Source: Bispira polyomma (Eukaryota). Taken from it: DNA of 64,000 bases. A model generated the notes under the pieces. The model ran no database searches, was not told the DNA's origin, and was given only the letters and a program-made list of their open reading frames with translations. A program made the position numbers and the translations under genes. Position 1 is the first letter of the stretch. The number at the start of each line of letters is the position of its first letter. Shown one piece after another: positions 1 to 64,000 of this stretch. The stretch spans positions 78,430,001 to 78,494,000 of the forward strand of contig OZ287750.1 of NCBI GenBank assembly GCA_965649765.1, written 5' to 3'.

Positions 1-380
1 AAAGTTGTTATCTCTCAACAGCCCTCCTACCTTTTTGATTGATTTTCCTTCAGTAACCTTAAAAGGAAAAGGAGACTTTCTGTTTCCTTTGTTAAACCTA
101 CCAAAGAGGCTGGATCTAGAGCTTTCTTTATTCCTGCCCCTATGGTATGGAATAGTGTCCCTGTTGAGTTTAGATCACTTGATCACGACTTTCTATTTTA
201 TGAGAAAAGCTTAAACCCCATCTTTTTAAAATCGCCCACCGTCTCTTAGTTCCATCCTTGTACACCCTGCATCCTTCCTTATGAACTTTGTGATGCTATG
301 GGACTTCTCTATTGGTTAACTGATTCTGTTGTTATGCTTTAGAAGATGCCTCGCATAAATAAGGCGCCTTAAAAGTCCAA
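1..380 (+). mobile_element. L2-clade LINE 3' end fragment (ORF2 C-terminus plus 3' UTR)
   Basis: Degenerate match to 8200-8560, including the 3' UTR motif GATTCTGTTGTTATGCTTTAGAAGATGCCT. Confidence 0.75.
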
Positions 381-947
381 TGAGATGATCAAGCATGGCA
401 GTAAATGTTTGAAAATCAAAATGTTTGAAAAGAATAGATGTGTTGAGATTGAGAAATGTGGGACATTCATTTGTCTAAGCCACCCTGGCCAGCAATCTAG
501 ATAGGAAACCTCCACATGGGAATTTAATTGAGGTCAAATATCCACATGTGGCTAAAGACATAGACATGTGACTGTTCCTTACCCGAGGTCAGTAGGGTAT
601 GTCACATTGGACAAGAACCACAATTATCATTATCAAGTCAAAGGGCAATTATTTTGTTCGGAAAAGAAAATTTGTTATTTTGTGTGAAAATCTTCAAAGA
701 TTTTGTTACTGTTAAAGTAGAGAGAGATGGTCAAGTTATTGAAAATACAGTGAGTAAATTGGAAAATTTCTATAAAATGTATTTTCTTACTGCATAATAA
801 TGATATATAATATGTCCAAATACATGGAATTATATTGCTGATGTTGGCATCAAATAAGAAAGCAGATTCATTAGTGGCACTAAGTTTTTGCCATTATTAG
901 AAGGTAGTATTAATTTGCCCATTAGGGGGGTTGAGAGAGAGATAAAT

Positions 948-1135
948 TTAAGTGTTGTCAACATGTTTAACGTTGTGATTACTGATAACTGTGCTGAGGG
1001 GATGTGTATATAGAGTGCATAAAGTAGAGGTCAGAGGACCGTCATGGATTTGTTTTGCGACTGCTTTCTCAATGAGTTTGAGGACATCATTCTCAGAAAG
1101 TGTATGGAGTAGATTTGAAACTTTGTAGCCCATTA
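948..1135 (-). mobile_element. Small rearranged L2 RT fragments
   Basis: Peptides LSENDVLKLI, EKAVAKQI and LYTHPLSTVI match non-contiguous parts of ORF 6677-8428. Confidence 0.7.
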
Positions 1136-1139
1136 TTCA

Positions 1140-1560
1140 CTCAAGATCATCGTGTTCCCCAAGATCATCTCCTTCCCTCAAGATCATCTCATTCCCACTA
1201 CTTATTTATTTTTTTATTTCAAGATCATCTTGTTCCCTCAAGATCATTATGATCCCTCGAGATTATGTCGTTCCCACGACTTTATCTCATTCCCATGACT
1301 TTATCTTGTTCTCCCAACTTAATTTTCTCGTTCTCACGACTTTATCTGGTTCCTATGACTTAATTTTGTTACCACAACTTTATCTTGTTACCACAACTTT
1401 ATCTTGTTCCCACAACTTTATCTCGTTCCCATGACTTAATTATCTCGTTCCCACGACTTTATCTCATTATAACTAGATAATTATCTTGCTCCCACGACTT
1501 TATGTTGTTCCCACAACTTTATCTCGTTCCTAAGACTTAATTATATCATTATAACAAGAT
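1140..1560. repeat. Degenerate ~20-21 bp tandem repeat array (CACGACTTTATCTCGTTCC / CAAGATCATCT)
   Basis: Roughly 20 visible repeats of related short units. Confidence 0.8.
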
Positions 1561-2349
1561 AACTGGTCTAAAAATAAATCTTGATGTCCTAAAAAGGGCT
1601 CCGTAGGTTTCCCTATCTTTCAATAAACAAAAAACACCTGACAGAGTATTACAAAAACACAGTGTAAGCACTTTTACCTATTTAAACATTTGCTAATATA
1701 ACACTTGAAAGAGTATACTTCCAAATTCGTTCACACTCCTTTTATTTTTTGGCAATCACCACATCCATCAATGTGACTAGAGACTGTTTCATTTGACCAA
1801 AAATATTTAATAATGTAAGCAATCTCCCATATTATTATGTGAAAACTGGCTCTAAAGGTCACCATTTACATTCAAAAATTGTCTATATTTTTGTTGTAAT
1901 GGCCAACTACATTTTGTGATATAGATTTACTTTTTTACAATATTAAGTATATAATTGTACAGCTCATTGTTGTGAATGTTTGTATGCCCTAGCAATACAG
2001 TGTTGGGAATAAGCATTTCTCTAATCTCGATATACTCTCGTGGTCGGTCAGATAATTTTTGCCCAAAAATTGTTAATCACAGGACAAAACCAAAAGAGAT
2101 GTTCAATGGTTTCTGTTGATACTTTACAGAAATCACATTCATCATCTTCTGTTATCTTATAAAATTTTAATATTTATTAGTTGGGATGATTTTTATGAGA
2201 ATTTTGTATTGAAAGGCCCTCATAGAGCTGTCGACTGTGCATCTAAAATTCAACGAGTAAAATTTCCCCATTGCGATTTATTTATTTTCTCTTTAAGAAT
2301 ATTTGACCATTTTTCTTCATGGACTCTGTGATAATTCTTACTTGAGGTC

Positions 2350-4745
2350 ATCAAGACATAAGCCCCTTTGCACACCTTTCTTTTATTTTAATAGACTCGA
2401 AACTTTTTGACACACCTTTGGCCTATTGAGTTTTTCATATGGGTTTTGTTTCCATTATCTAGGAATAGAATGTACCAGACTATAAAAGTCTACAAAATTA
2501 ATATAAATATTGAAAGTTTCAATTAACTCTGGTAGTCATATAGATTACCTGAGTTACTTAGTAAGTCATTGACATACATTATCCCTTTATTTATAAACGC
2601 TTGAGAACTTTTAACCAAATTTGGGTTTTTAATGAAATAGCTGTCCCAAATTGGATATATTCTGGGGTCAATATCAATCCCATTTATCTGTTTGTACTTG
2701 ATCCAAGCTGCTATTACATCCTTCCAAAAAGTGTTCTTGATTTTGTTCTTGTATTTGATTAAAGATGTAATATCTAGCTCCCAGAAAGATTTCTTATCTA
2801 ACATCAAGTTAGCTTCAAATAGAGTTTGCCAATTTCCACCATTTTCAATCAATCTCTTTACCCAAGTCAATTTCAGTGCACAGTCAAACAATCTAAGATT
2901 AGTGAGTTTCAATCCCCCTTCATGTATATCTTTTTCTAGTTGAGGTGCCGCACTTTTACTTGTGCCTTTCCAAATGAAACTGAGGAACATCTCCTTAATT
3001 TGAATTAATACATTAATTCTAGGAGTTGGTAAAGCAATCAAAAGGTATACGAGTTTTGGTATAGCCAAACTTTTATCACTGTTACTTTTCCAATGATGGA
3101 CAGTTTAAACTGTTTGTACAGGTTTAGCAATTTTTCAATTTCTGAAATTTTTTGACGAAACTTAAGTTTAATCATTTTATCCGGATTTACACTAAACTTT
3201 GTTTCTAAAAATGTAAAATTATTTACCCAGTTTAGTTTGATTTCATTGCAAATAGTTTGAGTCCTACCCTTTTCACCATCTAGCCAAACTGCCAGTGTTT
3301 TGTCCAGATTAATTTTTAAACCAGAACATTCTTCAAATTTCCTAAACACCATAATACTTTCTCTAATTGATAATTCTGAACCATCTAGTACTAAAAAGGT
3401 ATCATCAGCATATTGGCCAATTTTTTAACATTATTGTTAATCATCACACCCTTTATATTACTGTTTCTTTTTATTACCATTGCCAGAGGCTCAACTGCAA
3501 GTCTAAAAAGATAAGGACTCAGTGGATCTCCCTGCCTACAGGATCTACCTAGTTTAAAAAATTCAGTAAAATAACCATTATTTAAGACATTATTTAAGAC
3601 ACAACTACCTAGCCAAACTGCCAGTGTTTTGTCCAAATTAATTTTTAAACCAGAACATTCTTCAAATTTGCTCAACACCATAATACTTTCTCTGAGTGAA
3701 AATTCTGAACCATGTAGTACTAAAAAGGTATCATCAGCATATTAACCAATTTTTATAACATTATTGTTAATCATCACACGTTTATATTACTGTTTCTTTT
3801 TAATACCTTTGCAAGAGGTACAACTGCAAGTATAAAAGATAAGGACTCAGTGGATCTCCCTGCCTATAAGTTCTACCTAGTTTAAAAAATTCAGTAAAAT
3901 AACCATTATCTAAGACACAACTGCATGAGTTTTTGTACAGAATATTAAACCAATTTACAAATTGAGGGGCGAAATTATAAGAATTTAAAATATTTTCAAT
4001 GTATCTCCACTCGATTGAGTCAAATGCTTTCTCAAAGTCTATCAATTACAGAAGTCCAACTTGCTGGTTTTGATCAAGATATTGAATGACATCGTAGACC
4101 ATTCGAATATTTTCGCCTATGTATCTTCTTTTTTTAAATCATTTTGTTCGGTTCCTATGATATTTGGCAAGATCCTTTTTAATCTCGTAGCTAAAACACC
4201 AGATTAAAGCTTTCAATCCACGTTTCTCAAAGAAATAGGCTTATCCCCCTTTGGTAGTAGATTTATTATGCCTTGTTTCTGTGTTTGAGAAAGTTCTCCC
4301 AACAGGAAGGCTTCATTAATACTATTAAGGACATGTTCACCAATGTCTACCCCAAATATTTTGTAAAACTCAGGGTATCCATCCGTACCTGGTGATTTAC
4401 CATTTGACATTTCTTTCAGAACCTCCTTGATTTTGTGTTCGGTTATTAGACCCTTTCATGTGGCCTTGTCATTAGTTTCTAAAACTTTGATATTACCCTT
4501 TTTGCAGAACATATTTAGGCAATCTTAGAAGTTCGGCGAATTTTTGTAAAATCTCTTTAGCTCATCTATGATTAACTTTTGATCCATCAACAGATTCTGT
4601 CCTGTGTTAACTCTGTTAACTATTATTTCATATAGTTTCATTTTTTTAAATTGCAGAAATAATTCGGTTATCTCGTTATATTCATACAAATCCGCCTTCG
4701 CACGTAGGAAAATACCTCTTATAGTGTCTTATCTCAACTTTTGAA
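2350..4745 (-). mobile_element. Decayed L1/Tx1-clade LINE ORF2 (RT region) with an internal ~330 bp tandem duplication
   Basis: Motifs KSPGTDG, IDFEKAFDSIEW, RQGDPLSPYLF, SGLKINLDKT, GGLKL; many stops and frameshifts; 3281-3609 repeats at 3610-3925. Confidence 0.9.
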
Positions 4746-5010
4746 AAAGGTGATTGTAGTCCAGATTTAAAAATGTCTTTGGAAGTAATCATTCTGAGAC
4801 AGGCAGGGAGTTCATTCTAAAGTTTTGTTCCAGCAATTGCTATTGATCTATTTCCATAATACCTCACTATTTTTAGGATAAACACTGAAATAGCCAGATT
4901 TGACATTGAAATAATTTGTCGGTTTTTCGTTATATTCATACAAATTCATACGAATACCTTTTATAGTGTTTTGTCTTAACTTTTGACAAATGTGATTTTA
5001 GTCCAGATTT

Positions 5011-5797
5011 TTAAATGTCTTTGGAAGTAATCATTTGTTTTTTTTTATCAAGGGAGTTACATTTGCGGTCTTCAAACAGGTGGGGAAAAACACCATCCCA
5101 AAGAGTAAAATTTAATATCTTGGTTATGGGTGTGACTAGAATGTCAAGGCATTGATTTAGAATAACTACGGGGATAGGATCTAATTCCCAAGATATAATA
5201 GTAGAGGATTTCATGAGTTTTAGAACATCCTGCTCTGACAGTGTACTGAAATAGAACAGGTTAGAAACGTTATTTCCTTGGGCTGGAGGACTGAAGTGAT
5301 ACATCGTTAAAAACTGTCACAAATGTTGCTGATTTTATCAATAAAATTTTTTTTTAATTTTTAAGCTAAAAACGTAAGGCATTTATGGGGAGAACTTCTC
5401 CGATGTTCGATGTAGAATTTTCTTTTTAGAGGCCCATAACCTTTTGGGATTGTCCTGATTTTTACTGATGACAGAGTCGTAATGTTTCTTTTTGGCACCA
5501 GATATTAGACTGTTAAAATTATTTGTGGCGATAGAGTAACAGTTTCTGACAAAGGAGGATTTAGTACGACGCCATTGACGCTAAAGTTGGCGTTTGCATT
5601 TTTTGGCCTCTGTAATGGTGGCGCTGGTCCATTCATTGGGGTTTGTTGGGGGAAGGGTTTTAGATACCCAAGGCGCATGTTTATTATGGATGGTAGACTG
5701 GCAGTGATTGTATTGTAAGCTGAAGATTTCATGTTCAATGAGATTTGATTCCAGGATGTCTTCTCTAAATTTGTTTATATTGATTTTTCTGATATTT
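5011..5797 (-). mobile_element. Older L2 LINE copy, downstream half (continues from 8573-9800)
   Basis: Reverse complement aligns with 6305-7110 (KNIRKININKFRED, LDPIPVVILNQCLDILVTPIT). Confidence 0.85.
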
Positions 5798-5798
5798 T

Positions 5799-6779
5799 TT
5801 GCACAAACGCGGGGGAGGAGTTGGCATTTTTGTGAAAAATACCCTTTCCTGTGAAATTCTAAAAAACCAATCCTACTCGTCTTTCGAACACATTTCATGC
5901 AAAATTTCAAATGGTTATCATTCATTCCTAGTTTCCTCCTTTTACAGACCACCCATCCCTTCTTTAACTAGTTTTACTCAAGAGTTTTCAGCATTCCGTG
6001 AGACCCTTAACCTTCTCCCATTTGAAGCTATCATCCTTGGTGATTTCAACATCAAGCTCGACATAGAAAATACTACAACAAAAGATTTCAACACACTCCT
6101 CGACACTTTTGGATTCTCACAGTTTATCTCTATTTCAACCCACATCCACAATCACATACTCGATCTGGTAATCGCAAGACCAAATTCAAATCTCATCAGA
6201 GAATCATGGGTAACTGATGGGATTTCAGATCACCTGGCAACCTTCGCCTATTTAAATTTACCAATACCTGCCTCGCATAAACCTTGTGTCATAAAATACA
6301 GAAACATCAGAAAAATTAATATAAACAAATTCAGAGACGATATCCTGGAAACTAATCTCATCAAACATCCATGCAAAAATGCTGAAAGCCTTAGCTTACA
6401 ATACAATCACTGCCTTTCTACTGTCCTTGATAAACATGCGCCATGGGTATCAAAAACCCTTCCCCCAACTAACAACCATGAATGGACCAATGCCGCCATT
6501 ACAGAAGCCAAAAGACGCAAACACCAACTCGAGCATCAATGGCGACGCACAAAATCCTCCTTAGACAGAAGCCGTTACCGTATCGCCACAAATAATTACA
6601 ACAGGCTAATAACTGATGCCAAAAAGCAACACTACGACTCCATCATCACCGAAAATCAGGATAATCCCAAAAGGTTATGGGCCTCCATAAACAAAATTCT
6701 ACATCGAACATCAGAGAAGGTTCTCCCCATAAACCACTGTCTTACTTTTTTAGCAGAAAAATTTGGAAATTTTTTATAG
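5799..6779 (+). CDS. LINE ORF2 N-part: apurinic-like endonuclease (APE) and linker
   Basis: RGGGVGIF, FYRPP, ILGDFN, HILDLV, ISDH motifs. Confidence 0.9.
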   Translation: MHKRGGGVGIFVKNTLSCEILKNQSYSSFEHISCKISNGYHSFLVSSFYRPPIPSLTSFTQEFSAFRETLNLLPFEAIILGDFNIKLDIENTTTKDFNTLLDTFGFSQFISISTHIHNHILDLVIARPNSNLIRESWVTDGISDHLATFAYLNLPIPASHKPCVIKYRNIRKININKFRDDILETNLIKHPCKNAESLSLQYNHCLSTVLDKHAPWVSKTLPPTNNHEWTNAAITEAKRRKHQLEHQWRRTKSSLDRSRYRIATNNYNRLITDAKKQHYDSIITENQDNPKRLWASINKILHRTSEKVLPINHCLTFLAEKFGNFL

Positions 6780-8428
6780 AAAAAATCAGCAACATTCGTG
6801 ACGCTTTCCCAACAATACATCACTTCAATCCTCCAGCCCCAGGATATAAGGTTTGTAACCTGTGTCATTTTAGTACACTGTCAGAGCTTGAAGTTCTGAA
6901 ACTCATCAAATCCTCTACTATTAAATCTTGTGACTTAGGTCCCATCCCAGCAGTTATGCTGAGTCAATGTCTTGACATTCTTGTCACACCCATAACAAAT
7001 GTATTAAATTTTTCTCTTCGGGATGGTGTTTTTCCCACCTGTTTCAAGACGGCAAATGTAACTCCCTTGATTAAAAAACAAGGGCTTGATAAAAACCATC
7101 TCAAAAACTACAGACCGGTGTCAAACCTTAGCTTCATCTCAAAAGTCATCGAGAAAGCTGTAGCTAAACAAATTTCTGACCACCTTAATAGACAAAACAT
7201 TGAAAATCGCCACCAGTCAGCTTATAGAAAATTTCACTCTACAGAAAGTGCCCTTTTTTCCATCAGCAATGATATCAATCTTGCACTGGACCGCAACGAC
7301 ACAGTGGCCCTCACCCTTCTGGATCTCTCAGCTGCATTCGACACTATTGATCATGTTCTGCTCTGCGACACTCTCAAGCAGTGGTTCGGTATAAATGGCA
7401 GTGTCCTTAAATGGATCAGATCCTACCTTACTCTTAGGGCACAAAGAATTAAACTAGATGATCACCTATCATCTTCCATAAAACTTCCATATGGAGTACC
7501 CCAGGGATCCGTCCTTGGTCCTCTACTTTTCACCCTTTATACACATCCTCTCAGCACTGTCATCAATAAACACAATATAAAACACCACATGTATGCAGAC
7601 GACACTCAAGTGTATTTCTCCCTCAATCCACAAAACGCAGATACTAACATAAACCTACTTGCAGACTGTCTGTCTGATGTCCGAGCATGGATGAACTACT
7701 CCAAACTAAAGCTTAACCCTGACAAAACAGAATTCATCCTCATAGGAAACAAGAAAAACAGTGAACTCCTAAAATCTTTGTTTCCCATCTCCCTGCTGGG
7801 AAAAGACATACTACCTTCCGAAAATGATAAAAACCTGGGTGTCACTTTTGATTCAGCTTTTTCGTTCGATACTCATGTTGCCAACATCTGTCGCTCCTGC
7901 TATTACCACATACGCGACATCAAAAGAATCAGCAACCACTTGTCCATGGACACAGCGATAATTGTGGCAAATGCCCTTGTAAGTAGCCGCCCCGACTACT
8001 GCAATTCTCTCTTGTACGAAGCAAATAAGTCAAACATTGAAAAGCTCCAGTCCATCCAAAACTACCTATGTAGGGTCAATTTTCGCCTGGGTTGTCGCAC
8101 AGACGTTACTCCTTACCTCAAAAAATTACACTGGTTGCCCATTAAATTTCGAATTTTGTTTAAAATTCACATTACCACTTTTAAGGCTGTAATCACTCAA
8201 CAGCCACCCTACCTTGCCTCCCTTCTTTCCTTTAGTAACCGCAAGAGAGGCAACAGACTCTCTGTCACTTCGGTCAGACCAATCAGAAAGGCGGGTTTCA
8301 GAGCGTTCTCCACCGCAGCTCCACGGTTATGGAACAGTCTCCCAGTTGACCTCAGATCAGTTGACACACTTATCGGTTTTAGGAAAAAGCTTAAAACCTA
8401 TCTTTTTAATCTTGCCTACCCACCTTAG
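6677..8428 (+). CDS. LINE ORF2 C-part: reverse transcriptase (L2 clade); true frame begins about 6775
   Basis: NYRPVSNL, LLDLSAAFDTIDH, GVPQGSVLGPLLF, YADDTQ, LNPDKTE, LHWLP, LKTYLF...AYPP end. Confidence 0.95.
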   Translation: MGLHKQNSTSNIREGSPHKPLSYFFSRKIWKFFIEKISNIRDAFPTIHHFNPPAPGYKVCNLCHFSTLSELEVLKLIKSSTIKSCDLGPIPAVMLSQCLDILVTPITNVLNFSLRDGVFPTCFKTANVTPLIKKQGLDKNHLKNYRPVSNLSFISKVIEKAVAKQISDHLNRQNIENRHQSAYRKFHSTESALFSISNDINLALDRNDTVALTLLDLSAAFDTIDHVLLCDTLKQWFGINGSVLKWIRSYLTLRAQRIKLDDHLSSSIKLPYGVPQGSVLGPLLFTLYTHPLSTVINKHNIKHHMYADDTQVYFSLNPQNADTNINLLADCLSDVRAWMNYSKLKLNPDKTEFILIGNKKNSELLKSLFPISLLGKDILPSENDKNLGVTFDSAFSFDTHVANICRSCYYHIRDIKRISNHLSMDTAIIVANALVSSRPDYCNSLLYEANKSNIEKLQSIQNYLCRVNFRLGCRTDVTPYLKKLHWLPIKFRILFKIHITTFKAVITQQPPYLASLLSFSNRKRGNRLSVTSVRPIRKAGFRAFSTAAPRLWNSLPVDLRSVDTLIGFRKKLKTYLFNLAYPP

Positions 8429-8572
8429 CTTTCCTTGTGCACGCTCCCACTTCCTTCCTTACGACTCTGCAATTTCCATGGACTTAATGATTGGACTAAT
8501 GATTCTGCTGTTGCGCTTTAGAAGATGCCTAGCATCAATAAAGCGCGTTAAAAATCTATAATAATAATAATA

Positions 8573-9800
8573 ATATTTCTGTATTTTATCACACAAGGTT
8601 TTTGTTAGGCAGGTACAGGCAAATTTAAATAGGCAAAGGTTGCTAGGTGATCCGAAATCCCATCAGTTACCCATGATCCACTGATGAAATTTAAATTTGG
8701 TCTTTCAATTACCAGATCGAGTATGTGATTGTGGATGTGGGTTGAACTGGAGATAAAAGGGGAGAACCTAAAAGTGTTAAGGAGGTTGTTGAAATCTTTT
8801 GTTACAGTATTTTTTATGTCTACCTTGATGTTGAAATCACCAAGGATAATAGCTTCAAGTGGGAGAAGGTTTAGGGTCTGAAGGAATTCGGAAAACTCTT
8901 GAGTAAAGGTAGCTAGAAAAGGGATGGGTGGTCGGTAAAAAGAAGAAACCAGGAATAAATGGCAACCATTTAAAATTTTGCATGAGATGGATTCAAAAGA
9001 CGAGTAGGACTGATTTTTTAGAATTTCAAAAAAGCAATTTTTCAAAAAGCATTTTTTACAAAGATGCCTACTCCTCCTCCGTGTTTGTGTGACCTAGGAA
9101 ACTAAAAAAATTGTAACCCAGAATTGTTGTATCAGTCAAAAAATATGTGGTATCCCTACTGCTGAGCCACATTTTGGAGACGGTAGCAATATCCAGGTCC
9201 TGGGCTATGACTAAATCAATAGCCGCAGGTGCCTTATTCTGCAAGGAACAAGCGTTAAATGCACCGATCTTGAGCATGGATGCCGGGAGGCCTGGATTTA
9301 TGCTGATGTACCCGCAAGAGCGGTCTGCAGAGGGATCCATGTACTATTTACCCTGGGATTAGGACAATGGGTTATGTGTAGTTGAAAGCATAAAAATGAG
9401 GTGTTCGCATTATCCAGGGAGGCAAGGAAGGATTTACCATTTTACGCACGGCAGCAGTAGAAAACAGTACTTCCACATCTCAAGTACAGCTACTTACAAA
9501 ACAAAAATGAAAAGACGAAAATAACAAGGTAGAGCCAGACAGTGCAGAATGCAAGATGTTTAATATTATATATGTAAAACAGTTACAGGAGCAAAAATGT
9601 GTATGAGAAAATTACACAGCGGAAAGGGGAATGTGAAATTCGCAGAAAAACGAAAACAGGGTATGTAAGTGATAATGGCAGAAGGTTAAAACAATTTGGT
9701 GAGAAGTACTAAAAGGGCGCAGCAAAAATCCAAAAAATAATGGAAATGAGACAAATATAAGTAAAGTCAACGAAAAAGCTGTGTGTTTAACCATAATTAG
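8573..9800 (-). mobile_element. Older L2 LINE copy, upstream half (5' region plus APE domain)
   Basis: ORFs 9068-9340 (KIGAFNACSL) and 8605-9045 (FYRPP, ILGDFN, ISDH) parallel the plus-strand copy; outer 5' limit approximate. Confidence 0.85.
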
Positions 9801-10140
9801 AAGGAAATCATTATATTTGGGATAAAGTGATGATATGGCGGAGACTCATCAGCACAGAGGTGAGGAGTAACACCAAATAATCTTAATATATTTCCCACTG
9901 GAGATGTAAAATCTGCATAGAAGTCTGAACCTAGAATAGAACCCTGAGGAACACAACACTCGAAGTGTTTAGTAATTGTTAAGATCCCATTAGCTAGCAT
10001 TTGCTTTAACCTGTTGTGTAAGTAATAAGCAACCCAGGAAAGACTGTTGCAAACCAATCTGGGTGCTAAGCCTCTGTAGCAGGATGTCATTGTCCACTAT
10101 ATCAAAGGTTGCAGATAAGTCCAACATAACCAAAATAGTT
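9797..10140 (-). mobile_element. Old CR1/L2-group RT fragment
   Basis: VPQGSILG and degenerate LDLSATFD-like sequence at ~10100-10130. Confidence 0.7.
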
Positions 10141-10338
10141 CAGCCGAATGAAATGAGTTTGAGGTCAAGGTCATAAGATGGTAGTTTGACCTTGTGTGTG
10201 AGATTTTGAAAGGTAAGAGGTCAGATGCAGTTTGGGATATTTATTTATAAATCTTTAGTTTATAAATGTTTAGCTTCTATGTACAACTATACAGAAAATT
10301 TTAGATAAGAACTAAAATTTTAACATGCCAAAGCCAAA

Positions 10339-11318
10339 CTAAAATTTGGAAGAGACAATAGAAGCAAAGGTGGTAGGGATGATAGAAGAAGCATGAGAGG
10401 TATTTTTTAAGTAAGTCCACACTGCATCTGACTTCCAGCACCCATGTTTTTGTATGTGCTGGAGTTTTATGTTGGAATTGAAGGCTAAGGAGGCGCCAGA
10501 GCGCCTGATACAATGAAATGAATGGCCTTCAGTGGGAATGTTTAGCTGATTAAGGATAAGTTTTAATATAGATCTTAACTTGTTGTCAGTTAAGCAAAGA
10601 CCTGTGTTTGAAGGATTTGCTAAAAGAGGATCCATGGGTCCAAGTGGATATTTTTGAAAAAGGGACTTTGCAGCCCTAACAGGACACAGCCAAGAATTGC
10701 TGAGTGAAGGTAATTATATGATATCAGGCGAAGTCCTAGCCTGATTTGTTTTGGACCATTTTATAATTAAGTGAATACCAGGAGGAGCAAATAAGATATC
10801 TGACCTTGTGAGATGTTTAGTGGGGTCAAAGGGGGTACCTGAAGAAGGGGTCAAATTTGATATTCTTAAAAAACCAAAAAATGCAAACAGAAAAGCTGTC
10901 CTAAATAACTCGGGATACTGAAGTTGCTCACATGCCTGAGAAATGTGTAAGAGCTGAGTTAAGTCAAAAACTCCTTTGACCTTGGGTGTATACTTGGAAG
11001 TGATCTCTAAAGATCTGGTGTATAAAGGTAATCTGGGATCATAAAGCCCAGTGTTCTGAATGTTCAGCACTTTGGTTTTGTGTCTTAAAGCTGAGAGGTA
11101 ATTTGTGACGACTTTGTGAGAAATTCCTGATTGAGTCAAGAATTCAAAGAAAGCTATGATACTGTTGAAACTAAAAGTCTGTTGTAAGTCATAATAAATT
11201 GTGAAACTCAGAAACAATCAAAACTGGTTGTCATACTGTTTCTGTGTTCTTGGTCTGTGACTCTGTTCTAAACGTCTAAAGGTGTCTTGTACCAGTGAAG
11301 TGGCAGGTAAGGGAGTGT
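10339..11318 (-). pseudogene. Tyrosine recombinase (YR) of copy 1
   Basis: FFGFLRISNL, KWSKTNQ, HSFHCIRRSGA, HGCWKSDAVWTY give the R-K-HxxR-H/W-Y catalytic set; premature stops near 11219 and 10714. Confidence 0.92.
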
Positions 11319-11324
11319 CTGAAA

Positions 11325-14069
11325 TTATATATAACTGTCAAGGGTAAATAAGTCAATTGGGACGTCATACAAGATGAAGTTGCCCATAATAATATTTTTT
11401 ACACAATCAGCATGATGCATTGATTCATACCACCGAGATAACGCATCTGCGATTATATTGTCTTTACCTGGAATATGACTGATATTTAAGTCAATATTTT
11501 TGGTAGCACAGATTTGCCATATATTTCAGAGGCATAGCTCGAGATAATCATCTCTGGTTTTAGAAGACTGCACAAGAGCCACCACAGCCATGTTGTCAGA
11601 TTGTATCTTAATTTTTTTGTTTTCCCATTCATGGCCACATAGCTTTAAAGCTATTAAAACACTGACCATTTCAAAATGTACAATGGAAAAATTGTCAGTC
11701 ATGAAGGAAGGGAGAACAACCTTGAACACTTTGTCATCTGAAATGCCCCCTATGCCTGATAAGCAGGCGTCAACCTGTAATAAAATGTCATTATCCTGGT
11801 TTAAGTATCTGTACTTGCAAGTACCATTGAACTGCTTTAGAAAAAGCAGGAACCACTGTAAGTCTTTATGAAATTCATCGTTTAGAATGATAATTCTACG
11901 ACTTGTAGACTAACGTAGTAAAGCAAGCATTCTGTTCATAAAAATCCGAGAAGGTTTGATACAGCGATGTATATACAGTAGCTTGCCGGGTAACGACTGG
12001 TACTTCTGTTTCCGAACTTTCCCCAGGTATTTGAACTCCAGGCAAGTATTGTGAATTGAATTTAATTTTTCCTCATTTATACTGAGGGTTTCTTGTTGGA
12101 TGTCTATAACAATGCCCATACATGTGACCCGCTTGCTGGGAGGTACTAACTTACTGGGGTTAATAGGAAGACCTAAGTCTGTTAGTATTTGTTGTAAAGT
12201 TTCGTAGGCTAAGGTGGCCTTATCTTCATGTTCTATGAGCAAAAAATCATCTATATAATTCATAACTGTGAAACCTTTTTGTTTCATGATGTAAGTGACA
12301 CAATCTGAGGTCATCATAAAAGCAGCAGTACCATGAGTGAGACCAAAAGTCAGACTTAAGTCAATAAAACACTGGTCTTTCCATATATAACCCAGCTTCA
12401 AACAGTCATAAGGATCTATTTTTATGTTCCTAAATGCGTGCGCAACGTCCACCTTTGCTAAGGTTGCCTTAGGTCCTATGTCCATAATTTTGTGAGTTAT
12501 TTGGTCAATAGTGGGTAATTTCAAAGTGAAGTCGATTATGTCGTACTTTGACTTAATGGTATAGTCATTTACAGAGTAGCCTGCTGGGTGAGAAAGATTT
12601 AATATAAGACGACGTTTGTCAGTGTCTTTAGGTACAGTCAAAAGTGGAGAGCAGTGTATATCAGGGTGAAGGTCAGAAGTAGCTGAGCCCACTAGGGTGC
12701 CTCGTTCGAGTTCTGTGACAAAATATCTGTCCACAGCTTCTGGAAAAGTTTTTGCTGAGTAATGGTTCTTAACATTTTTGACTGTCAGTCTATCTCTATC
12801 ATACAATGAAATTGGAAATCCAAATTCAATATATTGTAATATGATGTTGTCAGGATAATCTGTCAGGTATTTCTTCCAATTTTCCACTTTGAGAGTACTC
12901 TTAAGCGGTATTCTGGCTTGTTTATAGTTGGGAAATCCAGAGTTCTTAACAATGTCTGCAATCTCAATGAGTTTGTCATAAGAATTTATAAGAACTTCTT
13001 GTCTGTCTGGACCCACAAATTTAAAACTGTTCTGTCTGTGTGGTATGAAACCACAAGTTCTGTCTCTAGAAATAAGACAGGATTAATGTGTGACATTGTC
13101 CACATTAGTGTCTGATGATTGTAGTGATAAGATGTCATTAATCATGACGTCATCATTATGCACAAATGTAGGTTTTTGAATAATAGAATCTTCATTGTGC
13201 ACTAATATAGGTTTTTGTATCATAGAAGTTTCATTATGCACTAATGTAGGTTTCTGAATCATAGAAGTATCATTGTGCAGTAATATAGGTTTTTGAATCC
13301 TAGAATTTTCATTATGCACTAATGTAAGTTTTTGAATCATAGACGTTTCATTATGCACTAATATAGGTTTTTGACTCATAACCTTGTGATTATGCACTAG
13401 TGCATTACCTTGATTAATTTGATGCTCAAGGGGTAAGTGGGCTTGATGGTTACAATCTGAATTGGTCTGGTGTTGAAAATTTGATTTGCAAATCTTGTCA
13501 ATGATATCTGTATAATAGAAAGTTTGTCCAAATTGTTTGTGTGTATGTGCCACATTATGTTTTGCACGGTTTTTTGACTGATTTGGTTGAGTATGATGTA
13601 GTGTTGTGGCACAAGTGGTGTTCACATAGGATAATGGCCATATGTGATCCAGTGTATAGGGAGTTTGTTGTAAGTACCACATATTTAGGCCATAAGTCCA
13701 TACACCTGAAATACATGACTCATCATGACAAACGATATAGCAATAAGTTAGACAATCAGACTTAAAATTACTGGTGCTAATATAAACGTCTACTGTATGA
13801 AAGACAGCTGATGGTTTTTGACCATAATTATCACACTGAACAGAGTTCATAACGTTCAATTTAACAGGCAATTTTTGCCTGCATAAGTCATTAAGGGAAA
13901 CACTGCCAGGTAAAACTTGAGATGTCTTACTGGCATCACTATAACTCAATTGGGTAATTGACTCATTGAGTTGACAACTAAAATTATTTATGAAATCATT
14001 CTTAAAACTGTTTTTCTTACAAATTTGCTTATTAGTACCACTGGTTAAATCACAACTTCCTGTCAGCAC
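11325..14069 (-). pseudogene. DIRS-type pol: long N-terminal extension + reverse transcriptase + RNase H
   Basis: ORFs 13083-14069 and 11910-13016 are in the same frame split by one TAA; RLILNLS, YIDDFL, VDACLSGIGG, SDNMAVV, IADALSRW. Confidence 0.9.
13150..13400 (-). repeat. 42-bp (14-aa) coding tandem repeat, ~6 copies, in the pol N-terminal extension
   Basis: IQKP(I/T)LVHNETSM repeated in translation. Confidence 0.9.
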
Positions 14070-14141
14070 ACAATGGTTAATAACGACATCAGAAGTGGAC
14101 TTAAGGTGAATAGCTGTGGTGTCTGCTGGCAGTCCGCGTCC

Positions 14142-15362
14142 CTATTGAGGGGCGTTCGCGGGCGCATTTGGGCGGCCGTGTAACTTGAAGCATTTTGACT
14201 CGGGATGTGGGTTCATTCTCTTGTTGAGTCGGAAACAGTTGGCACAGATATGTCGAAATGTAATGTTATTGCCCTCATGATCTTTCTGGTGTTGGCAGTA
14301 ATTTTTTTGGTAACGCCTGCAAGGCATTTCATCTTTGTTTGAAGATGAAGCAGAAAATAAACTGGTTGAAGGTGTGGTAGTACTGGATATGAGGGCTTGA
14401 GAATAAGCAAGCCGATTCAGATTCCATTTTGTGTCGTTGATCCAACTCAAACGACCCTCTTCAATATCATGCATATTACTGGCATATGCTCCACGAGCAA
14501 TCTCCCAAGAGATGTTGGAGGCATCTTTGAGGGTGTCTGCTAGTTGGGAGAGCATGGCTCGTGAAATATCAGGATTCTTAACCTCAAGAATATTTTGGAT
14601 CTGGCCAGCAGCGAACTGTGAGACTGACAATTCATCAAAAGATACACGCTTTTTGCTAACACCAGATAAACAGGCCTCGTTCAGCCACCGCTTCATGGGG
14701 TCAGATACACATAATTCAGAGGTATTATAGCGCCCAGATTTTCGCTTGGTAGTGAGCTTACCTTGAATGCTCTCATCTGTGGCCCAGGATTCATATCTCG
14801 CTAGTCGTTTGGAGACCTCGTTCTGTATGAGGGACAACTGCTTCAGCACTTCGGGAGTCGGGAGAATGGTATCTTTGAACGCACGTTGAGTGGCTTCGTG
14901 ATCATACTGGCTCTGTGAACTAGTGAGGTGACGTGAGGGAGAATCTGTAGTGAGAGGATGAGTTGCGAACGCGCTGGCAGTGTGATCTCTCTGACTGTCA
15001 TGAAGTCCAAGTGAAGTGTGAGGATCTTGGGGTGCGTTATGAGGCGACACACGGTTGGTCTCCATCTTTCCAAATTTGAGATCTGAGACGTCTTCTTGTA
15101 GCTTGGAGACTGTAGATAACAGGGTTTCCATCATATTCTGCTGTGTGGTGTATGCCTCACAATAGAATTTTTCACTGCTAACTTGGCCACTTGCTTCAGA
15201 AACACTGCTTTGATCATCACTATCAAAGCTAGGCTGGAGAAGACCATCATCTCTTGTGTCTGTGGTTCGTTTGCAGCGATTTCCTACTGGTCGTGTGTGA
15301 AAGATTTCACATCTAGTACATAAGACTGTTTCAATAGAGTTTGTTTTTTTTCCTCTGCCCAT
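14142..15362 (-). CDS. Gag-like protein (N-terminal CX2CX3HX7C, C-terminal CCCH/CCHC-type fingers)
   Basis: Open frame from MGRGKK (ATG at 15362); CTRCEIFHTRPVGNRC; CRRYQKNYCQHQKDH...HICANC...HPESKC. Confidence 0.85.
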   Translation of the reverse strand: MGRGKKTNSIETVLCTRCEIFHTRPVGNRCKRTTDTRDDGLLQPSFDSDDQSSVSEASGQVSSEKFYCEAYTTQQNMMETLLSTVSKLQEDVSDLKFGKMETNRVSPHNAPQDPHTSLGLHDSQRDHTASAFATHPLTTDSPSRHLTSSQSQYDHEATQRAFKDTILPTPEVLKQLSLIQNEVSKRLARYESWATDESIQGKLTTKRKSGRYNTSELCVSDPMKRWLNEACLSGVSKKRVSFDELSVSQFAAGQIQNILEVKNPDISRAMLSQLADTLKDASNISWEIARGAYASNMHDIEEGRLSWINDTKWNLNRLAYSQALISSTTTPSTSLFSASSSNKDEMPCRRYQKNYCQHQKDHEGNNITFRHICANCFRLNKRMNPHPESKCFKLHGRPNAPANAPQ

Positions 15363-15769
15363 TTTTAAGTAATATCCACACAAATTAGCTTAAAAGATGC
15401 ACAATATTATCCTCTGTGTGAAACTTGTTGTAATTTTGTAAAATAATAAACATTTAAGCAGGCAATTGGATTTTTAGTGATAATGTATAAAAATTTCCAA
15501 TATGGCCGCTGATAGCTTAAGATTTTTGATGTTGTTAGTTTGATTTCTGACTTAATAATGAGCTTATCATAGAAAGGGCGCCAAAGCGCTGGGGAGAGTA
15601 AGAGAGATTTGTCTTCTGACTTATCAGTGAGAGTACAAGAAAGGCGGGAAATAGAGAGTGGAGGTGTTATCTGAATGCAGCGTTGGGGTGAGGAGTGACT
15701 GTGATAAGCAAGTAGTTTAAAAATAGAAGTACAGTAAAGTATAGCATTTCCGCGGCTGACTAGCCATGC

Positions 15770-15910
15770 TACTTCGTGGCAGTGATGAAGACATTCACCT
15801 CTATCTATGGCCTGCAACAGGTCATTACATATGCGAAGGATGGCTGTTCCTGTGCTGTGACATTTCCTGTAGGCAGGTTGCTTGGGCTCAAAGTTAACCA
15901 CAGAGTCACT
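15770..15910 (-). mobile_element. Short L2/CR1 RT fragment at the junction of YR elements 1 and 2
   Basis: QPAYRKCHSTGTAILRICNDLLQAIDRGE matches RT motif QSAYRKFHSTESAL..ND. Confidence 0.75.
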
Positions 15911-18900
15911 CAATATGAAGCCATGGCAACTGATGACATACTGCATGGTATGCTATTTTCTAAGAAACGGTCAGGACGATTCCTCTAAAAAATGTACAAC
16001 GGATCCGACATATAGGTGGCCTAATGAAAGCTGTTTAGTGGGCATAGCTAAAAAACGGTTGACATATGACAACCTCACCATGTCTCAATTCATCTTGGGA
16101 CAGACACAAACATATGAGAAGTCAGAAATTCAGGCACAGCTAGGGCGATGCTGAAGCAATTAGGAGACAATCTACACGATGCCAGCAAGATTTTGTGGCA
16201 GGTAGCTAAGGCGACGTATGCAAGCAATATGTACAACTTCAAAGAAGGCAGACTGTCATCGATGTCGGCTTCGACCACGATTACTGCGACCTCGACTAAA
16301 TGTGCATGCCTTTTAGGCATTCTCAAAAGAACCAATGTTCACACCCTGGGGATCATGACAGTGGAACCATTACCTTTCCACACATTTGTGCGAATTGTGA
16401 ACAAAAGGGAAAATGTCCATCCAGAAGTAAAATGCTTCAAACTTCATGGGAAATCGATGCAGGTAGGGGCAACAGGACAATAGGACAACAGACCACACAT
16501 TCAGACATGTGAGAATAGTTTCCACATAAAAATTAAATATTCAAAAACAGACAATGGAATTAGTAAATTTGATAATATTAGTAGTAAAGTATAAGAATAC
16601 AGTAGAAAAGACAAGTTTTCATGCACTAGTACAAGTGATGTTAAAACAGTGCAAAGTGATATTGCAAATACCAACAGTGACACTCGGACATGGATGATAG
16701 TAGATATATACACTAGTAATAATGTAAGTTATAACAATTACTTGTTATGTTATTTAATGTGTAAAGATAACACTATTTTAAATGTATGAACTATATACTA
16801 ATAATGTATTTCAGATGGTGTTTACAAAAACTGACTATACCACACGAACCATATGGCTCCTTACATACAACACACAAACAAAAATATGAGTAGATTACAC
16901 TACAAACAAAAATATGAGTAGATAACACTACAAACAAAAATAAAAACAAACAAATGAAACACTCAAACACACAATTACAAGAAGAAAATAACAGACAAAT
17001 ACAGACAGAACAAAACTTGTCATGTCAGAACAAAAGCACAACATTACATGAATATGACCGACAAAATGTGTTCTGACATTACACAATGCTTAACTATACG
17101 GACAAACAAATGCAAAGTAGACACACAACTTACCAGAAATACAGCAGACAGTATCCATACCAGTAAGTCAACTCCAGATCACTCAAGCCATAAAGGCAAT
17201 AACAAACAACAAAATGACAAAAACTTTAATGACAATGACACAATCACAAATGATGACAAATACTGTACAATCAAGGATGTTTTTGAACAATATGACTATG
17301 ACAGAGATGATTCTGAAGAAATAATTGTTTGATACTGAAGAAATAATTAGTGACAAAGTAGATAGACAATATGGTTTTATCCCAAAGAATAAGAAAACTT
17401 ATGAATTTGTAGGACCAAAAACCATTTGACATTAAGGACTATAAAATCGAATCAGCCAAATGTCAATGGAAAAAATATTTGAGTCAGTATCCAGATCAGC
17501 AATTATTGCATTACCTTGAATACGGGTTTCCAATGTCCTTGTATGATAGATCATATTTGGCAACACTGAGTGTCAAAAATCACTATTCAGCGTTACAGCT
17601 TCCCCAGTATATAGACAAAGGTACTGTAGTCGGCCCAGTTAATGACCTCGATAATGCTAAAAGTCCCTTTGTTAACAAGGCCAAAGGACGATGGAAATAG
17701 TTTACTAATATTGAATCTGTCTCACCCAAGTGGGGCTTTAGTAAATAATTGCACCATAAATGGCTCATGCGATAATACCCAGAAACGTGACCAATGAAAA
17801 GACAATTAATTTAATAAACTGATTTCAAGGGTGACTTAAATTGGTTCTTAGAATTTGTATTCAACTATAATGGTACCACCAAATATGAAAGCGACGATAT
17901 AAACCAAGAGGTCTCTTTACAAGTTGACCCTTGTTTGGAGGGCATAGGCCGTGTATCAGGCAATGAAGTATTCACTACTATGCTACCCCTCTGTATTGAG
18001 CAGGCTTTGTCCATAGTTTATTTTAAAATGTTAGCATGTTAGAAACTGTAGCAGTAAGACTTTGGAAAGGATAAATATGAAGATAAAACAGTAAAGATAC
18101 AATGAGACAATGCTGCTGTTGTTTGCGTAGTGCAGTCATCTAAGACTAGATATGCTTGTTTAAGCACTTTTTGAGGAACTTGTGGTTATTATGTCCAAGG
18201 CACAATATAACAATAAAAATTGAGCATATAGAGGGGAAAAAGAACATAATACCTCATGTGCTGCCTAGATGGCACGATTTAGATACACGTAGCAATGAAA
18301 TGAAGACAGAAATGAGAGTATGACAGACAGTATGACTAACAAATTAGACTTTACATGGCCTCTATGGTTTACCATAACATTTAAGAACATTTTACCTTTT
18401 TATCTCTACTTGCTTTCATAGAATACCTTCACCAAGCAAATATATCACACAAAGTTATAAATAACTACATAGCAGCTACTAGGCACTCATGCAAACTATA
18501 TCACGCACAGAATGGTCAGCTGTACTGTAAGATTTCAGAATAGGAATGCACCAAAAACCTTTGGCAATCAGTTCTAGGTTTTTACCTAAACCTAAAGGTG
18601 TGTTAAATTCTAATGCAATTGCAACAGATGTCAAAATGATGTGAGTAGCTACTTTTTCTTGAAATGTATTGAGCAACAATATTGTTTGCATTCTTCAGTA
18701 TCTTAATAATCTCAAACTAAACTTTAACAACTTTAAGTGTTTTTGATCTCAGTAAGCATCTGACAAGATCAGATGTATTATTTGCGGATACCGGAATTCA
18801 CCTGGTCCTCATATGGTCTAAGACCAACCATACCAGGGAAAATGAAAATGTAATCTTACTCCTATAGCTTCACAATAAATGGCTCTGTCCGGTCACAGCA

Positions 18901-19634
18901 GCTAGAAATCTTTTCAAAAAATAACCCATTGCATCACCCGCACCTTTATTGGCACATTCAGGGTATGGCGGAAAAATAAACTAAGAAAAGCTTTGAGATC
19001 TCTTTTAATAAAATTGGGAATTCAAACTCAGCGACAAAGTTTCCAATGTTTAAGAAGGTCTGGTGCTTCCTTAGCTTTTAATGCTAATATCAAACTGCAA
19101 TATGCTCAGAAACATGGGTGCTGGAAATAGGACTTCATTTGGCAATACCTCGAGTTGAGTTCTCATGTTGCTTCTATTATCCCTCAAAGTTTTGCTGCCA
19201 TCGTTCATTCAGCTTAAGTTTCTTTCTTTTTGGCTTGGCAGTCGATTTATTTTTTAAAATTTTTAAATATCTCTAAACTTGTTTTAATCAAGTCTTATAC
19301 CTGGCTTTTTTCTACACTTGTCATTGAAACTGTTAACCGACTGTGTAAATCACTGCAGAGCCTGACAGCATGACAAGTCAGTTGAAAAAAGTCAGTGGTT
19401 TACTGTACAAATATCTTCAAAGTTGTTTACTGACTTAATGATCAATCAGAGGTCGTCTGTAAGAAGGTTTTGCCGCCTTTCTCATATAATTATCACAATT
19501 TATTTAGAAAGCAAAACGTCAACAAGTAGAAAATTTACTATTACAAAGGGTTTTTAAACTGAAGTAACTTTTTAATAAACCATTAGTTTCTTTAACAAAC
19601 ACAGATACACATGTATGTCAGATCAGTGAATAAT
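15900..19634 (+). mobile_element. Tyrosine-recombinase retrotransposon copy 2, heavily decayed, related to copy 1, head-to-head with it
   Basis: gag remnant (KRSGR, WPNESCL, HICANC, HPEVKCFKLHG), RT remnant (YLEYGFPMSLYDR), RNase H remnant ~17900-18300, YR remnant ~18330-19215 (RRSGASLAFN, HGCWK). Confidence 0.88.
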
Positions 19635-20070
19635 CAGTTTCCCCAAGCCGGTTAAAAAGGTTGATCAAACTGATCTCGTCTTTGGACAATTTATGTGGAA
19701 GTGGAGACAAAGAACACGAGTCTGTTACATAATTGGGTATTTTATTAAAAACAAAAAAAATATAAAATATATATATATATATCTCTAACACACAACATTT
19801 AAGGTCACCTTAACACTTGGCAAACCACCTTACTATGCTGTTAAGGTGACCTTAAATGCTATATACTACTACTACTTAAACTTAAGGTTGAAGTCCCCCT
19901 CAATTAGAGGTGACCTTAACGTTGCCTTAGGGTTGCCTTATCTTGAGTCTAAGGTTACCTTGAGCGTACCTTACTGCTTTTGAGGTGACCCCAACCCCAA
20001 GTAACTTTGTACATTCTACTTTTTGTATTACTGTACATACTACTACTACATGCCCTACTATTGTTGTGTG

Positions 20071-20142
<72 letters not shown>

Positions 20143-20157
20143 AAGTTAAAAGAGGCC
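19635..20157 (-). repeat. Split direct repeat B2 (3' end) with expanded (TA)n at ~20076-20138
   Basis: Near-identical to 20885-21355. Confidence 0.92.
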
Positions 20158-20694
20158 TGTTACCAGACTTTGTAAAATAACTGTAGGTCTTTCTAAGAGA
20201 TCACTGCTTAGGACATCCCTATTTGGCTGTATCATACAAGCCCTTGCCTATTAACTTGTGTTTGGACGCAGCTACTACCATGGTTTGGAACCCGGGTCCT
20301 ACGGCATCTATTTGCCTAGCAGTGAACGTTCCCGGCTGCAGAGCTGAATTCCCTGGTAGCCCACACTAGGGGGAACTTGCAAGCCGGGAACCAGCACCAC
20401 ACGGACCCGGGCTCGAACCAAATAGCAGTGGCCTTGTCTTGTTACTCTGTTGTTCCCTAATCTTATAGTAAAAGAAAATACAATAAAATAAAGGCCTAGG
20501 CACAGACCTTGTCTTGAAAAAGACTGCACATTCATAGCCTCTTTAAGACTGTTACATCACACAGATTAAGGCTGGTTGGCCAAGAGTGCTACATTACTTA
20601 GCGCTCGGGCTTCCCCAGTCACTAAGATTTGTGGTATCCACAAAAACACCTACCCTTTCAGACTCATGCTGTTAAGGAAATGGGGGGGGGGGGG

Positions 20695-20877
20695 TAAAAA
20701 TGTGTTGTTTCCTTCTTGCTAACTAATTATTGAATGAGGTGGTGTTCCCCACCTGCCCTCTGTAATTAACAATTTTGGCGGTAAATCTTGGCGTCTAATG
20801 TGGGTGCTAATGAGTGTTATATATATGAACCTGCCAGGGGAAACTGACATCTGATGCTTAGCTATAACGGCCTCATT
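20695..20877 (-). repeat. Split direct repeat A2
   Basis: Near-identical to 26221-26403. Confidence 0.9.
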
Positions 20878-20884
20878 CACTTCA

Positions 20885-21355
20885 CAGTTTCCCCAAGTCG
20901 ATTAAAAAGGTTGATCGAACTGATCTAGTCTTTGGACAATTTATGTGGAAGTGGAGACAAAAGAACACGAGTCTGTTACATAATTGGGTATTTTATTAAA
21001 AACATAAAATAAAATATATATACATATCTAACACACAACATTTAAGGTCACCTTAACACTTGGTGAACCACCTTACTATGCTGTTAAGGTGACCTTAAAT
21101 GCTATATACTACTACTACTTAAACTTAAGGTTGAAGTCAACCTCAATTAGAGGTGACCTTAATGTTGCCTTAGGGTTGCCTTATCTTGAGTCTAAGGTTA
21201 CCTTGAGCATACCTTACTGCTTTTGAGGTGACCCCAACCCCAAGTAATTTTCATTTACATTCTACTTTTTCTATTACTGTACATACTACTACTATGTGCC
21301 CTACTATTGTTGTGTGTATGTACATATATATATATATGTAAAGTTAAAAGAGGCC
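20885..21355 (-). repeat. Split direct repeat B1 (AATAAA on minus near 20992-20997)
   Basis: Near-identical to 19635-20157 except (TA)n length. Confidence 0.92.
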
Positions 21356-21384
21356 AAACGCAAATTGTAGGGTGTATTTATGTT

Positions 21385-22362
21385 TTACTTTTTAGCTAGG
21401 TGTTTTGTGAAGGTAGCTGCGACTGAACCTGCTGCTTTTGGTGTTTTCACTAAATACCTCCATATGGCATCAGAACGCCAGCCCCCATGTACCTTGATAT
21501 TTGCAGGTCCACGTTGTGGTCGATGGCCCAGGAGGCCCCTGACCTTCTGAGAGCATGGAACCCATACTCAGCTGGAGGGAGTTTTAACTTGAGCAATAGT
21601 GAAGTCAGGACCTTCCTCACCTGATACGTTGGGATAACTGTTACCCTACCTTGAGTTTTAAATTAAAATAATGGTATAGGTTTTGAGGGCTTCTCAGGGA
21701 CTATGTTGATTAGAGCCTTTACTGGGCAGAGACTGGAATTTGGAAGAGCTGGAACCTGGACTACCTGCAATTGATCTGAAACTTGCATATTTTTTGCGCA
21801 TTTTGTCAAAATGTGTGCGCCTGGGGACCCCAAATCACATCGTTCTGGGTTAGAAAACGTGAAGCTTGAAATTGACCTGCTGTGTGAGGGACCAAGGTAG
21901 CCAGCCTAAAAAACCCAAAGGAGAAAAAAGCCTAGGAGTATAATAGCTTTGTAATGTTGAGCCCCTGGGAGGCCCTGAATTAATTCTACTAGCTGCTGCA
22001 GCTTTTGGGGAGTGAAAACTCCTTTGATTTTGTATTTGAGGGGAGCATTGCACGACACTGATTTCAGCACTAATGCAACTTTTTTATGTTGTAATGCTAC
22101 TGTGGGTAAGTCATACATTTGAAAGAAATGTTTAAGCACTGAGGTATAACCAAGGAGTGTACCTGCTCTGTGACCCTGTTGTGCTAAAAATTCTAGGAAC
22201 AAAAGTATAGACTTTAATTCAGTGGAAGAGCTAATCTGTAGGTGTGTTAAGAAGGCTAAGTACAGTCTAAATTTCCCTGGTAAGCTGCTGAGGTGCGAGG
22301 ACAAAATCCCGAAGCCACCCGCGCTTTCACATCTTGAAGTAAGCCTCCTACGAGTGGATTAC
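21385..22362 (-). pseudogene. Tyrosine recombinase of copy 3
   Basis: N-terminal core-binding region (FLEFLAQQG), LCPV, HALRRSGASWA, HGGWRSDAI in broken frames. Confidence 0.88.
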
Positions 22363-22371
22363 CTACAATGA

Positions 22372-24700
22372 TTAAATATCATAATTAGGATTTAACCACT
22401 ACGGTTTCACTTCATGCCAAGTGCACGTTTTTAAATATTTAACTTCAGTTTTGTCTGTGTTCTCATAACGCTCCCATCTTGACAGCATATCAGCAAAAGT
22501 GTTATTTATGCCCCTAACGTGCTCTACTAAAATCTCAATGTTATATTTGGCTTGTAATAACCATAGAGTTCTCGCACACACATTCAGAAAAAAAATCCCT
22601 GCACTTGAACCTGTTCAATATGTGAACAACCGCCAAATTGTCGCAGTTTACACAAATTGTTTTGTTGGCCCATCTGTGACCCCATACTTGGAATGCCACA
22701 ATGACGTGGACCATCTCGAAATGTACTATTGTTAGCATGCCCTTATAATTTTGGGGAATGTTGACTTTATAAATCTATCTTTCCCAGTATGCCTTTAAAC
22801 TATTAACTGACGCGCCAATAAATACGTGGTTTGTTATTCCCCCGTTTGGTGCATTTCTGTGACCCCATTGTAATCCTGAAGGAACTCGCAAAACCAATTA
22901 ATATCTTTGTGGAAACCTGCACTAAGACCTATTGTTACATTGGGGGGCGTCCCCCTTAGGACACTGAGAATTCTATTCACAAACAGTCTTGCCGGTTTGA
23001 CACATCTGTGTATAAATAAAAGCTTTCCTAACAATTGCTGAAGACCCCTGCGTGTGCCTCTGCTTTTGTTTTGCCATTTTAGACATAAGTTTTTTACTTC
23101 TAATAACTTCTTTTCTGGTATTGTTAAGCGACCAGTGGGCGAATCCACCTTGTCTTGGTTATCTGGGAGTCCTAATTTCTGTATCAGATTACGTAATGTA
23201 GTGAATGCGATGTTAGTCTTTCCCAGAGGCGTAACCCCGATGCAGTCATCGAGGTACGAACAAACCCAGTAATTGTAGCTATGCATGAGGTATGTAATGC
23301 CATCCGTTGCCATCTGACATGCGCATGCCCCCGAGGCTAGGTCGAAGGGGATGCTAACGTCGACGTACAGTTCTTTGTTCCAAGTTAAACCCAAGACTGA
23401 GTAATCTAACGGGTCTGTTCTTAAGTTTCTGTAAGCCCTTTGCAAGTCAATTTTGTATAATAAACAGTTTGGGCTTAGAGAGGCTATTTTTTCAACTATA
23501 TTATCTATTGTTGGATATCTGAGCTGAAATTCAATCTCATCAAAAGTGTTACGGGGAATACATGAATTGACACTACATCCGTGTGGCCAAGAAAGGTCCA
23601 CAATTATACGTCTGGTCCCGTTTGGTTTTGGCCTAGACATTAAGGGGGATACATGTAACTTTTCAAAATGACTGTTTCTCATTGGCCCCACCATGGCCTT
23701 ATGCCCAACCTCTGTTGCAAAGTATTCATCTACATCTTTTGGGAACCTTAATGCTGAGGGGTGATTTTCCACATTTGTATTATACGTGACGCTAGCATAA
23801 TCCAAAGACAAAGGAAAACCATACTGAAGGTAGTCACACAACACAGCCATATCATATTCACCCAAATATGCACGCCAAACCCTGAGGTGACCCTTGCCCC
23901 TTTGTAGTTGGGTACCCCTGTGGCCTTTGTTAAACTATAAGCCTCCCTCACCCATTGTATCATGTCATTGTTTTGCAATTCCTGTGTTTGGGTATTAGTC
24001 AAGGCTTTTTGTACCTGACAAAGATTTATGGGCACAAAGCCCCTTAGCCATTCTTTCAATTTTTCCCCCTTATTGGGCATGAGGCCTTCCTTTTCATTCT
24101 CAGAACAATGGGTAAAATTAGGGCTTTTACTGGAATGCTCTGAATGAAACCTTTGTACTTCACATCCAAACTGACACTGGCTTATGGCTGCGCTAACTTT
24201 GAAAGATAGATTGGCTGTGCTGTCGTGGCTAGAATTCATTGTTGTACTGATTTCCCTAATTGAAATTGACACTGTAAAATTAGCATAACTTATGAAACTC
24301 TCTAATTGGGGTGTGGCCCCTACATGTGTGACAAACGTAAAATTTTGCCCTATTGTCGACTCGTCGCCGACCTCAGTATCACCTGTTAGACCATGCTCTC
24401 CCTGTGACACATTATATGTACTATTAACATTTTGGGCCTTAGACCTGTCATGGTAATTATTTGTAGGTGTGTTGACACTACTGCAACCACTTTGGTTACC
24501 TAATTCACTATTGACATGGTTATTGTTTCTACTATTGGCATTTCGCCTAACACTGCTTGCACTGTTTGGGGTGCTATCCCTTTTCCATTCAGTGGCCCCC
24601 TTTTGTGCTATTTCTAGCCCAGAAGGGGGTTGGTCCTCCCCCCCAGTTCCCATTTCTTCTCGATACATAAATTTTGGAATTTTTACACACCAATAACAAA
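22372..24700 (-). pseudogene. pol (N-extension, RT, RNase H) of copy 3
   Basis: YLQYGFPL, RRIIVDLSWP, KIDLQRAYR, YLDDCI, CDNLAVV, ADMLSRW. Confidence 0.9.
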
Positions 24701-24876
24701 TACAATGGCCTAGGTGTTTGCTATTCCAAAATATACTTTCTTGAGCTAACCTAGCATTGACCCCATACTACTTTTGTTGAATATGAATTTTTTGTTTAGA
24801 AATTTCGGTAGAACTGGGATTGACTTCACTGTTGTTAAACCCTCTTTTCACCCCTATCACTACTGCTGTGGTTTTT

Positions 24877-26058
24877 TTAATTTGCATCGCTCATCTTACG
24901 ATTACATTTACTTTCTGGGTGGTCAAAGTTCTTGTGCACTCCCCTGTAACAAAACCCACAAGAGTGTTTTTGCATTTTCCCCCCTCCAAAGTGATCTGAA
25001 TCGAATTTACATACGCCTTTTGAATATTTTTGACATACTGTCACGTTTTCCTGATTTGCCTGATCCTTATCTTTACCTTGGTTATTATAATAGCCCGAGC
25101 TTGAGCTGTAACCACCAGAAGTTGTACTTTTCCACACCCTTTGGGTAAATCGCTGCCTGACACAATCAACTTCCCCCGGATTGTCCCAGCTCAAATTTCC
25201 CCTTTCACTTTCTGTAAACACTGCTGCATGAGCCCGTTTGGCAGTCGGCCATTATAAATCAATGGCGTCCTGCATCAAAACATATTGATATTGAAGCATG
25301 TTTTTCCTAATTTCTTCTTCTGTTTCTTGTAATACACATTTTGAAAACCCTTGAACCCACTGGCACAATGTAAGCTCTTCATATGTTGGCATTTTCATTT
25401 GATCATTTGACATACAGTTCTCGTGTGGCCATGCCACTGCCACCTTAACTTTCTGATCCCCAATTCTAAGTCTGCCTGATTTTATAGATTTTTTGTTAAA
25501 AAAATACCTGAAATGTCCTCCTTTGATGTCTCTTGGTACTGTCTTATTCTACGGTCAACTTCGTCCTGGATTACCGAGTCCCCCCTCAAGAAGTCCAGTG
25601 TGGACAACTTGACTGCCTTCACAGCCCGGCGTTGGTCGTCTGCGCTAACACGTTGGTCCCTGTGAGCTTTTGGCGAGCTGTGCGCTGACGGGCGCGTGGA
25701 AATGGATAGGTCACTACCATTTCTGTCTTCCTGTCGACTGACTCTCTCCTCCAACTGTGTAACCTTATTAGGCACTAGATCGAGTTTAGCCAAAACGTCT
25801 ACGTTTCCCACACGCTTCTTTCCCGGTGACTTCGTCTTCTTCTGTCCTGATGTCCCCTGAATTTCTGAGTCGTCTCCCATTGTTGTGTTAAAGGTAACTT
25901 GCTAAAAAATTCCTGCTGCCTCCGTTGTATTCTGCTGATGATAGCGTGTGATCCGTTGTTGCTCTGTTACAGGCCTCCCCAACCGGTGGTCTGTGACTGA
26001 TGTTGCATTTCGAGCATCGCTCCTGCGTGCTGCTCCTGGTATTGTGTTTCGGCCCCAT
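24877..26058 (-). pseudogene. Gag of copy 3 (frameshifted)
   Basis: MGPKHN...CSKCNISHRPPVG at start; WPHENC; CQKYSKGVCKFDSDH...HSCGFC...HPESKC. Confidence 0.85.
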
Positions 26059-26220
26059 CAGAACTTATAAACTTGTTCTTGCTGCTTTCCGTTTTAATAT
26101 TTATTATAATGTTTTTCACTAAAAATATGTAAACGGCCACTAAAACTATGTTGTACTAAAAACCAAGAACCAAAAACAGTGTGTATAATATATTTCATAG
26201 ACTATATGTTCTGAGCCTTC

Positions 26221-26403
26221 TAAAAATGTGTTGTTTCCTTCTTGCTAACTAATTCTTGAATGAGGTGGTGTTCCCCACCTGCCCTCTGTATTTAACAATT
26301 TTGGCGGGAAATCTTGGCGTCTAATGTGGGTGCTAATGAGTGTTATATATATGAACCTGCCAGGGAAAACTGACATCTGATGCTTAGCCATAACGGCCTC
26401 ATT
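26221..26403 (-). repeat. Split direct repeat A1 (5' end; TATA-like TATATATAA on minus at ~26343-26351)
   Basis: Near-identical to 20695-20877. Confidence 0.9.
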
Positions 26404-27395
26404 ATATTTTACATTATTGTAAATCTATTTAAAGATGTCCATTCTACGGGGTTTATACTTTTTTAGTTTAACCTGTGTATGCTTATTGGCAGTTATAAAT
26501 ATTCATATATTTTTTTTATTTTTTTTATGTACAATTAATACTATATACATCTGGCTTCGATCTACACTTGTCATTGAAACTTTTAAACGACTGACACAGC
26601 AAACTTTTAATTCTTTCTAACAAGCGGAGCCAAAATGACATGAAAACTTTTACCATCTGGTCACTGGAGTTTTTTTTCTAATAGCATGATAATACACTTC
26701 TGTTTACTAATGTATTCTAAATATTACTCTATGGAAAGCACATGGTCATTTGGTCTAACAGATGAAGCAACATATTCAAATGGTATCTAGAATAAATTTA
26801 ATTGGTGAACATACAGAAATTAGAAATGATAAATTAACAATTAAATTCTACAAGATTTGCTAAATCAGTGGTTAAAAATGATTGGACTTGTTTTGATGAG
26901 CAGTATCTGTGTATTATATAGTTACGTAATTTCATAGTGTATCATATATAATATGTAGTGATCTATTAAAACTGAAAAGAAACAACTAGTAAGCACGGGC
27001 TCAACTAATAAATTGTGACGACTATGTATGTAAGGTAAGTCTGATGACGATGCTTGTCTAATAAATAACTCATCTGATCGTTGGTTATGTCGCAATAAAT
27101 ACCATTTTGGGAGAAAAGTTATTATGTGTATGCAACAATATGTTAAGGCATGAGTTTTTACGTAATTACATGTATATCCTGCCCATGTGATACATTCGGA
27201 GATGGCCTACTTCTCAGAAGTCTCAGTGTACAAAAGACAGTGTTGTGTAGTTAGACGCTGGACATTGTGTGACTTAGTAAGTTGGACGATAATCTGGTAC
27301 TAAAGCTTCAATTATATGGAGTCAGACCACTATTAATTTTGTTATATAATATCTTATAGTTTTTTCAGTTATACTTAAGTTTGTTTATTTTTCAG

Positions 27396-27753
27396 AGATG
27401 CAAAAGCAGCAACATTGTTAATGCGCCAGTCTGACCCGGTCGATATGCTGAACATCGGGAAGAATGTGTTAAATAGAGATGCAGTCAAGAAAGATCAGTG
27501 GTTCCAGTACCAGTCCAGAAAGGTCAAGAAAACAGCAGTAACCATGAAGTTTATCCAGAATGCTCCCCTGAGTCAGCAAATAGTGCAAACTAATGAGAAC
27601 TTTCTTGAGGCAAGCTACCACGATTTGTGATGGGGAGTGGGACTAACACTAGAAGATGACACCTGGAAAGACCAAAGTAAGTGGCGAGGAAGCAACTGGC
27701 TTGGTGACATCTTGACAGAAGTAAGGAACGAACTAAGGCTCAACTCAAATTAA
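27396..27753 (+). pseudogene. NADAR/YbiA-like domain exon with one premature stop
   Basis: Acceptor TTTTTTCAG at 27395; translation SDP..MLNIGKNV..W..MKFIQN..L..QT..LEASYHDL*WGVG..WRGSNWLGDILTEVRNEL fits the NADAR signature (KF.QN, EAS..D..WG.G, G.N.LG..L..VR). Confidence 0.8.
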
Positions 27754-29059
27754 GAGTTAAATACCCAATGTTTTAAATTTACTGAATTAATTAGAACTTT
27801 CAGTTGACTTAATAGCCACATATACACATAAAATTCTAAGGCCTAATCTGATTAACAAATATGTGCGTATAGTACAAAGAAGTGCAATGCATAAACAGGA
27901 CTTATTGGACAAACTTAAACCTTTACTATGTTACTTAATCCTGTGGTGTTAACAAGGTAAATAAGATTGTGCATTTGAAAACCTGTTTTAGCTTCGTACA
28001 TGTAAGTGTTGCTGGTGTGTATTGTATACTAGTTATCTCAACCAGTTATTAATATGTATACTTTAGATAATATACCAAAGAATATTTTAGTGTACCATAT
28101 TTAAAGAGCATGAAGTATACATGCAGAGGTAAGTTGGTTGTGTTTGCTTTGTCATCAAGCACTACACATAGTATGGTAATGTTTTATTATGTTTTAAAAG
28201 TGGTTAAACATGCAACACATCAAATGCATCAGTTCCTACTGCAACAGAGGCCTTTGCTTTCAGCTAGAGTATTACACTATGACATTAAAAATATTTCATT
28301 GTATATAACTTGTATGCCCTATATTTGTACTGAACTTCGTTATCTTATTAAAACGAGTTAAAGACATTTGTAAGGTTATTATTATGTATATTTCAGCTAG
28401 ATATTCAGTATGATACAATTTATACCTCTATAATACTATTGACAAATATTTTGCACTTCATTTTTAAGGTATAACTGGTATAAATAAGTGTGGTAATGGG
28501 TGGTCATTTAAAAAATATTTCAGGTTCCTACGAACAGTTTCTTATTCAAACTTGTAATTAGAACAGTCGTTATTAGAACAGTTTCATTTGTCATGTATAT
28601 AGTCCACTCTATATGTGTATAGAGCAAAATAAACCGACTTTATGTCTATATTGTCTTGGGTGTATGTTGTGGGGATGCAACCTTTCTTAAGTAGAGTACA
28701 GTTGAATAAAAAAGCTATTTAAACTTGCTTATGGGTTAGCTTCTTATCTGCTATTATGGTTTTGTTTGAATTAGAACATTTGATTGGAATAAATTATAAT
28801 TAATTACAATATAACGAACCCTAACTGCAGACGTATGTGTGTATCTGTTTAACTAACTATAATATGAACGAATGAGGACCCCAGTCCCTACCTTTTAGGT
28901 ATTTAATTTCTGGAGCAAAATATCATCTCTTCTCTGTTGAGGAAATAGTGATTTTAAAGTAATCTAATGCATTAGATTGCTAGTGTAGTGCCCTTGAGTA
29001 GTTGAGAGGGTGCAAGTTCATACCCCGTACCATGTTCCGTTTTTGGTTCCATGTGTTTT

Positions 29060-31735
29060 GTGCCTTCAAAATGACGTCACAAGTCATGTGGTTTAATCTT
29101 TTATTATTGCATTAGGGTTAGGGCTTGAGGTTGTAACTTAAAGTCAGTTAGGGCTTAATGTTGTAAATTAGGGTCATGACTTAAGTTCCTAACTATAGTC
29201 ATCGCCACATCTTGTATTTTTATTGTCTTATAATTACCAAATGGTAATTAAAACCTAGAGCTTAAGTTTATAACTTGATGTTATGCCTTAAAAGTTTATA
29301 ACTTAACTTTGTAAATACTTATCTCTACGAGGATAGGATCCATTTGTATTGTCTTAGGCGATATAATTACTAAATGTTGATTAAAATCTAAAAGTCTCTG
29401 GCAAGGAAAGACTTAGATCTCGTTTATATATATGTAGAAGCAATTAAAGGGAAACGATTGAAACTTTTGGAACCCCTCAAAAACACACACACACACGCCA
29501 CATCTGAACTGCTATTGGGGTTTGATTGGGTGTGAAATTTCAAATTTAATTCATATCAAAAACTTTCAAAATCAAACATTTTAAATCTTAACTAATTATA
29601 TATATAATAGTTCATAAAATTGGGAACCTGTTGGCTTTAAGTTAAGGTTCCCTCATACCTATGAGGTCACCTTAGCTTAAATAGAATAAGTAATATGGTG
29701 TGTAACTGTAACATAGTTAATTATTAAATATACTCACAATTGGCAACAGGTACCTTGCATTTATTCATTAAACTCAAAAAATTTACAATTTCAATTAGCT
29801 AAGTAATTCCTAATTCCCATTCTCAAAACCCATGGTACCTGGTGCCCTTGTTAGGGTGACCTTAGTCATTTAAGGTCACCCTACAAATGTTTTGTGTTGT
29901 ACATAAAATGTAGTAGTAGTAAAATAAAATTTTATACCCGCAATACTCAGTGTACTCACTGGTCACTCAAGGTCACCCATAGACTGGATTGGGTGTAAAC
30001 TAAGACATGTACACATATAGACACGAAATGGGTTTATGAAGTAATTAAGTGGAAATAGGAAATCTACACAGAAAATCTTATGGTATAATTGAAAGCATCT
30101 TTAAAAGGTGTTGAAATGGTGAGCAAATATTATGAACACACTCCGTATAATTATTGCTTTTGAAGTAAAAACTTCAAACTTATTAGATATCCTTACAATT
30201 GTAACAGCAAGCTATTAATTATATGAAGACACTGGACAACATCTACTCTACAGGCTAATCAACTGTAATTCTTACTTTCTGACAAATTGAATACCATCAG
30301 GTTTAGGGCTTAAGGTTGTAACTTAAGGTCATAACTTAACTTCCTTACTATAGTCATCGCCACATGGTGTATTTTTAATGGTGTATTTTTATTCTTTTAT
30401 AATTACTAAATTTTAATTAAAACATAGAGCTTAAGCTTGTAACTTAAGGTTACGACTTAAGTTTGTAACTACTTATCCTTATAAGGATAGGATCCATTGT
30501 TATTGTCTTAGGCAATAGAATTACTAAATGTTAATTAACGTTTCTGGCAAGGAAAGATTTAGATCTTATATGAAAAAGCAATTAAAGGGAAATGATTGAA
30601 ACTTTTAGAACCCTCAAAAAAAAAAACACACATTGGAATTGGTATTAGGTTTTAATTGAGTGTAAACTAAGGCCTGTACATATATAGACACAAAGGGGGG
30701 TATGAAGTAATCGGGTGGAAATAGGTAATCTACACAGAAACTCTAAAGGTCCAATTAAAAGCAACTTTAAAAGGTGTTGAAACGATGTGCAATATGCTTT
30801 CAAAATGACGTCACAAGTCACGTGGTTTAATCTTTTATTATTGCATTAGGGTTAGGGCTTAAGGTTGTAACTTAAGGTTATGACTTAAAATTTGTCAAGT
30901 CTTTGAATCTTTTATATAGAGCACTAATTAGGTAGAAATAGAACCTAATAATAGAATTTCAAAGGATCCCAAAGAGCTATTAAAGTTTAATTGTCTGTAA
31001 ATAAGATCTATTCACAGTTTAATCTTTTATTATTGCATTAGGGTTAGGGCTTAAGTTTGCAACTTAAGGTCATGACTTAACTTCCTAACTATAGTCATCG
31101 CCACATTTTGTATTTTTATTGTCTTATAATTACTAAATGGTAATTGAAAAATAGAGCTTAATTTTATAACTTAATTTTACGACTTAAAAATTTATAACTT
31201 AAGGTTACGACTTAAGTTTGTAACTATTTATCCTCATAAGTATAGGATCCATTGTTATTGTCTTAGGCGATATAATTACTAAATGTTAATTAAAATCTAG
31301 ACGTTTCTGGCAAGGAAAGATTTAGATCTTGAGTATATGAAAAAGCAATTAAAGGGAAATGATTGAAACTTTTGGAACCCTTTAAAAACACATTGGAATT
31401 GGTAGGGTTAAATTGAGTGTAAACTAAGACATGTACATATATAGACACGAAAGGGGGGGTATAAAGTAATCGAGTGGAAATAGGTAATCTACACAGAAAA
31501 TCTGATGGTCTAATTGAAAGCAAGTTTAAAAGGTGTTGAAATGATGCGCAATATGCTTTAAAATGACGTCACAAGTCACATGCTTTAATCTTTTACTATT
31601 TTTCATTAGGGTTAGGGCTTAAGGTTGTAACTTAAGGTTATGACTTAAATTTGTCAAGTTTTTTAATCTTTCATATACAACACTAGTCGGGTAGAAATAG
31701 AACCTATTAATAGAACTTCAAAGGATCCCAATTTA
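29060..31735 (+). repeat. Satellite-like tandem expansion in the left TIR (units ~550-760 bp with TTAGGGTTAGGG and TGACGTCA)
   Basis: AAATGACGTCACAAGTCA at ~29068, 30802, 31561; TTAGGGTTAGGGCTT at ~29112, 30846, 31037, 31606; inverted copy at 36820-37030. Confidence 0.88.
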
Positions 31736-32114
31736 CCACTATGATCGTAATACAATTACAGAAATACAATGGAATTTTATGGCATATAAAATTTGTAAAT
31801 ACTATATCTATTCAGGAAATCTAGTTCGAACCAGTTTATCGACCATTGCGCAATCCTATATCGTACATGTGCAGAGGCTGTAAACATCTATTCTGAGGCT
31901 AAGGCTGCGACAGCCTCAGGAGGCTGAGCCTAAGAGAGCCTCATTTGATCAAGCACGCAATCTGATTGGTGTGATTATTTACCAAGATAGTTTAACATTG
32001 CAGTAGATAAGATTATATACAAAGCTATCCGATTATAAAATCACTAGTAGCAGGAGCTACAACATCAATAGCAGATAAATAGTCAATACAAGCAGTCAGC
32101 AATTTTTAAAAATA

Positions 32115-32303
32115 ATGGAAAATCCGGAGTCATTCAAATGTATGGCATGTGAAAAATCACACAAGTGGAAATGCGACCTTAAAAAGTATTTTTTGTTAAA
32201 ACATGAAGAAGAGACACATTACAACAACGATATCCCACAAGAAAATAGTGCGACATACCTACCTACCGGTGAACTGCAATTAATAAAAAATGAAAATTTT
32301 TAA
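32115..32303 (+). pseudogene. Short C2H2-like zinc-finger segment upstream of the ATPase
   Basis: FKCMACEKSHKWKCDLKKYFLLKH. Confidence 0.5.
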
Positions 32304-32308
32304 TTTTT

Positions 32309-33083
32309 ACACCAATTTACCATGAACGTGAGTGGTCCAACCAGATGTGGCAAAACATTTTTCATCCCAAAACTCCTTGAAAATTGTAAATTACAACCAC
32401 GTCCTGAGAGAATTCTATACCTATACAACAGCCACTGTATGACGTATTACAGCAACGAGTAGAACAAAGGATTTGTCAGCGATATTCCACAGGATTTGGA
32501 TCTAGATTCATTTTTTAACGTGGATAAAAATAACCTTATTATATTGGATGATATGATGGATCAAGCAAGCAGTGACAAAGCTGTATCTGACCTCTTTACA
32601 GAAGGGTCTCATCACAGAAATTTGAGTGTCATTAATTTGACCCAGTCACTTTTCCCCAAAGGTAAAAATAGTGCAACTCAAAGAAGGAATACTCAATACC
32701 TAATCATATTCAAATCACCAATGTGTCAAGATCAAGTTAGAGTACTGGGACGGTACATGTTCCCCCGGGATTTCAACAGCTTCATGAAAGTACACTCTGA
32801 GGGAACAAAGCAGCCTTACGGGTATCTTATCATTGATGGAAAGATACAAACCCCTACATCTGACCGACTCATCACAAATATTATGCCAAAAGAGACCTGC
32901 ACAAAAGCATTTGCTCTAAATTGTAACCATAGCAACAGCAAAATATCTGATATTAAAAGACAAGTAGGTCATGGTACAAATGATGGCTATGGAGATATAC
33001 CAATGTCCATTGCACCACCGCCGCCGGGTATACCCAATAAAGCAATCAAGCGGATCGGGTATAAAAAAGAGGTCAGGAAATGA
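32309..33083 (+). pseudogene. Polinton packaging ATPase (A32/FtsK-HerA-like), frameshifted
   Basis: Walker A VSGPTRCGKT at ~32328-32357; Walker B LIILDDMM; LFTEGSHHRNLSVINLTQSLF; PYGYLIID. Confidence 0.9.
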
Positions 33084-33657
33084 AAAAGACTATTTCACAC
33101 ATCTACAGCAATCAGTGCACCTCAATATGGATATACACGAGGCAACACCGTGTAAATACTGTGGCATAGTGTTTCAGGATACAGACAGTTTACAGGATTA
33201 TCTTGTTAATAGCTGTGTATGTGCCACAAAGAAGGAGACTGCATATAAATCTTCTGCACTTCTAGAAGACGATTGTACTGAGCCAGTATCGAAGAAAGAA
33301 AAGCTGTCGCATGCTATCGAAGAAGATATTTCTGAAAATCCTGTCTTCAATAGACTTTACAAACAATCTAAAGATGCGTACAATGACAAATGGAACCAAA
33401 CTCGTAAAGAGTATATCGAAGATGGGACAGAAGAACGAGCAGCTGAAATGGAAGCACATAGACAGCTACTGTCAGATTACAAAAAACAATTTTTTAAAGA
33501 GTGCAAAATGTTTCCAAAGTCATTGTATGACCTGCAAAATAGTACTGTGCATCAGTTGATTTGGGATGAAATCCAAGACTTATCATTGATGCAGAAAGAC
33601 AAAGACAAAGTGATTTGCTGGGTTTTGGCAAAAAATAAATATATATCTCTTACTTAG
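33080..33657 (+). CDS. Unknown Polinton-associated protein with a degenerate zinc-finger-like CxxC, truncated by the right TIR
   Basis: PCKYCGIVFQDTDSLQDYL followed by a charged helical region. Confidence 0.45.
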
Positions 33658-33770
33658 GCTCAGTGTCCTGAGACCGTCCTTTAGAGGCTCTCTTACTTAG
33701 GCTCAGACTCCTGAGGCCGTCCTTTAGAGGCTCTCTTACTTAGGCTCAGCCTCCTGAGGCCGTCTCAGAC
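33655..33770. repeat. 43-bp tandem repeat (~3 copies) at the inner edge of the right TIR
   Basis: CTCTCTTACTTAGGCTCAG...CCTGAGGCCGTCCTTTAGAGG repeated. Confidence 0.85.
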
Positions 33771-34029
33771 TAAGCCTCATGATAGATGTTTACAGCCCCT
33801 GCACACATCCTATATAGGATTGCGCAATGGTCGATGAACTGGTTTGAACTGAATTTCCTGATTAGACATAGTATTTACAAACCTCGTCTATCCCTTCGAG
33901 GAGAATTCCTATTTTATCTTTTCATTCGTCATAAGATTTGTCTTACCTGTTTTGTTTAAGTGGGAACTATGCTACTTTTTCTTATTTGGTAAAAACTCTT
34001 GCTAAAGCAAGACGATTAATAATATCCAC

Positions 34030-34310
34030 ATGCAAGAGCACTCAGTAGAGCGCAACATTTGTCTGGGCTATTTTGACCTATTATTACTTTGATTCTCTTA
34101 GGTGGGGGGGGGGGGGGGGTATAGATTTAGACCTGTTAAACTGTTAAAACAAAAAACAATACTTCTCTAGCCATACTTTATCACAATACATTGTTTGTTG
34201 AAAATTGATTGCGAATAGTTATTTGTGTGATCTTGCTAAAAAAAACGAACATCCTATGAAACGTAAATGCGCAGGTGAAAACATAACCTCCTTGGTAGAT
34301 GGTATTAACC
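34030..34310 (+). mobile_element. Short non-autonomous element, possibly Helitron/HINE-like; related pieces at ~59260-59450 and ~53895-53915
   Basis: GCACTCAGTAGAGCGCA ... AAACATAACCTCCTTGGTAGATGGTA; CATAGTAGAGTGCATACCTC recurs at 59270. Confidence 0.45.
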
Positions 34311-34580
34311 AAGTAATGAATTTATTTGAATTCAGCTATATTTATCGGCAGCTCTGAAGGATACTGGTACACTTACAGTAAACGGTTATTCTTTGTATGT
34401 ACAAATATATTGGACAGGTTAAAAGAATAGATTATGGCTTCTATAATGATTCAGTATGTCTTGTAATATTTTAGTATCCGAACAAAAATTCTTACTTTTT
34501 CGAAATTGTCGGACAATAAGGTTTATTTTACACTGCAATTAATCATGCTATTATATATAGATAGCCTCAAAGGTATATAT

Positions 34581-36144
34581 ATATGTTACAGTAAATACGT
34601 GAAATCAGTAAATACGCGTAATCCCTAAAAATTTCAATAAATACGCGTACTTACTGGTTTTGGGCCTGCATTATTTCACAAGTTTACTGGTGGTCATTTC
34701 AGTAAACATGTGTAATGTGAAAGTTTCATTTAAGGGTTTTATTGACATTTAAAAGATAAATATCAGTGTTTGCTGAATTCATCAGTCTTTCTCATGAATA
34801 TGATATACATGTAGTATTATTTGGTGGCTTGTGTTTAAAGTTATTAAAGTATCTGGATTTAGTTAGGTCACTTTAAAGCATGCTACATCACATGCATTTT
34901 GGATTTACATTATTGTCCCTTTACACAAGTGTGGTCAAAATATTGGTTTACACATATAATATACAAATTGAACACTCTTATTTGTTTCACATTTAAAATT
35001 AAATAATTATTAAACTTAAATGTAATTTTAAATTACTATTTTATTAAATAAAGACTAAATATTATAAGGTACTAGTTTTTTCAAACTTTCTTTTGATATT
35101 ATTGTAAGCAGTTAACTGTGCTTCTATAGCATCCAAATATCATCAAAGACTCTATTATATGTCTGTACAGGCCACACTAGCTTTGAAGGTAATATGATAA
35201 TTAGATGAAAAGAACCCTTTACAAACCCTTCTTTTGATGTACCTAAAACTGTAAAATGTGGTTTCTATGTAAGGTAAATCTCATGGAATACTCACAATTG
35301 CCTATATTGGATGCTGGTCATCCAATTATATGTGATACTTGTGGCTTCTTAACTTTAAATACAATTACAGGTAAGCCAGATTGAGAAGGTTCAAAATAAT
35401 CACCCATTGAATTTAAAAATTTCTGATTTAGTTGAACATAGATTCAAGCAAGATTTATACACTTCAGCAATTTCAGCAAACTAAAAAATTTATTCCAAAA
35501 GATTAATATTTTCAAATTATTGAAGAGATAAAAAATGCTGACCAAAATAAGAGTAGACATATTTACTTACAATTACCAACCACTTATACATGTACATATT
35601 TTCTGTAATAATGTAATTAATTAATTGGTGTCCTTTACTACATAAAATATACCACATGACATGTAATATATAAAAAAAATGTCATTTATATGAGCAAATC
35701 TATTTCAAAAGTAATTTTTAGGTGTAAATATATATTTTAAAGACTACTTGGAACATATTGGTGTAATAAATTGGATTATATGTATAACATACACTAAGGA
35801 TAGACAACATAGTATATATGTACATGTATATGTAATGTGTCTAAATAAATTGACCTAAATAAAAATGGACTCTTTAATAACCGGTAAAATCACCACTACC
35901 ACATAATTATACATCATATGGATAAAAAAGACTTAATGTGGCTAGTTAATCATAACTTGAAGAATAATAAGACAATTCAGTAAATACGTGAACTTACTGG
36001 ACCAAAAAAACAGTAAGTACACGCATTTACTGAAATTTTTAGGGATTACGCGTATTTACTGACCAAATCAGTAAATACGCGTATTTACTGAAAATTTTAG
36101 TAAATACGTGTATTTACTGATTTCACATATTTACTGTAACATAT
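34581..36144. mobile_element. MITE / non-autonomous DNA transposon with internally repetitive TIRs
   Basis: ATATGTTACAGTAAATACGTGAAATCAGTAAATAC at 34581 is inverted at 36109-36144; CAGTAAATACGCGTA subterminal repeats. Confidence 0.8.
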
Positions 36145-36260
36145 GCATACCGAGAGAAGTAGCAGATTGTCTGTATGAGGGTGAGAGTGTGGGTTGGCGG
36201 GGGGGGGGGGGGGGTTTATTTGATATCATCACGATTTCCATCAAATACACCCTATTATAT

Positions 36261-36263
<3 letters not shown>

Positions 36264-36345
<82 letters not shown>
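36264..36345. repeat. (TA)n microsatellite
   Basis: About 40 TA units. Confidence 0.97.
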
Positions 36346-36347
<2 letters not shown>

Positions 36348-36348
<1 letters not shown>

Positions 36349-36690
36349 ACACCAGCCAATAACGTTTCTCTACTCTACTCTCTTATAAGTTTTTTCACAC
36401 TGGTTTTTCCAAGTATTTTGCCTCGTATCTTTCCTCCTACAGTAGTTCTTACAGTACCAGGCGCAGTCAGAGTGGTGGTACTTTCCAAGTTGTTCCAAGG
36501 TTCTACCCGTCTACTCAATAGTCTGTCAAACAGTTTGGTTAATATAGCTTTGGTTTTAATGCTCCCACTGTTTGGAATGCTCTTCCTGTTGACATTTATG
36601 GGTCCTCCTCTCTAGCCTCTTATAGAAAGCAGCTTAAAACTTACCTGTACAGCAAGGCATACCCACCCTAGTCTAAATTACCCCCTGGCT
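36348..36690 (+). mobile_element. 3' end of a second L2 family
   Basis: Translates FGFNAPTVWNALPVDI...RKQLKTYLYSKAYPP*. Confidence 0.8.
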
Positions 36691-37501
36691 GATACTTTGC
36701 TTGGTAATTCCTTTAAGAAATTTTTTTGGGGAAGCAAAAATAGCTTGAAAAAAGTAGTTACAAACTTAAGCCAGAGAGTTCTAGCTTTTAATTAAGTGAG
36801 ACCATTTAATAAGATAATAAGAATACACCATGTGGTGATGCTTATAGTTAGGAGGTTAAGTCATGAGCTTAAGTTACAACCTTAAGCCCTAACCCTAATG
36901 CAATAATAAAAGATTAAACTGTGAATAGATCTTATTTACAAGTGATTAAACTTTAATAGACACTTGGGATCCTTTGAAGTTCTATGAATGGGTTTTATTT
37001 CCACTTGATTAGTGCTGTATATAAAAGATTAAATCGTGTGACTTGTGACATCATTTTGAAGGCATAAAAAACATGGAACCAAAAATGGAACCTGGTACGG
37101 GGTATGAACTGGCACCCTCTCTACTACTATACTCTCATGTATGCATAATCCATTAGTATCCAAAAATAGTTACTAACATTTCACTTCTTCAGTATGTAAA
37201 ACAATCTAATATTTGAATTCTTCCACAAGCCTCTCACAGTAACTGTTTTTTTTAGGGTTTTTTTTAATGCTTTTAATGTCTGTTGTTGCTCCTTTGCATA
37301 GCAGTTTTTATTTATTTGTTTACTCATATTTACTTTGTATATAGTTAAGTTTTGTCGGTCATCCTCAGCTAATCATAGAAACTGTTATTTACATATCACG
37401 AAAAATTACATTTTAGATCTACTCTCAACCCATTTAGAAGAAATATTTAACTCATCATTAAACATAGTATGTTTTTTTCCTGAAGGGATATCAATTTCAG
37501 G

Positions 37502-40500
37502 ATGTTAGACAGTAAATTAAGGGTATTATCAGCAAACGTTCAAGGACTTAGAAATGAAAGAAAACAATTAGATGTTTTAAACTATCTTAAAGATTTTAAA
37601 GCACAAATAACTTGTTTACAAGACACACATTGGACAGAAAATAACATAAAATTAATAAAACAAAATTGGGATGATAATTGTGTTATTAATGGGGATAAAA
37701 CCAATGCTAGAGGTGTGGCAATATTACTTTGCAAACACTAAGATCACACTATTAATAAAACAGTAACTGACAAAAATGGCAATTTGCTTGTACTTGACTT
37801 GATAGTTAATGGGTTAAGTATACTCTTAGTAAACATATATTCAGCTAACCAAGATTACCCAGCTTTTTATATCGACTTAGAAAGAACTTTATTGAGCTCC
37901 ACTTGTGATTATATTATTTTATGTGGGGATTTAAACATGTACTAAGATAAAGATCTGGACTCGTGTAATTATATTCATATTAGTAATCCAAAATCAAGAA
38001 CAAAACTAAAGGCCATTATGGAAAACTTCAAATTAATCGATATTTTCAGACACTATTTCCCAAACACAAAAAGGTACACTTGGAGAAGACGAAACCCCCT
38101 AAAGCAGGCAAGGTTGGACTTCTTTCTGGTTTCTAGCACATTATTTGATATGATTTATTCCAGTAACATCTTTTCCGGTAATCAATCAGATCACTCTATC
38201 ATAGAGATTACAATCAGCATATGCAAATTTGAAAGAGGAAAGGGTTTATGGAAATTTATATCTTTTGAAAGATCAACAGTACCTACACCAAATAAATAAA
38301 TTGATTGATTCAGAATATTTGACTTACATTGTACCAGTCTATAATTTAGAGAATCTGAAGAATATTCCAGAGGATTTATTGGCATTAACAATCAACTATG
38401 AATTATATGTAGAAGTCCTTTTGTTGAAAATAAGAGGAGAGACTTATAAGTACTATACTAAAGTAAAACGAGTAAATAAAATTCGAGAAGTAGAATTGAA
38501 AGAAGAGCTAAAAATTCTTGAAGAACAGAATCAAACTGTCAATACATTAAACATAATCCATGATAAAAAACAATCAATTGGAAAAAATACGAAACCTGAA
38601 TCTTCAAGGTCAACTGATCAGATCAAAGGTCAAATGGTTAAATAAGGGTGAAAAGCCGACCGAATATTTTTGTAACTTGGAAAAATTCAATTACATGGAA
38701 AAAAACTAATACAAAAATATCAATTAGTGATGGTACAGAAATAACAGATCAGGATGAAATTTATACATGATTTCTATGCCAATCTTTTTGCTGAAAAACA
38801 GAGAATTGTGACTTGAAATTTGTACCAAACTTAAATTTCAAACCCCTGAAAGAAATAGAATCAGAAAAATTGAAAGGGCCAATTACAAAAAACAAGTTAA
38901 GTAAGGCACTAAAACACATGAACCATTTTAAAACACCCGGCATAGATGGTTTTCCTGCCAAATTTTTCAAAGTTTTTTGGTTTAGATTTAAGTTCATTAT
39001 TACCAAAGCTGTCAATAATTGGTATGAAAAAGGCCTTATGTCTGAAACTATGCGTACCTGTATTATCACTTGTCTTCGTAAAGGTGATAAGCCACATCAA
39101 TATTTGAAAAATTGGAGACCTCTATAGATGCTTTCAGTTGTATACAAAATGACTTCTGCAACCATAGCCAATATGATAAAACCCTTGCTACCTAAGATAA
39201 TTTCGGAAAGTCAGAATGTGTTTATACAGGGTAGATTTATTAGGGACAGCACAAGGCTTGTTTTTGATGTTATACATTTGGCTGAAGTAAACAATTTAGA
39301 AGGACTATTAGTGCTGATCGATTTCAAAAAAGCCTTTGACAGTATATCATGCAGCTTTATCAAAAAGGTGTTAAAGTACTTTAAATTTGGAAAGAGCATT
39401 TTTAACTGGGTAAAATTGTTTAATACTGAAATAAAGGCAGCTATAACCCAATGTGGTCGATTGTCTGAATTTTTCTCAGTTGGAAGAGGATGCCGTCAAG
39501 GAGATCCGTTATCCCCTTACCTCTTTATCCTATTTGAAAGTGATAGTAATATGACAGGAATATCCTATCATGGAGAAGAATTTAAAATTAGTCAGTTTGC
39601 TGATGACACCACTCTTTTTCTTAATGAAACCCAGACATCCTGTCAGGCAGCACTCAATACTTTAGAAATTTTGGTTCAGTTTCAGGTCTCTATATGAATA
39701 CAATCAAAACTATAGTAATCTGGATTGGAAGAAAAAAATTCTCCAAAGATAAATTCAGAGGAAGTCTAAAATTAGATTGGGGGAACACTTGTTTCACTCT
39801 GTTGGGATTAATTTTTGACATAAATGTGAATGACATGATTCCTCTAAATTTTGACAAAAGCATCTGTCAGATAGAAGATACATTACAATAATGGTCAAAA
39901 AGAAAACTAACACCAACAGGAAAAATCACAATTGTAAAAACATTGTCACTTTCTAAACTAAACCATCTTTTCCAAAGTTTGCCTACGCCATCACTGAAAT
40001 ACATCAATAAATTAAAGGCCATATCCTACTCTTTTATTTGGGATGGCAAGCCTGACAAGATTAGCAGAGATAAAATAAACCAATCATATTTTGATGGGCG
40101 TTTAAAAATGCTAAATCTTGACAATTGTATAGATGCTCGTAAAACAACATGGATACGACGTTTGATAATTGGCCATAAATCTGCACGGGGCAAGTTATTC
40201 ATAAAAACAGTTTCACCTGTTCAAAGTCTTGCTTTAATGGGCTCACAGTGGTGCAACAAAATTGCAAATAGAATTAGTAATGACTTCTGGACTACAGTAT
40301 TAAAAGCATGGGCAAAGGTTATTGACAAAATTGTGCCCAGGACAAATCTTGATCTGCTTTCTTCACCATTGTGGTACAATAAACACATATCTATTGAAGA
40401 ATTATTTATACCACAGTGGTACAAGGCTGGCATTAAATTTGTATGTGATATTGTTAATGAAAATGGACAAATACTGCAAATGGAATATATAAAACGAAAA

Positions 40501-41274
40501 TTTGGCATGACTACAGTAAATCATTTTGACTACTATCGCACAAGAGGACTTCTAAGTAAGTTTATATATGACCATAAAGAAAATAGTTCAATGTTCATTC
40601 AGCTATATCCATTCTACTCATTTCATCTAAAAGTACTGTCAAGGTTAAGCAAGGGATCTCAGGACATGTACATAGCACTATGCCAGGTTCAAAAGATGCA
40701 ACATTTGAAAGACAAATGGCATAGAGAACTAGCCCTTGAAATAAATGATGGACTGTGGAAGACAATTTTTAAGGCATGCTTTAGAACAGTGTCAGACAAT
40801 GTTCTCATCTGGTTTTAATATAAAGTTATTCATAGAATCTTAGTTACCACAAAGTTGAGATATCAAATGAAACTAGAAAATACCGACAAATGTCGACTGT
40901 GTGATAAAAGTGAAGAATCACTGACCCACCAATTTTTTCATTGTGAGATAACCCAAAAATTTTTGGATGAATTAATTGCGTGGATATTTGAAAACACCAA
41001 AATTAAATTTCAAATTACACCAGATAAATTTATCTTGGGATACACAACCTTAGATCACAACTTCATTACCTTCAATACAATCTCTATTTCTGCAAAATAC
41101 TACATTTTTCGATGCGCATACTTTGTGCGAACCCCCAATCTAAATGAATACAAAACCAGACTGATTACTATTTATACAGAAGTAGAAATTTTGGCTAAAC
41201 TTAACTTTCAATCAGAATTATTTGATAACATATGGAGCAAATGGAGACCCCTACTCAATGAAATACAAATTTAA
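37502..41274 (+). mobile_element. L1/Tx1-clade LINE, complete ORF2 span (APE-RT-C-terminal zinc finger), disabled; no ORF1 seen
   Basis: SANVQGLR, CLQDTH, ARGVAIL, ARLDFFL, SDHS, KNWRPL, IDFKKAFD, GCRQGDPLSPYLF, QFADDTT, CRLC...HQFFHC. Confidence 0.93.
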
Positions 41275-43039
41275 TACAATATTGCAATCATTTGGGTGAA
41301 AATCACTGACTTTGTAAATATGTATATTTTGTTTTAATCTATAAATGTTTAATTTTTTCAATTTATTGCTAAATTTCAATCTCGCCGGAGATATGGAGAC
41401 TTTTAGTTGAGTTGAGCTTCAGATTATTTTTCTCACTAAAGCCACTGGCCTCTTATCTTAGGTCATGAAGATAACAATGATATAGCCTTGTGTCAAGTAA
41501 ATTCAATAGTCTTAACCTTTTCGTTATGGGCTTATTTTGCCTTTAAAAATACATTCCGTGGGCAAAATTGAAGTTTTATTATAAGCTAGACGTGCTTAAA
41601 TATTGCTTTTGTAAGTAAATGATTTAAAAAAAAAACACATTTAATATTTGATAAAATTTTACAGGTGATATTACGAATCTAGAAAAGCTCCCTCAATCTT
41701 CCAGCAATTTCTAGTTAGCCTTATGGACCATACAAAATGGCCATACACTACTTATCGGTACTTTAACAATGATTATTAGTTGTCACCTTAAAGGATGTTA
41801 TGTACCGGTATGTTTTATAATATATTTATTATTCAGTCACAAATGAGCTAAAGTTAGAAGATATGGTTTTGTTGTAAATTTATTAAATGCAATTCAATGT
41901 ACACAATTAAACGTATGTAAACAAGGTTAGGGAAATGAGTACAGCTGTAAAAAGGATGTCAAACTTTGTTAAGTATAAGGTATAATGCAATAATATGTGG
42001 AAACATTATCCATTTTGCAGAAATATTGCTATTCTATTGTTAGGTCCTATTTTTGGTTTTCTAAACTAAACTTTTAACTCAGTCATATTTACAATATTTT
42101 GTGAAGACTTTTACCACAAATATAGGAGAAATGTGTATTTATCAATGTTATCTATAGATACTAGAGATTCTAGACATAATATATGATATTCAAATGTCAA
42201 TAGAACTTTGCTTCATTGGCTCCAAATGCATAAATTGACGCTTGCTTGTTACAATTTCTCAAATATTTTTACTTCAATGTTGACTTTCATCAAAACAATA
42301 TATTTTTAAAATGGGATGGGGAGATTGTTCCCTTAATAGATATGTTCTGACCTGTTCATGCTAAGCTTTGTACTGATAAGAAAGAAGTCTTACTTTGAAG
42401 ACAGAGAGACTAAGTCAACTGCTAGATTTAAAAATTGTAACCAGGCTGGGCAACATAAATAAGTTTATTTACCTGATATATACTAAATAAAGGTTCTTTA
42501 CAAGAAGTAAATAGTAGTTTATGATAATATAAAGGTACATTGTAATAGTTAATAGAGATTCGATTCCATGTGTAATTGTTCTTCATGTGAATACTTGTGT
42601 GTAGTTATTTTTTCATTTACTCTATTTCAGTGATGTATTTCTCTCTTCCAATATTTCCAATACAATGAATACACATATTATTATTACTGACAGACGATAA
42701 CAGGCAATGTCGTAATTTACTTTGTTTGGTTTTGTTTTACTTTTTCTTATCTAAACTGAAAAATAAGTTATATATGTAACTGTCTATTGAACGTTATTGA
42801 ACATAGTGAATCAATATTTAAATGAAAAATAGTGTTACCATAGTGAACTAAAATCTTTCTATGATTATATAGCTGTTAACTGCACAGAAACTGTAACATT
42901 GTAATTGTAAATGTTATTTAATGTACATGACTGATTTTTGCAATAAATGTTTTTTTTTTTGTTTTTTTTTCTAAAATACTGAAGCTCGGTGAAGAGCTGG
43001 CCCTACAAATCATATATCAAATTAAACATCCATCCTAGC

Positions 43040-44700
43040 CCGACATTTCAGTGTAAATGAAAATAGGTCTGAACTATTGTGTTTTTTTTTTAGATATCTT
43101 GGAAAATATAGAACTAGGTGATTTCCTGTTAAATCCAAGATGGCCGAACGTTACAGAAAGTCCCTTTAAAAATCGCTCCTGAAGATTTATCTTGGTGAAT
43201 TAGCTTTCGGAATGCATTTGAAATTATTAAGTAGTCATTCTCCTTGAATAGCTGTGAATATTAAACAAAGCTATAATTGTTTACTACTTTTATGAATTTT
43301 ACTTGCAACTTGAATAGCTGTGAATATTAAACAAAGCTATAATTGTTTACCACTTTTATGAATTTTACTTGTAACCCTATCCATTATTTTCGTTTCTACC
43401 TTAAATACTCTGTAACCAGGAAGCTGGAAACAGTATAACCACTCCAAATTGTCTACACAAAACTAAAATTTACCTATCTGTGCACCACAGGTCGAAGTAG
43501 CAATGTCTCAAACACATATATCCCAATTATTACGAAATTTCATTCACAAATGACTAAGATATCCCAGGTTCTGTAGACCTACTCCAAACAGTTTTAGAAC
43601 ATATAATTCGAGTAAAGACCCTAAGTCCAGCTCTTTGGGCACTTTCTCAGATCCCTTGGGATATTTTGAGATCGTGATAAGGTGACCTTAAACTGATACT
43701 GATGCTGTATAAACAATTAATTATTGCATTAATATCAATAATTCTTAATTTTTATGTATTACTATTCATGTAAGATGGTGTAAATCTGCACTCTACAGTA
43801 CACTGAAAATCGGGCACTCTCCTAATAATATACTACTTTTTTATTTTTATGAAGTTAAAATTACCGTACAGGCACATGATAAACTCTTTTTAAATTAATA
43901 AGGGGTAATTTATTAATTCAAAAAATGTACCTTGTGACCGAAACTGCTTCCATAGGGACTTTTGAGTGTGTACCAGGGGGCCTCTCTATATCGCTCAAAT
44001 TTATCTTTTGTGGCTACCGGAATAGTTCTTACAGTTGATTCCTGCACATTCTGTGAAATTTGAAATTATATGATGTAAAAATATGGGTCGTCACGAATGA
44101 TATTCATATCTGTGAAACATAAATTAGGACAAACAAGACCAGATTTGAAGAAGCTGTCTCACAAAAAGTTTACTCATACACTCTATAAAATGACCATACT
44201 TCACTAACTATAAGGATTGCAACCCCATTTTTACATTAAAAATTGTTAAAATTAATGTAAATAGCATAATATATGATTAAAATGTAGCTTACACCACTGC
44301 AAAAGTACAATGTGAGAAAACAGCATAAAATCATTGGAATTTTTTAATGTATTATCTCACAACAGGGCCAAATGTACATTGCCACCTTAGCGTGCTTTGC
44401 TGAAAATAGGTCTGAACTGTTTTGGTTTTTTGAGATATCTTGGAAAATATAGAACTAGGTGACTTCCTGTTAAATCCAAGATGGCCGAACATTACAGAAA
44501 AGCCTTTAAAAAATAGCTTTGGAAATGCATTTGAAATTATTTAGTAGTAATTCCCCTTGAATAGCTGTGAATATTCAACAAAGTTATAATTGTTTACTAC
44601 TTTTATGAATTTTAGTTGCAACCCTTTCCATTATTTTCGTTTCTACCTAAAATACTCTGTAAACAGGAAGCAGGAAATAGCAAAACCACTCCATATTGAA
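43040..44700 (+). repeat. Dispersed ~300-400 bp direct repeat (43040-43450 and 44400-44700), unclassified
   Basis: GAAAATAGGTCTGAACT...AAATCCAAGATGGCCGAAC...TTCTACC present twice; first copy has an internal ~66-bp tandem duplication. Confidence 0.8.
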
Positions 44701-45009
44701 AAAAGGATGGAGTGGTGTTTAGTATATCTAATTGTTTGCATTGCTGTGGTATTTGGAAGAGGTAAATACTATTTTTTATAATAACTTAAGCAGTTTAAAT
44801 AATATTAGTAAATAGTAACACAATTAGTGACATGTATTAAAACTTTAAGACAATCAACTATTTTGGTTAGTATGTAGACATGACCATATATTGACAAAAC
44901 ATATGATTAATCTATGTTAGTCAGAAAGTTTAATTAGGTGTTATACTTTATTGGTGCATTTCGAATTCAAAACTGAATATCAGACATTTTAACTCAAGAT
45001 AAAGTTAAT

Positions 45010-45378
45010 AATGTAGGAGACAGTCAGTCCCAAGAATGTAAGAAAAAGTATACTCGCTCAAATATAACTGAGGACCAGGAAGTGGATTTAATCGAATGGG
45101 TTAGAGAGAATGACTGTTTATCTGTAAAAGGTATAAAAAACTGTCGTGACAGTAAGCACAGAAATCGCCTATGGGAAGAGAAAGCTGAAGCTATTAATGT
45201 ATAAGTTGAAGTCTTAAAGACTTGGTGGAGTTCCTTGAGGACAAGATTTGGGAACATATCCTCCATGAAGTCCGGCGATGGGGCCAGAGAACCGACTGAT
45301 CGAGACCGCTTTGTACTTGAGAGGCTAAACTTCCTTAAGCGCCACATCGCGCGAATGCCCAACCGACAAACTTGTTCG
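45010..45378 (+). pseudogene. MADF/Myb-SANT-like DNA-binding exon (Harbinger accessory protein)
   Basis: EDQEVDLIEWVRENDCL...RLWEEKA...LKTWWSSLRTRFG...KSGDG...FLKRHI then GTAAGT donor at 45379; one stop. Confidence 0.75.
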
Positions 45379-45619
45379 GTAAGTAGCCCTTTTTTTGTGC
45401 AATTTTGGTGTAATTTTGAGGTAATAACAATAGAAATTATGTATAATTAATTGTTGTTATATCTGTAGATTAATGTACTGGTAAATGAAGTCATTGTTAA
45501 AAAGCTATTCAAAGTGATTCTCCAATATTATATATTCAAGTACCCCATGTAATATGTATTGTCACGTTTTAGATCACCATATATTATTACATGCTATTCA
45601 GCAATGTACTTAGATAGGT

Positions 45620-45879
45620 GGGGCGCGGTGGCCTAGTGGTTAGCAAGCATTGCGCTTCACAATCACTGGTCTCTCACCTCTGGATGGCGTGAGTTCGAAT
45701 CCCGTCGATGCCTATGTGGGAAAGGTGGTAGTTCCTTACTCTGGGCCGCTGGTTTCTCTGCAGAACCTTGACCGACTGTATGCAGTGTTTCCTCCAGCGT
45801 TTCCAACTACCCGTCCCAATATAACCTACTAAAAGGTACTAGAGTGGACGTTAAATATCCAAATTCAAATTCAAATTTT
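45620..45879 (+). mobile_element. tRNA-derived SINE with 13-bp TSD
   Basis: A box TGGCCTAGTGG, B box AGTTCGAATCC, (CAAATT)n tail; TACTTAGATAGGT at 45607-45619 and 45880-45892. Confidence 0.93.
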
Positions 45880-47319
45880 TACTTAGATAGGTACTGATAA
45901 ATGGGTACGTAATTGAACTGCTATCATAGGCTGCACTAATGTATGTATATATGTTTGTCAATAAACCATTGCAGTATATTTTGTGTCATTATGTACCTAA
46001 CAATGTATTATAAAATGCCATTGACCAAGTACTGATAAGTGGGTACTGCTGGTTGTATGTATGTATGTATGTATTGTTTGATTTTCTTTATTTTCCCATG
46101 TATGAATCACTCGACTGCCACTGTATATATCCCCAGGTATCCATATCCCTGTGCAGTTATTTATATATCTGTGTGTCAGTCAACTGCCAAGGTCAAACGA
46201 TAGGTTAGGTAACTTTATGTCACTTCTGGCTGTGTAACTCTGTAATAGTTTCAGTTGGTAAAGTGAACCGCACTTACACTTCTAACTGTGTAGTTTGATT
46301 GTTTCAGTTGGTTTTATAGTGTAACCTGCCAAGTTCAAACGAAATATCACTTCTACTCCTATTGATTTTTTTTAATTTGTGTCATCTCAGTTATAAGTGT
46401 GTGATTTCATTATTTATCTCTAGTGTTTACTGCCAAAGCTTCAACATGTGTGTCAATAGTGTATATGCTTTTAAAAGTGCAAATATTTGACTTAGTAAGT
46501 GTTTCAGTTGACATAGTTGTCATTTATTACTAAGTAATTTAAGTAAGACAGTTTCCAGTTAGTAAGTAATCTTTGAAGTAGATATAGTTTTAAGTTGATG
46601 AGGGATGTAAATGACTGATGGTGTCACAGTTAATGATGGTGGTTTCTCTGGAGATATGTGATGGTGGATTCTCTGGTGATATGAGACAGATAGTGTCATT
46701 CACAGTTACTGTGTGTAAATGCTTTCAATCCAATTGACAGATGGTTACACAGTGACAGTAGGTTTCACAGTGACAGTAGGCCCATTCATTAGGTGAAGGA
46801 TGAAAGGGAGTTGCGCCCCTCCCTCCGGATGCTATGGTGTGGGTTGCATCATAGTTGCATTCCAGTCGAATATTTTCACACAAAGTGAACCTCAGATTCC
46901 AGGCAACTGGATTTTTTTTACACATCGGTCTGAAGCCTGGGCACCTTCAGACTAAAGTTCCTCAAAACACACAAGGCTGTAAATCATCTTTAATACATAA
47001 TTGTTATTAATTTATAAGAAATAATACATAAGTCATAAGTATATACACAAGTCATAAGTCATTAGTAGTCATATGTAATCAGAAATGCTGAACCATAAGT
47101 AAATGCTTGTTAGTTTTGAAGTTAAAGTTTCAAACATACCATTTTATGTCTTGCAATCTTCTCGCAACCTCTCCATCACAGGAAAAATGTCCAACCCATC
47201 TAGAGTGGATGTCTGATAATATCCAGGACCGTATCAGTCTGCATCACCCATTGTGATGCCAGTCAACTCTGTAAATTTTCTTCAATCATAAGTCATTAGT
47301 AATCATAAGTCTGTGAGTA

Positions 47320-47470
47320 AATGTCAGTTGGTTTCAAAGACAGTTGCACAATAAATGCCTGTTGGTTTCAAAAACAGTGGTACACTAAATGCCTGCTGGT
47401 TTCAAAATAGGGGCACAATAAATGCCTGTTGGTTTCAAAAAAGGGGCACAATGAATGCCCGTTTGTTTCA
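47320..47470. repeat. ~33-bp tandem repeat, ~4-5 copies
   Basis: CAATAAATGCCTGTTGGTTTCAAAA repeated. Confidence 0.8.
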
Positions 47471-47602
47471 GTTTAGGTAAGAAAAACAATATAAGCCATA
47501 AAAATTGCAATTATCTTTTGAATGAGTTGTATGCATGAATGTGTGTATGTATAAGTATTGTATGCTAAGGTGAGATTCTTACTAACCAGTAGCACTGCAA
47601 TG

Positions 47603-47705
47603 GAAAACCAATTGTACTGGAGGAGGAAACCAATTGTACTGGAGGAAGAAACCAAATGTACTGGAGGAGGAATCCAAATATTACTGGAGGAGGCAACCAA
47701 TTATA
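47603..47705. repeat. ~22-bp tandem repeat, 4 copies
   Basis: AAACCAATTGTACTGGAGGAGG repeated. Confidence 0.85.
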
Positions 47706-48101
47706 AACCACCGACTCAAAACAATGACAATCTGTGAGGTCTTGGGTTTGAATCCCAATAAAGTGTCAATGTTGGCAGTTATATGCCCATGTTGACCTTG
47801 ACATTGACCTGGGGGAAAGTGTGGGGAGCTTTATTAAACATCTTAAATTGTAAAGGACAAAAAAAGTATAATAATGAACAACATTATCTAGACCTTTGAG
47901 ATCTATAATCATAGTATCACCTACATGAAAAAGAGAAAAACATTGAATCACTATACAATTACAATGTTGACTTAAATGAATTACAATATTATTGCACAGA
48001 CGAATCACCATACAATTACAATGTTGACTTAAATAAATTACAATATTATTGAACTATCGAATCACTATACAATTACACTGTCAAATACAATTACAGTGAA
48101 C

Positions 48102-49341
48102 TTAAATCATATTCTCTTGCCAGGGAACCTAACCGGCCACTGAGTTCATGTAGTGCCACAGGTAGAGTCTTTGCCTCTTTCCTGCCTGACTGGCCGCATT
48201 CCCACCTCTAGCTAAGTTCATGTTCATGTTCACCAACTCCTGGTCATTCCTTCATGCGCCACAACCAAGCCTGTGCTGGTCATCTTCAAGGTCGAGCAGT
48301 TCCTGGTGTACATCTATATATCTGCGCCTGAGGATATTGTGGAGTGTCACACAGGCTAACATGATGCTGGTGACAGTAGGTGATACCTGGGGCATGGTTG
48401 TCAGCAGACATCTGAACCGGTTGGCGAGTATCCCAAAGGCATTCTCAACAACACGCCTGGCCTTGACAATCTGTAGATCACAATGTAGATGCCTGCCACT
48501 GAAGGGCTTCATGAGCCAGGTTTTCAAAGAAAAGGCGTCATCTGCCAGCATGAAGTAAGGTGTGGGCCTGTCGTCACCTAGTAGCTCGTCTGCCGGTGGT
48601 AACCCCAGAGTATCCCCCTCCACGGATACCTTGAGGTCTGACCCATTGAAAATCTGGGCGTCAGAACAGCTGCCATTATACCCCACATCCAACCAGAGAA
48701 ATTGGTAGTCTCCGTCAACTAACACAAGCATTACTATGGAGTAAAAGCCTTTGTAACTGTACTACAACGAGCCAGAGTTGGGGGGGCATTTGACCGAGAC
48801 ATGCTTCCCATCCAAGGCCCCCACTGTATGTGGGAAGTTCCACTGCTCGGCGAGTACTTCCTCCTTCTGCTTCCAATCCTGGGGGATGTCTGGACGCTTC
48901 AGGACTTCTTGCTTGTAAGAGGAATATATGGCCTCACACACCAGCAGGACGAACAAGCAGATCGTGTTCTTGGCTACACAGAAGTTATACTGCATGCTTG
49001 CATAGGAGTCTCCAGTGACCAGATATCTCAAGGTCAGGTCTCCTTCTCTATCAGTGGAGTCACCCTCGCCAGCACTTCATTGAAGAGAGCAGGCTCCATC
49101 CTGATGTAGTTCTTAAAGGCCTGAAGATCTTCCAGGCACAGCTCGGCCAGCAGACTATCATTGTGGCCATAGACGGGCCTTCTGAGTAATCATGGCCTTA
49201 TGGAGAATCTCCTGTGGCACCTCACTCCGGCACGCTGCCTCATATGGACAAAGAGAACCACCTGGTTTTGGCGAATCCTTATCGTCTGTTGGAAGTTCAG
49301 GTGTGCCCGCAGAAGTTAGAGTTGCTGGTCATTTGGGCCAT
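48102..49341 (-). pseudogene. PIF/Harbinger DDE transposase (DDE_Tnp_4 type), disabled
   Basis: LRYLVTGDSY, WNFPHTVGALDGKH, DVGYNGSCSD, ADDAFSL, ARRVVENAFGILANRFR, ACVTLHN. Confidence 0.93.
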
Positions 49342-50144
49342 TTATCTTGAGCTAAAAATACCAAAACAGATTGAACAAATGTTTACAAAAAATCTCTATC
49401 TACCTATCTATATCTAAAAATCTATCTATATCTATATAATGGACAGTATGAAAATGTAGAAAAATGAAATGTAGAATCTCATTATAGAATCTGCATAGAT
49501 GTGTTCACTCTGACTTCTAGATGCGTTGTGAGGATGAGCTCGTTCTGGAGCTTGCTATTTATACAATTCTGTAGAACGCTTGAGAACCTCTCAAGACCGA
49601 GGCATGACCTTGTGAGGACCTAGCTTGGTCGGAACTCGAACTTGTGTGGTCGTGATAAAACCTGGGAGAACCTGAGAGAACTTAACCTGTGAGCACGTCT
49701 GAGAACTTAAGCAAACTGCTATGCTCAAGGCATAGCCGGGGCATCGCTGGGGCTTGAACCTGGACAAACTTGTGAGAACGTCTCAAGAACACCTGGGAAA
49801 CTTGTGTGAACTTGCATAGAACTTATAAGGATGGCTCAAGACCTTGGCTTTGCCGGGGCTTAGCCGGGACTCAAACTGGTGAGAACGTCTCATGAACTTA
49901 AGAAGACGTTACATTAATATTAATCATATGCAAATGAGCATTTTCACACATTCTGTCAAGTTCTATAGAACATGGGTAAACAGCTATGCCATGTGGAAAA
50001 CGCAGACAGTGTGAATGCACCATTAAGGTGATAATTCTTGGCTGTGGGTTATAATTCTAATGTATTGCAATTATTTTGTGCAGTAATCGAATTCTATGTG
50101 TATTTTGATAGAATGCAGTAGAACTTTTCGTTTTCTTGCCATAA

Positions 50145-50560
50145 TTTATGGGGTCACTATGAAAAGCATCTTCCTCACTCGTGTTGACTTTCTTCAAGTC
50201 CTTCTCTCTTAAGCATTATATGAAGGCTGTTTGACTTCACGAATAGATACTGGTGTGGAGAAGACTGATCCAATTCACAATGTGAATTCATAATGAGTTT
50301 CTGCATGGTTGATGAAGATAAAATACAAAGACTTGTGAGCCAGACCATCACTCGTGTAATTAATGTCAGCACCAATAGCTTAACTGCAAAAATTTTTAGT
50401 CACTGCGAAATGACTCATATGCTCTTGCCGAGTGCATCACGATTTCTTTGCTTACTCATTTTTGTAGATTTTGAATCATAGTGTCCTCGTATAGTACAAA
50501 CACACAGACACGCATACGATAAATGTACTGCAAGCATGCATTTTACAATGTGCGGTTTTC
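50145..50560 (+). repeat. Dispersed repeat, second copy at ~52675-52910
   Basis: ATGGGGTCACTATGAAAAGC...CTCACTCGT...TAGTGTCCTCGTA...TAAATG.ACTGCAAG shared. Confidence 0.75.
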
Positions 50561-50724
50561 GCAAAAGTCTAGGTATTGTCCTAAATCTAGCAGAAAAGTA
50601 TAATATATCTAAGACAAAGACTTGGCCTAGTCCTTTCGTGAATTACAGCCGAAGTACATCTACAAGATATTAAATTTAGTTGTCGATCTGAAAATTGACA
50701 AAGGTGAGTATTCACAGAGATCCA

Positions 50725-51365
50725 GGGGCCGTATTCACAAAAGGTCACCGTCTTCACTTAGTCCTAAGCTTAGGATTTTGGTCTTTGCCTTTTTGGCCTT
50801 AAATGTTAAGATTTTGATCTCAGTCTCAGTGACAATAAGAAAATATCTTTTCATGGTGTTAACTTTGCTCTTAACACTAAGACTAATGGTAGGCAATCTT
50901 AAATATTTTAGACATAACTGTAGACCAAAAATCTGTCCCTATTTAATGAGATTCCTTGCTGATATTTGGACCGCTGAATTACGAAAAGGGACAGAACGGC
51001 CTCCAAAAGCTAAACGTTGTAAATTTAACCTGACGTAACATGGCCGACAGTGTTAAACTGGTGTATGTGGTTTGGTTTTTATTTTATATTAATTTTTATG
51101 TACCATATCGGCATAAAATAACAGAAAATCAGCAACTATATCATATATAAGGAATAAGGGGATGTATTTATTTTTATCAGATTATATCTCTATATATGCC
51201 GATTTTGATTTACAACGTTTAGCTTATGGTAGCCATTCTGTCCCTTTTCGTGAGTCCGTCGTCAAAATAACAGCAAAGAATCTCGTTAAATAGGGACAGA
51301 TTATTCGGTCTAATATAACTGTTAAGCTTAAAACTAAAACTTAGACATTTTGTGAATATGGCTGC
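50725..51365. mobile_element. MITE with TIRs and a long internal inverted repeat
   Basis: GCCGTATTCACAAAA / TTTTGTGAATATGGC ends; 50930-51025 is the reverse complement of 51208-51302. Confidence 0.8.
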
Positions 51366-52199
51366 TTCGTTTCTTAAACTTTTTTTGTCTGAGCCAGTTT
51401 TATTGGTGGTTGAAAATGTTGTGGCAAAGAATTGAATTGACCAACACAAAGAAATTTATAATTATTACATTCTAAGAATGACCAAAAGGACTAGTGTCGC
51501 TTAGCCGGTCCTATTTCACATGATCTTAATATCAGGATCAGTTAAGTGCATGTAATGTAGGTTACTGTGTTGTTTTATAGTTGTTTTATCTTGTAACCGT
51601 TTATCATGTACATATATCACTTTTTTTACACCCCCTGGTGTGTTTATTTGCTTTTACCATGGATCCTTTGCGACTGAGCCCTTTTATGAATACCAGTCTA
51701 ATAGGGTATAGTTATTTAGTTTTTGGTGATGTTACTCTATTACATTTGTTACTTAGTTTTTAGTGATGACATTCTAATACATTTTTAATCTGGTCTCTTA
51801 TCACATCAATGTTAGCTAAAGTTATTCCCATTCCTTCCAGAAAGGAGCTAATGTTCTAATTCTTTATAGTATGCATATACTGTTATTAGCCATATTTATT
51901 CTGTTTATTGTTATTTCAATTTCTGTCCTATTTGCAAGAGAGATAACGAAAGAGCACACTGTGCCTCACCTCAATAATGTGCTTTAAAAATAAATAAAAA
52001 CAATATTTGTTAACTAAAGGGAGCCATTTTCCAATTATTTATAGCATGACTTTAACTCTTGTAAATATGTGTTTTATTTTAGTGAATATATTATCCATAT
52101 TTACCATTATTAGCTATACAATTTCTCTATTTCCCTTTTATAGCAATACATGTCCTATTTGCAGGAAAGATAATAGAAGGGTACACTGTAGAGAACATA

Positions 52200-52610
52200 C
52201 CTTGGTGTAGCTAATGAGTTTGGTGTAACTAATGAGTTTATTGTAACTAATAAGCTTGGTCGAGCTCCTTGGTGTAGCTAATGAGATTGGTGAAACTCCT
52301 TGGGTTAGCTTATAAGTTTGGTGGAATCTCTTGGTGTAGCTAATAAGTTTAGTGGAACCCCTTGGTTTAGCTAATAAGTTTGGTGTAATCTCTTTGTTTA
52401 GCTAATAAGTTTGGTGAAGTTCCTTGGTGCAACTAATAAGTTTGGTGGAGTTCCTTGGTTTAGCTAATAAGTTTGGTGGAATCTCTTTGTTTAGCTAATA
52501 AGTTTGGTGGAATCCCTTGGTTTAGCTAATAAGTTTGGTGAAGTTCCTTGGTGTAACTAATAAGTTTGGTGGAGTTCCTTGGTGTAACTAATAAGTTTGG
52601 TAAAGCTAAT
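52200..52610. repeat. 30-bp minisatellite, ~14 copies, resuming at 52908-53015
   Basis: CTAATAAGTTTGGTGGA.T.CCTTGGT.TAG period 30. Confidence 0.92.
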
Positions 52611-53640
52611 ACATTATGAGTGTTTTAAACGAGTGCATTATAAGTGCGGTAAAAGTATTTTTCGAAGTATGTTGTATTACATGGGGTCACTATGAAAAGC
52701 TGCGTCCTCACTCGTTGATTGATGGCAGCACAAATATCTTAACAGCAGACTTTTTAGCTATTGTGAAATGACTCTCTCGCACTTACCAAGTGCAATAAGA
52801 TTTTTATTTGCTTACTCGTTATATACCTTACAGTAAGAAACATTAGATGGACGTTTGAATTATAGTGTCCTCGTACAGTACACACACACATCATAAATGG
52901 ACTGCAAGGTAATAAGTTTGGTGGAGTTTCTTGGCGTAACTAATGAGTTTAGTGGAGCTCCTTGGTGGAGCTAATAAGTTTGGGGGGGCCCCTTTGCAGA
53001 ATTAATAAGTTTGACTAATGAGGGTATAGTGCCCAAATTGCATTTGCAAAGAATTAGTAAATCAAGCAGCTAGTGCAAGTTTAGTTAGAATCTCATACTT
53101 TTATTGGACAAGGCTTTTCCCCGTATCCAAAATCCTACTGGCTTCTCCATTCCGCTGACCCATGCCTGTCCAATAGTTATCCAAAATTTAATAAGTATTT
53201 CGCTATAAAAGTTAGACTAGATTAGATTTTTAAAGTAAAGTGGTTTTTTTGAACTTCCTCCATAAACATATACTCCTAATCAAAAAATAAATTCAGAATT
53301 TGCTCTTCTATCTAGCTAGATCTACTCCCAATTTACATGGATTCTTCTTCACCAATTTCATGTAAAATCAGTTCACTAATTTTGCATAATGATGGTGACA
53401 AACAAAACAGCAACAAGAAGAAACTACATGACCTACTTGGCAGAGATAACGAGAAAAAAACTGTTGCTGTTGTTCAGATATATCACTTGGTATATCTGAT
53501 AAGATACATTTTACATCTTTAACGATGCTCCTTAACTGATAAGTCAATAACAAGTGCTGTTTTATGTGTGTAAAACTTTAGGGTACCATTTTAGTAGTAA
53601 AACAATGAAATACATACTTCCAATGGGTTAAGTATCAGAC

Positions 53641-53886
53641 CTCTTGAGACATGAAAAGCGCCCCTATTTCAACATACATACCTGCACGTATACATGAAAT
53701 CTGATCGGGAATGTTTGCAAATACAATAATAAGAAATAACACAACAGAGTAGAATATGGTCGCCTCTTGAGACATGAAAAGCGCCCCTATTTCAACGTAC
53801 ATACCTGCACGTATACATGAAATCTGATCGGCAATGTTTGCAAATACAAAAATAAGAAATAACACAACAGAGTAGAATATGGTCGC
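53641..53886. repeat. 123-bp tandem duplication downstream of the RGN stop
   Basis: CTCTTGAGACATGAAAAGCGCCCC at 53641 and 53764. Confidence 0.9.
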
Positions 53887-54004
53887 CCAGTAAAATATAT
53901 ACCTCCGCCAAGGTGGAACAGTGTAAATATAGAATAAAACAATCCTGGAAAACATCTTTCAACTTCTACTAATTCTACGTATCATGCCCCATATTTTTTG
54001 AAAA

Positions 54005-54207
54005 TCATCCATACATGCACCCTGGTAAACCTCTGACTCCTGTACCAGTCACTTTAAACAGGGAGCCAGCGTTTGGTTGTTGACCTTTCTTTGCTGGGTC
54101 TCTTACTGCCGCACATGTCACAAAGAGTTCGCTGTAATCTTTCCCGCCAAAACAGCATGAGGTGGTTTCCATTTGTCCAGGAAGGGTAACAGAACTGATC
54201 TCTTTAC
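54005..54207 (-). CDS. RGN: RGN coding exon 6 (terminal)
   Basis: TTSCCFGGKDYSELFVT...AGSLFKVTGTGVRG; TGTTAG acceptor; TGA stop. Confidence 0.92.
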
Positions 54208-57200
54208 CTAACACAAAAACAATGTATTGCAATATGTATGAGTATGATATGATTATTTTTGAATGCCCCTAATTGATGCCACGCATCTTCTGAAGGACAA
54301 CATCATTGGTAAACGTGCTATCAAATACTTGTAAAATACTCCTTTCAACCGTACTATCCAAAGTAATTTAGCCCACAATACGCCCCACAAAATACTTGTT
54401 TTTAACCATGGTCCCCAGGTTGGGGTTGGATCCCAGTCCTATGTTTTGACCTGCCAGTGTGCCAGTTTATTACCCTTCTGCTTTAAGTGGCAAATGAAGG
54501 TAGATGCTTTGTGTTGCTTCTTTCAAATTAGATAATTTAATTATAATGTAACCATAACAGCTTATCAAATATTTTTTTCAAATGTGTAGGTTTAAAGTTT
54601 AGCTATCACTACTATTGAGGTCTCAGCTGACAAATCTATACCCAAGCCTAAATTCTTCCACTTGTCAATAAATTGTTTTCTCTAAGCTTCCTATTAGTAG
54701 TAAGCATACTTGCCATGCTGCAACATATGGCACAATGACTAACACTGAGCCTGGGTTTTCTTTCAGCAGACTCCAACGTCGGCTGATTTATTAACATCAA
54801 ATCCAATTAGATTTTTTTTTTCTTCATTTTTGTTTAAAAATCGGACAGACCTCCCGATTTTTTGGCTCCCTGACTAATAAATTATGATGGGGATTAGATG
54901 TCGGCCGACACTTGGTAATATTCAGTAATGACCGATAAAATCGGCCCACATCGCTAAAAACATGCTGAAAGGAAACCTAGGCTAACAGACCAGGTACCCA
55001 TTTATACAACTGGGCAGAGAGGGACAACTTTATGTGAAGGAACTTGTTCAATAGTACAATCTCCAGACCTGCAAGGAGATTAGATCTTACGATGCTCTGA
55101 TCTAAGGTCTAATAGTCTAACCTCTAGACCACAGTTTATATGGTAAAATTTAATGGTCAAAATCAGGGTTATCAATGTTTTCTCTTTTTGCTACTCTAGC
55201 AGTTCTTGCACACACTGTCTATTTCTTTCAGTGCCAACAAACAAATTCGTCCATAAAGTAGACATTGTTCAGGCAACAAATGAAGGTGTAATCAGGTACT
55301 TGGTTACAGGTATTCGGGTAGCAGTCTCACGGGCTGATACCCGATACCTGTTGAGATCACTATAAACAATTATTCAATCACCATTGCAGTTACTTTTTAT
55401 ACCTGTTTCCGGATCAATCCGGAAGACCTTTCCAGAGTTATAGACTGCCACCCACAGCTTTCCTTCACAATCCACTGTCATGCCATCGGGAAAGCACTTC
55501 ACTCCATCAACAACTGAATCCACAGACCACACCACGCGTTTGTTTGCTGAAAAGAGTAATGAAAATGAGTCCTGTGATGTATGTGTGTGTTTTTTTTCAT
55601 GTTGCTCATTGAATGATTAAATCCAATGCTTTAAAAAAATTGTATCAACATCCATATGTGTAGTATTTTTCTTAGTATCACTATAATATTATCATGTATG
55701 AAATAACGAGCCAGTGTTAATTGTTTCAGTCTCCCAAGAGCATTATTCAGTAAAAATATGCAATACACAATTCAAGATGGCAGCCAAGATGGTAAATTAA
55801 TACCCTACAGGGTTGAACATAAGTTGAAAATTGTTTCCGACAATTTGTGATCATTTATGTATAAGTCTCAAAAATTGACCTTAAACTTAAAATTCATTGG
55901 TATACTTCTTTTAGCCTGATCGATTTAATAAAGCCAGACTGTTGTTAAATAGTAAAGTATACCTGGTAAGTTGTCTCTCCTTACCTAATCATCTAATACC
56001 TTCATATGATACTCACTCATATTTCCAGAATTCAAGTCAAAGTCATAGGCATACACCTGGACCAAGGGTGTATCTATGAAGTACATGATGCTGTTATCTG
56101 GACTCCAACCTAGCCCATTGGCCAGGCTGACTTTATCTAATCTCTTCTTGATACTACCATCAGTTTCTACTGTATATAGGCCACTCTCCTCCTTAGGCAG
56201 TGTGAAAGCGTTGTTCCCAGGGGTCACCAGTGGCATGGTTCCTGTGAATTGGAAGAATTTACACTTACCCTTTTAACCCCATGAGAAAACGATTGGCAGG
56301 AAGTGAAGGATAATTATTGGGAATAGGTAGACCGAATTTTCTGTCCTTGACAATGCTTTGGTTACCTGACGGTACGCAGGACTAGGGACAGAGTTGTTTA
56401 CTATAGCAAAACGTTGTAAATCTGACATGGCAGTTTATTCTGTTCGCTTCAACGGGAAAAATATGTCAATATTTTCAAATAATGATATTTTATTAATTAG
56501 GCTGGCCATAAGTTATAATAATGTGTACGGCTATTGGATGAATCAATATAACAACAAACTACATGGGAAAATTATTCTGTTTGTCTGTTATATGTGCCGT
56601 TGCACATTTACAACGATTTGCTATTGTAAACAACTCTGATTCTCACCATGCGTACATCAGTAAAAATTAAAGCATTGTCGAGGACAGAATACTCGGTCTA
56701 GAGAATAGGTGACAGATAACTGTCACTAAAATTCACTAAAATACAAATAGGGAAATCTGATGTACTAACAATTTTCTATTGTGAGGAACTGAAGAAAAAT
56801 AAATTAGTAGTATTTGGGTTTTGACTAATTACCGACATATATAGGTTCTGGAAGTAACAAATGCTGTATTTAGATTTTTGATATATAGCAAGATAGCAGA
56901 TACACTGGGTTTTAATTTGATTTTATGCTTATTAATTGTCGCTTTGAAACACTGCTTGTGATTGGTAGTTTATTGGTGGTTGAAAGCACAAGGTAGTTGG
57001 CTTATAGCAAGTATTATTTTAACCTTCTCATATACATGCTGTAGTTGGGATTCCACTGTAGAGGTCAGCCTTCAGCAAGTCTATACCAACTTTTAAATGC
57101 CACATCAGATAGTCAAATTGATGATGGCAGGGGGAAAGATGAGTATTTGAGTCTTTCCACTACACCACCTTTCTGCATGACTCTTTAATATGCAATCAAT

Positions 57201-60200
57201 AAATAGAAGGTTCTTATTCATTTAATGCACTTGTCAGTTTTAAGTTAAACTGTAGAAACAAGGTCCACAATTGTATGGCCATTCTACAGAAATATGGAGA
57301 TTTCAATAATGTTTGTAGACTATTTAGACAGAGTCTGCTGCTCTACACCATACCTGCCCAGAATCTGCCTGACACATCACACTTGCCATCATTGAACCTG
57401 TGTCCCATACCTTGCTCCACCTGGTGTAACTTGGTGACTTGATTGGTGTCCCAGTCCAGGTGAGCTATACTCTCCATACTACTGATCATATAGCCGCCCT
57501 TCTTACTGGGCACTACAATAGCCACCGGATCATCTGGAACATCATTAAGATATATTTTGGACAAGTGTTAATATAGGGGGAACCAGCAGGATCCTTTTTA
57601 AAAATTTTGGAGCGGAAACAAAGATGAGTCTAACAACCCAAATGTTCACATTTGTGTTTATAATATATGCTGGGAGTGGACCGCCCAACCCCTTTCAGAA
57701 TATCATCAATAGACATTGTTGACAAAATATGGCTATTCCTTTTTGAAAAGTTCAAGCATGATTCAGTGTCTTAGGACATGGATTCTCTAAATAATTTAGC
57801 TCAGTCTCAAACTCAACTTAAATTTAGTCTATGTGCCACCCTCTATACAAAAATAGCCAGTAAACATTCATTTTATAAGAGCTTTCAGTGCTGAATTCTA
57901 ATATGAAATCAGAATCTAACCTAGGTGGGTGGCGTGTGTACTTTGAGAGATATGGCGTTTTTTATTTAACGCTTAAGACAATTTCAAAACTTGATCTCAG
58001 CATTGCTACTGCGCGTTTCTTCCTAACTAAGTTTATATGTTAGTAGCTTCTTGCCTCTTTTTTTATAGAATTTTTGCCTTTGACTGGGGTGTTTTTACCT
58101 ATTTATGGGTTTTCTTCCCTAGTCTGCTATATTATCTCTCACATTCTCCATGTTTTTATGCATATCCCGCCTACCATATTTTGACATCAATACTGTGTTT
58201 TAGTTATGTTTTAAAATGCACATACAACATCGTGCAAACCCTCATGTTAAAAACCCATTGATTCCATTGCTTACTCCTCTTTGTGTTGATGCCAACATTA
58301 GCCCTGGTCCTCTCTCAACCTAACTCAAAATTGGTGCTTCAATGCTACATCAATTGGAAAGAAGGTGCCATCGGTCATTGCTCAATTATAACCCATGACC
58401 TATTTGTGGGATGCATGTCCGAGACTTGGCTGAAAAGCCAGGATGCCCCATCTTTCTTTTTCTAAAATTATGTCTTCTGGCTACAAAACTGTTTCACTTT
58501 CATAGGCTCTATATTCTCAGAGGTGGAGTTGGCATCTATTTTTAAAAAAAATAGCCTGTGTCACCAAAGACTTTAACAGCCTTTCAGGCACTTCAAATTC
58601 TCACAATTTATCTCTCTAGTCCTACCCATCTCCACATTCACATCTTCGACCTCATTGTTGCGCGACCAAAGTCCAAACTGATAAATGATGTCTGGGTCAC
58701 AGAAGGGGTGTCAGACCATCTTGCCACGTTCGCCCATCTTACAATTCTGTTTGTAACTCTTCTGTTGTTGCCTTTCAAAAGATACTTCTCATTAATTAGG
58801 CACGTTACAAATGCAGAATACAATACAACTATACTTACATTTGAGCTTGACTCTGAGCTGAGCTTGAGCTGAGCTCGAGTTATTTTTACCTGCGATATGT
58901 TTCACCTCATCTGCTCCTGTCTTATAATCCCATCTATGTATATCCCCTGCCACAATGTCCACATACAAGACTCTCTGGTTGGCTTCATCCCAGTGAGGAC
59001 CTTCTCCAACAGTCCTAATACAGGACAAATGAAAGTTGTCTTTTAAAAAAGACACCCCTCAGTTTGGACTAAATTGTATTTCAAAGATTTTTTTTTGCTA
59101 ATTTTAATTGAGTTTTATTCTTTCTGTTGGTTCAATTCACAAATGGATGTTGTATGTACAAAATAACAAAGTTACATAATTATGTAATATTTTAATATGT
59201 ATATGTTGTATTTACCAGACTAAGTAATACCAAATTTAGAAAGTAACACTGATAATACAACTAGAAGGTCACATAGTAGAGTGCATACCTCTATCACGGT
59301 GCCACAGCGAAAATACATTCTTGGCCTTTGCCCTATTCTTCCACCAAATTTCGTGTAAATCAGTTTAGTAGCTCTTACTGACAAAAAAACTCAAAAAATA
59401 ACCTACCAAAGGAAACAAACAAAAACCTGAGCTGATTTGGTGGATATATAATTTTGTAGACATTCTAGAAAATATGTCATTATTCCAAAAAAGTACATGT
59501 AGAAAAAATACATATTCAAGCTGGTGAAATAACAGATAATAAGTACAAGTACTATGTATTATATATCTGAAGTGAATTAGGTACTGGATATTGGCTAATC
59601 AAGTAGGTTGTTGCGCTTTAGAAGATGCCTTGCCTCAATAAAGAACGTTAAAATTATATATTACAATACAATTTCTGATGTAAGGTCTAAGTGACACATG
59701 CAAAGTAATGGCAGGCGATCAAGGCACAGATTGACAAGATTTACCAAGAATAGCCGAGATTTGCTAATCCGTGAGTATATATGAATAAATGTGAGTAATC
59801 GTGGAAAAATATCCTCAAAATTGGCAAAGGTTTATATCTGCAAGGATACCTATTTGGTTTCTTGCAAGATTTTTGTGTCATTGCATTGTTCTATATATTG
59901 TTAACGGTTTATTGATGCAATGTATCTTCTAAAGCATGACAACCAAATCAATCAACCAGTCATGTATCCTACAAGATATTCTGTTTCATCATTGAGCATA
60001 GGGTCGAGTTGAACAGGGGACCTTCCTATCACCAGTTCAACTCCATCACTGGGAATTGAACCGGGGACTTATGGATCAGCAGTCCAACTCCCCCACTTGG
60101 AGTTGAACCAGAGACTTCTGATCACCAGACCAACACCCTAGCCACTAGGCCATGGGAAAACACGGGAAATAAATGTTTTACCACTAACCTGCAGGTATTT

Positions 60201-60223
60201 TTGGCCACAACCTCTACATTCAT
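54005..60223 (-). CDS. RGN: Regucalcin / SMP30 (gluconolactonase, SMP-30/LRE family), 6 coding exons, 303 aa
   Basis: Exons 60189-60223, 58890-59014, 57354-57533, 56017-56241, 55403-55546, 54005-54207 all GT-AG and phase-compatible, 912 nt; motifs GEGPHWD, RFNDGKCD.SGRFWAGTM, ANGLGWSPD, PDGMTVDCEGKLWVA, TSCCFGG..YSELFVT. Confidence 0.95.
54988..55135 (-). mobile_element. Decayed tRNA-derived SINE (CORE-like), same family as 61608-61710
   Basis: Reverse complement TGTGGTCTAGAGGTTAG...TGCAGGTCTGGAGATTGTAC...ATAAATGGGTACCTGG. Confidence 0.7.
55403..55546 (-). CDS. RGN: RGN coding exon 5
   Basis: FPDGMTVDCEGKLWVAVYNSGKVFRIDPET; TTTCAG acceptor, GTATAA donor. Confidence 0.92.
56017..56241 (-). 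CDS. RGN: RGN coding exon 4
   Basis: GTM...ANGLGWSPDNSIMYFIDT; TCACAG acceptor, GTGAGT donor. Confidence 0.92.
57354..57533 (-). CDS. RGN: RGN coding exon 3
   Basis: RFNDGKCDVSGRFWA; TTCCAG acceptor, GTATGG donor. Confidence 0.92.
57990..58745 (+). mobile_element. Decayed L2 5' region / APE fragment in RGN intron 2
   Basis: SETWL, IFDLIVARP, WVTEGVSDHLATFA match the L2 at 5799-6270. Confidence 0.8.
58890..59014 (-). CDS. RGN: RGN coding exon 2
   Basis: TVGEGPHWDEANQRVLYVDI; TATTAG acceptor, GTAAAA donor. Confidence 0.92.
59588..59670 (+). mobile_element. L2 3' tail stub
   Basis: TTGCGCTTTAGAAGATGCCT..CAATAAAG..CGTTAAAA matches 8510-8555. Confidence 0.7.
59895..60155 (-). mobile_element. 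Candidate tRNA-derived SINE with L2-like tail
   Basis: Minus strand: A box TGGCCTAGTGG, B boxes GGTTCAACTCC / GGTTCAATTCC, then ATGCTTTAGAAGAT..GCATCAATAAA. Confidence 0.6.
60189..60223 (-). CDS. RGN: RGN coding exon 1 (MNVEVVAKNTC)
   Basis: ATG at 60223, donor GTTAGT, phase 2 matches exon 2. Confidence 0.8.
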
Positions 60224-61607
60224 TCTGTTGCTGATCCGAACTTAATTTTACCAAAAATAAACAAAGTAATAAACAAACAATATAAAAATGAAAGTCACTT
60301 AGATGTAAGCAGAAAGCAGTGTGTTGAATATGTTGTAATATATTTGTGTCCCGAAAAGGCTGAAACTATAAATGAATGAGTGTCAGGAAAGCATTCTCCT
60401 TATATTGTTGACATTATTAATAATACAATATTTTTTATAGTATATTAATGTAGTAAAAATACATTAAATGTAACGACTGTAGTGTTTATCTATGCAATTC
60501 ACAAATCTGTTCTGAAGTAGCTTTTCTGCATGCAGAAAATTAACTGGCCTTCTGAAGGCTGAATAGAAACCCGTAGTTGGGCCATCCCCAATATGTTGCG
60601 TTCATAGCATTTTTTTGACAGCAAAAGGTGCAGCTAAAAGGTTTTGGTCATTCCCCCTAAGTGATGTAAAATGACACCTGGGATTCTCCCATTTAAAAGG
60701 TGTCCACTATTTACAACAGTGTACAGTTCTTTATGTCATTAAAGATAACCACAACAAGAGTTGTCTTTTGTAAAAGACATTGGTGCACAGTGTGGATTGA
60801 CACCCTCCCCCCTCAGTTAGGCTGGGTCAATTGCTTCCACCCAATACACGAAGGCCTTACATATTATTACGAAAATGGCAGCCATATAAATCTGACAGAC
60901 CCCTCAGTTTGGCCGGTTCAATTGCTTCCAACCAAGCTATGAAGGGTGTTACATACTTTCAACATGGCCGCGCCCTTTTCAGAATGATTGTTAAAGTGTA
61001 AGTTTAGTAGGTTAAGGTCCTTCGGACTCATCCTTTTTTCAGGACAGAAAACCAAAGTAGACCCTATCCTATAAGAAGATGATCTAGAGTGGCCATTTAT
61101 AAAAAAACTCCCCAAGAGGAGTACAGTACCCCAATGACAGATGGCCGTAATCACCAGAATTTTATGTATTTGTCTGTACCAGAGAATTTTAAGGCTAGGA
61201 AGGGACTACAGTAGTGTAACACTCTTCTAACGCTCTTGTAACACTCCCACCGAGTCCGGCATGTGGGAAATGTTGGTTGTACACTGACCAAAAATTCAAT
61301 AATTAGCTGTTCATAAACCTGGAACGACCACCTTATTCTGTTTTCCTGCACCAATAAGTTAGCTTAACCCATCGTGATATAATAAACAGATGTCTTTACC
61401 AGGTCACTAGAAACTTTTCTTGTAAAGTAATACGTACCCAGATGTTAATTAATGTCATGGTATTATTACACAACACTTAAGCCTGAAACAAGGCTAATAA
61501 GCAGTAAGCAACATATCATCATTATATTTTACATCGGTACATATTTTATTCAACTGGGCCATTCATTTTGTTACACAGTTTTTCATTCAATGTTATGTTA
61601 ATGTTCT

Positions 61608-61710
61608 CTGTGGTCCAGTGATTAGAGTGTCAGACTTTGGATCTCAGGCATCTTAAGAGCCCAGGTTCGATCCTCGCTGCAGGCCTGGAGATTGTACCCT
61701 TGGACAAAAA
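61608..61710 (+). mobile_element. tRNA-derived SINE 5' part (CORE-like start)
   Basis: TGGTCCAGTGATTAG A box, GGTTCGATCC B box, TGTACCCTTGGACAA. Confidence 0.72.
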
Positions 61711-61741
61711 TGTATTGTAACTTGAGTGACTTTCAAGTTAA

Positions 61742-62227
61742 AGTAGCGATCACACCTTCACATTCTATAATGCTGTTTACTCCAATTTTGAAGAACTTGT
61801 GTGAACTGGAGTAAACATCCTTAACTGTGCATAAACTGGACATAAATTGGTGAGATCGGTAATAACGGGAAGTAGAGCTGGCAATTTTGGACATGTTTAA
61901 AACTTCTGTGGATGGTCGGTTGTAAAAGCCCATCTGGAGAGAACTGGAGACAAGGGGTGAGGTCGGGGCTTAAACAGGGCTTAAACTGTTTAAAACTTGT
62001 GTGATCTCGACAGGACTGGTGTAATTTGGAGCAAATGTTGCATGAACGGGGGATGAACTGCATAGATCTGGTCTTGTCTGGGCATAAACTGGGTATATTC
62101 TGGCATGATCTAGTGAATGATATGCAAATGAGCAATTTCCCCTGTTCTTTCGCGACCAGCCAATTTCTTGTGGTTGGGAGTAAACTGGTATAAACGTGGC
62201 AAGAACTTGGACAGTGTGAACGCTACA
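61742..62227. mobile_element. Harbinger-type MITE with TAA TSD
   Basis: GTAGCGATCACAC / GTGTGAACGCTAC TIRs, TAA at 61739-61741 and 62228-62230. Confidence 0.75.
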
Positions 62228-63289
62228 TAAGAGAGAAGGCACGGATTAACACTACAATCTGAAATTTAAAATGTTTCATTGTACATCAAATTAACTTTCT
62301 TTTTTAGATATCAGTTGAATCTTACACGTGTCATGTGGGAGTTATCACTGATTGTACCAAAGTTTTAGGAAGAACAAACACAATTATATAATACATAGTA
62401 CATTGTTAATTGATCTCTGCGTGGACACGTCTTTGTTTGTGGGCTGAATACACCTTTGTTATCAATATGTCTTACATTTCAGTTGCTTATGTTTGATTTA
62501 TTTTCGATACTAAACACTCTCATCATAGAGATAAATCTGACAACCACCTATGTATGTCATCAATTAGTTTTATCAGTGGCTGATTTTCGCAAATAGAAAT
62601 ACACCTTAACCACCAGTTTTTCGGTAACCAGCTGGCTGGAAGTTATAGCTCTAAGGTATAATAATATAATACAGGACTAGACTGCAGTTAAAAGGTTGTA
62701 TTCTACAATTTTATTATAAGTAGGTAGAAATGCAAATTTAAAAGTTTATGTTGAGCATTAAGACATATAAGTTCACCTTACCCTAAGTCAATATCTAAAC
62801 ATTTTAACTACCATGAAGTCAGAAATATATACGACGAAGCGAGATCAATCAGTACACATGTACTGTAATTATGTACGGTGACCCTATGTACAAAAACTAT
62901 CTTACATACCAATGAAGAAACACTTATTTATGGTTACTCTAAAACTATATATATATATACATAACTACATAACACTGTGGAAATACTATTAACAATTTAA
63001 ATGCCACAGGCCACCACTACTGTGAATAATTAATAAAAACGTTAGTTGTATATAAAAAGAAATGTCGCAAGCTAGGAGCACTAACATATAAGATCTTATT
63101 TTATACAAGGACCTGATAATACTGGTCAGAATTATAATATATATACAAACCACTTAGTGCTGTGATTGCCAGTCATTTTATGTATTATGAGCAACTGCAT
63201 ACTGTTACATGGGACAAGATGAGTATTTAGTTAAATTTATTCTTTCTGTTATCCAACACTTATTAACTTCAACTTAGTCCGAACCCAAC

Positions 63290-63458
63290 ACTATTATTAT
63301 TTTTATTATAGATTTTTAACGCGCTTCATTAATGCTAGGCATCTTCTAACGTGCAACAGCAGAATCATTGGTCCAATCATTAAGTCCATGGGCATTGCAA
63401 AGTTGTAAGGAAGGTAGTGGGAGCGTGCACGAGGGAAGCTAAGGTGGGTAGGCAAGAC
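63290..63458 (-). mobile_element. Severely 5'-truncated copy of the L2 3' end
   Basis: Reverse complement matches 8410-8575 including the AAT tail. Confidence 0.88.
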
Positions 63459-63604
63459 CCACTACACCCGCATTCCTAAACGACATCACCCCCTCTGGCT
63501 GTACACTCCATAGAAATAAAGCCTGTCCCCCCTCTTTAGTTGTGTAAACTTATAATCTAGTAACTTGCTACTGCTGGAATTTGTTACTTGGATCTAGCGA
63601 TTAA

Positions 63605-63945
63605 TAGTCGCATGCTTAACAGTTGAGCTAAAGGGGAGACACTGGAAGGCCGAGTGTTTAATGCCCTGAAATACACTGATATTACATGCCTCTTCTCCAT
63701 AAAGACCTGTCCTCAGGTCTTATATGACTACATTATGATTCTTCTAAGCAATTCGCTTGATTAAGGGGGGGGGGATCTTGTGGCATCTCAATCATGTAAT
63801 ATTAAAAGAAATGTGGATTTGCTGTGATTTGAACCGTAAACTTTGCAGGTGTTGCGCCTAATAGTCACATGCTTAACAGTTAAGCTAAAGAGGGGACACT
63901 GAAAGCGCAAGTGTTTAATGCACTCGTATACATTGATATTACACT
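63605..63945. repeat. Direct repeat, ~260 bp spacing
   Basis: TAATAGTC.CATGCTTAACAGTT.AGCTAAAG...GTGTTTAATGC...TGATATTACA at ~63603 and ~63860. Confidence 0.75.
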
Positions 63946-64000
63946 TATTATTTCTGGGTGACGGTAAGTGGTGCCCAGCTATAATTGTTAACATAGCAGC

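Follow-up and report, generated by a model that had tools for sequence, protein, structure and literature searches.

How a tyrosine recombinase (YR) frame without a shared start codon is expressed is the question raised by a retrotransposon on contig OZ287750.1 of Bispira polyomma (assembly GCA_965649765.1). We analyzed a stretch of 64,000 nucleotides (positions 78,430,001 to 78,494,000 of the forward strand; hereafter the window), which contains a decayed Ngaro-type YR retrotransposon on the minus strand (15791-10141). A probable ribosomal frameshift was proposed for YR by Poulter and Butler in 2015, as quoted in a 2026 paper (PMC13003380). A preliminary description of the window had suggested instead that an intron running from the middle of gag to the end of pol is removed, fusing N-terminal Gag to YR. 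The main features of the element are as follows.

15520..15791, minus strand: terminal repeat A1, the 5' end of the element, 96.7% identical to the internal A2 of copy L006
14142..15362, minus strand: gag ORF of 406 aa, aligning with 32 other Gag ORFs and ending in a TAG in frame with pol
15273..15320, minus strand: N-terminal CX2CX3HX7C finger (Gag 15-30)
14790..14864, minus strand: conserved helix pair directly before the donor (Gag 167-191), with P, L, Q and R columns nearly invariant
11325..14141, minus strand: pol frame with a long N-terminal region, RVT_1 and an RNase H-like part, and with three premature stops
10141..10331, minus strand: repeat B1, the 3' end of the window copy, 98.4% identical to B2 of L006
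22363..25507, minus strand: the corresponding predicted intron of a second, divergent Ngaro-type copy in the window, TCAG/GTATTT ... TTGTAG/GT (slashes, splice boundaries)

Family copies part from their flanking sequence at 15791. The window copy ends at B1 and lacks A2-B2, while 12 of the 21 family sequences continue into A2, and self-matches in four copies (L006, L016, L134, L135) gave the split direct repeats A1 ... B1 A2 B2. The genes gag, RT/RNase H and YR lie in that order on one strand. No methyltransferase was found after RNase H, Pfam searches of the pol pieces returning RVT_1 and a weak RNase H alone; the element contains neither a retroviral env gene nor a DDE integrase ORF. The repeats are direct, and no inverted pair, a DIRS1-like trait, bounds the element. 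In 30 YR sequences, residues R151, H268, R271 and Y302 were invariant or almost so. Pfam gave no domain match above cut-off on the window family's own YR; relatives' YRs carried PF00589, PF13495 or PF02899, the last above cut-off in L079. The YR profile matched no solved structure at E 0.001, and no relative of the element was found in the viral contigs searched. By repeat layout, gene order, methyltransferase absence and YR residues, the element is of Ngaro type. It has the organization given for the Ngaro superfamily (order DIRS) in PMC8547959 and PMC4157794, namely A1-[gag, RT/RH, YR]-B1A2B2 with YR last and no methyltransferase. DIRS1-like and PAT-like elements share Gag, RT/RH and YR with it but carry a methyltransferase, and DIRS1-like elements also have inverted repeats and an ICR (PMC4157794, PMC9210276); the window element has neither. 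Since it has premature stops in YR (11220-11218 and 10716-10714) and in pol (13085, 11912 and 11528), the window copy is dead and cannot make a Gag-YR fusion itself.

The predicted splice has the following parts in the window copy.

14756..14765, minus strand: donor CAAG/GTAAGC, phase 1, with GT at 14761-14760
14762..15362, minus strand: exon 1 coding sequence for Gag 1-200, comprising the zinc finger, a predicted coiled coil, a linker and the helix pair
11319..14761, minus strand: predicted intron of 3443 nt, comprising the C-half of Gag, in which a C-terminal Cys/His region lies, and the entire pol with RT and RNase H
11319..11356, minus strand: acceptor region with the pol stop, TTTCAG and, 35 and 20 nt before its end, a pair of branch-like TTGAC motifs
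10339..11318, minus strand: coding part of exon 2, the YR frame, with 325 codons past the split codon and two premature stops

The positions on which the preliminary description built its proposal held on re-reading of the sequence. From the gag ATG at 15362, exon 1 measures 601 nt, i.e., 200 codons plus 1 nt, which places the donor in phase 1. The pol TAA (11327-11325), 6 nt before exon 2, is followed at once by TTTCAG (AG 11320-11319), the YR-frame TGA lies at 11340-11338, and joining the two phase-1 sites resumes the YR frame. A second AG (11336-11335), in phase 0, lies 16 nt upstream of the proposed one. With GT..AG ends, a T/pyrimidine-rich 3' end and a kept frame, the predicted intron has traits of the U2 type. 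Both hexamers were present in all 21 aligned family sequences; because these copies are 93–97% alike, such conservation is weak alone and was dropped as evidence.

The exon boundaries would fall between recognizable parts of the proteins. The donor lies at the end of the helix pair, ahead of the Gag C-terminal domain, and a structure model of a relative predicted helices at 125-130 and 132-151, corresponding to the pair. Exon 2 contains the entire SAM-like YR domain. Of 37 non-redundant Gag ORFs, 26 contain the CX2CX3HX7C motif; among the 11 without it, several are frames truncated at the 5' end. Comparison of Gag with the PDB gave no match, and neither Atlas nor Pfam was informative; these results do not support a capsid-like label for the removed half.

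Across families, the sites recurred in the same phase. In 85 of 89 loci, the highest-scoring donor within the 120 nt upstream of the Gag C-half was in phase 1, and the other four all have stops in that stretch. Scores were taken from a donor matrix not fitted to the host. When Gag sequences were clustered at 70%, a phase-1 donor was in the majority in 15 of 16 clusters, the last being a tie between one broken and one phase-1 copy. The best donor was in phase 1 in all 20 YR clusters, which include one duplicate Gag, compared to 23 of 60 control windows, with mean scores of 4.3 and 0.6, respectively; the clusters share ancestry, and neither these counts nor those for the acceptor are independent trials. 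Weak donors exist, with scores of 1.2–2.6 in the group of the second copy. The donor codon, for which the preliminary description asked whether Gly is fixed as GGT followed by A, was GGT in 15 of 16 clusters and CGT (Arg) in one, and the next codon began with A in all, compared to a GGT-plus-A baseline of 17 in 140 Gly codons. NGT-A was thus fixed without free synonymous variation, while the residue after the donor differed among families (K, N, I, R, T) and the Arg-for-Gly family still kept GTAAGT. On the acceptor side, a phase-1 YAG with 7 or more pyrimidines out of 12 was found in 30 of 33 YR clusters (metagenome loci included), against 4 for phase 0 and 6 for phase 2. A phase-1 YAG of any kind was present in all 33, and the acceptor was also seen by eye in 20 additional copies.

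One copy of the family, L066 (G000:C1:95301800-95311300), carries YR directly after Gag 1-200 and has no RT. It matches the window only at 15791-14762 and 11320-10141, with the predicted intron missing to the base and the junction reading CAAG/ACAC without filler; the joint uses the proposed AG and not the phase-0 AG 16 nt upstream. A single frame with exon 1 in phase 1 runs from the ATG at 6935 to a stop at codon 524, with a premature stop at codon 97. L066 is 97–98.6% identical to the same subfamily on either side of the junction, has its own flanks and 1.4–2.7% private differences, and keeps both element ends, beginning at A1 and finishing at B without poly(A). These features indicate that L066 is most likely a reverse-transcribed spliced RNA. 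None of six deletions of at least 40 nt in 20 family copies had GT..AG ends, and neither did the 15 listed of 32 joints in three contig runs. In these three runs, of unspecified type, coverage was flat across exon and intron and the L066 joint was absent among the joints listed.

No further intron-less copy was found among 40 scored DNA and 150 scored protein matches to the L066 junction, among 57 stretches from 150 Gag hits (56 unspliced, one unclear), or in 20 additional full loci and 20 YR-upstream stretches, although these searches could miss cases in distant families. Long open frames considered as spliced copies were rejected as pol-YR same-frame cases. A Gag-YR protein was found neither in the best 150 of 291 matches in 1.84 billion representatives (20 read) nor among 120 listed of 539 matches ordered by length (16 read). 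Where long leaders occurred among the 20 database proteins read, they proved to be untranslated sequence or to derive from RNase H or the Gag C-half; most such proteins were called without splicing, which limits this search.

The published expectation, a programmed -1 frameshift from the end of pol yielding Gag-Pol-YR, now appears very unlikely for these elements. Relative to pol, YR takes the -1 frame in 12 of 25 clusters, and in the window's own cluster 33 of 35 copies do so; the open frames overlap briefly, mostly by 4–100 nt. However, 9 of the 25 clusters were in frame 0 and 4 in frame +1 (single-copy clusters may carry mutations), frame 0 held in all four copies of cluster L061, and several -1 clusters had no overlap. 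Only 2 of 25 clusters had a canonical slippery heptamer inside the overlap, and few of their copies carried it. At the gag/pol joint, used as a positive control, 9 of 25 ORFs had A AAA AAC 7–10 nt ahead of their stop, and in others gag ended at a stop in frame with pol, which continued open beyond it. Same-frame and shifted YRs also occur together in every fungal Ngaro group (PMC3783388), and a frameshift leaves L066 unexplained. Nor did intact copies offer a shared start, in keeping with the preliminary description: in four of six stop-free family YR frames the first Met was residue 228, past the catalytic R151, and the other two had private Mets at 53 and 184.

Alternatively, the splice may be real but secondary, giving a regulatory or defective subgenomic RNA, with functional YR arising from an internal promoter, from a non-AUG start codon or through reinitiation. 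In 8 of 33 clusters the open YR frame contains a Met before the acceptor, and in two a Met directly follows it, so that some families could start YR without splicing; the junction, moreover, was seen once and in DNA only. Against this, most clusters had fewer than 15 open codons and no Met upstream of the acceptor, and a by-product need not keep both of its ends in phase 1 among families with only 25–45% identity. We consider this explanation highly improbable. Least probable of all is that the sites merely reflect constraint on the proteins, with Gly-Lys in Gag and an AT-rich pol end, and that L066 is a chance deletion or assembly error: the two letters AG are common to both ends of its joint, internal deletions are frequent in the window family and L066 is known from the assembly alone, but both ends coincide exactly with sites that had been predicted in advance, the other deletions examined lack splice ends, L066 has its own flanks and private differences, and the donor persists where the protein sequence varies.

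The phase-1 sites and the intron-less copy therefore argue for the spliced message, with the fixed NGT-A and the lack of a conserved frameshift route on the same side: the recombinase is very probably the product of a spliced RNA, a ~525-aa fusion in which Gag 1-200 precedes the complete YR. The junction would presumably be made by the spliceosome, and splicing would be the sole route to YR. The unspliced RNA would serve as genome and as message for Gag and, through stop readthrough or -1 frameshifting depending on the family, Gag-Pol. Because the spliced RNA would hold both terminal repeats, reverse transcription could now and then turn it into a germ-line copy that becomes fixed, as most likely happened with L066. 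What the kept part of Gag does can only be guessed: it may quite plausibly use Gag-Gag contacts to link YR with the Gag particle, might less probably steer YR to target DNA or chromatin, and seems a little less likely still to serve mainly as the supplier of a start codon.

Retroviruses and LTR retrotransposons can use a single promoter both for the unspliced genome RNA and for a spliced mRNA that encodes either a downstream ORF or a shortened one; examples are env, foamy-virus pol and copia gag. We know of no such spliced case in which the integrase is a half-Gag fusion. PMC10496198 describes a similar arrangement in murine leukemia virus (MLV), in which a gag-internal donor and a pol-end acceptor give SD' RNA (SDARE; P50, P60) fusing N-terminal Gag to integrase sequence, and this spliced RNA is packaged, reverse-transcribed and integrated. 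P50 contains only the last 116 aa of a DDE integrase and is accessory, MLV integrase itself coming from Gag-Pol, whereas in the window family the entire recombinase would depend on the splice; the likeness is one of working, and no kinship is claimed. No published report of the splice proposed here was found in the literature covered, two core Ngaro papers lying outside it.

For the expression of start-less YRs in YR retrotransposons, the 2026 paper still repeats the 2015 frameshift suggestion (PMC13003380). Splicing would make the real integration enzyme a Gag(N)-YR fusion, with annotated YR ORFs N-terminally incomplete, and would explain why YR occurs in any frame relative to pol (PMC3783388). 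It also predicts an exact junction, which can be searched for in existing fish, amphibian and invertebrate RNA data. ORF1 appears to decide Ngaro target choice, according to PMC8547959, and the splice offers a handle on this apparent control. We tentatively suggest that the mid-gag splice may be ancestral and superfamily-wide in Ngaro, the Gag half loading YR into the particle and helping to set the insertion site; if true, this ancestral Gag-half module would provide the reported connection of ORF1 with target choice with a mechanism.

The element fits the Ngaro structural definition as worded in PMC8547959 and PMC4157794, an assignment made by structure. Pfam identified RVT_1 and a weak RNase H in pol but no methyltransferase domain in the element, and the YR residues R151, H268, R271 and Y302 were kept across 30 homologues.

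Features of the window
15791-10141, minus strand: Ngaro-type element
15791-15520, minus strand: A1 repeat
15362, minus strand: gag ATG
GT 14761-14760, minus strand: donor CAAG/GTAAGC, read directly from the sequence
pol stop 11327-11325, AG 11320-11319, minus strand: acceptor TAA TTTCAG/ACAC, read directly from the sequence
10331-10141, minus strand: B1 repeat
21200-26300: second Ngaro-type copy, more decayed and divergent (relatives with ~72% DNA identity)
GT 25507-25506, AG 22364-22363: donor and acceptor of the second copy, both present in the same layout

ORFs at 5793-8428, 39128-41274 and 2523-3104 resemble pieces of non-LTR retrotransposon endonuclease/RT. The stretch 32463-33657 holds an ORF similar to a Polinton/Maverick-type packaging ATPase, together with a neighbour, between the arms of a 143-nt inverted repeat (31792-31934/33739-33881). 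The ORF at 48252-48761 resembles a Harbinger-type transposase fragment.

A DNA search of the 1.04-Gb genome showed full-length family copies at 93–97% identity to be numerous among the 29 of 1469 candidates scored. We aligned 20 fetched copies with the window copy. Twelve of the 21 sequences ran on into A2, and the A1...B1 A2 B2 layout was present in the four copies examined. The other nine (from L001–L020 and the window) ended exactly at B1, without A2-B2; full copies had a tandem-repeat spacer between A2 and B2. The long N-terminal part of pol ahead of the RT held six 39-nt tandem units at 13113-13424, whose number differed between copies. Related elements form a very large radiation in this genome, with YR queries giving 13,000–14,000 first-look candidates, which are not copy numbers.

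The sites for a splice from mid-gag to the YR are real features of these elements. Exon 1 measured from the gag ATG is 601 nt long and ends in phase 1, and the YR frame, closed upstream by a TGA at 11340-11338, resumes in exon 2; donor, acceptor, phase and TGA all stood where the preliminary description had placed them. With two stops in the YR and three in pol, the window copy is a decayed one; among the 21 copies, six have a YR frame free of stops over the 319 codons scanned. In four of these six the first Met is residue 228; each of the other two has a Met of its own, at residue 53 in one and 184 in the other. In four single copies (L016, L021, L031 and L073) the donor was weakened or the acceptor was lost or altered, which is what neutral decay following insertion would produce.

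L066, an intron-less copy, came to light in the genome assembly sequence because its YR match lay in an open frame of unusual length (426 aa). It lacks the RT, and Gag 1–200 is joined directly to the YR at CAAG/ACAC with zero filler letters. It matches the window at 15791-14762 and 11320-10141 only, with nothing in between, so that both intron ends, which had been predicted blind to this copy, coincide with its junction. Its frame runs in phase from ATG 6935 to codon 524, broken by one premature stop at codon 97. It starts with A1 and ends with B, as do 9 of 21 unspliced copies, and poly(A) is absent. A chimera of distant copies was ruled out because both halves are nearest to one subfamily (97–98.6%). 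As a deletion control, GT..AG ends were found in none of 6 deletions of at least 40 nt across 20 family copies and in none of the 15 joints listed of 32 in contig runs. The simplest reading of L066 is a spliced RNA whose reverse transcript was either integrated or recombined into a copy. No second intron-less copy was found among the matches scored to its junction (40 of 320 by DNA, 150 of 3807 by protein), in 20 more full loci (RT present in 20/20) or in 20 YR-upstream stretches (RNase H upstream in 20/20); among 57 stretches picked for odd frame length out of 150 Gag matches, 56 were unspliced and one was ambiguous.

The donor was compared across loci of this genome (YR identity 27–97% to the family) and 33 metagenome contigs, eight of which contained the Gag anchor. 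The best-scoring site under a general donor matrix, sought over 120 nt ahead of the KSxR motif, was in phase 1 in 85 of 89 loci, the remaining four having stops within that stretch. After clustering YRs at 70%, phase 1 was found in 20/20 clusters with the anchor (mean score 4.3), compared to 23/60 control windows further down Gag (mean score 0.6); 15 clusters without the anchor were left out, and L053 duplicates a Gag. Gag clusters gave phase 1 by majority in 15 of 16, the last being a tie. The preliminary description had raised fixation of the split codon as GGT followed by A as a point to check: GGT filled the position in 15 Gag clusters and CGT in the remaining one. The codon after it invariably began with A while specifying K, N, I or R, with T or M also occurring within one large cluster. 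The baseline for GGT followed by A was 17 of 140 other Gly codons. An invariant A under a changing amino acid indicates, at the level of sequence comparison, a constraint acting on nucleotides and not on protein. Since the clusters share ancestry, with six left at a 45% cut-off, no p value is given.

We counted as acceptors those YAGs in a 48-nt stretch at the start of the YR that had at least 7/12 pyrimidines upstream. Of 33 clusters, 30 had one in phase 1, 4 in phase 0 and 6 in phase 2; some phase-1 YAG was present in 33/33. Two of the 35 clusters, which lacked this region, were excluded. Eight of the 33 had a Met upstream in the open YR frame, and two had one directly past the acceptor; this qualifies the argument for splicing.

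Poulter and Butler 2015, as quoted in PMC13003380, held that the YR is probably translated through programmed frameshifts in the pol/YR overlap. This now appears highly improbable: the YR frame relative to pol varied among the 25 clusters (12 at -1, 9 at 0, 4 at +1), several clusters had no overlap, and a slippery heptamer occurred in the overlap in only 2 of 25. Of 25 ORFs scanned in the same way at the gag/pol joint, 9 had A AAA AAC close beside their stop, showing that such signals are detectable where elements use them. In those families A AAA AAC is accompanied by a GC hairpin, together a predicted -1 frameshift signal. Other families, the window's included, have an in-frame stop at gag/pol with pol open beyond it; in the window family this is a TAG (14144-14142) in frame with pol in 21/21 sequences, likely read through. 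The splice route would also allow the mixture of same-frame and shifted YRs described for all fungal Ngaro groups in PMC3783388.

Taken on sequence, the L066 junction and the phase-1 sites across clusters support the spliced Gag(N)-YR message put forward earlier, and the YR is very probably expressed by this route as a candidate fusion. No published report of a Ngaro gag-to-YR splice was found by literature search or by term look-ups in PMC9341512, PMC7192593, PMC4157794, PMC6681497, PMC8547959, PMC13003380, PMC9210276 and PMC3783388; a remark is possible in Goodwin and Poulter 2004, Poulter and Goodwin 2005, Poulter and Butler 2015 or Repbase notes. The closest working analogue is the MLV SD' RNA, as presented in PMC10496198.

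According to the alignment and a structural model built for a relative (mean pLDDT 78, pTM 0.45), Gag comprises a zinc finger, a long helix (51–79), a disordered linker and a conserved helix pair (125–151) ahead of the donor, and a helical domain and a C-terminal Cys/His region beyond it, so the splice cuts at a domain edge. The Gag fold had no match in the PDB; the whole SAM-like YR domain sits in exon 2. PMC8547959 reports that the targets chosen by Cafeteria Ngaros seem to be set by ORF1; this is no more than a lead towards a possible targeting role. The kept Gag half may serve packaging, targeting or only initiation.
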